A stretch of 64,000 nt of DNA, from assembly GCA_903813345.2 (NCBI GenBank), contig CAIIXF020000001.1, positions 15,500,001 through 15,564,000 on the forward strand, written 5' to 3'. The first letter of the stretch is position 1, and the number at the start of each line of letters is the position of its first letter. Of this stretch, positions 1 to 64,000 are shown one piece after another. This DNA is from Owenia fusiformis. Its lineage: Eukaryota. The translations under genes were made by a program, and so were the position numbers. The notes beneath the pieces were generated by a model, which saw only the letters and a list, made by a program, of their open reading frames with translations, had not been told where the DNA came from and ran no database searches.

Positions 1-1520
1 TTTCTTACCTACAATATAATCATATTCGTCATCTAGTACATCCCGTATTTTTGAATTAATGTCTACAGCCTTTTCCTTTGTAAAATAGAGATAAAGTGCG
101 GCAAGAACTATGATATATGACAAACTCTGGAACATTGTAAAGCTGCGCAGTGTCTTCTGTCTAGGTTAACCTTGGTCTCTCACACTGACCCACAGATACT
201 TATACTCGAAATGTATTTTTGATAATGTGTCACGGCAGATCTATATATACCCAATGTAAGGTCAGCCAATAGCTACGTGTTGGGTTGTTGGCCCCATTTC
301 CGTTTATAGGACACTGGTGGGTAAATCAATAACTTTTTAAATGACTGGCTCTAAATATGGTTTGAAGCTAGAACATTATTCCTTTTCTCAGTTTTTATAT
401 TTCACTTGATTAATATGCAATATTTTCTGTTAAATTGTGTAAGAAAGTAAACATAGACCCATTAATGGTTCGGTAAAATAGCTATGACACCACAGTAGCA
501 TGGTAGAACTGTCGCTGTGCGCGTTCTTCAAAACTATGGGCGCCGGAACAGAAACAGAACGTAGCTGCAACTTTCTACGGTATATTTATGAACTTCATGG
601 GCGCATTGGGACGGGAAGGTGATTGACTGAGGCCCAGGGACTGAGGACTTATTTAAAGAGTGTTTATGAACGAAGTAGCTAATTATTTTAGGCCTATAGC
701 TATTTCTCGACCACAGCCAGATTTAACCCATTTTACGTCTTTTCTTTAGATCTGGAAAGAATGGTTGAAAACTAGCCTAGTTTGGTGCAATAGAGGTTTT
801 ACACTAATTTTACGGCAAAGAGAAACGGTAGAAAAATGTCTGCGGCGGCTGCAGATTGGATGGTTTTGTATTTTCAAGAATACTTTAAAGTATGTTAAAG
901 TTACCTCTTACCCATATTTTACCTGTTCATTATAATTCAAGATTCAAATGTATGAATAGTGTAGATATACTGAGTGAAAATTTCAGCCAGATTGACTGAG
1001 AAACAAAAAATAGAGTACTTTTGCAAGAACTTTATGAACGCCATGTATGTATATGATTTGTCAAATATTTGTATCCTCCAACACATCGTTCATGTTAATT
1101 CATGTTTTGTATCCTCCAAACATTAAAATATCATCTTTGGGAAAAAATATTTTTAGATTATTATTTCGAGAAATGAAAGTACTTTAATAAAAGTGTTTAT
1201 ATCATTATTATTTAATTTTTGAATTATTTGAATTGTCTTAGTAAGACTTTATTAAGCATATGTTGGAGGATACAAAATGACTTTAAGATTATGTGGAATA
1301 TAAACGTACAATCAAAAGTTAGTTGCATAATCATGTTATAACTTTGTTGGAATAGCGATGCATGTAACCTTTACATTTCTATTCCACATTGTATGCTTCC
1401 TTTTTATTTCCATGACCGACACATAACCATAAAAATTTGAATGATGTTTCTCATTCCCTCATTGCCCACGCTGCGTGTTTTTTCATGATATTATATTTTG
1501 AATGCCGTTTGTTGTTCCCT
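1..1520. repeat. Segmental duplicate (copy A) of 21453..23593: GMC exon 1 plus upstream region
   Basis: 1..~965 aligns with ~21453..22415 and ~1328..1520 aligns with ~23400..23593 at high identity. The intervening segments differ. Confidence 0.92.
9..135 (-). CDS. First coding exon of a second GMC oxidoreductase paralog (gene continues off the left edge)
   Basis: ATG at 135 reads [42 protein letters not shown] then G|GTAAG donor at 8-7. Near-identical to exon 1 at 21462..21588. YDYIV precedes the GxGxxG FAD motif in GMC enzymes. Confidence 0.9.
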
Positions 1521-1772
1521 GATACTTATACCGGTCCACAACAGTAATCTGGTGGGCCATATACCGAAAAACGGTATTAGTTCTTGGAATACCCCTCGGT
1601 CGATAGTGCACAATGTTCGTTTTCTTAATATTTACGGAAAGACGCCATTTGCTGCACCAAATGGTTAGTTCATCAAGCATACGTTGAATTCCATCTTCTG
1701 TGCTAGATATTAACGCAACGTCGTCGGCATATAGAAGTATTGATATTTCCTCGCCGTTAACATTAACATTTT
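1521..1772 (-). mobile_element. Non-LTR retrotransposon (LINE) reverse-transcriptase fragment
   Basis: Minus frame reads ...NGEEISILLYADDVALISSTEDGIQRMLDELTIWCSKWRLSVNIKKTNIV...VDRYKYQG: YADD catalytic motif plus the LxVNxxKT and YKYLG-like downstream RT motifs. Truncated at both ends. Confidence 0.85.
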
Positions 1773-2448
1773 GTTATGTATTTTAAATGAACCGTTTTAC
1801 TCGTACATCTCAAAAACCAATACGATGATATTCATTCTATCGGATAAGTTCGAAAACAATTATGTGTCCATATTAGTAAATGATGTGATGTTTGTATGTA
1901 TATTCATTTATTTCTGTCTCTCACGTAAAGTACATCCAGCCGTTGCCGAGACTCATCAATCAATTTTTAAAGCTAAAGCCGTGTCATTCATTTCATTGCA
2001 TCGTTATCAATTTTAGTCATACTACTGTACTTTAGCTTTAAAATGGGTTCTTAATGATTATTCATATAATACCAATAACATGATTCATAAAATGATTCAT
2101 AAAAGACTCACTTTAACTCATTTTTCAACTTACATGAATGTACACTAGTGTGATACACAAGGGGCCCTTTTGGTCTATTAATTACATCATACAATAAATT
2201 CAGATATATCTGAATTGTAAAAGATATATCTGAATTGAAAATACTTTTAAAAATGAATGAAAAATAAGTCTAAAGTTACGATTGTTAAATCAAATCTGCA
2301 GCCTTGATCGTATAAAAAATATCTAGTGCATTGATTTTTGCTGGAAGCATGGTGTTTAAAGTTAATTATGCGTCCATATATATGGATCATGTGAAAGCTT
2401 TCAAAAATTTTAATAATGTAGGGTCTGATCAATAAGAAAAGGGAATCT

Positions 2449-5400
2449 TTAAGATTGTCTAATCAAATCTGCAGCCTTCTCTCCTATCATAATAGATGGC
2501 GCATTGGTGTTGCCTGATACGACATGAGGCATAATCGATGCATCTGCCACTCTCAGATTCTCAATCCCTTTCACTCTGCAAAACATGACAATACTTTGAA
2601 AGATCTCGGGCAAAGGCATTACTCGTTTAACTAGACATGTAAAAATTGAACAAGTTCAATTTAAGACTCCTAAGATTTCAGACTTTTTTAAGCTGGGTAA
2701 TGCCTGAGACTAACATAAATGGGATTGGAAGCCTTCCATTGACCATGTATTAAATTTTCAAAATCCCCACGCCACACGAGATTTCTCAAGATTTGGATTC
2801 TAGACGATCACCATTGGCGAATTCTTTTCGCCGGAGCTGTGCTTTTCTACAATTATGTAATTATACTCACTGTCTGGTATGTATTTAATCTATTAAATGG
2901 TATTATTGGGTGCATACATTAATTATTGGAAAATAGTAGAATCTGCATCAGAAACGTCCTTACAATACCATAATAGGCGATTGAAAAATTGAGAAAAAAT
3001 TTCACAAGGAAGACTGTCGAAGAATCCGTGGATTTTTGACGATTTATGTTAAAAATGACATAATTTATGTGTTTATAAAGTTATATATAGGTTATACATC
3101 AACAAGTAGGGCTTTCCTTCTCACTTTTTCTCACATTTTTGCAAAAATCTTTCGTCCATTTTTCAGTCAAAAAAGAATTTTCTCAAAAGTTTTCTCTTGC
3201 AGATAAATTATCCAGAAAAGCCACTGATATGGTCCATATATCATTGGAAAGAGCAAACTTAGTAGGTCATCTCAGACTTTTCATTTGGATTATAGATTGG
3301 TTCTTTTAATTGACATAGCTGATTGAAATCATTGTATTGGCAAAACTTCCCCTAACTCCTTGATTGCCTTGTGACTGATTATTTTTCAAAATTTTCATTA
3401 TCCAAATATCCTTCAGATATGGTTAATACGTCACTCTTTTCACGATAAATCGCCCACGATTTTTCAAAAGTTTACTTTTCGAAATAAATTCACCCAGACT
3501 TCTCCCATATATGGTTCATATATCACTGGAAAGAGCAGAATTAGTAGAATTCCAAAGATTTTTCACTGAAATGATGACAGCTTTGCTTTTTTAATTGTCA
3601 TAGTCCCCTGAAATCATGGTATTGGCCAAGCTTTCCCCTAGCTTCGCGATAAATTACCTATGATTTTTCAAAAATTTACTTTTCACATGAAATTCACCCA
3701 GACATCTACCATAATATATCGTTCATATATCACTGGAAAGAGCAGAATTATTAGAATTCCCAAAATTATTCACTGAAATGATAGCTTTCCTTTTTTATTG
3801 TCATAGTCCACTGAAATCATGATATTGGCCTAACTTTCCCCTCCTTTCGCGATAAATTGCCTATGATTTTTCAAAAGTTTACTTTTCCAAAATATTGATC
3901 CAGACATCCCCCATATATGGTTCATATATCACTGGAAAGAGCAGAATTGGTAGAATTCCAAAAATTATTCACTGAAATGATAGCTTTCCTTTTTTAATAT
4001 GCGAGTAGAAATAATCTTGATTTACGTCATTAATAATTCAAAATTCGGTCAAACTGATGTCATATTTGGAATCTACATGTAAAATTACATTAGGAAATGT
4101 GGTTTTGAAAAGAGTTTATCAACTTTGAAAATTTAATTTTCTTTGAAAATGTGACTTCTAGGTCGGGGAGATTCCCCATAGAGCCCATGTTGTAAAATCA
4201 CACAAAGTGAAATATCTTTTTTTGTGTTGGGCAGATAATATTTCTTTTACTAGACATATTTTAATTTGTATAACTATCAGATACATAAAGGTAATATGAA
4301 AAGTGAACCATTAAAACTGATGCATATTCGAGTTTAAGGAAATTTTGTAATACCCTGCCATGTTAATTCCCCCGAATCAGCCACCTGGTGGCGAAACTGG
4401 TAACTGCCAACTCGCATCTGAGTAATTGTCATAGTCCACTAAAATCATGGTATTGGCCTTATTTTCCCCTCGTTTCGCGATAAATCACCTATGATTTTTC
4501 AAAAGTTTACTTTTCCAATGAAATTCACCCGTACATCTACCATATATGGTTCATATATCACTGGAAAGAGCAGAATTAGTAGAATTCCAAAAATTATTCA
4601 TTGAACTGATAGCTTTCCTTTTTTTAATTGTCATAATTGTTATGATGGTCTCAGGTAATACAGAATAAGATGAGTCATCCAAAATAAGCTGAGTCAACCA
4701 GAATATAGACATTTAGACAATCCTTAGGTAGGGTTTCTTCCACCCTTACTTCAGAAGTCACACATTAAATTTGGAGAACTTTTTGTTTTGACCCACTTTC
4801 CGGACACCATATCTCAAAAATGGGCCAAAATACTTTGGAACGGCAAAATCCTAACGCTGTTAGCGTACTCTTTGTTATCTATATACCAAGTTTCATAGAA
4901 CATTATTAAAGTGTAGAATCAGAATCGTAAAAATAAGGAAAAATTATGTAAAGGACAAGTCTCGGTTTGGAGAACAGTCCCCTGGGCTAATACTTTTTTA
5001 TGAAAAATATAGAAATATCAACAGATCAACCAAATTAGATTATGAATATTCAAAAGAGGACATGTAAATTTACAAGATGTAAAAATATCAAAGTCCGAAG
5101 CAGGGGTAACACTCAATTAGACCGATCCAATAAAATACAAGTGGAGTAGTGACAGAATTATAAATCGGGATTAATGTACCTTAACTGTGGGTCTACGACT
5201 GAGTTCTTATCAGTAGCTGGTCCCATTCTGCATGTTGATGATGGATGGAATGTAGTCCACATGTTTGCTCTTATGAAACAATCCCAGTAAGCATCGGTGC
5301 CAAATCGGTGAGCTTTACATAAAGGGTGGTGATTTCTTTTCAGTTCAAATCCTCCCCTTTTGAATACATTTGTTTTTGCAAGTTTTTCTGTCCACACCCT

Positions 5401-8400
5401 TATCCCTATATATGAAACATGATTTCAGAAATATAGCAATGATTATTTATTTAGTTAGGTTTCAATTCAGCTAGGCTAACTACATATTGTATGAAAATGT
5501 GTTGACCTATTTTTAATTTTTTAGATTAATTATATGATGATTGAACATGTATTAATTATTAACCTGCCGTCAAATGTTTCACATCAACTGAATTTTTGAG
5601 GTAGTTTGGCTCAATCAATGGATGATCAAATGGATCCGTGCTCTGAAGTCTAATTGTACCATTGGTAGCTTGATGGAGCAATGTGACAAGGACACTGATT
5701 CCAGTTTTTCCGTTCAGTTCCTCATCTGGGTATATTGTATTCCACACCTGAAATTGTATTGGAACAGTTCATTCCATAACTGAAGGTGCATTAAAATAGA
5801 CCATTATACAACTGAAAGTACATTGAAATAGACCATTGTATAACTGAAAATGCATTGAAGTAGACTATTGCAAAACTGAAAGCGCACTAAAATAGTCCAT
5901 TACATAACTTGAAAGTGCATTGAAGTAGACTATTGCATACTCGTAACTGAAAGTACACTAAACTAGTCCAATGCATAACTGAAAGTGCATTGAAGTAGAC
6001 CATTGCATACTCGTAACGGAAAGTACACTAAAATAGTCCATTGCATATCTGAAAGCATTGAAATAGGCAATTGCATAACTGAAAGTGCATTGAAGTAGAC
6101 TATTGCATAACTAAAAGTACACTAAAATAGTCCATTACAAAACTGAAAGTGCATTGAAATAGACCATTGCATAACTGAAAGTGCATTGCAGTAGACTATT
6201 GCATAACTGGAAGTACACTAAAATAGACCATTGCATAACTGAAAGTGCATTGAAGTAGAGTATTGCAAAACTGAAAGTACACTAAAATAGTCCATTACAT
6301 AACTTGAAAGTGCATTGAAATAGACCATTGCATAGCTGAAAGTGCATTGAGGTAGACTATCGCATAACTTAGAGTACACTAAAATAGTCCATTACATAAC
6401 TGAATGTGCATTTAAGTAGACTATTGCACAACTGAAAGCGAACTAAAATAGTCCATTACATTACTTGAAAGTGCATTGAAATAGGCCATTGCATAACTGA
6501 TATGGCATTGAAGTAGAGCATTGCATAACTGAAAGTATACTAAAATAGTCCATTAAATAACTGAATAAAGGACCCACGGTCCTGCGCTCACACAGTTTGG
6601 AACCTTCAGAGGAATGTATATCCTGACTTTCAAACAAAAATATTGATTTGGATTTGTAGTCTCGAACTTTGAGAAACTTAGATAGCACAGTTGTGTGACC
6701 TAGTTTGATGACCTTTGACCTTGAAAATTTTACTTATTCAGAGCTCAGTAAGGTCTTTTGTGATTAAGCTGACCAAAATTTATATCCAAAAATCAATTGC
6801 AAAAATCAACTTTTTTTACCTTTCGAAGGTCACTGAAGGTCAAGTGAAGGTCAAATCCTAAAACTAATGTCAAATGGCAACTTGTAGATGATTTTCAAAA
6901 AAAATGGTCAAATTGAAGCAAGTTGAAAAATAACTTATTTTTACTGTTTTTTTACGTCAAATATCTCAAAAACGGTAAAAATTTGATGCTGACATATATT
7001 GAGCAATATGTAAGGAATGCTTAAATCTAGTAATGATGTAATTCATTGCAAGAAATGATCAAGTAAAAGGCAAACTTTGAGAAACTTGTCAATCACAAAA
7101 CCTGCCATTGACTTTATACATGAGAAAGTTTCCTGAAAATGATGTAGTCCTACTTTTTGTCAAACACCAAAAACTGTAATTCCAAGAGCTTTGAAATCTT
7201 CAAAGGACATAACTTGCATATACAGCAATTAGTACAAGTTATTTGAAAGTTCTATACTTCAACAAAGTGTCTAGTATTTACAGAAAATTTGACTTTTTGA
7301 CGTCAAAATCAGCAATTTCTCGGAAACCGGGCGAACTTGGGAAATGGTGATGATAGGTCAAATAGGCATTATGGATATGCATAAAATGATATGATTCAAT
7401 CCGAATAGCAGTTTTAATTTGTGCGGCCAATGTTGACGGACGGACGGACGCCTGGTCGATCCAATAGGCTCACTGTGTGAGCCAAAAAGCATTGAAATAG
7501 ACCATTGCATAAATGGAAGTGAATTGAAGTAAACTATTGCATAACTGAAAGCGCACTAAAATAGTTCATTACATAACTGAAAGTGCATTGAAATAGATCA
7601 TTGCATAACTGAAAGTGCATTGAAGTAGACCATTGCATAACTAAAGTACATTGAAGTAGACTATTGCATAACTGAAAGTACAATAAAAAAAGTCCATTAC
7701 ATAACTAAAAGTGCATAAAAATAGACCATGCATTACTGAAAGTGCATTGACGCAGACTATTGCATAACTGGAAGTGCACTAAAAGTCCATTACATAACTG
7801 AAAGTACACTTAAATAGTCCATTACATATCTAAAAGTGCATTGGAATAGACCATTACATAACTAAAGTGTATTAAAGTAGACGATTGCATAATTGAAAGC
7901 GCACTAAAAGAGTCCATTACATAACTGAGAGTGCATTAAGATAAACCATAACATAACTGAAAGCCCCTTGATATACTCCATTACATAATTGAAAGTGCTT
8001 TTGAACATTGCATTTCATTCATAGCTGGTATTAATTTTGCACTGAAATAGCGGATTATACATAACTGAAAGTGCAATGAAACAGTCTGTTACATAACCTC
8101 AAAACCATGGAAATATTGCAATTCCATACCTGAAAGTACATTGACATATTGCATTTCATAGCCGACATTTCATTGAAACAGTTCATTCCATAACTGACTT
8201 CCATATTATATTTGAAGGCACCTTGAAATATATTTGAAGGCACCTTGAAATTTAAATTGATACAAAAGCTCCGTCGACGACTAGACCTATATGAGGCGTA
8301 CGATATTTTGCAAGCTATATTTTAGCAGTACCTCATCAGTATATCCCATATTGCCTTTTATATAATCCGTTCCTTTATCACTTCCCCATATTACTGATAA

Positions 8401-11400
8401 TACATGAAACTGGATGTATGGGAATTTGTGATCATCTGGCTGGTAAGGAGATCTCATGAAGTACATCATGTCTGCCATTGGATTCTTCCATACACCTGTG
8501 AAAGACAAACATAAAATGGTTCACTCTTTATTTGTAGGTCCACATAAAATGCCTAAGAACAAGATTGTATTTTTCAAAAACCATGACCATTAAGAACTGG
8601 TTAATTCACATGGTTATTATTTGAGACACCAACCTGTTCCAAAGAGTTTATACTTCAAGGTCTCAAGTAAAGATAACGCTTGGTTTTCTGTTATGGCATC
8701 AACTTTGGTAAAAAATGTCAGCATGTCTGATGAAGAATGTTCCTCCATATTTTCCCCAACTGGTAGGTCTGCCACTACTGGTATCTAAGAAAGGGATGAA
8801 TTGTTCCATTTCCCATTGGTTTACATTAGGAAATGATGATTTTCAAAAATTCATCAAAATCATCAATTTTCGACCTACTTTAATTGAGGAAAAAATTGGG
8901 GGAGGCATTGGAAATGAAGTCAAGTTACATTTTCATCAATATCCTAAGTATTTTCCTCGCAGGACATGTAAATCTAAATTCAAACATAAAGAGGCTTTAA
9001 TACGTAGTTCAATGAGGGAGTTAAGGTTGCCAAACCTTTGGAGGGGAGTGTACACGAAGGAGCTCTGGATGAGTTTGTACGTATATATGATTCTACAAAA
9101 CTCACTCCTATCTCTTCAAGGTGTTTCTTAGGTCCTATTCCAGACAGTAGGAGAATGTGAGCTGATCCAACAGCACCTCCTGATATTATAACTTCCTTTC
9201 TTGCTTTCACATTTTTCTTGACCAATCCCCTTATATAAGCTACACCAACTGCTTTCTTGCCTTCTAGGAGGACCTGTTTCCAATACAGTTACAATACAAA
9301 AACAATGTCGATTTCATTAAAAAATTAACACGCCTAACCATCGACAACGTACAGTGACAAAATATACGGGTGTACACGTTAGTTGTTTCAAGCAAAAATT
9401 GTGATGTTGATTTTAAAAGAAGTTTCTATGGAATATGATGAAGTATCTCATGTTAAATTTTATGTGCATGCTCTTGGCAAGACTTTTAACTTTCAGAGTA
9501 CGATTTTTTTCTAGGTAATTCCACCCACGTAAATGTGAATGTAACCAACATTTCCCAACCCATCCATCTTGTGGTTGGGATACCTAGAAAAAAAATATGA
9601 TTCGAAGCGTAAATTACGTTTATTAATCGTATCTCGAAAATTTTGAGGCCGCTATTTTTGTTTGTCGATTTTGACCAATTAGAGACGTATGTCTCAATAC
9701 AGGTCTAAATTATAAACGTAGGTCATCTTTGAACTCTGCAGTAATCCCCCTGAACGCGTACCTCAATTTAATTTCAACTAAGATTTTCGCCAGCTAAAAT
9801 GTCACTCGACTTTTTTGCAAAAAAACTTCCAAAAAGTAACAGTCGCATTAATTCACATTGTCGTACTTACAAAATGATCCACCGCCTAACTTATGCACCA
9901 TCGAACTCGGTAATATTGTACACGTAACTATTAATTACCGTATATTCCCATATAAAACTGGGCTTGCTTTTCAACATTTCAAGCGAAAATTCTCTACGGA
10001 GCTTTTGTTTTTCTGACGTAATTTCTTCTAAGAAATCGGTGACGTGATAGGTTCAGTTCATCTTATTTCGAAAGGGTTGTCATCTATTTAGAATATTTAT
10101 TTTCATTTTGTCCAGTCCTATATACAACCTGCCCTTATCCTTTTCGCTTGTAAAACCGCGTAGTAATGTTGAAATTATGGAATAGATTCTCTGATTTGGC
10201 GACATGTCTGCATCTCTACCATTTTGCGTTTGACACCCCTCGTTTTGGGCGAGTCCAAGTAAACCGCACATCCGGGTGATTAGAAAATAGACATTTTTCA
10301 AGAAAATTCGAGCGGTGAGACAGATTACCCTGGTCAAACTGAGTTTTTGACGAAACGTATGAAAGAATCAATATTTGTGATATACATTAAGCGCCAATTT
10401 GAAACTTCAGAATGCCTTCTGTGATTATCACAAAAAAAGTCGAGTGACATTTTAGCTGGCGAAAATCTTAGCTCAAATATAAACTGACTTTTGTGACGTG
10501 AGCTTGTGTTGCTACGTGTAGATTTTTTCTGTCCATATATGGCTCTAAGAAGGCAGTTGCAGTGCTAGACCTCTCTCCATTGGCATCTATAGTTACCTGG
10601 GCTGCGTTCCAGCCTAGGGAAGAGACAAAATAACACCGACTTGATGTACAACACAACGTTCCATACAATACATAGTACAGGGTGGTCAAAAAAATGGAAA
10701 CCCTGCATTTTCCTTATATCTTTTTCACTTTAAGGAATTACTCCCTGATATTTCATACATTTGTACATCATTCAATTTCCTACCACCCTACCACATGTCA
10801 TGACCATCAGACTGATAGTCACAATTTTACAGCACTTTGAATAACATGCTTCAGATTTGGCCATTATCGCGCTGTAGGCAAAACAGCACAGTTGTCAATG
10901 ACCCGAATGCATTCCTCAGCAGGTATGGCCTAAATGACACAAATGATCTCACTTTTGAGGTTTGCAATTGTCCTGAGGTCATTCTCATATACTCTATCTT
11001 TGCCATATCCCCACAGGTAGGGACATTTTAGACGATGAGTACAGGTTTCCCCACAACGCAATAGTGGCCACTGGGCATGTTCTTTAAAGTACTGTAACAT
11101 TGTGACTGTCAATCTGATGGTCATGAAATAAAGTAGGCTGGTAGCAAATTGAATGATGTACACAGGTGTAAAATAATAGGGAGTTATTTCATAAAACGAC
11201 AAAGATATGAGGAAAATGGTATTAGGGTTTCCATTTTTTTGACCACCCTGTACGATGTATATGCCGCCGAGAACGATTGAACTTTTTAATGGTTGTAAAT
11301 GCAATTGTATTTTCAATGGTGAACAATTGTATAACTATATTATCAGTTAACCTATAATCCCATGGTTTAATTTAGCCCACCCTGTGAATATTACTATGAA

Positions 11401-14400
11401 CAAGTAAGTCAAGTGATATATCTGATCCACAAAGTATCCACAAATGCTTTTCACTTTCAGGACTACTTTTCATATCTTAAGTTAAGAGCTGAATGAAACT
11501 GAAAATGGTTTACCCATTTGATCTTCGCCATTGTAATCCTCTGTAGTTTTGAATCCTGCTTCAACCGCTGCATCATAAACATACTTTATACATTCAACTT
11601 CATCCACAACTGATACTTGTAGAGGCCCTGAGGTGCCATGGTATTCTATAAATTATAGACACATATATGATATCTATTAAAAGCCAATACTGTATTCTAA
11701 CTTCTATCTGGATCATATAATTGATATAATCACATTTTGTTATTAGAGGCTAGGACTTGAGCGAACACTTCTTTTAGTAATTTACTTCCATAAAATCATA
11801 CCAGGATTGGAAACAGGAATTCAAAAAATATAAAAATCCAGATTCCCGCCTCAAGTAGCTCATCTTGGTGACTTGAACTTGCACAGCTGTATTAACAATA
11901 ATCCAATCACTCGAAATTTTAAGTGTATCTATTAGCCACATTTGACTGTTTCTTGTCAACTGGTAAATGCAGTCAGAGTTTTGGCAATGGATGACGTGAT
12001 CAGAAGTGCACCACGGGTGTTCGATAGCAGTAAACCATGATGTCTTTCAATAGAATTACGTTAGTGTAAATGGGCCTGGATGAGCTTTTTGTTTAAAACA
12101 CGTGATCATGTAATGAGCACTGCAGGACTTATTGTTCTTTTTAGACCTCTAAAACTCATTAAAATATTACGCAATTCACCAGCACCGCGGGATTACAAAA
12201 AGACAGCCTTAGTGTGTTCCAGTGATTTAAGTATAACGCGGTATCCCCGCCAGAACCGCGCGAACGATCGCGCGACCATTTTATTAGTCGCGCGACAATT
12301 TTACAGTTCCGCGATCATAATCAACCAATAGAAAGTGATGGTTTATTCGCGCGAAAACATGAACTATTCGCGCGACCATTCGCGCGGTTCTGGCGGCGAT
12401 ACCGCGTCATATTTAGGCCTATGCACACTGGTCAAGTGAGTCCCCAACCTAGTTATAAAGACGTTTGGATGAACTTTCGTCGGAGGAAATATTTATTTTC
12501 GTCATTTTCATCAAGAAAGAGGTCGATTTGTATCCAAATATTTTACTGAAAATCTATGCTGTCACGAGCAAATATATCCACTCGTTTCAAAAATCGAGTG
12601 GAATTCCTCACTTCAGCAAACAGGACGTAATCTGGTGAATTTCATAACGTCTGGCTATTATTACCACCTTGCCGGTCCTATTCTAGGGGTATTAGTGCTA
12701 GTTTAGAAGAATTTTATTTTACTATATTGACCTGAGCAATATGTAACGTCATTATGGCGGGCCACAGTGGCGGGCCAATATTGGATTAATTAACAGCCCG
12801 TCAATGTTCCCCGGGAAATTAGATATCGTTAAGTGCGTATAATTTTGTTCAGTGGCAGTCCGTTCTTGCTATTTCAGCCCTGGGCATAAACGATGGTAAT
12901 AATACTAATAACCTCATTATTGCGGGCAAAATAATGAACTATTAAACCTTGGGCCTTCGGGCCTTGGTCCAATATAAAGCCGTTATTCACCAGGAGGGAT
13001 TTGATATGGGGAATATCTCAAGGATCTATTGAAAGCCCATGATATCACCCGATGGATATTCCTCATATCACAGTGGCGTAGGAACAATGTACGCCAAAAC
13101 GCCAGTGCGTAGTGTTGAAAAGTGAGAATAAAAAGGCTTATTAATTTTCCTATGTTCTTTATTCATATTTTATCATTGTATTGTGCAAAAGTAATCTCGA
13201 GCACACTAGCCTAAAGAAATGTTTTGTGGATACCATATGATATGCTCGATTTTTTCAATAGTTCTCTTTTGCATGGTTTTTGTGCCTCTGTTATTTTTCT
13301 AACCTGGGCCACAGATAAATGACACTTTTTGAAAAATAAAATAATGAAAGTTACCTTGTTTCTACAGTTCTAATACTGTAGAAAATGCAAAGTAATCGTT
13401 ATTGCTCTGTTTGGCAAATAAGCATTTAACAGTGGATTGAATTACATTACCAACATGCTTTATTTCATGAAAATCGAGCCACTATTGACTATCTTATGGA
13501 TTTTAAAACTAAAATACCATTTCGCAAAATTTTCGTGATTCGCGTTCTCATCACGAATTAGAGAAAAACAGTTTTTTTCAAAAACTACTTGATGAATACC
13601 TTTGCAATTTTTGTGCATGTTCCGTAATGCTTATGCAAACTGTGGTATCATTTAATTATAATGATGATGAACCTCTTTAAATTAAATGTATATTTTTCTA
13701 TTCTCCCCTACCCCCAATTTTTCAATTTCACTATATCGATTTATATTCCGTTGCGAGGCAAAATCATACACAGAAATTATAGTTAAAGGGACAAAGTGCG
13801 TAAATGAAGTCTCTCTTTTGATCTTCATAGTATTTCCAATGAATTAATAAGTACCTGATCTTTCATTTGACACCAAAAACAGCTCAAACAGACCACATCA
13901 GAGTTGACACTAGATCATGAAAACATATTTTTGATCTATCAATTTATATGTGTCAATTTCTAAGCAGTGTCATAGAAAGATGGCATTGTTGTTTGCATTG
14001 ATTATCCATTCATTTTTGATAGGATTTTCAAGCATACGCCATCTTTTAATCCAAGAGTTATTTGGAACATACACTTTCTGAAAAGTGGTAATTCACTTTT
14101 TTCAATCTCTGAACTTCAAATTCCGTTTTCTGTGCGAGTAATTTTTTTTCACTGCAGTATTATCCCAAATTAAAGTTTTTATCATATTTGATTGACTGTG
14201 TGAGTGACATGTCTCAAATAATTTTTTGTTCCTTTTCTTTCAATAATAGGCGCATTGCCTGTTTAAGTCAGCAATTATCTGTTTTCTTACTAAATCACCA
14301 ATTGTTATTGTTAGTACTACTAAAAATATGAATGTTAAAGACAAAAACAACTTGAAAATGTTGTGATTCTTCAATTACGCGTTCCATTGATCTCAGTTCT

Positions 14401-17400
14401 ATAAAAGCTATTACCTAGATTTTTTATTTCATTTGAAAGATAATAGATTATTGTTTTAGGAAATGTAACATTTTGGCACCCCCTTAGTCACGTTGACCTC
14501 GATTTGACCTTTGTAGTGGGAGGTTTATTTGGTCTTGCGAATTAGTGTTATAAAAGACTTGCAGACATTAGGGTTAATTGTATCATTGATCACGAATGTG
14601 TTTCTTTAAATCAATTGATCAAACTAGATTCTTTAATCTGTACGTTTTGTCGTATTGCACGGTACACGATGGAATCAGACAATAGTATATATCTCCATTT
14701 AATTATTCGAAATGATTAAAAATCTCTCATTGTTATTTGGAAATTGGTCGTCTATATCGTTCGAGACATAAGAAAAGTGAGAATGATTTGTGTCGAGATT
14801 TAAAAGATCGGCTTTCCATGGTGATTTTAAATGATGAAAATCATCCGAACATTTTAATCACATTAAAAAGGAATCGGGGATTTTAAGCTTACATATAAAA
14901 TCGAAACGCCAACCTAAACATACGACCCATCGCCCATACAAATGCATTGCTTAAATATTTCCGTTCACATTTAGGTTGTGAAAACATTGCAAGCTTAAAA
15001 TCTCTAATGCCATAAAATGACGTTTTACGAGCATAAAATAGGCATTTTGATATACAAGATGATTTGACACAACAATTGTTTAATATTTTTGGCGGGATTT
15101 TTTGGCGTAGTGTTGAATTTACACCTTCCTACGCCCCTGTATCATCCCGACAGGTGCATAACGATCTTATACCATGGTTAAGAGCAATATAATCTAAAGT
15201 CATCTGTTGAATGAGAGAAAAAAATGTCCGACTCTTACTCTTAGGAATATTTAAGTTTCATATAGTATACCGTCATATCCTTTGATAATTTAAAGAAAAG
15301 GAAAAAGAATTCTTCAAAATTTGAAAAATTAAAATTATTTTTAAACCCGAAAAATTAAAATTGTTGAAAAAATAAAGTTTTTGAAAAAATGAAAACTATT
15401 TGAAAAAGTGAATTTCCTTTGAAAAAATGTTAAAGGACATTATCCCTGCTTCGGACAAATTTGATTTTTTTACATAATATAGATTTGAATGTCTTTTGAA
15501 TAGTCATAATTTAATTTAGGTAATATTTCTAGATTTTTCTCAAAAAAATATTAGCGCAGTACACTGATGAACTTCTTTCCCTAAATAGAGACTTGTATTT
15601 TATTAAAATCGGTCTAATTGAGCGTTATCCCTGCTCCAGACCAATTTGATATTTTTACATCTTGTAGATTTAAATGTCCTCTTTTGAATATTCATAGTTT
15701 AATTTGGGTAATATTTCTATATTTTCATGAAAAAATATTACCCCAGGAGACTGTTCTCCAAACCGAGAATCATCCTTTTTGAATTTACCCGGGATGATAT
15801 CATCCCTGATAGCATTCCCCTAATCCTGATAACATACCTGTCCCAAATATGTGATTTATCACTTGCTATTATATACCTGATATTGCTATAACCATGGTAT
15901 TATTCACTATATTGCCCCTTGAAATGACGTTACTACTAACGTAAGTTATTAACGTCCTGGTTGCTGAAGTGAGGAATTCTCACTCGATGATTAGAGACTT
16001 TGGATGTACATTATACTCGTGACTGATGCGCAATTCAGTAACCGGATGCTCCTATTAACATAAGGGTTAAAAATTTGGATACAAATCGACCTTATTCTTG
16101 GTGAAAATGACGAAATTAAAATATTCCTCCGACGTAAGTAACATTGGCATCAGTGACGTATTGAAAATATTTTTTCTTAAAAATAGATTTATGATGATTT
16201 TGTAGCATAAAAATCTAAGTTTGCTAATATAGACTCGGACTATCTTCTTATTTCAACATTCGTTTTCGTTAGGTAATGATTTCCCATGGGATAAAAGGAC
16301 AATCTTTTGTTGGTTTTTCAACAATATCAATTATATCCACTCATAGATATAATTATCCTCACTCATTCGCTGCGCTCACTCGTTTTTATGGATTTACGTA
16401 AATTATATCTTTTTTTTTAAAAACAGCGGATATTCCTATAATATCCATAACGATATATTGAAATAGATATGCGTCGATCCCATTTACATTGACATTTTCT
16501 CAACTTCAAATGATAAATTTTGGACTGACTTATATCAATAGCAGCCATATCGAGAGTAATGGATTATAGGATTATGGTATGATGGCTAAAAAAGGTTTAA
16601 TAACCTTTTACAAATAACTGTTAAAAAAGAAAAGAAAATACCGATAAAATGTGGAAGGCATTGCGACAATGTTCGTTTAAATTTTTTAGATACGCGCGAT
16701 TCACTTACTTGATTTGCTTAATTTTGGATCAAGTTGTGTTTCAGATTTCTTGAAATATGGAAGTACATCTTTGTAGCTCCACCCTGTGTTCCCAAGCTCT
16801 GCCCACATGTCATAGTCATATTTACTACCACGCGTGTATTGCATGTAGTTATGTGCACTGCAACCTCCAAGTAATTTGCCAGTTGCCCATCTACTTTGCT
16901 TCAAAACAAGTAAAATGTGTATTTTTCATTAGTAAAAGAAAGCAATTATTATAAAATTATGGTGATAATTTGAGATTTTAGCTACCTGTGCAAGATCATC
17001 CACATTTATATAGCTTTACTAGAAGAGTATGTATGCCAAAGAGTAATTGGACTTTTTGATTTACAGGGTGGTCAAAAAACGGCAACCCTAGTTTTTCCTA
17101 ATATTTTTGTCATTCTAAGTAATAACTCCCTGATATTTTAGACATTTGTACAGCATTCAATTTCCTACCAACCTACCATATTTCATGACCATCGGACTGA
17201 TAGTCACAATATTACTGCATTTTAAGCAACATGCCCCAGATGGCCACTTTCGGGCTGTCTGAGCTGGTCTGTTATTCAAATGAACTCCATTTCCTACTTG
17301 ATGCACTGGCAATCATGTATTCTTTGGGGAGCCAAGCACTTGATGAAGTAGTGGAGAGGCACCTTCACACAGACAGATGCACAGTTTAGTGTGTTCTCAG

Positions 17401-20400
17401 AAGATAGGGTCCTTTACATTTGATGATATCAACGGATATGCAATAACTGTCAACACCAAACTCTATTTTGTGATTCCCATGGAGTTCTTTGGGACTTTGG
17501 TTGAACCCAGGGGGGTTGATAGGCAGCAACAGTGGTTCCAACAAGATAGAACCATACCCCATACACCCAATGATGCACCCCATAGCCCAGATATGGCCCC
17601 ATTTAATCTTTACCAGTGGGGATACCCCAAAGATAAAGTGTAGGGTAATAACACCAGAAAGACATCTGACCTCAAAATAAAGATCACATGTGTCGTTCAG
17701 GCCATACTTGCTGAGGAATGCAGTAATGTCATTGACAGGTTTTAAAAAATGTGTGCAGGTTTGCCTACAGCACGATATTGGAAAACTGGGGCACCTTGTT
17801 TAAGGTGCTGTAACATTGCGACTATCAGTCCAATGTTCATGAAATAACAGAGTCTAGTATGAAATTGGATGATGTACATGTGTGCCAAATATCAGGGCAA
17901 AATCTCTAAAAATAACAAAGATATGAGGAAAAATTAGGGTTGCCGTTTTTTCACAACCCTGTACTTTAGTTAATTTTCCTTAATTAATTTTGTCTTCAGC
18001 TCAAGCAAAATCATAGATCTAGAAGTAAAAAAGAAAAAATGGTTTTGCACAGGTACACAAGGAACCCCCCCCCCCCCCCCCCCGGGGAATATGACAATCG
18101 CAATGTGGTCAATTTTGGATATACTAGTCACTCAAGAAAATTGCAAAAATAACATATAAAATGACTCCATGTTAATTTTCAAATGTTGTGAATTCTCACT
18201 GAAATCTAGGTAAATTACCTAAATACCAGTGGGTAATCGGTTTCACCACCAAGTGGCTTACACTCGGGTAAGATAACATAGGAGGCATCCAGAACTTTGC
18301 CCAAAACTAATCAATAGACTTTAAAGATTATTTATCTAACGTTTTTGAGTAAAATGGGATTTTGAATAGGATATCACTTTCTCGAAATTTTGAATAGTTT
18401 AACGAAGTCTATTTAAATCACAAAGAATTAATTATAACCGGAATTTTCAAAAATATGAATTTTATAATATTTACCGAGTTTTCCAAGCCTTTGCAACAGT
18501 GTTTCTGAGGAACTGTTTTGTACTCCCAGTCCATGCTTGTCCGTTGAGTAAACTTGGTCCCCAATGGCGGTTTTGTGAGAGGGTTTGATGCTTCTCCAGC
18601 TTCAAGGAGCAACACTTTGGTGTTTGGGTCTTCTGAGAGTCTACTTGCTACAACAGCACCTGCTGATCCTGCTCCAACTGTAACCATACATGGATTCAAT
18701 TTCTTTCTGCATGAGGTGCTTTGGATTGAGCAAACCCTCAAATGGATTTCAATCAATTATTTATTAATTGGTTTATTGGTTTCTTGAACTCATTTAGCTA
18801 CATCGAGATGAAAGTTCGACAAAGCAAATGACAAATAAAACATGCATGGCAAAACATGATAAGCAAATAAAATGATTTAACATCAATTTAACAACTCTTT
18901 GGTAATATTGTGAACTCTTGTAAAATGATCACCAATTGTTTCATTAATTGCATCATCGTGCGCTAACAAAGAGAATAAAAATAAACTACTTGTATTGAAA
19001 TAAAAAAAAAACTATACTAGTATTGTTTATACCTCATTTGGTCTATTGATGTCAACACTCTCCCTTTAAATCTAATATCTATTATTAACTTTCGTTTCCT
19101 CATGTTTTATATGTCTCTGATTTGAGCAAGTTAATTCTTAAACAGAACTAATTTCGATACATATACCTTCTTTGAATATTGCGACTTTTCCATTTTGATA
19201 TGTATCCAGTCTACCTTTTGTTTGAATGTACCTAAGGTACAGAACAGCCAACTTGAAATTGTGGAATTGGTGTGACCTTACATTAAGCTAGTATAATGGC
19301 ATGCAATTGTGTTCTGATTGGTTGGAATTACATATTGCTTGCCAATATGCGAATTCCGTTCCGACTGTAATTTAAGATTTTTGAAATGTGAATGATATGT
19401 ATATGTGACAAGGTGCACTTAAAGTCAGTGGGGTGTTTAGTTTCCCAATCAGTATGCTCGGGTCATGTGACTGTGTCTGTGACCTAAGGAAAAAGCGTTA
19501 TTTACACGGTACCCAAAAGTATATCAAGACCACATATAAACCAATCAATACTTTTTGCATGGCCCAATACACCATTTTTATTTCAGTCTTGTCTTTTTGA
19601 TGCTTTAACCCTTTACCTTTTATACCACATATTCAATGTAACCTCATATTTCGATGACAGCCTATATATCCTTACTGCTACATTGTTCATCACATTTGAT
19701 AATACTTCCGGTGGAATATTTTGGATCTCTCTTTTGATCTTGCCTTTAAGTTGTTCTAGGTCTTTTTGCTTGGAATGATCATTAATACACTCCTTCAAAA
19801 TAGCCACAGAGAAAGATGTTTGAGGATGACGATGGCAGAACAAACACAGATGATCAGGTCAATTATCGGCAAATGTTTCAGGAGTTACCTTCCAGAGTTA
19901 GGCAGGCTAGCCTAGCCTGGAGACCAAATGATATCCAAATGAAAACACAGTGGTCTCAAATTGAAACACACAACAAAGACTACATTAGAATCCCAACCAA
20001 TGCAGTTTCTTGAACCTCTGACCTGAACATTCCACCAGAAATATCAAATGTGATGAACAATGTAGTCGTAAGGATGCAGACTGTTATCGAAATATGAGGT
20101 TACATTGAAAATGTGGTGTAAAACAGGTAACGGGTTAAAGTATCAAAAAGGCAAAACTGAATTAAAAACTGTGTATCGGGGAAAAAACTTTCATCTTTTA
20201 TCTACAAGACCATGCAAAATATGTCTGAAAATATTAATTGGTTTGTCTATGCTGTTGATATACTTTTTGGTACATTTTTTGAGACACCCTTAGGCCTATA
20301 TAGTCACATACCGGCTGGTACTGTATATGACTTTGATATTGTAATTGTGACTTCGGACTTTTGTATTCCATACATGATAAAGTGTATTATACACTTACCT

Positions 20401-21588
20401 TTAGCGTTCTATGATAACCCAAGGGCAATTTATTCAATGTTGTCTCGTTGAGACTGACAAACGCTACCACTTCAACACTGGTTTGGATCGAAAGATTTGT
20501 CCGCTTACTCCATGAAATGGGTACAGTATATCATTTGCACCTTCAGACCTTTCACCGCTATTGAAAATCCATAAACGCTGGGGGTAAAAGCGATTGAAAA
20601 CGGCGCCAGAGTATTTATCATACTCTAAAACGTATCTTTTTAATGATATCTAGATGTATTCGGTCTTTTGAATTTTTATAAAAAATAATTTTTGAATTTT
20701 TTGACCGCTACTATGGAGGAGGAGTTTCAAATGTGAAATACATTAAGAAAGACGTCAGACATTAAGGAATTATCATTGAAAATTTATTGAAAATAAGCAA
20801 AAAATTACCTCCAACAGTAGCGCACAAAATGGTTTGAAATTTTAGTTTTCATTGAATCATAGTATTTGAAACATTATAAGAACTTGTTTTCAACCTAGAT
20901 AGGCCAACAATACTAGTTTATTTTGAAGGTTTAGCGTATTTGGAAAATAATTGTGCCGGAAAAATGACAATTTCTGATGAATATCTTTTGCCTGATCTAT
21001 TCTGTTCAATGGAGTAAAGAAATGATGTGTTTTACAGTGCTAAGTGTTGTATTTGACCTAGGTCAGCAGCTGAGCACATTTCACACTGGTCATATAGAGC
21101 AAGGTCTTGGGCTTATTTTGAGCTTGGGTTCTCTGCCCTAGCCCCTGCAACGAATGTTAAAATTGGTCCTAAAGGTGGCGCCCCTGCAATTTACCCCAAA
21201 TTTAAAACCAATTGTTTCTAAAAATGGCGGGAAATTCAGATATTTAAGAATTAAAAAATGAATGATTTTTTCAAAAGTCCTGTTTTTCAAAATACGAGTC
21301 GTATGTCAAGTCAAGTCATGAAAAGTAATATTTGAATGGTTAACTATATTTTCAATTTTAACACGGATGTTTTAAACATCACACCCTGATCAAAACCTGA
21401 TCACACCACAGTCATTTATACTGATTCTCCATTATTGCATATAATTTATATTTTTCCTTACCTACAATATAATCATATTCGTCATCTAGAACATCTCGTA
21501 TTTTTGAATTAATGTCTACAGCCTTTTCCTTTGTAAAATAGAGATAAACTGCGGCAAGAACTATGATATATGACAAACTCTGGAACAT
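2449..21588 (-). CDS. GMC oxidoreductase (glucose/choline dehydrogenase-like), 11 coding exons, ~598 aa, N-terminal hydrophobic signal/anchor
   Basis: Exons (minus): 21462-21588, 18475-18677, 16709-16898, 11514-11645, 10489-10613, 9106-9273, 8634-8784, 8332-8495, 5564-5747, 5180-5405, 2449-2575. All GT-AG, phases consistent, total 1797 nt. Motifs: YDYIVVGAGSAG (FAD), [72 protein letters not shown] (catalytic His), [18 protein letters not shown] (Asn). Confidence 0.95.
3130..4635. repeat. Degenerate ~200-bp tandem repeat in the last GMC intron
   Basis: Core ATATGGTTCATATATCACTGGAAAGAGCAGAATTAGTAGAATTCC recurs near 3227, 3508, 3718, 3913 and 4543. Confidence 0.85.
3999..4422. mobile_element. 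Insertion with a TAAT target duplication inside the 200-bp array
   Basis: Array motif TTTTTAATTGTCATAG is split; TAAT is present on both sides (3995-3998, 4423-4426); short inverted ATGCGAGT/ACTCGCAT near the ends. Confidence 0.6.
5740..8210. repeat. 32-bp minisatellite (ATTGCATAACTGAAAGTGCATTGAAATAGACC-type) with ~3-unit higher-order variation, in GMC intron 8
   Basis: Dozens of units at 5740-6565 and 7487-8210; alternating TGAAGTAGACT / CTAAAATAGTCC / TGAAATAGACC variants. Confidence 0.95.
6565..7486 (-). mobile_element. Helentron/HINE-like non-autonomous element inserted in the minisatellite
   Basis: Subterminal inverted repeat GCTCACACAG (6586)/CTGTGTGAGC (7473), terminal hairpin GGACCCACGGTCC, (GGAC)n microsatellite at ~7435-7450, inserted in an A run with no TSD. 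Confidence 0.75.
9781..10468. mobile_element. MITE with ~37-bp TIRs, TA-flanked
   Basis: AGATTTTCGCCAGCTAAAATGTCACTCGACTTTTTT at 9781 and its reverse complement ending 10468; TA on both sides; ~20 bp from the exon 5 donor. Confidence 0.85.
10678..11250. mobile_element. Tc1/mariner-derived MITE
   Basis: TA|CAGGGTGGTCAAAAAAATGGAAACCCT...AGGGTTTCCATTTTTTTGACCACCCTG|TA; internal minus-strand relic [11 protein letters not shown] resembles a mariner/maT transposase C-terminus. Confidence 0.9.
12232..12411. mobile_element. Short CpG-rich palindromic MITE
   Basis: ACGCGGTATCCCCGCCAGAACCGCGCGAA ... TTCGCGCGGTTCTGGCGGCGATACCGCGT inverted arms with internal CGCG repeats. Confidence 0.75.
13071..15139. 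mobile_element. Non-autonomous DNA transposon, TIR CAGTGGCGTAGGAA/TTCCTACGCCCCTG
   Basis: TIRs at 13071 and ending 15139; TATCA directly flanks both ends. Confidence 0.75.
13787..14262. mobile_element. TTAA-flanked (Kolobok-like) MITE nested in the previous element
   Basis: TTAA|AGGGACAAAGTGCG ... degenerate CGCATTGCCTGT|TTAA. Confidence 0.5.
17064..17961 (+). mobile_element. Tc1/mariner (maT-like) defective element, same family as 10678..11250
   Basis: TA|CAGGGTGGTCAAAAAACGGCAACCCTA...TAGGGTTGCCGTTTTTTCACAACCCTG|TA; transposase relic WFQQD..PH...SPDMAP...QWGYPKDKV at 17377..17643. Confidence 0.9.
19505..20290. mobile_element. Decayed mariner-like foldback element
   Basis: Long imperfect inverted arms (~19510-19715 vs ~20025-20272); relic peptides [26 protein letters not shown] (-) and FEDDDGRT...VNYRQM (+) resemble mariner transposase segments. 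Confidence 0.65.
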
Positions 21589-23593
21589 TGTAAAGCTGTG
21601 CAGTGTCTACTGTCTAGGTTAACGTTGGCCTCTCACCCTGACCCATCGATACTTATATACTCGACATGTATCTTTGATAATGAGTGTAGATCTACTTATA
21701 ACCAATGTTATGTCGGCCAATGGCTAGTGTTTGGTTGTTGGCCCCATTTCCGTTTATAGGACACTGGTGGGTAAATCAATAACTTTTTAAATGACTGGCT
21801 TTTAATATGGTTTGAAGCTAGAACATTATTCCTTTTCTCAGTTTTTATATTTCACTTGATTAATATGCAATATTTACTGTTCAATTTTGTAAGAAAGTAA
21901 ACATAGACCCATTAATGGTTCGGTAAAATAGCTATGACACCACAGTAGCATGGTAGTTGTCGCTGTGCGCGTTCTTCAAAACGAACGTTGCCGAACTGGT
22001 TTTAAACTATGGGCGCCGGAACAGAAACAGAACGTAGCTGCAACTTTCTACGGTATATTTATGAACTTCATGGACGCACTGGGACGGGAAGGTGATTGAC
22101 TGAGCCCCGGGGACTGAGAACTTATTTAAAGAGTGTTTATAATTATTTTAGGCCTATTTCTCGACCACAGCCAGATTTAACCCATTTTACGACTTTTTTG
22201 TAGATCTGGAAAGAATGGTCGAAACTAGCCTAGTTTGGTGCAATAGGTGTTTTACATTAATTTTTACGGCAAAGATGTCGAAAAATGTCTGCGGCGGCTG
22301 CAGATTGGCTTGTTTTGTATTTTCAAGGATACTTTAAAGTATGTTAAAGTTACCTCTAACCCATATTTTTTACCTGTTCATTATAATTCAAGATTCAAAT
22401 GTATGAATAGTGTAGGTATTGTTATACTTGAAAAATCTCTTGAGTATGAATGCGTGAATAACACATGAATGAGTGAAAGAGAGTAATCTCGTGGGGTGTG
22501 ACCTAATAAATCACGTAATGGGTAACTTACAAACGTTTAATAAAAGGGGGGCACCCTTAAGTAGCTCAAGTGGGGCAACCTATTTAAATTGATGAATAGG
22601 TCAGTTACGAAGTGTAGAGATCAAGGATAGTTTAATGTTAGGTGAAGGGCGTAATATCAATGTAGTCAATTAATTAAAAATGCTTAAATTGTGAGAGAAA
22701 ATGGGTGATCGTCTAGCTTACTATTACTCGCACATTGACAATGAAGATTTATTAAGATTATTAATACCAGTCAATATATTTCCTATCACTTATTGGATAG
22801 TTTAGTACTTCAAAATATATGTACAATTATTCCCAATTTACAACACTAGTTACAACTCAGAAGTAGTTACAGACATTGTCTAAGTTACCAAAACAATGCA
22901 AAGTAAACATTAAGTACCTTTAACTACAGGTTTTAAAACTCCGTATAAATTAACAATTCAACCAAAAGATTGATGAAATCAAAGAACCAAAATAAAGCTA
23001 GAGTAAAACCGTTCAAGGTTTTGTAGCTTAATTGACTTACTTGTATTATTGTTGAGCAGCTCTTGGCTTAGACGTGCAGTAGCGTAGACGTTCTTGTAGT
23101 TCAACTCCCGAATTTCGACACCGTAATTTCGATCTCTGAGTTTCGACCTCTGAATTTCGACCCCGTAATGAAAATGTTACCCCTTTTTATACCCATTTTA
23201 ACTATGCCCCACGTACTATAAACGTTGGCTTAAATTGAGAAATAATAAGTGATTCGTATTGAAAACGTGCGTACGAAATATGTAAATAAGTGATTCGTAT
23301 ATTAAACGTATGTTCAAAATATGTTTATATTTAAATTAAAGCAAAGAATGGGCCATTGCCAAACCAAGAAACAATATATTTCACTCTCAGTTTCACATGT
23401 AATCATGATATAACTTTGTGGGAATAGCGATGCATATAACCTTTACATTTCTATTCCACATGCTATGCTTTCTTTTTTATTTCCATGACCGACACATAAC
23501 CATAAAAGTTTGAATGATGTTTCTCATTCCCTCATTGCCGACGCTGCGTGTTTTTTCATGATATTATATTTTGAATGCCGTTTGTTGTTCCCT
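21453..23593. repeat. Segmental duplicate (copy B) of 1..1520
   Basis: See copy A; contains exon 1 of the complete GMC gene. Confidence 0.92.
22420..23397 (-). mobile_element. Putative solo LTR
   Basis: TGT...ACA termini; on the minus strand TATAAAAA (~23185-23192), a GTAAGT donor (23040-23035) and AATAAA (~22749). Present only in duplicate copy B. No clean TSD. Confidence 0.55.
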
Positions 23594-23865
23594 ATGATGA
23601 ATGTTTGGCCTTTACCCGAAATGATAAATGTTGCTTGCACATCTTAAGTCATTGTAAGTGCCAGAATATTTTTACATCGATTCCAATGAAAATGTTTACA
23701 TCCAATGCAATCTTTAATACGTCACATGCAATATGAGCAACATGCCCGTAGCCAGTTTTTTAGTAAGGGGGGGGGTCGAACCCATCCCCCTGCCCACACA
23801 TAATCATTTTCAATGCTAAAGCAATACCTTGGGCGATCCTGAAAATTCAGAGGGTGGGAGACGAA

Positions 23866-24310
23866 AACAAGGCATTAACATGACAAAATGTCACCGCCTA
23901 GTTGCTCACAATATTAATAGTTTAATCTTAGTCAGATTTGAATTTCCGAGAACTTGTAGATGATTTTAAAAATAAAAAAATTGAAGCAAGCTGAAAAATT
24001 TTTGGCCCTGACAAGCTCATTGAAGGTGTAATCTCAAATCTAAAGTCAGATTTGAACTTCTGAGAACTTGTAGATGATTTTGAAAAAAAGAATTGATCAA
24101 TTTGAAGCAAGTTGAAAAAAGACCTTTTTGACCTTGTGAAGGTCAAATATTTGTTGACCTTGAGAATGTCATTGAAGGTCAAATCTATAGTCAGATTTGA
24201 ACTTTTGAGAACTTCTAGATGATTTTGAAAAAAGAATTGGTCAATTTGAAACAAGTTGAAAAAAATGTTGACCTTAAGAAGGTCGATGAAGGTCGAATCT
24301 CAAATCTAAA
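23866..24310 (-). mobile_element. Helentron/HINE-like element, truncated (family of 36843..37354)
   Basis: Begins AACAAGGCATTAACATGACAAAATGTCACC (reverse complement of the family 3' end) followed by ~115-150-bp internal tandem repeats. Confidence 0.75.
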
Positions 24311-25930
24311 GAAATTCTAAAAAGATACTTCTGGTGGAATGCGCATCGGTTTCTTTACGAAAACTAAGACTTTACTTTATCGTCTAGCTTAGACACATTA
24401 TATATTTTTTTAAGTTAGAAACTTCTTAAAAACTCTCCGTATTAATCCTTCTCTTTTACATTTCTTCGTAGTAGGAGAAGAAGTAATATTAGGGAGTTTA
24501 AGCTTGCATGTAAAATCGAAACGCCAACCTATGTGTTATACTTTACCGTAACCGAGCATTATACCATATACTATACATTATGTACATTGAAAGTTTGTGA
24601 AGTTTGAAATAAAAAATCACGGTCAAGTTCACTGTCTAGGATGTTGTTACAGACATTTACATATATCTAGAAACTAGATCAGATCTTTCTGAAACGATGA
24701 AAACATCAGTTTGCTCAAATGTCATCACCCTCGTGTTGTACCTACAGTGCGCATCCACCTGTCACGCTTAATTTGGTACACACCCTGTGATAATAGCTAT
24801 AGGACCCGGTCCATGCACTTTCAAAATGCTAATTGAAAGACTTAACATTTAATATAATTAAACAAGGCTTAAGGAATATATTACATTAGAATACCTTAAA
24901 GTATACAAAAGAGTGAAAATGAATAAATATTTTGCTTCGCAACATCATTCATAATGTATGATGTTATAAAGTAGGCCATGTCAAAGTAAAAGGGGTACTC
25001 TTGGAATGATTAATGGGGTCTAATATAAATGTATCATCCAAAACAGATGTGTATTGGAGGATTCATGATCATTAGACACCCTTTTCTGGAAAACCCATAT
25101 TAAATGTCCTATAGTCAGATAGTGAGGGCATCGGAGAAGAATTATACATGTTAAATTGTATGAACGTATCTTGCCTATTTCTTAAGTTATCGCTTTTGAC
25201 ATGGGGGTCGTTCAAAATAATTTGCGGCTTATAATTTCAAACGATAACGTTGACTTTATTTACATTTTTATTTTTACAATTCAATACTAATATCCAAGGA
25301 GACATGTTTATTGTTTGTTTGACACACACAAATGTGATAAATAATATCTTATATGACATTAAACCAGACTTATTGAACGATTAACGAAAATACGTTAATT
25401 TTTTATTCCTTTGAAAATTGCTCAGGTTGCGAAATGCCAATATAGTTCCAATGATGCCGCTTACGAATTTATAAAATATAATTGTGTTTCCTCTGCAAAT
25501 TCAAGAAAAATCCATCGTCATATGAATATTTTAATTTTCGAATTTTGTATTTTTTGAAATATCAATTATCGTAAATTGTGCCATGTACAAGACGGGCTCT
25601 TTATTCAAAAATAAACTAAGAATATGAGATGGATCGTGAGGTTAGGTATTTTTATGAAAGTAGAAAATCTACGCAAATCTACGATCCCGGATCGGAAAAG
25701 CAGTTACACCATTTTTCACACTTGACAGAGAATGGCTGTTAATAGCATAGCAAAAAACGTAAAATGACATCTACAAATATAAAATGGCGGCCATTTCCTT
25801 TTGGGCAAATGGTCAGAAAACAAATAAACACAACTTCCTCAATATATCAATTCAACGTTATTTTATTTTGATGAAGGGAAAATGTCAGATTGATAAAGAC
25901 ATATAGTGGGTGCATTATAATGGATCCTTG

Positions 25931-26086
25931 CCCGTAGCCAGCTTTTACCAGGGGGGGAGCTTTTTTCCAGGGGGGGAGCTTTTTCACAATTTTGGCTAAA
26001 AATCATGCGAAAAATTCTCAGAATGGTGAAAAACTGCATGATTTTGAAAGAATTTCTGGCCAGCTCCCCCTCTGGCTACGGGCCTG
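25931..26086. mobile_element. Short MITE (CCCGTAGCCAG...CTGGCTACGGG); relatives at ~23745 and 30592..30701
   Basis: Inverted termini and G-run internal motifs shared by three loci. Confidence 0.7.
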
Positions 26087-26407
26087 GGATCTATAATTCA
26101 GCATTAGGCCTTTAGACTGGGATCTTTTAAAATTAAAACATGAACACTACATGCAAAGACTGTGTCGAGGTAGGAGGTTTTTATACAAAGCGGAATAATA
26201 TTTTTGCTCACTTTTTGAGGTCACCTGACCACGACGTACCGTGTGCCAAGTTATTCTGGCGCTAAATCGAAAAGTCAGTGTTGTTGCAAACTACTACGAA
26301 GGCTGAATCAAAGTAGAAATAGCCTATACAAAATACATTTGTTCCACATTCTGGGTGTCATGTTTTATTTACAAAATCGTATTTCGCAGCAAATTGTTTC
26401 AACCATA

Positions 26408-26434
26408 CACGTCATGTCACGTGCGCAGCACGTG
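26408..26434. promoter_or_regulatory. Cluster of CACGT/E-box motifs ~1.8 kb upstream of the DCAF17 ATG
   Basis: CACGTCATGTCACGTGCGCAGCACGTG in a locally CpG-retaining patch; function not shown. Confidence 0.25.
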
Positions 26435-27649
26435 TCTGTTTCCGCGGCAAAACTGATTTCATTTTCAGAGCAGAACGTTTGTCATGAACTTTTGGAGTTA
26501 TTGTTATTGTTGGTTCACCTTAAAGCTACCTCACTCAGGGCTGTCAACTTGGGACCACCTAATATGAGTGACTTCAAAATGTTGGACACCTAAGTCCAAA
26601 TCTGAACACTTTTGTCCAAATTTTGAACACCTTTGGCCAACTTTTAAACACCGTTGGCCAAAGTTTGAGCACCTTTGCCAAACTTTGAACACCTCAAAGG
26701 ATGTGTCCGGGTATATGCCCTTTTGGTCCCTCAGTCAAATGTATGTTAAATATGTTTTTTATTACTGTCCTAGTTATATTTGATAAGTATATTTACTTTT
26801 TCACGAGTTTTGATGCAAAATTAACCCCCTGCTGAGAGTCAGAATAAGTATCTTAACCAAAAATAAATAGTCATTATCATAGAATAAAAACCTCAATGGC
26901 AACATGTATGACTTGCAAAGAAGAAATAACTTAAGACCCATGAAGAATTTAAAAGAAAATCATATTTTTGAAATATATTTAAGGATTAAATTTTTTTTCA
27001 AATTTTTGAATTTCCCGCCAGTTTAATTTGAAGGGGGAAAAACAAGATGGCTGCCATTTGATGTAAGAAATATCAGGAAAAAAGTTGCTTCACTTTTAGT
27101 TTTCACAATGAGCACAGTTTTCCGGTTTAGGTTTTTTGACTGATTCTGACTCTTCATCACCAGGGTCATGTATAGAGATTATAAAGTTGAAACCGGAATG
27201 TTGTGCTCAGCATGAATTTGACTGAAATATGTGTAACTTCACCAACTCAATTGAAGTCTCAAAACTGGATGCTCAGTAACTTTGAGTGACTATAATCCCT
27301 TGATTACCCAGATAAACACCAATTCACTTATCCAGAAATGCCATTCAATGTCTATACAAAGAAAGTAAGCAATGTTTTGGAGGATATGTTTCAAACCTTT
27401 TGTATAAATAATTCATTTAATATTTGCCATTGATTTTTTATGTCAATTCTGACAAAGTGATATGCACTGTCTTTGATGCCAATATTCTTCATTAATTGTA
27501 ATACAAATTGATATTTTTGTACTCTCAGAAGAAGGATAAGATATTGAAGTTTAATAATATGTGTGATTGAGTTGGTTTTTCAGACATTACAATTTTCAAT
27601 ATTTTCTAAGTCGATACCCAGACTCATTCCCAGACTCATCCTTTTTAAT

Positions 27650-27975
27650 ATAGGACCAATGCCATACCAAATGTCCAAATATAGGAACAATGCCATACCA
27701 AATGCCCAATTATGGGACCAATGCCATACCAAATGTCAAAATGTAGGACCAATGCCATACCAAATGTCCAAATATGGGACCAATGCAAAAAAACAACTTC
27801 AAATTTGCAACTGGACCAATGCCATACCACGAATGTTAGGTAACGTATCTACAACGACCATTCTCATACCAGAAGAGCAAAAGTCCGACCATTGCCATAC
27901 CTCAGAAGTCAGAAATTTCCGGGCATTCCCATACCAAATCCTAAAATATGGGTCCATTGCCATACCAAACGTTGA
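27650..27975. repeat. ~30-bp tandem repeat GGACCAATGCCATACCAAATGTCCAAATAT
   Basis: About 6 good and several degenerate units; explains ORF 27563..28057. Confidence 0.85.
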
Positions 27976-28231
27976 AAAAGGTACCCCACATGCGCCGAGG
28001 ATCCCAGTAGGTTTAATAAATATAGTGAACCCCCGGGCATACGGTAAGATAGCATAAATATATCTAAATAGAGTAAAATGGTGAGTACAACTTTAAGAAC
28101 AGGTTATTGAAAATAAATTTTGAAAATGACATTTGATAGCTGAAAGTGACAGCTCATCAAATGTTTTCGCTATAGCGAGTAAAATTCTAACTAAATCTGG
28201 TATTTTCGCACGTTTCCCATTTGCTGGCAAA

Positions 28232-31200
28232 ATGTTTTCTGATCCACATTTGCGTGGCGTTGGAAGAGTAAATGTCACATCTAGCTTGGGAAAACGAGAA
28301 ATAAATACTCGGTGGTCATGTAGACATAATCAAAAGATCGTCAAAAGGATAATATGCCAGGTGAAATGTATCTTAATATGGCTATTCTCTATTATCGCCC
28401 ACCATTTTCTAAATTTTCAATTTAGAGTCAAGTCTATTTATTTGTCTAAAATTGTACAAAGTTAGTACTATTTATTCTCTGTTATCATTGAATATAGGTC
28501 TTACCAAAATTTGGATAAAAGTAGATTCATTTATGAGGCGCTTTCAAACTGTAGACAAAATTGAGAATAAATGGTGCATTGACTCGACTGTACAATTCAA
28601 ATCCTTATAGACTGTGATGAAGGGTATAATACATTCATTTTTATATCTTTCTAGACACATTGCAGCTATCGTAAGGTGTGGAAGACTCAGTCAAAGCAAA
28701 GAATTATAACAGAAATGTAAGTAGCTTTTTGAAATGTTATTCTAGGGGTTTGTGTAAAAAAACGGGTTTGTGTAGCCGGGTCACTAGGTACCCTACATGT
28801 ACCTCCCTACTAGTGTTGTCGCGATTAATCGATACATCGCGATATACATCGCCAAAGCTGATTCTGGCGATGCATCGATGTCTGAAACAAAACATTGATG
28901 TTTTTTAAAAAAATTTCATTTGCTAAAAATCACCCAAATCGCTTACCTTTCTCATGTCTTATTTCATTTTCTGATGTTTTCTGATATTCTTTCGCTTTAA
29001 AACTGTTTTAGTTAGTAGAAATGAACCATTAATCTGAAACAATTTACTTTACTTTCCAAGCAAAAGTAGTAATATAGACGTCGACTCGCTATTTTATACA
29101 TGTTCCCGGGCCTATGTTACTTTCATTTCACCGTTACTAGAAGATCCCGGATGTACCAGCGTACTCTTATTAACATGTTCTGTTCGGTATTTTAGTGCAT
29201 TAGCGTTCGGTATTTCAGTGCATTTTTCTCGGACTTTTTCTCAATGTACATCGCGATGTGCATCGATGTTTACTACTGAAAATTGCCGATGCATCGATGT
29301 ACGATTATGGCACATCGCAACAACACTACTTCCTACTAGGGTTAGGAATTTAATTTGCTCATTGTATGCCTCAAAACGCCCAACTGACATCCCAATCAAT
29401 GTACTAGTGACACAACCAATCAAGCAAACAACCAAACAAGCAACAAAATTTATTTACCAATAAATCAACCGGCAAAACGACAAACAAAATTAATATAATG
29501 TCAATCAGAGAGGCAATAAATCAAGCAACTAACATTGTTTTGTACATGGTACACTAATTAACAGATAAAAACGGCAAATAACATTTTAATTTACGTGTAC
29601 GTAAATCTTCCAGATTTGTTTAATATCTATAATAGCAGAAATCGCCATCATAGAAAACAATCATCGATATCCCGTCAATCACTCCGACAATAAATCAAGC
29701 AACTAACGTCATCGTACGTGTAAACTGTGTAAATAACTACCTAGGACTTCAGAAATTCAGTCTCTTACAGGTTCTTGGTAAAATGATAACGTAAAAATAT
29801 TGAAGGGTAGTCTACAAATGTGCAACTTTGAAAGGTGGTAACCCTGCAAGGAACGTTTAGTAACTGACCCGGTGTCTCAAAAGCGAAGGGTTGTGGGTTC
29901 AATCGCCATTAGGGTGGTCAGACTTTTTGACATCAGCCCTTAGCACAGGTTTTCATTTTGTGTTTTCATTCACCAATCATTAAACAATCTCCTCAGCATT
30001 ATTGAGCAACCAGTTGTTTCATCAGGTACAAATTCAAAAATTACATGTGACACTGTTGAAAATTTGTTTGTGCCCTGCTTATGGATGAATTATTGAGACA
30101 TTTTGAGCAAAACATCTACAATTAGACTTAATTTAGCGCCATGTTAGAAAAAGCCCATTGTTTTTGGAGATCTGTTCACTCTATCGTACATGCAGAAATT
30201 GTGAATTTGTATACTATGGTGTGCAAATGGTGATGTAAATTGTGAGGTGTTCATCAAGCAAGCTAGAGGTATTTTGATGTAAATTGTTAAAACTGTGTGT
30301 AATTTGATTATTTACAGGTCAAAACTCTACATGAACAACTACAAAACCTGTTTTCATATGTAAGTATTTTCAATTAGAATACTGTGTTTGCGAAATTACA
30401 TTTTTATATTTACAACATAATTAAACTTTCAATTACTTTGAATGAATTTTACAATTATTTGAATGAATTTAACATTTACACAATCAAATACCCACATTGC
30501 AAAGTGTAGTCATAATATTTACCTAAGAGTAATGCAATGATGTACATGTACTTCAGAATGTCCTGACCTTATTGTCCTGCCTATTGTATTTCAGGCCCAT
30601 AGCTAGCCTTTACCAAAAGGGGGAGGTTTTTTCCAAGGGGGATGCTTTTGCCAAGCGGTGAGCCTTTGGGGGAGCAGTCACTCTCCCCTGGCTACGGGCC
30701 TTTTAATAGTAAGACGACATGGCTAAGTCCATTCCTCCCTTATGTATTACATGATAGTCTTTCTTAAAGCCCCTGTTCACACCTCCCACATTCTCCCTCT
30801 ATAATGACCTTGATAGTACTCTGGAGAATTGGGGTGGGTTGATATGCCCAAGGGCTTCTATGGGAGCTCCCCAGGGGTTTGATATGGGAGGAGCACAAGT
30901 GCTTGACAAAGGGGTCCACAGTGTGGACTCCACAGGTACTTGATATTGGAGGGGGTTGCCTAGGGGGTTGATGCAAGACAACAACAAAAATGTATTGATA
31001 TATAATGTTTTATGGCATAATTCTAGTCATGGAGTGAATGGAATTCCCAGTAAAGCATACAACATGCCAGCTGTACCAGCATCAAAGAAGATAGAAGATT
31101 GTTTGGTGTGTGCAACATCATTGGTAAGTGTCTCATGCTTGGTTCCTCAGTATGAATAATCAAAAATTCTGGGCTTGTGGTGGGAGAGGATTTCCACTCT

Positions 31201-34200
31201 GCTTTTAGCAAAGTGCTTTGGCTTATCAAAGTGAGCTCTACAAGAATACATGTGTGAAGAGCTAATGATACCATTCATTTTAAGATGCTTGCTGTATATT
31301 ATTGTAAATACTAAAGATTTAGATCAGATAAATTGCTCAATATTGTAGTGCAGTTCAGAAGATCACTCTCATCTGTATATCTTATTTCAGGAGAGAACTG
31401 ATCTAAATCACCATGGTTACAAGTCCTGTCTTGTTGTGGTTACTGCTGACAGGTGGTTGAGAAGATATGACATGAACACTGGTAGAATGCTGGAAGAAGT
31501 CTACATTGGTCCTAATATTAAATTCAAGTAGGTTTGCAGTTGCACACATCAGCACAATACATGTACATGTATATCCTTTATACTATGTATGTATGTATGT
31601 ATACTAAAATGTATTCTCTCATATAAATGAGGCAATAAATATACAATACTAGCAATTTGATAGAATATGCAATTTTTGCAAACTCAACTGCCATGCTTTA
31701 CGGTCTCAACTCTAAATTATTTTTACATTTTTTGAGATTCAAGGATTGTTACAACTTGCAAGAGTATATTCGTCCTTTGGTTTTTTTTGTTTGATTCTGT
31801 CTTTAGAATTCCACATTAACGTTTAGATTAATCCATTTAATCTTTATATTGCTGCACTGTTGGCTATTATAATATCCTCTATACTATGCAATCTAGTAGG
31901 TTTGACAGATTTGGTTATTTCTTAAGTATTTCCATGGGATTTCTAGAGAGCCCATGATATTTCATTTGTTTGTGTATTACATCTGATATATAATACATTA
32001 CATCTAGGTATTTGGCATGGGACCGGGAGCAAGAGAGGTTGGTGATTAAGTCGACCCATAGCAATCTGTCCCAGGCTGAAAGGCAGGTAGGGAACACCTT
32101 CAGTGTAATGTTCATTTAGTGATTGCATTATATCAATGTAGTCATTAATAAAGAGGCTGGGTGGGGAGGGATGGAGGAATCAAAAGCTTTTTTACCACTT
32201 TTTTTGATTGTTTGATAACATTGTTTTTCTGACCAATTAGAAAATCAATGTCAATATATGGTTTAGGGATAAAACATTGGTGCCAATTCTATGGTTTATA
32301 TACAATGTATATAAAACAACTTTATTCATTTCTTCAGATAATTTTGTTTTATTAGATCAAGGCTTTCGACTTGTATCCCCAAGTCTTTTTCAAGATTTAA
32401 AAAATATAACAGCGAACATCGAAAGCCTTGATCTAATAAAAAAAATTCTCTGAAGAAATGAAAAAAGTTGTTTTAACATTGTAGGCTATTGGTTCTGTTG
32501 TGTAGAGATTTCAGTGTTATAATTCTACAATTAAATATTTGTTTAATAATGTTGATGCATGTTGTTGTATGGTGATATCATGGGCTTTCAACAGACTCTC
32601 TCTTGAAAGCCCTTGGTAATATTCAACATTATTGCAGGCAGGGGTGGTTAAGGATGTTCTCATGACCATGGGTGTCTTCCACATATTTCCCCTTGAATTC
32701 CTTGCAATGTTTCAAGTGAGAAAGTCGGTAAGTTACAAGTCAGAAGTTACTGGTGGGAAAGCTGGTAAGTTACAAGTCAGAGGTTACAGGTGGGAAAGTC
32801 GGTCAGTTACAAGTCAGAAGTTACTGGTGGGAAAGTTGGTAAGTTACAAGTCAGAAGTTACAGGTGGGAAAGTCGGTAAGTTACAAGTCAGAAGTTACTG
32901 GTGGGAAAAATGGGAAGTTACAAGTCAGAAGTTACAGGTGGGAAAGTCGGCCAGTTACAAGTCAGAAGTTACTTGTGGGAAAGTTGGTAAGTTACAAGTC
33001 AGAAGTTACAGGTGGGAAAGTCGGTAAGTTACAAGTCAGAAGTTACTGGTGGGAAAGTTGGTAAGTTACAAGTCAGAAGTTACTGGTGGGAAAGTTGGTA
33101 ACTTACAAGTCAGAAGTTACTGGTGGGAAAGTTAGGAAGTTACAAGTCAGAAGTTACTGGTGGGAAAGTTGGTAAGTTACAAGTCAGAAGTTACAGGTGG
33201 GAAAGTCGGTAAGTTACAAGTCAGAAGTTACTGGTGGGAAAGTTGGTAAGTTACAAGTCAGAAGTTACTGGTGGGAAAGTTGGTAACTTACAAGTCAGAA
33301 GTTCCTGGTGGGAAAGTTGGGAAGTTACAAGTCAGAAGTTACAGGTGGCAAAGTTGGGAAGTTACGAGTCAGAAGTTACTGGTGGGAAAGTTGGGAAGTT
33401 ACATGTCAGAAAGTTATAAATTAGTCACAAGTCAGGAACTGTTCATTTTATGAGACCAAAATGAATTATTATTCAGATATTAGTAATATCAAATTTTGCG
33501 GGTAATTCTTAATATATAACAACAGCGATGTCTTTAATCTTTTTCTGTGTTAGTTCTTGTTGAAAGTATGTGTAATATATTTTTTAGAAAATGTGTCAAT
33601 TGATGATAGGTCATTGTTCACACAAGTTACAGTTTACACACAGTTTATATATGCTAATGTCTTTTACATTTAGATATTTGGTAAAAGTATCACAGATGCG
33701 ATGCTTTTTGGTGGTCTCTTGTTGGTAATGTCAAAGTCGGATGTGATCAAGATTTACAGCTTTGATGACATTCTGGAGCAGGTATGTATTACACAATTGG
33801 TAAACCTTAAGTTGTTTAATGGTAGATGAATATGATTATTGTTTGACAAAGTATGCTGTTTCACTGCAGTGTTGCAATGCACTGATGCGCTTAAATGTCC
33901 CAAATTCCAAATTTACTTTTGGTCTGAATGCATATATCTATATTTTTACCACTTTGGATGGATAGGTTGCATTTACATTTTAGATTTTCAACAGGGTGGT
34001 GCTTGAGTACCTGGTTGTTCAAATGCTTTTAGAGATCACTGATATTATAGTAATGTCAATATCAGCATGTCTCATATTCTTTCAGTTTAAAGAGTTCAAT
34101 GCTCCATTAGGCAATGACAGTACCCATTATGAAGGTCATGCTGGGAGGCATCCACATGGTCTTCCAGTGAATGTAACAATAAAAGGTATTACATGATCCA

Positions 34201-37200
34201 TTTACTTTATTTGTTCTGTGTAAAAACTTTATACATACATGTAAGAGAAGTAGAGATTAGAAATCTAAAATGAAAAACTAATTCGAAAATATTTTGAAGC
34301 AATCAATGTACACTACATATCTATCTTTAATTTTTATATGTTGCAGACTGTCCACCAGTATTATTTGAGGTCCAAAGCAGTCAGTTCTCCTTCACAATAG
34401 GTGCCAATCCCTACCATTTTATCATCACCCCAGTTAGGACTAGGGGCATATTTGAAGTGCATACTCTTAAAACTAAGAAAAAGGCAAGACAATCATTAAT
34501 TATTAATGTAGTTATGTACAAGTTCTTGTACTTGTACTCATAAGTTTGATAAAAAAACATAATTAAGCAAGTATTTTAGATTTGAATCATTAATTGAGAA
34601 ATTGTCAATAGCCTCTTCCTTTCCGGGGTGTGACTCTAGTCTACCTCATTGGCTTTAGAATTTTTCTGACTATGTTCACATTCCCCTAGACCTCTAACCT
34701 CATCAATTTCATGATATGAGGATACCACTGTTAAAGAAAGTGTACATGGAAAGCTGAATGAAAAAACCAAGTCTATTTATACATAATATAGGACTTACAT
34801 ACATCACATCTAAAAACTTGAAACTGTTATGATAAAAAAATAATTGTAACCTTTTTAAACAAAATGAGGTAAATCACATTATTTCAGGTATTGAATGGCC
34901 ATTTAGATATGGACTCCAGTGACCTGGATAAAGCCTTCTTCCACCCTGATGAGACATCCAGAATAATCCACACTGGAGACACCTCGTTTCAGTAAGTTCT
35001 TTCGACTACTGTGCTACTTATTTTGGCAGATTTGCTGTTTTGAATATTTGGCGGCTACTTAATTTGGCAGACTTGCAATATTACTATGTACTAATGGTGC
35101 TAATTTACATGGTACTACTATTACTGGGGTATTTTGCGACTACTTAATTTGGCGGACTTTAATAATATGGTGAATTCGTCAAATTACTTTTAAAATTGGT
35201 GCCAAATTAAGTAGAAGTACAGTACATGTAGATTTCTAGAAAGTTTTTCCAAGTTTTATACATTTGTACATATCCTAGAAATACAAAAATTGAAATGAAA
35301 CCATTCGATGGGCTCAAATGGTGAAAAAAGCCAAGACCATAAATGGAGTTTTACAAAAATAAGGACCTTGATTAAATGATGCAAGTTTTCAATAAAAATA
35401 ATGAACAAGTATTGTATGTCCATAATGTATGAATGTTCTATCATAGAATGCTACAAGTGAGGCCAGTGTCAGAAAGAAGTGAGGAATATGAACTGAGGCC
35501 TACCTTTAGTATAGATGTATCTCACAAAATATGTGATGCAGTAAGTACAGTAGTTATAGAAATATAGAATGAACTACTGCTAGGACTACAGAGTCCCAGT
35601 TTCTGGTGACAAATTTTATGCTTGCATATTGGGTTTTTGTGAGTAATTAGACTAGATGTAAATGGCACAAATTTTCAAAATGCTTTCTGAGATATCTAAA
35701 TATACTGTATAAGTGGTAATTTTGCCTAATCATTTAATTTGCCTATTTCCTAATTTTTGCCAGGTTCGGAAAATTAAATGTCGGAAATATTGTCTTTATA
35801 ATGTTATCCAATGGGAGGTTTCTTGTAATTAGGAAAATTAAAATTAGGAAAATGATGAAATTTGACCATTCGGAAAATTAACCACTCGGATTAAATACCA
35901 CTTATACAGTATATGATATGAAATTATGAACTTTTACTTGGCCTATACATTTAGTACAAGGCTCTACCACTCCATTATCAGTATCATATCTCTAGACACC
36001 ACAAATGCTGTGCAACCCTTTGACTTGCTTCCAATATTCAATAGATCATTGGACAAGAAGCTTTTTATTCCAACCAGAATAGCCTGACAATGGTAAAGTC
36101 AGATACCGTTGTCACAAATGGCAGACATAACCGTCGCTTCAATTAGATTTTCATGAGTTGTATGTTTAAAAGAGCACCTACAGGTTAAATTCCTAGGTTA
36201 TTCCGGTGTGTTATTAATTTAACTGTAGATTCCTCATATGAATGGCATCAGTTCAGGACCACAAGAACTGTTGTTGAAATCATCATTAGGACCAGCACCA
36301 CCAGTGAGATCATCATCTGGTCGCTGCATCAAGATGAAAGCCAGTGTATACTCAGATTTCTTAGTCAATGAGTCTCCTCACCAGGTTAGTGGAATGTTAT
36401 AAAAAATCATTGAATTTTTCTGGTTTTTAATGTCACCATCAGAAGTGGTGACATTTTATTATTGTCTCCAACTCTTTGTGAGGATGATTAACAGTTGTCA
36501 GCGTTCAGAGTTTAGCGCCTGTAAAGATTGGCGGGTTTGCATGTTTAAATGCATTGTTTAAATCTTAGTATTATGATAAAGGTTTTGGCAAAGTTGAGTC
36601 AACATAAGTTGATGAGCTTAACAAAAAATGCAAAGTTTGACATCTTATTCTAATGAAATAATCAACATTATTGTGTTCAAGCCAAACAATTACAGCATTT
36701 CCTGCTCACTTAAGAATAGCTATCGGAAAAAAATAATTGCAAATGTAATTAAGTTTGCTATAGTAATTTAGATGTTTTATAACTTCACTGCAGATGAATT
36801 AATATCCTGAAAAACAACCTTGCTGGTGTGATTTTAGACTCATTTTTATGTCACCACCACCAAGAAGTGGTGACATATTGTTATGGTCTCCGTTTTTTGT
36901 GGTGGCGGTTGGTGGTTGGCAATCGGCGGGTTGTGGGCGGCGGTAGGCGTCTGTAACAAATTCTTTAAACTTCCAATAACTTAACAAATACTGTTTAGAC
37001 AGACTTCAATTTTTTCCAATTCATCTACACATTTTCAAAAGTTCAAATCTGACTTTAAATTTAATATTTGACCTTAAATGACATTTTCAAGGTCAAAAAA
37101 AGTTAAACAACTTGCTTAAATTGACCAATTGTTTTTCAAAATCATCTACAAGTTCTTGAAATTTAAGTTTAAATCTGACTTAAGATTTGTGATTTCACCT

Positions 37201-38946
37201 TCAATGACCTTCTCAGGGTCAAAAACTTGTTTCAAATTGACCATTTTTTGAAAATCATCTACAGAGTTCTCAGAAATTCAAATCTGACTTAAGATTGAAC
37301 TAATAATATTGTGAGCAACTAGATGGTGACATTTTGTCATGTTAATGCCTTGTTTACTCCTATTTTTAAAAATTAGAAAGCCCATGGTATTATATATTAA
37401 TTTTAATTAATGATACATACAACTTTCAGAAACTCCATTCTGTTGACTATGAATATGACCTTGACCTTCTGATAGTAACAGTGTATGATGTGGCAGGGGA
37501 TTTCAAGGGCTATGTTCATTTTCATGACAACTACACTGGTGACCTCATTAAGGAGGTACAGCTTCAAGAAACCTGGGAAGAGGTAGGTTCAGACCATAAA
37601 CTAAAAGGTTGGCTGGTTATTAAGAATATTTCACAATATGCTTTTCGAACAAGCTTTTCAGCAATTCATGCACTATGCAAATGATATGAGAAAGATTTAT
37701 TCTATACCTACAATTTACCTAAACTACATGTAAATCTGGTAACTAAAATTCTCAGATTTCTAAAACAAATTATACTCGGCTGGAAACACTTTTTAATTTC
37801 ATACAAAGCTTCAATATGTTTGCATTAACCCAACAATTTTGATATGTATGTAAAAGAGTGACATAACTAATGACTAATTTTGATAAATTAATGTGGATGA
37901 GCTGATTGGTCAGTCCATGTTTGGAAGGGGGGGGGGGGGCTCAAAGTTGCAGAATTCAAGATTCCTTAAATATCTCTAATGGGTTTAAAAATGAAACAAG
38001 TTCTAATATTGCAGTTTGTAAAAATAGGAAAAATGTTTAATTTCAAAACACCTTTATTGAATCAATACACCTACATATTGTTATTTTAGTTCACACCACA
38101 AACCCTTCATTAGTTTGTTTTTACAGCATTTTTCAACAATAATAAGGTCAACAACCATTGGAGTAAATTTTAAAAAATTAAGTCATATTGGCCAGTTGCA
38201 TGAAATTTCAGCTATGGTTGAACTGACCCAATGTTACCTCTTTATAAGTTGAGGATCATTTGTTAATTATAATTTCTGAATTAGTCAACTGTAACTTAAA
38301 TGAAATATACAATTTAACAGTTACACAACTGTACATCTATGGTTATATAAATAAAAATGTACATTAATACAACAACCCAACTCTACTGTAGCTTCAAGGT
38401 ATTCAAATAGGAACAGACAGAGTTGTGCAACTGAAGGTCAGAGGGTATTCAAATGAAAATGTAGAATAATCTCTATGGGGTTTAAAGTGGAAATGTTAAC
38501 AACACCTAACAATTGCATTAATGTAACTATACAAGTATCCATTTAATGTGCATATTTTAATCATTTCAATTCTCTCCAATTATTTATTTGATTCCTATAC
38601 ATGTCAAATGTTTATTTGCAAAATTCATGAATCGGATCCCTCTATCCAATCTTAACAAACATAATTTGTTATTAGATAAGCATGTTTCCCACTGTTCGAT
38701 CCACTTACTTGTACTTAGAGAGTGCCATGACTTTTCTTTCTATCCATTTATTTGCAGCACTGTGAGCACACAATAGAAGTTGATATGGATACAATAGTTC
38801 ATACAGTGAAATCTGCTGACTCTGGGAAATATATTTGCTATATTTACAAGGCACAACGTCACATCGATGACTTAAACATACACAAGAAAAGATCAAAAAG
38901 AAACTCAAGACAATCTAGATCAAATTCATTGCAACGTGTATCTTGA
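28232..38946 (+). CDS. DCAF17: DDB1- and CUL4-associated factor 17 ortholog, 15 coding exons, ~558 aa
   Basis: Exons: 28232-28360, 28655-28716, 30318-30359, 31027-31123, 31391-31527, 32008-32086, 32638-32727, 33674-33781, 34086-34185, 34347-34483, 34888-34991, 35447-35540, 36229-36384, 37430-37582, 38758-38946 (1677 nt, phases consistent). Peptides match recalled human DCAF17 colinearly: KIED, YKSCL..TA..WL, YLAWD..QE, IFG.ITDA, PPVLFEV, FHPD.TSRIIH.G, SSGR, VDYE.DLDLL, CYIY. Confidence 0.92.
28811..29328. mobile_element. hAT-like MITE in DCAF17 intron 2
   Basis: TAGTGTTG...CAACACTA TIRs, 8-bp near-TSD CTCCCTAC/CTTCCTAC, subterminal ATCGAT/ATCGCGAT repeats. Confidence 0.85.
29850..29950 (+). 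mobile_element. Possible decayed tRNA-derived SINE head
   Basis: B-box-like GTGGGTTCAATCGCC at ~29893-29907; no intact cloverleaf seen. Confidence 0.3.
32313..32474. repeat. Palindromic MITE-like hairpin
   Basis: AAAACAACTTT...TTATTAGATCAAGGCTTTCGA / TCGAAAGCCTTGATCTAATAA...AAAGTTGTTTT. Confidence 0.8.
32720..33435. repeat. 37-bp minisatellite GAAAGTTGGTAAGTTACAAGTCAGAAGTTACTGGTGG (~19 units) starting at the DCAF17 exon 7 donor
   Basis: The first unit overlaps the last codons of exon 7 (GAAAGTCG|GTAAGT). Confidence 0.95.
35008..35224. mobile_element. TA-flanked MITE (CTGT...ACAG); similar elements at 35703..35911 and 60597..60913
   Basis: TACTGT...ACAGTA termini with TTAATTTGGCG-type subterminal motifs; 35703..35911 has CTGTATAAGTGGTA/TACCACTTATACAG TIRs. 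Confidence 0.7.
36843..37354 (+). mobile_element. Helentron/HINE-like element; short derivatives at 47656..47797, 54460..54582 and a 5' piece at ~36424
   Basis: TTTTTATGTCACCA...TGGTGACA 5' hairpin, GGYGG microsatellite, internal tandem repeats, 3' TGGTGACATTTTGTCATGTTAATGCCTTGTT; T-run insertion site. Confidence 0.8.
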
Positions 38947-39885
38947 AATTCTGCACAACATGGCAACATACTGCATTAGTCTGAAGTATGGCTCTTCCTT
39001 GAGACTGAAATTTACATGAAGAACAAAGCAGGTCAATTGGATTCAGTGAAAACAGTGCATCACATAATACACTGCAGTCACATGATGCAGCGTGCACAGA
39101 GCAAATGGTTATTATAAATGAGCTCAACATCTCAACAACAAGGTTAGTAGAATATTCCAATACATCTGCATAAACATCTGCTTAAGTATGTGAAGTTGTG
39201 AACACCTCTTAAATTGAACACTTTTTATAAGACTTCTATTTGGGCTCATTGATTTTCCAATGTCTAGCAGTCCCATGTAAATTAATGCAATTTTCTTTAG
39301 ATCAATTATAGACCGTTTTCATTAAGAGGTGAGCTCTATGAATCAAATTTAAAGAGCACACTTTTGCTATTAAAACTTTTTATCTGTACACATATAAGAT
39401 AGGAAAACTGGAATCTTATAGTGAATAGTGCAATCTGTAAATACTAGAATTTCTCTTCAGGTCTCAATACATCATTGGAAAGGTAGATTTATCAGGGTAA
39501 TGAATACTAAAGTGATGATGGGTCAAAAGCAAAACATGAATCTTTGAAATTTGTTAAGGCCTAATTAAATTGATATTGTGACCACTTGATGCATACATGT
39601 ACATGCATGTTGTATATCCTCGTCTGTTAATATCTTTGATGTTTATGAGATTTAAATCTCAAAAAGGTAGATAGCAAAGACATTGATTAAAGATCAAATT
39701 AGATACTACTTTAATGTATCAATACATCATTGGGAATGGTAGGTCTTTTTATTTCCAATCAGTGTGTATCACAACTCAAAAGCAATGTGCTGAATCCTCT
39801 CTTTTACAGAAAGTCTAATTTACTCAAGTCAATTGTGAAATGGGACATTCCAAAGGCAATGCTTCATGCATGACTCCTAATATAT

Positions 39886-40669
39886 CACACATCCTAGTTT
39901 TCTGCATGAGAAAAATGCAAATTCTGCGCAGAAATTCTGCATGAAAAAGCCAAATTCTGCACCAAATTCTGCATGAAATCTAAAATTCTGCACCAAATTC
40001 TGCACGGGGAAAAGTGAAATTTTGCGGTTCAAGTATGTGCAAAAAATGAAATTCTTGCTAAAATCAATAATTTTTTCCAAAAAATTAATAATTCAAAATT
40101 CTTGAACTCCACTCATGCTGCTTTCTTCAGCGATAATGGACAACTGCAGTAATAACACCAGATGCAATTTTAATCAATTAGCGACAAAATGCTCACTTGT
40201 GAACTATCACGAAATTCCAGATCAATATGCAGGGAATTCAGATGTCGTTTATTTATATATGACGAAGTAAAACGGAAGAAGAAGCATGATTTATTGCGTT
40301 AGAATACAAAAGAATACAATATTAGACATATTATTGCAAAACAATTACGAGGGACAGTCATCGGTTTCAAATTTCGTGATTATGTTAGACGCAGTCTTAC
40401 CTCTAAGTGCAAAGGCGGAAGTTCGAGAATTTAAAACAGATTTCAGATTTCCTCTTGAAAATCTGACAAAACACAAGTATCTGACAACAAACGAGCGGAG
40501 TCTTTGGGTGTTTAGGTGAGTGACAAATATGAGATGAGATGGTTGACTGGAAAAATCATGTTTTCCGCGAAATTCCGTGCCAAAACAAAAATTCTGCAAA
40601 AAAAATGAAAATGCAAATTTCTGCGGTTTTTCTGCGGCGACGCGGAATCACGGAATACTAGGATGAGTG
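39886..40669. mobile_element. MITE with CAC...GTG termini between the convergent DCAF17 and GPCR 3' ends
   Basis: CACACATCCTAGT / ACTAGGATGAGTG TIRs with ATATAT on both flanks; AAATTCTGC subterminal repeats. Confidence 0.8.
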
Positions 40670-40781
40670 ATATATATGATGGACTGTTTCCATATTCATG
40701 TTGCACAGGACAAATTTTTAAAATTTGTAACATCGCTATGCAAAAACTCATGGAGGTTGTCAACTAGATATAGTCAACATT

Positions 40782-43700
40782 TTAAATTTGTGTTGTTACC
40801 ATATGGTGCCTGCTTGCATATGGTGATCCATTAATTCTAGATCGGAGTCTTTGGCGTTTATGTTTATAACATCTACATATCAGTCTGTTTGGTAAGTGGC
40901 AAAGATTTTCACGAAATTCCTTGTTTACCAGGATGTACAATACAAAGTTTAGAGATGCATTCAACCGTAAGCACAAATTAGAAACAATGTGAAGGTATAT
41001 GGTTTTGTTATTATTCTTCATAGAGTCAATAAAACCAGTTGGATCTTGGAAGGAAGTTGGGAAAAAGAGCAAATCTTGAGCTCTCATAATGTCTGCAACT
41101 ACTCTTGGCATAACAAAACACAAAAACATAACTGCTACAGCTATGAAAAGTCTTGTTAATTTATCTTCATTCTTTGATGCTGTTGTAACACCAGTTCCCC
41201 TCATTTCGGCCCGCTTTTTGGAAGCTTTCTTTAATGAAACTAAAATTGCTATTGTCATCATAATCACTGATACCGTGGGCAGGATATGGAAAACCAATGG
41301 CTTGAAACATATCACATATATTTTCAAAAACATGGGAGAACCTCCTAACTTTGTGTATTTTTCTTCCACCCATCTTTCTTCACTGCACCAACTCTTAGAC
41401 CAGTAAGGCTCCACCATTAGAAATGAGGGAACAGATGAACCAAGACAAACTATTACCAAGAGAATCATTGAAATAGTAGTCCTGCGTATGGTACACAATA
41501 TCTTTGCTTTCATAGGTTTGCATACTATTACAAATCTGTTTGCTGTTAAGAGAACTATAAACCATATTGAAATATGAATCAATATTGATTCTATTTCTTC
41601 TATATATGGGTTAACCCAAGGAAGTACATGGACTGACTCACTGCCATGATTCAGTATCCAATTTCTTTTACCATAGTAAATGTTTTTGTAAAGTTCAAAA
41701 GTCAGATACCACAAACAAAAGCTTCCGTCACAAACAGAGACACCCTTTAGGATAACAATACTGGAATGAATCTGACTTGTGGATAGAACAAGAAAAGAGA
41801 GTACACTCCCTATCAGACCGAATAGACAAACAAAAAGTGAAGTCCAAAATCCGATGATGAATTCTACTTGTCTAGTAAATGTAGTGTAACCCTTATTAAA
41901 TGGAGGACAACAGAAAATGTTGCGCATGTTGTGCTGTAACATGCATGGCGTCGGAAGAAAATCAAATAACCATGGAGTCTTGAGCAGTGTACTTTTGGAG
42001 TTTTTTACCATACACTGTAATGTCTGGTTGAGCAGGGACCTTCCTTTTAATTCACAAGACATTGGCGGTGATGAAAATGGCCAGGGTGTCTCAACATATG
42101 TACTTGAATTTTGAACAGCACATGACAACCTAATGCTGCTACTGGAAGTTATTAAAATGCAATTCCCTGGTGGTGAGATATGTGGCCAGTGGGCTCTGAA
42201 TATTGAATACTGAGAATCATATTTCACATTGCACTTTAAGCTATGTGTTGCTCTAGAATTTCTATTTATCACACAGAATGCCTCGAGAAATGACATTGGC
42301 AATTTGTCGGGTATGTATGTTATGTTTGTTGGTCCTTCCATTATGTCACACATTAGCTTTCGCTTGGCAGCGACACATGTTGTAGAGGGAAATGGAAAGG
42401 GCCAATGAAATGCAACGACAGGTAATTCATACTTAGACTTTGAGAACTTTGTACCATTATAACAATATAGTGTTTGATTCTCATTGCCCAGCTCAAGTAT
42501 ACAAAGTGTAGGTTGATGTGAAGCAAATGGCCAAGGAATTACAGCAGATTTCAAATATGGCCAGTTGAGTTGATGATCTGAGGACACTTCATCTGTCTGG
42601 TTGTTTTGAATGAAGCATCTCAATGCTTTTAAACTTATGGCAATGCACTGATATGGAGAGAACTCAAATGGCCAATAATGTGCAATTGTTTTATTGCCAT
42701 GAGTATTTATGCAGTAAAAGAACACTTCATCACCAGTGGCCTTTGTAAATAAATTACACATTAAAGGTGAAAATAAAAAAGGCCATTTTACTGAAACTGT
42801 CCTGAACAACCATTTTGATGCCTCCAATCCAGTATGAGCAGTAATAGATTTATTTGACATTGTGTTCATGTAACAAGTGAGCTGATGTCTTGTATAATCC
42901 AGCACACATGCTGCTAATGGAAAGGGAAAGTTCCATTGAACTTCAAGTTTCACAAACAGCTCACCCTTTGATGATCTGTAACAAAGAATTGTTTGGTCAG
43001 TCTGTATATTATTACAGTATCTTAGAGCAAATGGAAAGGGCCATTTTAACTCAAATACATCAAATGACCATGTCAATGGGGTTGACTCTACCAAAGTAAC
43101 ATTACTCTTCAAGTAGCAATGTAGCATGCCTCTTCGTCTGTATATACAGTGATAGGGAGAGAATGGGAATGGCCATTGAAGTTGTGCATAGTGATGTTGA
43201 AACTGTCGCAGTATTGGACAATAAAGAGTTTTGTTCTGGCCTGGACGGCATCTAAGAGGAGAAAATGTGAAGGGCCAAATAATTGCCACAGTCCTGAAGG
43301 GCCAATTCAACTTTGCTAGTTTAGTAGATATTTTTGGATTCCTCTGAATATAGCAAGTCAAGCTAAAGGCATTATTATAGTCACAGGTTTTAAAAGAAAT
43401 GAATGAGAACGGCCACTTTAGTATTATACTACGAAATAATCCACCTCTTTGATAAGGGTAACAATACAGTGTCTCATTGTTATACATGCGACATAAAAAT
43501 GAAAATGGGAAAGGCCACTCAATAAGAACTAATTCATATGACCATTGAAGTGGAGGAACTACTTTTGAATCATTATTATAGAGTGTTTGGTGCTCATCTA
43601 TGCAGTAAATACTTTGGTTGTTTAACAAGAGGCACGAAGATGGTTTTAAGTTGAATGGCCACATTATCCAATTATACTGTACCGCTGTACCAATACGGCA

Positions 43701-45368
43701 GTGCAGTGTCTCATTGGCTCTGTACACTATGAAACACAAGCTGTATGAAAAGGGGAAAGGCCAAATAAGTTGTGTAAATCTTGTTGTCTGAAATGTGCCA
43801 TTCATATGCCTGTAACAATCAATTGCAGCTTCTGTGACTAGGCTACAATTAATAGGATCTGAAAAATCCTGACTTAACTTAATTCTAGGATCCATGCTAG
43901 AAGTCATATTACAAGTCATGGTAGTATTGTCAAAGTCACATATTTTAATTGGAAAACGTGAAATGATGACCTTTGGCAAAGTTATTGTTGTTGTTATGCT
44001 TGTGGGCTCGTTTGAAGGAGTTAATGAACTTGTTGCTTTATCCATATTCTGAGTTGTCAAACCATATGTTAACATTTCCAGAGTCATTGTACTCGGAGTT
44101 ACCATGTTTGGATCAGATGGTGATGACATGACCATTGTCCAATTAACATTTGTAAAGTTTTCATTATCTCTTCTCATGCTCTCTGTATGAACACCTGAGA
44201 GACCAGGGGAAGTGCTTATATTAACATACTTAACATGGTCATCTTCACTGCCGCTTGTCACAGGACCAGAGGAAGTGCTTGTATTGTTCATAACTCTGTC
44301 ATCTTCACTGTCCCTTGTCACAGGACCAGAGGGAGTGCTTGTATTGTTCGTAACACTGCCATCTTCACCGTTCCTTGTCACAGGACCAGAGGGAGTGCTT
44401 GTATTGTTCATTACATGGTCATCTTCACTGCCGCTTGTCACAGGACCAGAGGAAGTGCTTGTATTGTTCATAACTCTGTCATCTTCATCGTCCCTTGTCA
44501 CAGGACCAGAGGGAGTGCTTGTATTGTTCGTAACACTGCCATCTTCACCGTTCCTTGTCACAGGACCAGAGTGAGTGCTTGTATTGTTCATAACATGGTC
44601 ATCTTCACTGCCGCTTGTCACAGGACCAGAGGGAGTGCTTGTATTGTTCATAAAACTGCCATCTTCACTGTCCCATGTTACAGGACCAGGGGTAGTGCTT
44701 GTATTGTTCATAACATGTTCATATTCACTGCCACTTGTCACAGGACCAGAGGGAGTGCTTGTATTGTTCATAACATGGTCATCTTCACTGCCACTTGTCA
44801 CAGGACCAGAGGGAGTGCTTGTATTGTTCATAAAACTGCCATTTTCACTGTCCCATGTTGCAGGACCAGGGGTAGTGCTTGTATTGTTCATAACACTGCC
44901 ATATTCACTGTCCCATGTTACAGGACCAGGGATAGTGCTTGTATTGTTCATAACATGGTCATCTTCACTGCCGCTTGTCACAGGACCAGATTGAGTACTT
45001 GTATTGTTCATAACACTGCCATCTTCACTGTACCATGTTACAGGACCAGAGGGAGTGCTGGTATTGTTCATAACATGGTCATGTTCACTACCTCTTGTCA
45101 CATTATCTGAATGAACATCTGAGGGATGATGGGAAGTGCTTGTATGGTATACATTATCTAAAGTTTCTCCTGTGTGATTTCTTGCCTCATCCTGTTTTCT
45201 CTCATGAGGTGCTTCTGACAATTTGGTTTTATCATCATTCACTGGTTCTTTTTGAGGATTTGTTGTATCTAATAATGTTGGATGAGCTATAGGCGTTGTA
45301 GAACCTTTGCTTTCTACCACTGTTCCCAGCACTACTAACCAAGTCATGACTACAGTCAGTGATGCCAT
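40782..45368 (-). CDS. Class A (FMRFamide/sex-peptide-receptor-like) GPCR with a ~1160-aa ectodomain, intronless CDS, 1528 aa
   Basis: Signal peptide MASLTVVMTWLVVLGTVVES; seven hydrophobic segments in the last ~350 aa: GLIGSVLS (TM1), VSVCD (TM2), TANRFVIVCKP (TM3), HILP (TM5), FLCFVMP (TM6), LNASLNFVLY..VNKEFR (TM7/helix 8). A TTTCAG acceptor at ~45502 suggests an upstream non-coding exon. Confidence 0.93.
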   Translation of the reverse strand: MASLTVVMTWLVVLGTVVESKGSTTPIAHPTLLDTTNPQKEPVNDDKTKLSEAPHERKQDEARNHTGETLDNVYHTSTSHHPSDVHSDNVTRGSEHDHVMNNTSTPSGPVTWYSEDGSVMNNTSTQSGPVTSGSEDDHVMNNTSTIPGPVTWDSEYGSVMNNTSTTPGPATWDSENGSFMNNTSTPSGPVTSGSEDDHVMNNTSTPSGPVTSGSEYEHVMNNTSTTPGPVTWDSEDGSFMNNTSTPSGPVTSGSEDDHVMNNTSTHSGPVTRNGEDGSVTNNTSTPSGPVTRDDEDDRVMNNTSTSSGPVTSGSEDDHVMNNTSTPSGPVTRNGEDGSVTNNTSTPSGPVTRDSEDDRVMNNTSTSSGPVTSGSEDDHVKYVNISTSPGLSGVHTESMRRDNENFTNVNWTMVMSSPSDPNMVTPSTMTLEMLTYGLTTQNMDKATSSLTPSNEPTSITTTITLPKVIISRFPIKICDFDNTTMTCNMTSSMDPRIKLSQDFSDPINCSLVTEAAIDCYRHMNGTFQTTRFTQLIWPFPFSYSLCFIVYRANETLHCRIGTAVQYNWIMWPFNLKPSSCLLLNNQSIYCIDEHQTLYNNDSKVVPPLQWSYELVLIEWPFPFSFLCRMYNNETLYCYPYQRGGLFRSIILKWPFSFISFKTCDYNNAFSLTCYIQRNPKISTKLAKLNWPFRTVAIIWPFTFSPLRCRPGQNKTLYCPILRQFQHHYAQLQWPFPFSPYHCIYRRRGMLHCYLKSNVTLVESTPLTWSFDVFELKWPFPFALRYCNNIQTDQTILCYRSSKGELFVKLEVQWNFPFPLAACVLDYTRHQLTCYMNTMSNKSITAHTGLEASKWLFRTVSVKWPFLFSPLMCNLFTKATGDEVFFYCINTHGNKTIAHYWPFEFSPYQCIAISLKALRCFIQNNQTDEVSSDHQLNWPYLKSAVIPWPFASHQPTLCILELGNENQTLYCYNGTKFSKSKYELPVVAFHWPFPFPSTTCVAAKRKLMCDIMEGPTNITYIPDKLPMSFLEAFCVINRNSRATHSLKCNVKYDSQYSIFRAHWPHISPPGNCILITSSSSIRLSCAVQNSSTYVETPWPFSSPPMSCELKGRSLLNQTLQCMVKNSKSTLLKTPWLFDFLPTPCMLQHNMRNIFCCPPFNKGYTTFTRQVEFIIGFWTSLFVCLFGLIGSVLSFLVLSTSQIHSSIVILKGVSVCDGSFCLWYLTFELYKNIYYGKRNWILNHGSESVHVLPWVNPYIEEIESILIHISIWFIVLLTANRFVIVCKPMKAKILCTIRRTTISMILLVIVCLGSSVPSFLMVEPYWSKSWCSEERWVEEKYTKLGGSPMFLKIYVICFKPLVFHILPTVSVIMMTIAILVSLKKASKKRAEMRGTGVTTASKNEDKLTRLFIAVAVMFLCFVMPRVVADIMRAQDLLFFPTSFQDPTGFIDSMKNNNKTIYLHIVSNLCLRLNASLNFVLYILVNKEFRENLCHLPNRLICRCYKHKRQRLRSRINGSPYASRHHMVTTQI
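44207..45110 (-). repeat. Coding 60-bp (20-aa) tandem repeat, ~15 units, in the GPCR ectodomain
   Basis: NNTSTPSGPVTSGSEDDHVM-type units; GTATTGTTC recurs every 60 nt from 44281 to 45061. Confidence 0.97.
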
Positions 45369-48300
45369 ATTTTGTCAATGGACAATATTCTTCAGATCAA
45401 ACATCAAAGGTATGTTGTCTGCATGGCTTGATTGCTACCACATAATCTTTGATACCAAAAGCTTGATGTTTCTGTTTCTTTTTTGAGGTGGTCCTTTTGT
45501 CCTGAAACGTTTTTTAGATGTTTTCAATGCCTAATTTAATGTGTTATTATCATCATTCAATTTAGGTTTTTGGCCTATGCCCTAGATATAGAATGAAACT
45601 AATACCAGATTGAATATACCAGTATGACTGTTCTATCTGATTAGTCATTGTCTAGGAGGGCCTGTTCCCAATCAGATTTAGCAATTACTTGACCACTGGT
45701 TTAAACTCAACCTATAGCAACACTTTCTGATGATATATTAAAACTTTCAAATAAATTATTGTTTCCCAATGAGTTTATTTTGCTTCAAATAATATTCAGT
45801 TTTATCACAAGATTTTGAAAATTTGACTTTAGTGTCTTTCTGAACATGTTTGAGATACATGATTTGAAAAAAAGAACCGATTGATTCTTATATGATTTAA
45901 GTTATTTGTGATAAACATGTTATCAGTTGATATCAGATTAGAAATGTACAATATATTATTTATCTGATATTCATTAATATAAAAATGTATATTTCCAACT
46001 CATTAGTCCAAATGATATGCCTGTGTTCAAATCATATGGTATTTTAGACATGAAATTTCAAGAAGATTCTATAAGAAAAATAATTCTCTAAGACTACTTA
46101 CATTTAAGAAATATTAAATTGTCCTTTCCTGTTCAATTGTTTCATCCAGATAGAAAATATTGTGACAAGCAATAGGTGGATTAACATCTGTGTGTATAGT
46201 TGTTCATTTAATGTTATCTATTTATTTATTTTTAGCTCATAAATAATTAATATATATCTGATAGTGTGTATCTTGATGGGTGAGGTATGAGTGTGTGTTA
46301 TAACACCTGTAAAGTAATGTGAACAGTATGGGATTGTGCATACAAGCATACACCTACCTAGGAAATTAACGACACACACATACTTGTTTTTATTGTTTCA
46401 GGAGTTTTGAATTCATCGTCTGTGATGTGTGCATGTGCAAAATTAATAGACTTTGACATGAAGCCTCTTTTCTGTAATTATCGATGGTTCAAAACTCATT
46501 CAGTCATGTAGAAAGTGAATTAGCTGTCTTTTAAAATCAAAAATGATTAGAAGTTTCTCATTTTATTCCTTAGTTACATTCATATTGATGTTTTATCTAG
46601 TTTAGATAAAAAAAATGGTATTCTTGTGACCAGTTGAAAAATAATTTTTTTGCTTTCTTGCAATACTATTCCACTGAATGTACTTGTTGAGATTTGATCA
46701 ACTTGAGTTCTTCTGGGAAAGTGAGGATTTTGTACCTATTACCATGGTGACATATACAACATGGATGATGGTATCCCATTGCTAAATCATTAGTCAATGG
46801 TGTATATATGAATATGTGGTGTATTTTGGGAATGGATTAATGGAATGGGATTTCTGTATTGATCTTACAAACAGCTTTTCCATCCTGGTCCTGCTCCATG
46901 AAATTAAAGGAAAAGGATATTTTTATTACAGTATGGTATTAATATTTTAGCGTTTTCACTATTTTTCAGTTAATTCTTGACAAAACTGAGATTATTTTTT
47001 TAAATATTTTTAATCACCCTCATTATACACAAAATAGCAGAACAAAAGAATAGTTTTTTGTTCAAGCAATGTTTGGTGTTATCTGTCCAGTGGTGAATAC
47101 TGTATCACGTTATTCATAAATACAGTTAGTGATATTCATATTAGTTATATAAAACTCTACTACTTTTTTTATCCAATCTTGCATTTCATCTCCCAAAAGA
47201 TCTCTTCTACCAAATATATCCACTGACTTTCAAGAGAAGCCCATAAAATAACCAATCATTTAACAGGATATATTTGTATTTTGATGGATTGTCTGTTGTC
47301 TTTCACATTAGAGTATTGACCATACAGATGAAGTAGCACATTGTCAAATAATTAGTAACATCATGTTATTGCAATATCTGGAAAACATTCATTAATCAAT
47401 GTTTGTGGTGGAGATATCAAAGGAAGTTGCCTTGAGAATATATTGATCTCAATGCCACTTTTCAGCTTTTCAAACAATCGTATCCTTCTAGAAATCCCAT
47501 GACGCAATTGGACACATGATGTTTTTAACACATATAATTAAGTGGAAGATGTAGGATTTTCTTTCACAAGTCTGAATTAGATCATAGTTTATCACCTTTA
47601 GATTTTTATTTATTAATGATCACAAAGTAATAAGTGGTAGTACTGTGATACAGTAGTGGTGACATACATGTATTGTTATAGTCTCCAACTTTTTTGTGAA
47701 CGGCGTTCAGCATCCGGAAATTGGTGTTTTGCGTTAAGCAATCAGTGTCTGTAACAAATACCAGTTAGCGACATTTTGCATGATTTATGCCTTGTTTATT
47801 ATATTTACACGTATATTAATTAGAAAAACCAATTCTTTGCAGAAATTAGCTTGATTATGGATTAGGCATCAAATGATTTGTTGTAATGAATATCTGTTAC
47901 CAACATCAGTGCAATTGGCACATGGGATGAAATAATGGAATAAAAGTCTCTAGTATAATCTACATACAGTTTTCAAAATCATTTTGATTGTCATTTCTAA
48001 ATCATTTTTTAGGTTCCTGTAAATGGATCATGAAAATCTTCCATTCATCAGAATACTAAAATGGCTATAAATTGAAAATATTAGATTTAAATCTCGGAGT
48101 AATTGTATCTTCGCCATATATCCCACGCTTAGCCTCACAATCAATAAATTCTTGGAACTTTGATTGGGAACTATTGATGTTGATGTAACACTATACAATT
48201 TTTTACAACAGCCTTTCTAGTATTTTACTGATTAACTCTTTCTCCAGTTTTGTTCATTTACTTGTTAATAGCTTTACATTAATTAAGGAGGCTAGCAGAA

Positions 48301-49409
48301 CATCATGGGAGCACAATGGAGCAAATAACAGGAATGAAGCTAAAAAGGGTTTATCACAAATTTAGCTGTTCAAGGATTGAAAATGTGGGCAGTGGACATT
48401 AGACAAATGGTATGGAAACAATGAATCTAACAGACAGCTCCCTCAAAACTGATTTACATGTAGTTATCCATTCTCAGAGATAATTGCCTCCCCCTCCCTC
48501 TAACATGTGGCCCTGACTGACCCTGAATATTCATCACTGCGCTATTATTTAAACTAATGGGAGACTCTGAGACAATTAACACAAGGATATCTTAATCAAT
48601 CAAGCTATTGGAAGAACTTGCATTTCTGCTATAGAATTTTCTGGACATTCAGTGAATCATGATATTTGTCTATTTGATCAGTTAATGGATAATATTCTGT
48701 TGCCGCACCGAGAGGAAGTCATGCATATGTTAAGTGTGCACAACAGATTCTTACACAAGTGGAATAATATGAGGAGGGAGTGATTTATTACCAGTATATC
48801 CTATAAAAGTGGAGTGGTGCTTCAATGCAAGACATTAGTATGCAAATATCTCTTCAGATGAGGCTAATGTTAAGTTGTGGCTTATTATAAAGCTTAAATA
48901 GAACTTTTTATTGGATAATTATCAGTACTGATCAGAACAAGATTTATAAGGTGAGTTAATTAGTTCACTAGGTTCATTTAAAATAATAATTTAAATGAAA
49001 AAAGCGCAATTTTATTATATGGAAATTTGAAATAAATGCTATTTCAAGTGCCTGGATATAATATTTAAAATGAAATTACTTGAAATAAATATACCAGTAA
49101 ATACATGTACATGTAGTTAACTTTTATTCCATGATAACATGTTTTCCCTGGGAAATAAACTGGGAATAGAATTGATATTCAAGAAATCCTGTATTGGATC
49201 CCATATCAGCAAAAATCCCATATCAGATCCCGTATCAGAACTATTCTCATGGATTTCTTTTGATTTTTACATATTTTGTTCTAAAACTGTAAATGAAAGT
49301 TGAAAATTGTTACATGAAAAATCAAATTGTATCATTTTATGTCAACATCATTGGGTGATAGCAAATCAAACTTGAAAATGAATAAGCTTTAAAAAAATGT
49401 TATGGAATG

Positions 49410-50252
49410 AATAGGTTATTGACGGTTGTGATGGAATTTGAATATTTTTTCCTTGAAAAAAATATGATATTGGCCTCAGAAAATATTATATTTACACTCG
49501 GGCGGTCGCGCTTGGACAATATAATATTTTCCTTGGCCAACATCATATTTTCCCTCGGAATGAAATTCATTTTCCATCCCTCCCATTAAATAACTTCTAT
49601 TTATCCCATGATACTACTACTTCCCGATGAATAACACCCGGGAATATTTTTGATATTGAAAAAAAATCGTATTGTCCAACCCAATCCCACTCACAAAAAT
49701 CATATTCACCTACCAATCCCACCTCCCGAGAATTTTTGATAAACAAAGCTTCCTATTTCGTACAGTTGAGTCGATAGAGCGTGCTATAATGATGTTCTTA
49801 TGTGAGAAACATATTTTCCAAATGAAGTTCAAAATAGAGATTTTAAAATGTAAGGAGAATGAAACTATAAAACCTTATTAAACAAAGGCTAATTGTAATT
49901 TCACCATCATGCTCTGACACAGTCAATGTCATAGAAATCTGAGCAATAAGTGAATGCCCTGATGCACTTGTATACCATATTGTTGATTTTTTATATTGAT
50001 GTGTTTAAGTTTATGTTATACATTAAAAAAAATTTATTTGAAAATGTCATAAAGTTAGGTCATATAAACTAAATAATATAGTCTGGTTTTGTTTCATACA
50101 AAAATCAGATATGGATATTGAACTATTGATTTTATGAAGAGAGTTATGAATATCATGGGATAAAAAGCTGGCCTCCGGGCCCTCGGGAAATATTGTGTTC
50201 TCCCTCTGAATAAAACCCATATTGAATCCCTCCCAGTAAATAACCTCTATAT
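49410..50252. mobile_element. Decayed MITE(s) with ATAGGTTATT/AATAACCTCTAT ends
   Basis: Left end at ~49410; matching right ends CCCTCCCA.TAAATAAC.TCTAT at ~49600 and ~50250. Confidence 0.5.
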
Positions 50253-50289
50253 ATTGATACAATCAGTTAATTTAACCAATCTCAGACTA

Positions 50290-50584
50290 TTAACCTCTTA
50301 AATCCCAGGTTCTAAAATTCGGTTGAAACCAGGGAATTTTTCATTTTTGCCATGACATTTTACTACATGCATATACAACAGGTGATGCTCAATTTAGTGA
50401 CATTAGTCGGCAGAGATCATTTCTACACATTTTAAAACATTTTTGGTGTAAATTGGATGAAAATTGTTAAAATTAGAGCAATTTTAAAGAAAAATGTTGT
50501 GACGGATTTGCTCGTCACTCTAGTTTTCAAAGTCGTTTCCAAGGTGACGAGAAATCTCGTCAATCTGGGTAGTCAAGACGTTAA
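50290..50584. mobile_element. TTAA-flanked (piggyBac-like) MITE
   Basis: TTAACCTCTT..ATCCCAG ... CTGGGTAGTCAAGACGTTAA. Confidence 0.5.
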
Positions 50585-52178
50585 TCTACAACCTATAAGA
50601 CCATATAGAAATCAGCTTAGACTAATCTGAACAGCACAGTTATCATGAAAGTTTTTCAGCAGACATGACCAGCCTACTTTTTATGTGGAAATCAAATTCA
50701 AGTTATTTAGATAATAATGGAAAAGTTAGAGATGCTGGTATCATACATATAGGTAATTCCTCTCCCAACTGATGGGATAATCATCAACATTGAAAAGTAG
50801 TTCACCTGCAGTAGCTGCATTGATGCTCATTCTTTTATCAAAAGATGTAATTTGTGTTGCTAGGTGCTTATTTGAGCTGGAGAGGCTAAATTATTATTCA
50901 TTAACGACTATAAGAGGTAGTTATTTAGGCATAATGGAACTCTACATTTTCAGCCTGCTTAATAGAATTGTTCTTGTGAAATTAGAAATCATTTAACCTG
51001 TCTGATCTGAACATAAAAATACATAGAGTTCACCTGCTTGAGTTCTATACCATAGAATTGCCTCTATTATTGCTAAGCTGGTGAATTTGTTTCAGTTTAA
51101 TTAAAGGTTCTGTGAAAAAGAATAACCACAGTTGTTGTTTTTTATTTTATTAATTAAAACATGTTTTTGAATAAAAAAGAGGAATTTTAATCAAACTTCA
51201 TAAAATATTTACTTTCATGGTCTTACAGCATTCAGATACCAAGATTTACTTTGTATTGTGTTGGTTGCTATAATCAGGATGCACATGGTAGATGCTAACT
51301 ATGGTTCATTGATTATTCTGGAAAGAGAACTGCAAATTATTTTATTGAAGTATAGTTATTTTACATGCAATGTTCGTCAAAGCTTAACAGTCTACCAGAG
51401 AGCTACTTGAGTTAACAATAACTGGGAACAGTTAGAACTGTAACGGGCATTTGAGACAAATGCAAAGTAAAGCCTTGGATAAAGGTAAAGTAAGAGTGAG
51501 ATTAATTTAAGAAGCTAGTAATATTATCTGAGATTGTTTCCTCTTGTGCCTAGGTGAGTAAATGTCAAAGGAGTTGATCAGTTCCAGGGTGTTATGGAAA
51601 AGATCTCACAAATACTTCCAGTTTTGTTGTATTTGTAGGATTTATTCAACTGCTGACTGTGGCTGATTGTTCTTAATTAGTAATGTTCTTTTGTCTTGTT
51701 TCATGAAAAATTCTCGTCTTTATATTTGGAATCAGAAATACATTTTGGGACAGAAGTGGCAAAATTCATGTTAATTTTTTCGTTACAAAAGTTAACATCA
51801 GAATTGTTTTTTTTTTTTTGACATACAAAAATTAGGTAAACAAAATATTTCAAAAACTCTCATGCCAATAAAATAATGTTTTATGACTTTGTACTTTCAG
51901 ATTGTGGCCAGAATTTATGCGGCACTAGATGACACACACATGATATACAGCCCACTTTAGAGAACAACAAAAGAACATTAGATCTGTGTACTGGTGTAAT
52001 AACTCAACTTGGTCTAATTTATGTCCAATATGAGAACTTTTAGCAAATTGGAAGTGTTGATCCTAGATCAGTAAGAGGACATAACTTTTACCATCGGAAC
52101 ATCATATTCATAAAAGCTCATAATACAGATTAGATATCAGACAGGATTGCTGATTAACAGTAAGGTCCCTTAAGGATA

Positions 52179-52676
52179 ATGGAAATGAATTACCTCCGGA
52201 ATGACAGCTCTGTGCATAAAAATGTTTATTTCCCAAAGGCCTATGGGGACAGGCCCATAGGTAGTAAACATGACACTGATGGATACACCGATTCGGACGA
52301 TCGACCAAGCGCAATTGGTATTGGAATAACATTTGCAGTGTTGGTCTCCCTTTTCCTCTTGTTCTTCCTGTTTCTGGACCTCAGGAAACCGTTTAACAGA
52401 ATAGCCGCCCGGTTCTGCCCAGGCTATGTTTCACGAAAGGACAGCTATCAGTCGGTTCATAGTTATCTCTCATTTGGAAGTGATTCTTTGAATGGAGATG
52501 TGCCAAGGAGACTTTCAACATTTCAAACCATTGAGCGACGTGTTTCAGAATTTGTCGGCATCAAAGAAGGGGATCGTCCTTCTAATAGACGCTACAGCAA
52601 AATAACAGATGATTCTTTGGTAGACTCAAAGATGCAAATGAAACAGGAAAAGCGACGCTTCAGTTGCAATGTATAA
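52179..52676 (+). CDS. Uncharacterised 165-aa single-pass membrane protein
   Basis: ATG-initiated ORF, more GC-rich than its flanks; one TM segment AIGIGITFAVLVSLFLLFFLFL followed by basic residues; plausible 5'UTR acceptor TTTCAG at 51895-51900. Confidence 0.75.
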   Translation: MEMNYLRNDSSVHKNVYFPKAYGDRPIGSKHDTDGYTDSDDRPSAIGIGITFAVLVSLFLLFFLFLDLRKPFNRIAARFCPGYVSRKDSYQSVHSYLSFGSDSLNGDVPRRLSTFQTIERRVSEFVGIKEGDRPSNRRYSKITDDSLVDSKMQMKQEKRRFSCNV

Positions 52677-52817
52677 AATTGAGATTGCAGTGTTACAAAC
52701 AGTTGTGCATTTGTATTTTTAGGTGGCTTCTTATAATTTGCAAATGCATATTAAAGATGACAGTATTTATTTTGAAAGTATATGTATAGACAAAATGCTT
52801 AGAATTATATCAGTGTA

Positions 52818-53662
52818 AGGGAACATGGGGCAAAGCGGCCCAAAAAATTTAATTTTAAGTTGTTCTGTACGGGGTATTTTCGTATCTGTCAATCATCGCG
52901 CACTTTGATGTTCCACTTTATTAATGGTTTGTGGTTTACATTTTTCGAGTGTTTTATACTTTCCTAGGACTATCTTCTGTGATTTTTCAATGGTCAAAAA
53001 TATTGTCGAGAGTGGGGCAAAACGGCCCATGGGTGGGGCAAAACGGCCCACCCTCTGTTACATGGGTTTTGAAACCAAAATTAATCAATTACAAGACTCG
53101 TCCACAAACATCTTATCTCAGACGTTCAAACCTTTGACAGATAAAGTATTCTTAACCCCTACCATAATTCTAGTCATTCGATATGTGTCGGAAGGAAATA
53201 AGGCACAAGCCAGATGTTAAAATTGTTACATTTGAAAACCAATTTTTCTTGCACAATAAGATTTTTGTATGTTATAACATGTGTGGGCCGTTTTGCCCCA
53301 AAGACATGTGAATTTTCAAATAGACGTCATTTTAATTTGCCTAATATTTGAAGCTCGAAATTTTTACAAATAAAGAATAAATGTGCACACTCTGTGTAAA
53401 ATGTTAAATCAAAACGATATTCTATTGTTGCCGGATTTTTTAGAGATTCTCGTGAGAGGGGTAATTTCAAAAAAAGAGGGTGAAAAGTAGAATTACCTCT
53501 TACGTAAAGCGAGACGCTGCTTGGTTAAAAATGGACGGTCGAGAAGGTGGCAGATATTTCAAAATTCGATTTTGTGACTTTTGAAGAACCATCTTTTTAT
53601 AGTTCAAAAGATATTTCGATGGGCCACTTTGCCCCAGAGGGCCGTTTTGCCCCATGTTCCCC
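52818..53662. mobile_element. TA-flanked MITE with GGGGCAAAACGGCCC subterminal repeats
   Basis: TA|AGGGAACATGGGGCAAAGCGGCCC ... GGGCCGTTTTGCCCCATGTTCCCC|TA. Confidence 0.88.
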
Positions 53663-54597
53663 TATGTATATATTTGAACATTCCATGTGACGTGAGATAA
53701 CAGCATGTATAGTAGTGGTAGCTTTAAATTATTGAAAATCACAGGACCAATTAATCAATATTAGAATTTCTTCCTCATAAACATTCATGCATCAGTGATT
53801 TGACGTTAATGCCTTGTGTATCCTACCAAACAACTTTCTGCAGTTTGAAGTACAATGACATTAGAGTAGAGGTGAAATTATAAAAAACATTTTGTATTGA
53901 TCTCTAATCTGTTTTGTCTCTGTACTTAACTGTTATGGATCTAATCTAGTTTCCTTCTTTTGTGTATTTTCTGCTCCCAGCCAAATGTCATTGCAATAAA
54001 TTAGTGGGGGTTGATCAATCCCAGTATTCTCAATGATATCATCAAAAATCCATGTTATGATTGGTTTAGAATTGTCACATGGTTGCTATGGGATATGTTG
54101 TTTTAATTAAAGGTGAGAGATCTGGAGAACTATTTATTCAATCTCATCTTAGTTGTTTACAGATCTGATTTATTATTTATTATAGATGTCCTATCTGAGC
54201 CATATCAGAAGCTGAAGCAGTTGATTGAACCATTAATTCTAGATTTCATTGAAGAATGATTATTAAATATTCATGTTATTTTAACAGTGTACATTGTATT
54301 AATTCAATGAGTCTCCAGTAATATTTGTCTGGAGGCTGCTTTAGAACTAATTACTCTGTGGCAGGGCTCTACGCTGGACTTGATCATAGAAATATATTAA
54401 ATATGAGTGGCCCTAGGAGTGGGTGATAATGTAAATGTTATACGGGATTTCATACAGCTCAAGTGGTGACATATTATTATAGTCTCCAAATCTATTGTGG
54501 ACAGTGTTTGGCGGTTGGTGTTCGGAGTTCTGTGTCTGTAACAAATATCAGTTGGTGACATTTTGTGTGTTGATGCCTTGTTTTTATTAAATAGCCT

Positions 54598-54848
54598 ATA
54601 TGACCCAGGCCACAGGAAAAGGGGTCTTATCTCAGATTTTTTTTGATTTTTTGTTTTTCTTAAAAAGCACAAAAAGACCTTTCAAATTAGCCATGGCTTG
54701 TGTCTTAATTTTTTCCTTGCATATATAGACCAAAAAGACGGATTTGAATTTAGTACATTTTCCTCTTAATCTTGGGCACATTTTTGACTCTGTAGCACAA
54801 TTTAAATTTTTGTGATAAGACCGGTTTTCCTATGGCAATGCTCATATA
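54598..54848. mobile_element. MITE with ATATGA...TCATAT ends
   Basis: ATATGACCCAGGCCACAGGAAAAGGGGTCTTATC / GATAAGACCGGTTTTCCTATGGCAATGCTCATAT. Confidence 0.65.
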
Positions 54849-55334
54849 TCTATATGTCTCTCAGATAGACAAAGTGATACAATCAACAGATTGTAAGTGT
54901 CCTGGTGTTATTTATGATCAAGACAGAAACTCATTAATGAGAACAAATTGAAAAATGACAAGCCTGCCTTGGGGAAACACATCTCACATCTCATACAGAG
55001 CACTAGAGCAGCGGTAATTTGATAACACAATAGAATCAATCAGAGGGGTACAGTGCATATGTAAGTTTATGACTGTGAAACGACCTCTAGGGGATATTGG
55101 TTAAATCTTATTGCTTAAAGTATGAAACGAGCTTTGGTGTTAAGTGAAAATTACAATTGAATTATTCAACCTGATCAAAAACAGGATGCAACACGATATT
55201 AAAAACAAAATCTGATGTTTTATGTTATTTTATTTGTTCAACAAGCTGGTGGATCATATACAACTGAGCACTGAAAACCCTTTACTTTTCATAATAATAT
55301 TAGATAGGCCATGTGATCAACATTAACATGAATG

Positions 55335-56440
55335 GGTGAAAGGCCAATATGGTTGACCCTTGACATATTGATGCAAAAGAGTTGGGCCATTGTGGTTCAC
55401 ATTACATGAATAAGGAAAGGCCACTATTCAGTAAGGCCAATATGGTTGACACTGACAAAATTGAGTAAGGCCAATATGGTTGACAATGACACAATATTGA
55501 GTAAGGCCAATAAGGTTTACACTGACACAATTGAGTAAGGCCAATATGGTTGAGACTGACACAATTGAGTAAGGCCAATAAGGTTTCCACTAACACAACT
55601 GAGTAAGGCCAATATGGTTGACACTGACACAAATGAGTAAGGCCAATATGGTTGACATTGACACAATATTAAGTAAGGCCAGTATGGTTGACACTGACAC
55701 AATTGAGTAAGGCCAATATGGTTGACACTGACACGATTAAGTAAGGCCAGTATGGTTGACGCTGACACAATATTGAGTAAGGCCAGTATGGTTGACGCTG
55801 ACACAATATTGAGTAAGGCCAGTATGGTTGACACACACAATTGAGTAAGGTCAAAATTGTTGACACTGACACAATTGAGTAAGGCCAATATGCTTGACAC
55901 TGACACAATTGAGTAAGGTACATATGGTTGAGACTGACACAATTGAGTAAGGCCAGTATGGTTGACACTGACACAATTGAGTAAGGCCAATATGGTTGAC
56001 ACTGACACAATTGAGGAAGGCCAGTATGGTTGACACTGACACAATTGAGTAAGGCCAATATGGTTGAGACTGACACAATTGAGTAAGGCCAATATGGTTG
56101 AGACTGACACAATTGAGTAAGGCCAATATGGTTGACACTGACACAATTGAGTAAGGCCAGTATGGTTGACGCTGACACAATATTGAGTAAGGCCAGTATG
56201 GTTGACACACACAATTGAGTAAGGCCAAAATAGTTGACACTGACACAATTGAGTAAGGCCAATATGGTTGACACTGACACAATTGAGTAAGGCCAGTATG
56301 GTTGACACTGACACAATATTGAGTATTAGGCCAATATGGTTGGCATTGACACAATTGAGTGAGGCCAATATGATTCACAGTGACACAGTGGAAACATTGA
56401 TATTAATGAGTTATGATGGCCAATATGGTTCACAACATGG
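55335..56440. repeat. 34-bp minisatellite GAGTAAGGCCAATATGGTTGACACTGACACAATT (~28 units; 31- and 36-bp variants)
   Basis: Regular units at 55430-56380; a degenerate terminal unit overlaps the MGAT4-like stop region. Confidence 0.97.
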
Positions 56441-57862
56441 CCTAGCAGAGTCAGGAACTAACTGAATTTTAAAAACAATTTCTCTGAGCACAACCATGAC
56501 GTCATGTTTAGTAATTACTCGAATCCGTACAGCTTTAATTTTCCCAATACGACTACCTAGAGAACCCTCAGCAATACCACGACTGTTAAATTGCCCAATT
56601 TGGAAATAATTGTCTTTTAAGGGCAACATTTTATTGATTGAGTTTGTCTTTTTATTGACTTGATTAAGATGTAATGGCAGTTGCACATCCACATAGGTAT
56701 CCTGTTTAAAAATGTCCCTAGGATATTTGTAATGTTCACACCGGAGGAAATATTCCTCAAAAATAACTGGTGTTTTGAATATAAATTCAATAAAGTCACC
56801 TTGTTGTGGGTGAAAGGCATGGAAATATCCAGCGTTTATGTAAGTTGCTTCTAAGGTATGATCCTTATAGGCTCTCATACTGGTCTTTATCACAGCTGGA
56901 GGATTGATATAAACAGGAACATTCATCCAAGGCCAATTTTCATTCGCTATTGGAAAGTTATGTTCGGTCTTTATTAGTTTACCATTCAATGTTTCAATTG
57001 GGTTGAATAAGGCGGGATAGTGTGAGATTGAAGAAAATCCCAGTTCCTGTAAACAATGAGACCCCAAGGGAGTCTCTGATAGGCAACGGGGATGTCGTTT
57101 GTCGGTATAGTGCTGTAAAAGTCCCTCTAGTGAAGCAACGAGCACAGTGGGAGTTGAAACAAGATTTTTTATGATTGATGACAAGTCGTGAGTCTTATAA
57201 AGGTTACCAATTAGACCAACACTTGAGAATTTCAGATTGATCCACAAATTGGTATTGACCTCAAAAATAAACTTTGATATGTTTCCTATAAAGTTTCGGG
57301 ATGCCAGTACATTATCACTGAGTTTTAGATAATATTTTCCTCTGGTATGTGCAAATGTCATCATTATTATCTCTTGAAGGATATCTCTCGATTTATGCTT
57401 AATATCTCCTGTAAGCTGAATCCCATTGATGATATTCTGCATCAGCTTAATTTCTAGGAGTCCGGATTTTATTGGATCTTCAAAGGTCATTACAAGATCA
57501 TCATGTAAAGTTTTAACAAATTTAGCTTGCCCATCTATTACAACAATTATGATAACTTCAGCTTGTTCCTCTGCAGACAATCCTTCAATTAGTGAACTGA
57601 GAGTTTTCCTAATGGATTCATCTCCATGTTGCTGGCTGACGGATATTCCTATGACGTATGTTGCCTCTGATTTTCCTGTATTTTCACTAGCAGGGTTTAA
57701 GTTATGGGCTAAAGAGTCCATCAATTGCTCTGCCTCTTGTGTACCACTGTAGGCAGGTGAACATTCATTGTCTGATAACATCAATCGTAATCTCATCCAC
57801 AGAAGGTGCATCATGGACGCTATGAGAATGATCTTCCACCATTTCACATACATTGCTTTCAT
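56411..57862 (-). CDS. MGAT4/GnT-IV family (GT54) protein with C-terminal lectin-like domain, intronless CDS, ~483 aa
   Basis: First ATG at 57862 (the track ORF starts at TTG 57877). Type II TM WWKIILIASMMHLLW; VIGI...TLSSLI.GLS.EE..VIIIV; GKYY; W..LKFSSVGLIG.LYK..DL; NPPA.IKTS..AY..HTLE..Y...P..GD.I.F.F..P. Confidence 0.88.
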   Translation of the reverse strand: MKAMYVKWWKIILIASMMHLLWMRLRLMLSDNECSPAYSGTQEAEQLMDSLAHNLNPASENTGKSEATYVIGISVSQQHGDESIRKTLSSLIEGLSAEEQAEVIIIVVIDGQAKFVKTLHDDLVMTFEDPIKSGLLEIKLMQNIINGIQLTGDIKHKSRDILQEIIMMTFAHTRGKYYLKLSDNVLASRNFIGNISKFIFEVNTNLWINLKFSSVGLIGNLYKTHDLSSIIKNLVSTPTVLVASLEGLLQHYTDKRHPRCLSETPLGSHCLQELGFSSISHYPALFNPIETLNGKLIKTEHNFPIANENWPWMNVPVYINPPAVIKTSMRAYKDHTLEATYINAGYFHAFHPQQGDFIEFIFKTPVIFEEYFLRCEHYKYPRDIFKQDTYVDVQLPLHLNQVNKKTNSINKMLPLKDNYFQIGQFNSRGIAEGSLGSRIGKIKAVRIRVITKHDVMVVLREIVFKIQLVPDSARPCCEPYWPS

Positions 57863-60800
57863 TTTTATTTCATTCAAGGCTGGTATGAATTGGACCCGTT
57901 AACACATATAAACATAGATTTCATATACATTGTAATACTATCTCATTTAGATGTTTTAAATTAATGAATAGGGTGTAATTTAACAACAGGTATCTTGCCT
58001 CTGGCATTTCATTAATGTTTATACTTATTCCATATACATGGTGATGTTAATTTTATTTTTAATTTTGATTTTGATTGGTATGAGATCTAAAGGGGAATTA
58101 AGTGAGGCAGCAAAAATGGAAACGGGATTTTATTTAACAAAGACTAATTTTAAAAATGGACAAATAGTTCTGTGATTAACATGATCACTATTTGAAAAGG
58201 TTACCTTTCTCTATGTATTTATAAACTGATCAAATTGTGTCAAAAAAATAAATTAAATTTGGCAGTTAAGCTAATAAGATTACTTGCATCTTTAACAATA
58301 CTAAATAACAGAATAATAAACACTGATAATCTGCAGATGAATTGTCCTACAAAAGCTATTATATTACCAGTTCAACACTCAACAAAAACAAGATAAATTA
58401 GATAGTGTCATCCACCACTGACTTCGCCTGTAAACAATACCATTTATAACCTGAGGATATTGCACAGAATAAATAATTCATGTCTAAAAACTTCTTGTAG
58501 TAATTAATCGTTTTGTGGTAGTTCCAGTATTCTGCTTGTGACATGTTCATGCTGTGCAACTCTGCCCTTTTATGTCATCTTGTTAACACAGCTAATGAAG
58601 ATGGATAGTTCTAAAGCTAGAATGTTTTTATTGCAAGAAAGCAATACTTTCATATTGGTACAACAAAACTCTGCACATGGCAGTAATGACAATTTTCATA
58701 TCAATGGTTTCCTGGCATCATTTTACGCAGAGATGCAATTGGATTTTATTCTTGAAAATCATCTATAGACTTTTTTAGCATTACTTTTCTATGTAGTATT
58801 TTTATATTTCCAAAAGAAATTCTGTTATCATTTCTAACAAAATTAAGTTTTCTATAAAAAAAACATCATTTTCAAGATTTTTGGAAAACTACAACTTATG
58901 AAGCGTAAAATATAAAAGTGTCTTTCATTTTCAATAATCTGAAATTTATGATTCTCTATCAGGCTTAGCCATGATGAAAGATATGTACAAAATAAATGCA
59001 TTCAAATCCCTTGAGTAAAATGATAAATGACCTTCTCTAATCTTTCAAGACTTTTATTGTTTCTTCATAATTCTGTAAAATCCCTCTTAAGAAAAACACA
59101 AGATAATATACATGTTTATTATGATTTACTTCTACCTTTATTACATTACAGACAATATGAAAGATCCCGGCAAATTTCATTTATGTAGCGATTGCTCTGT
59201 CAATGACCAGCTCAATTCATTAATGTTAAAACAATTTTTTCATCCTACCAAGGAATTAGTGTTCAATTGTCAACAATTGTGAAAGCGCAAGGTTAATTTC
59301 ATGAAGGTGTTACTTATGTTATGCTTGGAAAAAAATCATTCAAATCATTGATGGCAAATCAATCTTTTGAAATTATGTTATTAATACAAGAATGGCATCC
59401 AAAATGTGATTGTTTTTCCACTAAATGTTAACATTTGAACACCAACCCTAATAGTCCTACAGTAATATTCCCAGTGAGGGCAAGTGTATGTACACTGTTA
59501 TTCACAACAGTTCCTGGATTAATTTATTGGGCATTAACCAAGATTTACTCAGTTCATTTACAAGTTTCACTAATCAATGAAGCCAAATGGAAAACACTAA
59601 TAGCAGAAATAAATAGCTCGGAGTGATGGCCAGATAACGCAACTGGATTTAAATCAAAAGTGGTATCTTATACCAGGTATTTACAATTCAGCAACTATCG
59701 TGTTGTTTCCCATACCATCTCAATATACAGGGTGTCTACTAAATAAGCACTTTCCCTTCAAAGTCATTCATGCGAATGTCTGTACTTTGTTACTTTAAGA
59801 GAGGATTTCAGTCCCCATTGAATACAATAGCCCTATCCTCATATTTCATTGGTCTTTGATTGACATAAATTTCTTCATTTTATCATCCCTGATTGGTCAA
59901 AAAGTATACGGTATACATGTACGATCATGTGGCTAAGAATCGGAATTGGCAAATCAAAATTATGTAAATATGCTTCCCTGTTTACTTTGGCTACCTAGAA
60001 CTTTTAGCTAAAGCTCTTTGTTATTGAAATTATCCATTTCAATGTATTTTAAGATCTTTACAATAATCAGTATATATGACTTAAGGGTTTGGGGAGCCTA
60101 CATAGTGAAGAACCTGTATATTGAAATCTCACTCTCCATTGTCTCTCAACTACTGTAAATTCTTATCTCATACTTTAATTTGCTATAATTTATTTCTTAA
60201 TACATATCTGATGATACAATATCTCATCTTGAATAATATGTTTACCATATCATGAAAAAGGGGGTCTTAGTTTTATATCTTATTTTGAAGCTCCCAAGCA
60301 TTTTTGCAATTCAGTAATTTACCTCAGTTTCTCAAGGGTGGCAGTGTTTTGAAGATTTCTTTATTTAGCACCTTTCCCACAAACATTCAACCAATGTTTG
60401 CTCCTTTGCCACATTTTAAAGTAGTTTCCTCATATTTCAACTCATTCAGTAAGAAATTCAATAATGGTGGATTATACATTGTTGCACTTAAATCCAAATA
60501 TTGTTCAGGATGTAATGAAAATGTGCATTCATTTTGAATGCATTTGTCAGAATAACTGAACCTAGTCAATCAATGTTTGGCTTCATGCTATCACTTACTG
60601 TAAATTGCTTTAATTTGGCGCAACTTTTGGCGGCTGGGAAAAATTTTGAAATTTTGGCTGCTATTTAATTTGGCGAATTGATCATTAAATCAATTGTATT
60701 ACTCACTTCACAGCTCGCCACCAATAACACAATTTTATCTTTTCTGCCATCGGATTGTTTTATCTAAACAAGCAGGGACTCTATAGATCTTCGAAAATAG

Positions 60801-62097
60801 TTTGTGCAAGGTAACATATGGAAAAGACGAAAATATTACCGGGCATTTTCAAAAATTGGCGGAGAGTTAATTTGGCTGTTTTATCAATCTGTCAAGTTAA
60901 AGCAATTTACAGTAGTTGAAACAGAAATAATTCTATTATTTGAAACATTTATTTTCCAACAATCAGAGATGAGACGAAGAAATTTCTGCTTATGAGCCTA
61001 ATAACAGATCATTCTGAACCATTACATTAGTGCATTAACATGTGTTAGTGCACGTTAACATAATAACCTGTTATTGTAGGTTACTTTATAATCCAATACC
61101 AACATACATGTAGACAGTCATGAGTTCATTTGAGATCAACTTTCATACTATTCCAGATTAAAATTATTCAGTCTACTTTACTGAATATTAATGTACATTA
61201 AAAATGTTACAAATATGTGATGAGTTCAATACAATAATATTCCTTTAACTGTGAAAAGGGTGACATCTATTTTGCTAATGTGTACTTTTGAGTACTTTAA
61301 TAGGAACTTAGTATGACATAAATAATTAAACTACATGTAATTTAACCTCATATGGTCTTCAACTGTATCACCCTCCATTCTCTCTGCAATCTGAGAGAAC
61401 AAAGGATGGGTAAGATGAAATTCAGACTTTACAGGACACACATCTAATTAAATTCATAGAACAGTTAATCACTATGGTAACGCAAGCCACCTACGTGTCT
61501 GTGTTAGCACAGTCTAAAGTCAAGGTTACATCATTCAATGAAGAAAAGCTTTTCACTACTTGCTTCGTAGGGAGTGGGCATTATTCAAGATTTATTTTCA
61601 GTATCACTCACTAATATATAGTGATACAGTCATGCAACATAGATGAACATATATTCAACTTAATAACTAATACTATATCATGTTGTACCAGTACTTTAAT
61701 AGCAAAGCTGTGCTGCAAATAAAATCTACATCAACCTTACATAAATGATTGGTACAATAAGCTCAGAAGCAAATAGAAGGCATATGGAAGGCATATAAAT
61801 ATTTAAGGTAGACAACTGGTCAAAATAACAATTGCAAAGATGCTTCCAATGTGGAGTGAAAACTGTTTTCATTGTCGATAACTCTGCTTATAAGTCATTA
61901 TTCAGGGAAGGATGTCACATTCAAAAGCAAAGTCAACATATAGAGTATAAATCAACTTATCCCCTCTTTTTCCCTTTATCATTTACAGGATGAGGATGGG
62001 GGGATATATATGCCTCCTATCGTTCTATGAGACATCACACATGTCAATGGTAAAATATCATACTTCTGCATAATGTTGATACAGAATCAGATACTAA

Positions 62098-62512
62098 GGG
62101 GAGGCATCAAAAGTTCAATGTCTGATAGGAAACTAAATAAATCTAGTTTTGAGTTGGACCCCCCCCCCCTCCCCCTCAAAACTAAATACAATGAAAGTTG
62201 ATCGCGGACTTTTCACATGTTTTAGCGACTCAATTTGGACTTTCATGGGGGCAGTACTATAACTTATTTATGATTCTTAAAACATGTGCCAACAACAATA
62301 GGCATATTATTCCATGTTGCATGCATCTTGGTGAAGAAGGCATCTGGTAAAGTCTTTATTTTTAAACCATTCCAAGGCATTTTGAGTCGAAATTGCAAAA
62401 AAATTAAATGTTGAAATTTGTCGGATAGCAAACTGAAATAGCTTTGACCCCCTCCCCCCCAAACTAGATTTATTTAGTTTTCTATCAGACATTGATCTTT
62501 TGATGCCTCCCC
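62098..62512. mobile_element. PIF/Harbinger-like MITE
   Basis: TAA|GGGGAGGCATCAAAAG...CTTTTGATGCCTCCCC|TAA; ~50-bp TIRs, 3-bp TAA TSD. Confidence 0.9.
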
Positions 62513-62760
62513 TAAAACTACACAATAATAATTGATACGGTCAAATATTGAAATTATCTTGACCAGCTGTATGGCTTAAGCTTTAACTTAATCTTCATAT
62601 TTTCGAGTCCATTGTGAAAGATTATCTAAGTGTAAATCAATAAATGTCTCATGACTGGATATAAAAATAATTTTAATTATCCCATTCTACTGTTTATAAA
62701 ACATTGCTTTTGAATTTTTTATTTAAAAGCAGTTGCCTTAACAATTCAATGACTAATAAC

Positions 62761-63613
62761 ACACCCTATGCAGACAGAGCCTGTGGGAAATATTGGGTGC
62801 AGCGCAAATGAGCGGAGGGTGCGGAGCTAACGGTCATTTTTGAATTTAAAATTGGGATATTTCTGAAACTACGCCGTTTTGGGACTTCAAATATACCAAG
62901 ATATGTGTATTTGACACCAAATATCAATAAAATTGTGAAAATAGTAGTGCAATTCATTTTATAGCGACGCAGTATGCCTTAAACATTTCCCAGACCTATA
63001 TATTTTGAGACTATCCTTTTAATACTGCGTCCCCAGCATTCATAAAAAATGGTGTTCAAGATACACTACCCATGCAAATTATTATTGCATCTTGGAAGCC
63101 AGGCAGTATCTGTGTGATTTTATAAAAATTCGGAAATGTTCTTCAGATATGAGCCCCCTCTAAATATTGGGTGCGGAGGTACGTTTATGGAGCTCCTCCG
63201 CACCCAATATTTAGAGGGGGCTCATATCTGAAAAACATTTCCGAATTATTATAAAATCACACAGATACTGCCTGGCTTCCAAGATGCAAAAATAATTTGT
63301 ATAGATAGTGTACCTTGAACACCATTTTTTATGAATGCTGGGGACTCAGTATTAAAAGGATAATTTCAAAATATATAGGTCTGGGAAAGGTTTAAGGCAC
63401 ACTGCATTGCTATAGAATGAATTGCGCTTCTATTTTCACAATTGTATTGCTATTTGGTGTCAAATACACATATCTTGGTATATTTGAAGTCCCAAAACGG
63501 CTTAGTTTCAGAAATATCCCAAATTTAAATTCAAAAATGACCGTTAGCTCCGCACCCTCCGCTCATTTGCTCCGCACCCAATATTTCCCACAGGCTCTGT
63601 CTGCATAGGGTGT
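62761..63613. mobile_element. Foldback element: two ~420-bp inverted arms with a ~15-nt loop
   Basis: ACACCCTATGCAGACAGAGCC... mirrored to ...GGCTCTGTCTGCATAGGGTGT; loop ~63180-63194; AAC on both flanks. Confidence 0.95.
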
Positions 63614-63850
63614 AACAAAGGACTTCAAACATTAAATCACTTCACCAAAATAAAATTGAGCTTCAACAAGTTTCAAAATGAAGCTATGGGTCATAATTTC
63701 TAAAGTCATAATAACTTCATCTCAGTTTCTTTTTCTATTCAAATAATGATCTGATAAAATCTGTAGATTCCAAAATGAAACAATCAAATCTTAAATTAAA
63801 TAATTCCAAAGCAATGTCTCATTGATCACATTTATCAAATTTTGCACTGT

Positions 63851-64000
63851 TTACTCAGTAGTGTCTGTATCCATGTATTTGAATATTTTAATCTGGCTTG
63901 TCTCTTCCCCAACCATGATCTGGCCCTCGTTATTCACAGTAATCGACTGAGGGTGCCTCAGGCCATCATCAATGTTGGCCAGGCACGTGATGAATTCTCC
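63851..64000 (-). CDS. C-terminus of an NHL-repeat (TRIM-NHL-like) protein; gene extends beyond the right edge
   Basis: Open frame GEFITCLANIDDGLRHPQSITVNNEGQIMVGEETSQIKIFKYMDTDTTE*, matching the last NHL blade pattern GLxxPxxIxVxxxGxIxVxExxxxIKIF. Confidence 0.75.
   Translation of the reverse strand, partial: GEFITCLANIDDGLRHPQSITVNNEGQIMVGEETSQIKIFKYMDTDTTE

What the first reader, a model, noticed from the sequence alone, without database searches (positions are those of the whole stretch)
16848..16868. Animal GMC oxidoreductase with a covalent-FAD-type motif (GGCSAHN, His126)
Seen: [18 protein letters not shown] where typical animal GMC enzymes have GGSSx(I/L)N. Established (recalled): Arthrobacter choline oxidase (GGCSSHN, His99) and Agaricus pyranose dehydrogenase (His103) attach FAD covalently through the His at this position. 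The intron-rich structure argues against contamination. Inference: independent gain of 8-alpha-histidyl FAD, and so a raised redox potential, in a secreted or anchored animal GMC enzyme.
Basis: partly seen in the sequence, partly recalled or inferred. Interest (0 to 1): 0.7.

Follow-up and report, generated by a model that had tools for sequence, protein, structure and literature searches.

The report
Worm flavoenzyme with predicted covalent FAD
A marine worm has multiplied a family of alcohol-oxidising enzymes carrying the same histidine that a bacterial and a fungal relative use to bond their FAD cofactor permanently, and snails and clams gained it separately; the bond itself has not been measured.

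Summary
GGCSAHN lies on the minus strand in exon 3 of an intact 11-exon GMC oxidoreductase gene whose product equals a 598-aa Owenia fusiformis protein. His126 aligns without gaps to choline oxidase His99 and pyranose dehydrogenase His103. It is not a lone gene: 11 of 18 GMC loci found in the genome carry the His, four in a tandem array here. Nor is it a single event: a Batillaria-containing gastropod clade and a bivalve-type clade gained it separately (one origin rejected, p-AU 2.6e-49). In all three clades, as in both microbial enzymes, a Cys three residues upstream comes with it (22 of 22 His rows, 5 of 123 others). Covalent 8-alpha-N3-histidyl FAD is likely (about 0.7) but unmeasured: bacterial pyranose oxidase homologues keep the His without bonding, and no structure model was obtained. 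The expected redox gain is small (16-32 mV in two GMC enzymes). It is not a choline oxidase (Glu312 absent). Substrate, electron acceptor and location are open. New variant of a known kind.

The parts
16848..16868 (-). GGCSAHN flavin-loop motif, residues 121-127; Cys123 codon 16862-16860, His126 codon 16853-16851
21462..21588 (-). Exon 1: start codon, hydrophobic N-terminal segment (residues about 5-19), start of the Rossmann fold
18475..18677 (-). Exon 2: GxGxxG ADP-binding motif
   Evidence: spliced to exon 3 in contig X1 record 4
16709..16898 (-). Exon 3: holds Cys123, His126, Asn127 and Tyr128 (position of the si-face N5 partner)
11514..11645 (-). Exon 4
10489..10613 (-). Exon 5
9106..9273 (-). 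Exon 6
8634..8784 (-). Exon 7: His331 (choline oxidase His310); Ser333 in place of choline oxidase Glu312
8332..8495 (-). Exon 8: substrate-binding domain
5564..5747 (-). Exon 9: holds the only N-glycosylation sequon (Asn449)
5180..5405 (-). Exon 10: Cys511/Cys524 pair and catalytic His535 (codon 5247-5245; choline oxidase His466)
2449..2575 (-). Exon 11: Asn579 of the His-Asn pair (codon 2511-2509; choline oxidase Asn510) and stop codon
9..135 (-). Exon 1 of the next tandem copy (P0002, 95% identical, also His-type); the array runs about 67 kb beyond the window edge

Best explanation
An active, lineage-expanded GMC alcohol oxidoreductase that tethers its FAD through His126 (8-alpha-N3-histidyl), as choline oxidase and pyranose dehydrogenase do. 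Shown: fold family, position of the His, His535-Asn579 pair, intact gene, purifying selection, repeated independent gain with Cys123. Inferred from known GMC chemistry: after folding, the flavin 8-alpha methyl forms a quinone methide that His126 attacks, without a helper enzyme; His535 takes the alcohol proton, hydride goes to N5, and the tether fixes the ring and raises the potential by some tens of mV. Inferred, weaker: Cys123 is an enabling second site that packs against or orients the imidazole. My best guess at the job is a membrane-anchored oxidase on the lumenal or outer side that turns a neutral sugar, polyol or aryl alcohol into its carbonyl and makes H2O2 (about 0.45; a quinone-linked dehydrogenase about 0.3). 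The confidence below is for the covalent bond.
For: Gap-free match to His99 and His103 in the same C-S-x-H-N context. Both microbial enzymes carry 8-alpha-(N3)-histidyl FAD (PMC3541233 Table 2). In fungi the same swap from Ile/Val to His marks the covalent PDH clade, 93% conserved (PMC6509819). 11 of 18 genome loci keep His and Cys through synonymous changes; none of the 7 others has Cys. dN/dS 0.36 and 0.27 against the two intact tandem neighbours. Three separate lophotrochozoan gains. Cys123 is the only other column shared by the three His clades and found in at most 12% of other rows; 0 of 140 control triples have such a column in residues 117-135. A contig joins exon 2 to exon 3 at the predicted junction.
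Against: No biochemical or structural measurement, and no model was obtained. Bacterial pyranose/glycoside oxidases keep the equivalent His yet bind FAD non-covalently (His127 6.5 A from C8M), and grafting in the fungal motif did not create the bond (PMC10646112, PMC9659204). The N5/O4 environment matters for flavinylation; here the H+2 residue is Tyr, not Ser, Gly or Thr as in the three proven cases (PMC3541233). The Cys-His link rests on 4 independent pairs (sign test p 0.125); fragment P0416 and 5 cluster mates have His with Gly; Cys without His is common in bacterial rows (93 of 452 non-His domains overall); 26 of 140 control triples have a rare shared column somewhere. Patulin synthase has Arg at this site, so polar residues occur there for other reasons. 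Exon depth was near zero in three raw RNA runs.
Confidence: 0.7

Rival explanations
1. His126 is selected but not bonded: it hydrogen-bonds near the dimethylbenzene edge of a tightly held, non-covalent FAD and tunes potential or substrate access, as in bacterial glycoside 3-oxidases.
For: PsG3Ox, ScPOx, AsPOx and MtCarA keep the His without a bond (PMC10646112, PMC9659204). Tyr128 at the N5-partner site differs from all three proven cases. His-with-Gly fragments exist.
Against: Those counter-examples are in the pyranose-oxidase branch with a His-Trp loop. The two solved His-Asn-loop enzymes that I checked, choline oxidase and PDH, are both covalent, and both have the Cys.
Confidence: 0.22
2. 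The His is a near-neutral change that was copied along with a gene-family expansion driven by something else, such as dosage or substrate range.
For: The site tolerates L, I, F, V, Y, T, S and M. The Owenia His rows may stem from one event (support only 55). One bivalve-type paralog 86% identical to a His-type one lacks both residues.
Against: His is kept across Owenia paralogs as far apart as 67% identity, with synonymous codon changes. It arose at least three times with the same partner residue.
Confidence: 0.07
3. The gene is a bacterial or fungal contaminant, or a transferred choline oxidase or PDH gene that brought the His with it.
For: The motif resembles those microbial enzymes.
Against: Ten spliceosomal introns on a 62-Mb contig. 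Closest relatives are non-His Owenia GMCs (57-64%), then mostly mollusc and unnamed GMCs at up to about 48%. It nests inside the animal clade in two trees. Glu312 is absent.
Confidence: 0.01

Closest known systems
Arthrobacter globiformis choline oxidase (PDB 2jbv/3ljp)
   Same: GMC fold (E 2e-71); C-S-x-H-N loop with His99 = His126; His310 = His331; His466/Asn510 = His535/Asn579.
   Different: Choline-binding Glu312 is Ser333; N5 partner Ser101 is Tyr128; the worm protein has a hydrophobic N-terminus and a conserved Cys pair; separate origin of the His.
Agaricus meleagris pyranose dehydrogenase (PDB 4h7u)
   Same: Best hit to the 27-residue motif stretch; extracellular eukaryotic GMC; gained the His from an Ile/Val ancestor (PMC6509819).
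   Different: His-His catalytic pair and Gly105 at N5 (PMC3541233), against His-Asn and Tyr here; fungal.
Animal 'glucose dehydrogenase [FAD, quinone]-like' GMCs of molluscs, nemerteans and insects
   Same: Nearest relatives, up to about 48% identity; His-Asn pair, Cys511/Cys524, hydrophobic N-terminus.
   Different: Most have a hydrophobic residue at 126 and Ser/Thr at 123. Aryl-alcohol oxidases, including arthropod ones, are described as non-covalent (PMC12198266).
Bacterial pyranose / C-glycoside 3-oxidases (PsG3Ox, ScPOx)
   Same: His at the equivalent flavin-loop position.
   Different: Non-covalent FAD, His-Trp loop, distant branch. They are the warning that the His alone does not prove a bond.
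Gastropod mannitol oxidase and aromatic alcohol oxidase (activities only)
   Same: Membrane-bound, H2O2-making alcohol oxidases of lophotrochozoans; mannitol oxidase sits in ER-derived tubules and its gene was unidentified in 2018 (PMC5846779).
   Different: No sequence link was tested; the match to these GMCs is my conjecture.

Membership tests
GMC oxidoreductase superfamily | GMC_oxred_N and GMC_oxred_C domains above Pfam cut-offs | tested here: met
   156.6 bits (cut-off 23) and 132.2 bits (cut-off 24.6)
GMC oxidoreductase superfamily | GxGxxG-(x18)-E ADP-binding motif | tested here: met
   GAGSAG at 44-49 with Glu68
GMC oxidoreductase superfamily | C-terminal His-His or His-Asn catalytic pair | tested here: met
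   His535/Asn579 align to choline oxidase His466/Asn510
8-alpha-N3-histidyl-FAD GMC enzymes (choline oxidase, PDH, fungal P2O) | His at the flavinylation position | tested here: met
8-alpha-N3-histidyl-FAD GMC enzymes (choline oxidase, PDH, fungal P2O) | His NE2 within bonding distance of flavin C8M | tested here: inconclusive
   structure job had not finished; sequence alignment only
8-alpha-N3-histidyl-FAD GMC enzymes (choline oxidase, PDH, fungal P2O) | Flavin retained after denaturation; lost in His mutant | not testable with these tools
   needs expressed protein
Choline oxidase | Glu312 that binds and positions the substrate | tested here: not met
   Ser333 here, Thr in the neighbouring copies; role of Glu312 seen only as a reference title in PMC10980864. 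The genome's choline dehydrogenase-type gene is another locus, L018, without the His
Pyranose dehydrogenase | His-His catalytic pair | tested here: not met
   His-Asn (PMC3541233 Table 2)
Pyranose 2-oxidase | STHW flavinylation motif | tested here: not met
   SAHN here (PMC9659204)
Secreted / lumenal GMC enzymes | Cleaved signal peptide or lumen-facing anchor | tested here: inconclusive
   hydrophobic 5-19 (mean 1.99 over 15 residues), charge 0 before and +1 after; one sequon; Cys511 and Cys524 each in 50 of 51 rows; no signal predictor on hand

The most novel reading that the evidence does not exclude
Cys at -3 plus His is a two-residue switch that is enough to turn a His-Asn-loop GMC enzyme into a self-flavinylating one. 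It has been thrown separately in bacteria (choline oxidase), fungi (PDH), an annelid, gastropods, bivalves and a choline-dehydrogenase-like protein. The animal His-type enzymes would be the first covalently flavinylated animal GMCs, and natural pairs such as P0159/P0145 (86% identical, both residues switched) would let one read off the minimal requirements. The gastropod clade would be a candidate for the gene behind mannitol or aromatic alcohol oxidase.
Probability: 0.3. Interest if true: 0.72.

Novelty: new variant of a known kind. Interest (0 to 1): 0.52.

Why it matters
Histidyl-FAD is known chemistry, and animals have other covalent flavoproteins (recalled: succinate, sarcosine and dimethylglycine dehydrogenases). 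In my searches, covalent FAD in the GMC family was described only for microbial enzymes. How a flavoprotein gains a covalent cofactor is not settled: putting the fungal motif into a bacterial homologue failed (PMC10646112). Repeated gains in animal paralog families, with close His and non-His sisters, give natural before-and-after pairs and point to a second residue (Cys123) that none of the passages I read discusses. An 11-locus expansion also suggests a real, unstudied oxidative chemistry in Owenia.

Tried and rejected
No complex prediction was run: it cannot score a ligand. RNA: no listed holder was on record as RNA; three raw RNA runs (6-12% of each read) covered mostly intron repeats, with depth 0-0.26 in the bins holding exon 2 and most of exon 3, so they say nothing on tissue or stage. 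Only one contig run gave a spliced piece, and it could come from a near-identical copy. ESM Atlas gave generic arthropod GMC clusters and no structure. The 50%-cluster library added only two His-type hits among its best 150 (P0344, P0416); His-type proteins can hide there behind non-His representatives. No His was seen in the insect GMC rows retrieved, but the queries were built on lophotrochozoan flanks, so insects were not surveyed fairly; I recall that honeybee glucose oxidase may have a His here and did not test it. dN/dS values with the third tandem copy are spoiled by its broken exon 4 and were not used. Choline oxidase, PDH and P2O identity were rejected (membership table). Horizontal transfer was rejected, though the trees hold no choline oxidase or PDH row. 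Quaye 2009 (PMC2719336) is not held; PMC12335561 was irrelevant. Earlier scan notes had nothing on this gene. Supplements (for example Figure S4 of PMC6509819) were not opened and may bear on how often Cys goes with His in fungi.

Full report
Observation. Bases 16868-16848 on the minus strand read GGCSAHN within [18 protein letters not shown]. I built the gene from splice signals: 11 exons from 21588 to 2449, all ten introns GT..AG, 1797 nt, only the terminal stop. The product is identical to P0001, a 598-aa protein that its source names as Owenia fusiformis, and the His is residue 126. Pfam finds both GMC domains well above cut-off. One assembled contig (run X1, RNA by the tool's guess; depth 4.65; 4 differences in 304 letters) joins 18475 to 16898, the predicted exon 2-3 junction, so this gene or a near-identical copy is spliced. 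Three raw RNA runs gave almost no exon depth.

Position of the His. Against Arthrobacter choline oxidase (3ljp, E 2e-71) the loop aligns without gaps: His126 = His99, His331 = His310, His535 = His466, Asn579 = Asn510; Glu312 falls on Ser333 and Ser101 on Tyr128. Against pyranose dehydrogenase (4h7u) His126 falls on His128 of the deposited chain, which I take as His103 of the mature protein. Both enzymes carry 8-alpha-(N3)-histidyl FAD (PMC3541233 Table 2, passages; PMC10980864, passages). Both also have Cys three residues before the His.

The family in this genome. A search of the genome with exon 3 gave 18 matches (a lower bound). Eleven have His, all with Cys at -3; the seven others have I, L or T with Ser or Thr at -3, one of them the choline dehydrogenase-type gene. 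The His loci lie on five contigs. Four form a head-to-tail array over about 88 kb that starts in this window. Three of the four are intact; the third has the end of exon 4 replaced, with a stop and no donor. dN/dS against the two intact neighbours is 0.36 and 0.27. His is kept in paralogs down to 67% identity, with both codons. The residue at H+2, the si-face N5 partner, is Tyr in nine His loci, Gly in one and Thr in one, a hint that copies differ in tuning.

Other animals. In 201 full-length homologues from two searches, 12 had the His: seven Owenia and five others. A His-weighted profile added a named Batillaria attramentaria protein and, from the 50% library, a fragment 54% identical to the Owenia choline dehydrogenase and a short mollusc-like fragment. 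In a 51-row tree with motif columns 123-128 removed, His rows fall in three places: inside an Owenia-only clade, beside a non-His Batillaria protein among gastropods, and deep among Mya/Mercenaria-type bivalve proteins (unnamed records P0159, P0161, P0163, P0173). At least 4 changes are needed, and holding the 11 His rows together is rejected (p-AU 2.6e-49). The 51 rows were my choice from about 300 proteins then in hand; a 215-row FastTree gave the same three places. The three clades are 46-48% identical to each other. Neither tree holds choline oxidase or PDH.

The Cys partner. In the lophotrochozoan-type part of the 215-row tree (150 rows; 5 dropped for no motif match), 22 of 22 His rows have Cys at -3 against 5 of 123 others. 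These rows include near-copies. Scanning all columns, Cys123 is the only one besides His126 that all three clades share and that at most 12% of other rows have. Among 140 control triples of non-His clades, 26 had such a column somewhere and none had one in residues 117-135. P0159 and P0145 are 86% identical and differ at both sites together. Against this: only 4 independent pairs exist (3.7 agree on average, none opposes, p 0.125); six fragments of one cluster have His with Gly; and Cys without His is common outside animals (93 of 452 non-His domains). Cys may be a permissive earlier step rather than a requirement.

Mechanism. By analogy to the proven cases, the bond forms by itself after folding through a quinone methide (PMC12149734, passages). 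His535 deprotonates an alcohol and hydride passes to N5 (established GMC chemistry). Loss of the bond lowered the potential by 16 mV in OPOx and 32 mV in ToPOx (PMC11650716; PMC12149734) and cut PDH efficiency on monosaccharides about eightfold while raising O2 reactivity fivefold (PMC3948749; all passages). In fungi the same change from Ile/Val to His separates PDH (93% His) from aryl-alcohol oxidases (PMC6509819, passages). But the His is not enough: several bacterial pyranose oxidase homologues keep it with free FAD, and motif grafting failed (PMC9659204, PMC10646112, passages). Those have a His-Trp loop; the worm enzyme has the His-Asn loop of the two covalent enzymes. I put the bond at about 0.7. 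Neither flavinylation nor the catalytic pair decides between oxidase and dehydrogenase (PMC3541233). Without Glu312 the substrate is unlikely to be choline; a neutral sugar, polyol or aryl alcohol is my guess. The N-terminal hydrophobic stretch (about 5-19) looks to me more like an uncleaved anchor than a cleaved signal; the conserved Cys511/Cys524 pair and one sequon favour a lumenal or outer face, but this is unresolved. Gastropods have membrane-bound H2O2-making mannitol and aromatic alcohol oxidases, and the mannitol oxidase gene was unidentified in 2018 (PMC5846779, passages; PMC12198266 and PMC8140971, passages); a link to these GMCs is conjecture.

Novelty. Ten literature searches (listings only, except the papers named above) showed no animal GMC with covalent FAD and nothing on Owenia GMCs. 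The insect GMC survey PMC1891103 does not use the word covalent. Most subscription journals are not in the library, so this is not proof of absence. The chemistry and the fold are known; the repeated gain in animals and the Cys-His coupling appear undescribed.

Noticed in passing
G000:C1 about 15,474,966-15,456,986 (L021-L023): Third copy of the tandem array: the end of exon 4 is replaced by other sequence with an in-frame stop and no splice donor; database protein P0004 skips the exon. Probably a recent pseudogene.
   Followed up: partly
window 16883-16881 (residue 116): The Arg of the W-P-R-G-K motif (111 of 119 aligned rows) is Thr in the three newest tandem copies; might reflect relaxed non-covalent FAD contacts (speculation).
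   Followed up: partly
L007 and L008, exon 3: H+2 residue (N5 partner position) is Gly in L007, as in PDH, and Thr in L008, as in P2O, against Tyr in nine other His loci.
   Followed up: no
P0344 (unnamed record): Choline dehydrogenase-like fragment with C-S-N-H-N: a possible fourth gain of the His, in another GMC subfamily.
   Followed up: partly
   Followed up: partly
window 40785-45374 (-): 1530-codon open frame: Srw/7tm_1-type GPCR behind a very long outer part with a Ser/Thr-rich repeat and WPF/Cys repeats; already noted in e1-7275514 and e1-7275515.
   Followed up: partly
window 56414-57898 (-): Single long open frame for an MGAT4-type glycosyltransferase with both MGAT4 domains.
   Followed up: partly
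window 37370-37681 (+): Exon matching DCAF17.
   Followed up: no
window 17062-17963, 10668-11260, 19509-20273: Elements with long terminal inverted repeats inside the GMC introns, Tc1/mariner-like by their ends (recalled); they draw most of the RNA reads laid on the gene.
   Followed up: partly
window 1486-1773 (-): Reverse transcriptase fragment (RVT_1) between two tandem copies.
   Followed up: no
window about 5750-8250: Degenerate tandem repeat filling much of intron 8.
   Followed up: no
window 52164-52673 (+): Open frame with one hydrophobic stretch and a basic tail, no Pfam match; perhaps the last exon of a single-pass membrane protein.
   Followed up: no

Follow-up and report, generated by a model that had tools for sequence, protein, structure and literature searches.

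This locus raises two connected questions: what is the repeat of Trp-Pro-Phe (WPF) and two cysteines that an earlier note had found in it, and to which kind of protein does this repeat belong? The DNA analysed, here called the window, is a stretch of 64,000 nucleotides of Owenia fusiformis. The explanation that we prefer, with a probability of about 0.6, is that the repeat builds a new, lineage-restricted, disulfide-stapled extracellular module, which gives a large ectodomain to a class A GPCR similar to FMRFamide receptors.

The open reading frame and its organization

The repeat is located on the minus strand, inside a single unbroken ORF of 1528 aa (Table 1), and the interval first assigned to it, 41901-43965, corresponds to aa ~469-1156 of this frame. 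Neither the strand nor the context, the ectodomain of a 7TM receptor, was given in the earlier note. A stop codon is found two codons 5' of the first Met. The product (P0001) presents, in this order, a signal peptide, a Ser/Thr-rich region, two degenerate units, 16 WPF units, the motif CCPPFNK and the 7TM part, so that ~1165 extracellular residues precede TM1. Outside the 7TM part, the probable signal peptide is the sole hydrophobic segment; its cleavage site was read off the sequence by eye.

Table 1. Features of the window gene, with positions in the window
Feature	Residues (aa)	Window positions	Strand	Basis
Complete intronless CDS (P0001), 1528 aa + stop	1-1528	40782..45368	-	ORF calling
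Probable signal peptide	1-22	45303..45368	-	hydropathy 1.82 for aa 1-19
Mucin-like array, 14.5 copies of a 60-nt (20-aa) unit		44231..45102	-	tandem-repeat search
Two degenerate two-Cys units without Trp (C477-C486, C508-C518)	470-526	43791..43961	-	HMM domain
WPF module D1 (units A1+B1)	527-608	43545..43790	-	37.2 bits, leave-one-out
WPF module D2 (first residue is linker Trp W609)	609-688	43305..43544	-	43.7 bits
WPF module D3	689-766	43071..43304	-	62.6 bits; AlphaFold2 pLDDT 86.9
WPF module D4	767-852	42813..43070	-	41.5 bits
WPF module D5	853-935	42564..42812	-	49.8 bits
WPF module D6	936-1013	42330..42563	-	39.4 bits
WPF module D7	1014-1086	42111..42329	-	16.6 bits (best shuffle 9.1)
WPF module D8, adjoining the membrane side	1087-1165	41874..42110	-	35.4 bits
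Juxtamembrane CCPPFNK motif	1153-1159	41892..41912	-	same in paralog P0004
Class A 7TM domain	1177-1489	40902..41840	-	Pfam
Basic cytoplasmic tail with three Cys (1490, 1498, 1500)		40785..40901	-	sequence

The mucin-like array is enclosed in a region rich in T, S, N and P (aa 23-470; T 16.5%, S 15.6%, P 8.3%). Its units carry the motif NNTST..SGPVT and are 85-92% alike in DNA; they are the tandem Ser/Thr/Pro-rich repeats by which a mucin-like (PTS) domain is recognized, with O-glycosylation as a prediction. A Pfam row for Bflower_3 on these repeats (19.5 bits against a threshold of 34) was taken as chance. Counted in the sequence, N-x-S/T glycan sequons amount to 52 across the whole ectodomain, 14 of them in aa 527-1165.

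A frame of this kind could also be a decaying duplicate, or open by chance, and the public models would then be split for that reason; indeed, the public annotation of the gene consists of two partial pieces only. RNA support is very thin: in three raw RNA runs, of each of which 6-12% was read, mean depth was at most 1.3 per 234-nt bin of the ORF, with mixed strands. The altered DRY motif of the receptor part (see below) points in the same direction. Against this, the frame stays open over 4.6 kb at a G+C content of 34-39%, and the next-longest frames in the window have 495 aa and, antisense, 303 aa. The frame has a signal peptide and, as far as Pfam covers them, all the hallmarks of the seven helices. 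Furthermore, the contigs of another run (X1) could be compared with the window. The kind of this run is not recorded; because its coverage is even (~11-16) from the ORF into the flanking intergenic DNA, we treated it as DNA and not as expression. The listed ORF substitutions were 27, with 38 further differences besides, and 15 of them were synonymous and 12 non-synonymous. Synonymous sites make up 21% of the ORF, and the excess of synonymous variants has a binomial p of 1e-4. Among the differences listed there was no stop-making variant, and the only indel among them preserves the frame. Given this proportion of synonymous to non-synonymous variants, the ORF is under constraint, and a non-working gene seems to us very improbable.

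The repeat unit, its pairing and its predicted fold

In the region aa 527-1165 the pattern W-P-F-x-F-x(3-4)-C-x(9-15)-C describes 16 units, arranged as eight modules of ~80 aa. Together with the two degenerate units, which give a weak HMM domain (ORF positions 474-527 in the scan, whose numbering runs 2 ahead of that of P0001; i-Evalue 6.6), there are 18 two-Cys units, in agreement with the '~16-18' copies of the earlier note. WPF is exact in 13 of the 16 units and 15 start with Trp; unit A7 has LPM instead, and D7, of which it is the first unit, is the most degenerate module. The repeat is not a product of chance, since both controls fall below what was observed: against the 13 WPF of the region, 2000 shuffles averaged 0.11 and never gave more than 2, and in a leave-one-out HMM all eight pairs scored 16.6-62.6 bits against the other seven, while the best among 200 shuffles of any pair reached 14.3 bits. 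A six-frame translation of the 64-kb window scanned with the HMM gave no second copy of the modules outside the ORF, and therefore there is no tandem paralog within 64 kb.

The five linkers with an additional Trp that the earlier note named are all present (W609, W689, W767, W853 and W936). As for the organization in pairs, short (13-20 aa) and long (25-30 aa) linkers do alternate across the first five pairs, but the pairs measure 73-86 aa and not the proposed 85-95. The cores of the units do not separate by type: similarity was 0.299 within the first type, 0.257 within the second and 0.279 between them, and 2563 of 5000 permutations reached this difference. For this reason the pairing is based on the linker lengths and on the structural model. 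One alignment of overlapping two-module pieces was discarded, as it had been made by identity and was out of register. At the DNA level the repetition has faded, as had been claimed: Tandem Repeats Finder reported no array in 41874-43965, and there are only matches of 15-32 nt with 62-93% identity, mostly at the spot coding for WPFPF. The W, P, F and both Cys are, in turn, kept in the paralog P0004 at 33% identity, which, together with the synonymous excess described above, bears out the selection at the protein level that had been proposed.

In AlphaFold2 predictions, module D3 was modelled with a pLDDT of 86.9 and a pTM of 0.67, with Cys on neighbouring strands of a hairpin; in the WPF unit one strand of the hairpin begins with the first Cys, and the strand that follows it there contains the second. 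The idea of disulfide-stapled beta-hairpins agrees with these models. Two units of ~35-45 aa would thus make one compact beta domain of ~80 aa, in which each unit would comprise one strand, then the WPFxFSP loop, then a hairpin with two Cys-bearing strands and, in many cases, an N-glycan sequon at its turn. The disulfides are probably formed within the units; P0004 has an odd number of units (seven), which argues for this pairing and not for one between units. The two-module model was weak (pLDDT 66.5, pTM 0.49), with the strand pattern of D3 in both halves. Since its structural matches covered residues 1-81 or 82-164, one module at a time and never both, separate beads on a string are the likelier arrangement, as against a closed propeller.

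Neither the described protein domains nor the solved folds that were searched gave a significant match to the WPF/two-Cys module, and the earlier note's statement that the repeat is not a recognized one holds. When the eight modules were compared singly with Pfam at E<=10, none matched, save for a chance-level YdjM in one of the eight (E 0.2); thus EGF, Sushi, TSP1 and other described Cys-containing repeats had no Pfam match in any of the eight. Searches of PDB sequences with the modules and fold searches with their models gave no significant match, and an Atlas search with aa 520-1160 gave no usable one. The units do resemble EGF, Sushi/CCP, TSP1 and fibronectin type I repeats in being short, tandem, Cys-stapled, beta-rich and, here by prediction, glycosylated. 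They differ from them in having one Cys pair and an invariant aromatic-proline loop (WPFxF), and none of these four families was among the fold matches to the module. The lack of matches would also be accounted for if the module belonged, in highly diverged form, to a known class of extracellular beta domain (an Ig-like domain, a CS/sHSP-like beta-sandwich or a known Cys-stapled repeat) and had been missed by all these searches; we hold this to be rather improbable.

The seven-helix part and the relatives of the gene

The 7TM part exceeds the Pfam cut-offs of both 7TM_GPCR_Srw (PF10324; 56.7 bits, cut-off 22.2, 3e-15, model positions 3-312 of 319) and 7tm_1 (PF00001; 43.5 bits, cut-off 30.5, 4e-11). 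Among solved sequences GPR139 comes nearest to it (E 3.3e-5), and among Atlas clusters a 'putative FMRFamide receptor' (score 0.97), with Srw-bearing GPCRs also among the best. The TM7 form N-F-x-x-Y, which is typical of the FMRFamide-receptor/Srw/GPR139-like group, is common to P0001 (NFVLY in place of NPxxY) and P0004. In contrast to that group, P0001 has NRF in place of DRY, with the Arg kept, and lacks Cys3.25: Asn stands 25 positions before Arg3.50, and C1328 is the only Cys in ECL2. In P0004 the residue at that distance is Ser and there is also one Cys in ECL2, so that the TM3-ECL2 disulfide is absent from both proteins. This disulfide is missing in many class A receptors, and its absence does not exclude membership. 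Because DRY has become NRF and NPxxY has become NFVLY, the coupling of P0001 to G proteins may be altered or lost. A Pfam row for Cytochrom_B_N_2 on TM1, below threshold, was taken as chance.

A profile of the modules, searched against 1,835,955,588 protein representatives, found four proteins at E<=0.001: two fragments of the window gene, and P0004 and P0005, both named as Owenia fusiformis and encoded on contigs that differ in length. The HMM search that the earlier note recommended thus yielded paralogs but nothing in any other genome, with no relatives beyond this species among the 1.84 billion representatives; the repeat is known from three loci of apparently one species, and its conservation is that between paralogs alone. 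P0004 has the same layout, with S/T-rich tandem repeats, seven units, CCPPFNK and a 7TM that is also above the Pfam cut-off; its identity of 33% extends over 491 aa. In one unit of P0005 the second Cys is missing. Sub-threshold Pfam rows for TctB on P0004 and DUF716 on P0005 were taken as chance. Word-index searches with the ectodomain among proteins of near length, with the last module plus the 7TM, and with the module profile among longer proteins returned only the window gene's own fragments; these blanks weigh little, as P0004 and P0005, found by the exhaustive search, were missed.

In the literature, 'WPFPF' led only to unrelated work, and, where a title or abstract names a protein, the WPF repeats, motifs or domains are those of bromodomains. 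The bromodomain WPF is a helical shelf, unrelated to the repeat of P0001. Among the matches listed on Owenia fusiformis GPCRs, no title or start of an abstract deals with the receptor, and the matching passages of PMC11589774 and PMC11730519 make no mention of such an ectodomain.

Possible role of the ectodomain

P0001 carries eight modules and two degenerate units as the membrane-proximal ectodomain of an intronless class A GPCR, whose 7TM part resembles the FMRFamide-receptor, Srw and GPR139 types, with the distal mucin-like array as a cap. The WPF array may be a stiff rod of glycosylated beads, with an extracellular macromolecule or the matrix as its ligand and not a small peptide in the 7TM pocket. 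The signal would pass through the conserved CCPPFNK hinge, whose extra Cys probably forms a bond with the lone Cys of ECL2, in place of the missing TM3-ECL2 disulfide. On the other hand, the array might bind nothing specific and be a passive glycosylated spacer or a tether under tension, in an adhesion-type mechanosensor or in a non-signalling surface protein without G-protein coupling. The distal position of the mucin-like array with the WPF modules next to the membrane, the NRF motif and the 52 sequons would suit this, as would the number of units, which varies between paralogs (16 and 7) as that of a spacer would. It is disfavoured by the W, P, F and loop geometry that persist across paralogs at 33% identity, and by the DRY that P0004 keeps, with Arg3.50 in both proteins. 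We regard the passive spacer as unlikely, and a ligand-binding receptor as the more probable of the two.

To our knowledge, few class A GPCRs have a large modular ectodomain. Most of those that do are of the LGR and relaxin types, in which a long ectodomain made of repeats, and a hinge with Cys, come before a rhodopsin-type 7TM. P0001 is similar to them in plan only: no LRR or LDLa was found by Pfam in the whole protein at E<=1, and its beta module with two Cys per unit differs from the leucine-rich solenoid of the LGRs. The FMRFamide-receptor and Srw Atlas clusters, in contrast to the long ectodomain of P0001, average 322-397 aa and have short N-termini. A peptide-receptor-like 7TM has here gained ~700 residues of a module that domain databases and solved structures do not explain. 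With adhesion GPCRs P0001 shares a mucin-like region and tandem modules on a 7TM, and a role as tether or in force is possible; its 7TM is, however, of the 7tm_1/Srw and not of the secretin/adhesion type, and Pfam found no GAIN/GPS or other adhesion domain in the whole protein at E<=1.

A bolder version, which we consider doubtful, is that the module is a new fold born in the oweniid lineage and placed on a peptide-type class A receptor, which would then sense macromolecules or force much as an adhesion GPCR does, and in which the extra Cys of CCPPFNK is bonded to the lone Cys of ECL2 and stands in for the missing TM3-ECL2 disulfide. If the fold and this link were true, the locus would offer a new beta scaffold, compact and stapled by disulfides, and a natural example of a small-ligand receptor converted to sense large or tethered ligands. 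It would also mark the invention of a receptor within one lineage, in an annelid that branches early, as Owenia does. A complex prediction of D8 (aa 1087-1160) with the 7TM part (aa 1161-1528) scored 0.02 against a mark of 0.34; with an uncertain partner fold and no controls, it weighs neither for nor against docking or the Cys hinge. The ectodomain Cys are odd in number in both proteins, 37 in P0001 and 15 in P0004, and in P0001 the one that is left unpaired is carried by the CCPPFNK motif.

Gene, protein layout and constraint

The repeat at 41901-43965 is contained in one open frame on the minus strand (40782-45368, 1528 aa plus stop), with a stop two codons ahead of its first Met. No other frame in the 64 kb comes near this length: next in size are one of 495 aa, MGAT4-like, and one of 303 aa that runs antisense to the repeat array. 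The layout of the encoded protein is collected in the table, together with other features of the window. The 60-nt tandem units of its Ser/Thr-rich region retain 85-92% similarity in DNA, and the seven-helix domain scores over the Pfam cut-offs for 7TM_GPCR_Srw (56.7 bits, E 3.1e-15) and 7tm_1 (43.5 bits, E 3.6e-11). Since the repeat array is followed by the CCPPFNK motif and then by this domain, the WPF repeat forms the part of the ectodomain nearest the membrane in a class A GPCR. What is shown is thus a type I ectodomain of the secretory pathway, joined to a class A 7TM domain.

Features of the receptor protein (residues) and of the window (nucleotides)
Feature	Position	Strand	Basis or observation
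Hydrophobic N-terminus, signal-peptide-like	aa 1-22	-	sequence
T/S/N/P-rich region	aa 23-470	-	14.5 copies of a 60-nt, 20-aa unit
Degenerate two-Cys units (2)	C477-C486, C508-C518	-	upstream of WPF units
WPF..C..C units (16)	aa 527-1165	-	motif
CCPPFNK motif	between WPF units and 7TM domain	-	sequence
Seven-helix domain	C-terminal to CCPPFNK	-	Pfam cut-offs passed
Non-coding tandem array	3434-3996		203 nt x 2.8
Two non-coding tandem arrays	5748-6565, 7489-7998		32-nt unit
Non-coding tandem array	32716-33416		37 nt x 18.9; same place as GC-skew spike of 0.32 (32-34 kb)
High-copy element	39734-40669		right after the receptor gene's stop
Open frame, 170 aa	52164-52676	+	one strongly hydrophobic stretch
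Non-coding tandem array	55422-56387		34 nt x 28.1; adjoins MGAT4-like frame
Unbroken frame, 495 aa	56411-57898	-	MGAT4_cons E 1.1e-31, MGAT4A_C E 1.5e-29

In the public protein collection this gene is represented by two partial entries alone, P0002 (aa 513-908) and P0003 (aa 1010-1528), each identical in sequence to the corresponding stretch of the window protein. The first 512 aa, with the signal peptide and the mucin-like array, and aa 909-1009 are absent from them, and therefore the existing gene model appears fragmented.

Coverage by the contigs of sequencing run X1 is even across the ORF and the flanking intergenic DNA, and the run is therefore probably DNA of another individual. Between these contigs and the window, 27 ORF differences were listed (38 further differences lie outside that count), of which 15 are synonymous and 12 non-synonymous. 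With 21% of ORF sites being synonymous, the excess of synonymous changes among the listed variants has a binomial p of 1e-4, or of 0.005 with an assumed 30%; for the repeat region by itself the listed variants are 10 synonymous and 6 non-synonymous (p 4e-4). This bears out the protein-level selection that had been proposed from the sequence. No stop codon arises from any of the listed ORF variants. A single indel is among them, an in-frame three-base insertion (GTT) after 44016 in the X1 contigs, in the part coding for the Ser/Thr-rich region; furthermore, at 45052-45096 a contig joint steps back by 45 nt and has 15 different letters in between. Variation at these two places suggests that the mucin-like array is polymorphic in copy number or in its units.

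RNA support for the ORF is thin: in three raw RNA runs, 6-12% of each sampled, few reads fell on it (mean depth no higher than 1.3 in any 234-nt bin, on mixed strands), and none in the same samples on the upstream flank at 45584-46500.

Units, pairs and predicted fold

The repeat of WPF and two cysteines reported in the earlier note is real. Residues 527-1165 hold 13 exact WPF and 15 full motif matches, while in 2000 shuffles of the same residues each of them occurred 0.11 times on average and twice at most. Within units, Trp and first Cys are 8-10 residues apart and the two Cys 9-15. As the earlier note had remarked, the repeats have faded in the DNA: the remaining matches span only 15-32 nt, mostly at the spot coding for WPFPF, and Tandem Repeats Finder reported no array in this region.

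The pairing of units, claimed at the same time, stood in part. The five linker Trp are all present (609, 689, 767, 853 and 936), and linkers of the first five pairs measure 13-20 and 25-30 residues by turns. Eight pairs of 73-86 aa can be aligned, with P, W and four Cys invariant; when each pair was scored with a profile built from the remaining seven, the result was 16.6-62.6 bits, whereas no pair reached more than 14.3 bits in 200 shuffles. The fold model also agrees with pairing, but the unit cores do not: similarity is 0.299 and 0.257 within the first and second type versus 0.279 between types, a difference reached in 2563 of 5000 label permutations. This goes against a strong reading of two kinds of unit.

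The third of the eight modules, D3 (aa 689-766), was modelled with AlphaFold2 from an alignment of all eight. The model reached pLDDT 86.9 and pTM 0.67 (82.6-86.9 over five models), with predicted strands at residues 3-9, 26-33, 36-43, 53-55 and 60-66. The WPFxFSP segment is modelled as a loop with a short helical turn at its end, not as a strand; the first Cys comes after this turn, and the second is in the hairpin's next strand, in agreement with the Cys-stapled hairpin expected earlier. In a two-module model (D3D4, five-row alignment) both halves repeat the D3 pattern, and the model is weak overall (pLDDT 66.5, pTM 0.49).

Relatives and proposed working of the receptor

No described repeat was matched in Pfam, PDB sequences, the Atlas or Foldseek, so that the repeat is still unrecognised. 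Pfam gave nothing on the whole ectodomain and, for the eight modules at E<=10, nothing except one chance row. Among PDB sequences, the module profile had no significant match (best E 0.63) and the 696-aa region query none at E<=1; the Atlas search with the repeat region gave no usable match. With the D3 model, Foldseek found no PDB match at E<=0.001 (best E 0.1, TM 0.34, to sHSP and CS domains), and the best E in the BFVD fold search was 0.21. Literature searches found no publication naming the module in the portions of text available. Word-index homolog searches returned only the gene's own fragments; these blanks add little, since P0004 and P0005, two Owenia fusiformis paralogs, were also missed.

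These paralogs were found when the eight-module profile was compared with all 1,835,955,588 protein representatives: four proteins matched at E<=0.001, namely P0002, P0003, P0004 (688 aa) and P0005 (251 aa), the last two recorded as 'unnamed protein product, partial [Owenia fusiformis]'. The contigs that carry P0004 and P0005 are not of the same length as the one with the present gene. P0004 is 33% identical to the window protein over 491 aa and has the same layout of S/T-rich tandem repeats, seven units, CCPPFNK and 7TM. In P0005, the second unit has WPFPF and the first Cys, without a second Cys in the usual 9-15 residues; degeneration of the unit, an error in the gene model or a free thiol could account for this. 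The conclusion that the receptor is a GPCR whose modular ectodomain is made of a new module is robust as to the novelty of the module. The known family comprises three loci in apparently one species.

The 7TM part is an ordinary though divergent member of the FMRFamide-receptor/Srw/GPR139 group. Its closest solved relative is GPR139 (E 3.3e-5), and the nearest Atlas clusters (0.96-0.97) are putative FMRFamide receptors and Srw-type GPCRs. The overall plan resembles that of LGR and relaxin receptors and of adhesion GPCRs; however, a whole-protein Pfam scan found neither the LRR/LDLa of the former nor the GAIN/GPS and secretin-type 7TM of the latter.

Disulfides would form within each unit, from first to second Cys, because exactly two Cys are kept in each unit, degenerate units without WPF still keep both, and the unit count of P0004 is odd. 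Both proteins have an odd number of ectodomain Cys (37 in the window protein, 15 in P0004), the surplus one being in the CC of the conserved hinge motif CCPPFNK. Cys3.25 is also missing from both, and ECL2 has a single Cys in each (C1328; C464 in P0004). A bond between a hinge Cys and this lone ECL2 Cys would explain all these features in both proteins, and would give the last module a rigid link to the helix bundle. An N-x-T sequon is often found at the hairpin turn, two residues ahead of L-x-C, and the sequons (14 in the repeat region, 52 in the ectodomain) suggest heavy glycosylation. With both kinds of disulfide and the glycans, the array may be read as a row of beads, stiff and glycosylated, that would bind a large extracellular partner, or bear load, and relay this through the hinge. 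In the window protein NRF replaces DRY and NFVLY replaces NPxxY, and coupling of this copy may be altered; P0004 retains DRY.

Other features of the window

The 495-aa frame is, by its domain matches, an N-acetylglucosaminyltransferase IV-like gene, apparently intronless. The 170-aa frame matched nothing in Pfam at E<=0.01 and may be either a membrane-protein exon or a chance frame. The element next to the receptor gene is probably a dispersed repeat such as a transposon: its depth in run X1 is 149-1114, compared with about 11-16 in the gene, RNA reads are stacked on it, and many reads continue into unrelated sequence at 39884-39896 and 40669-40670.
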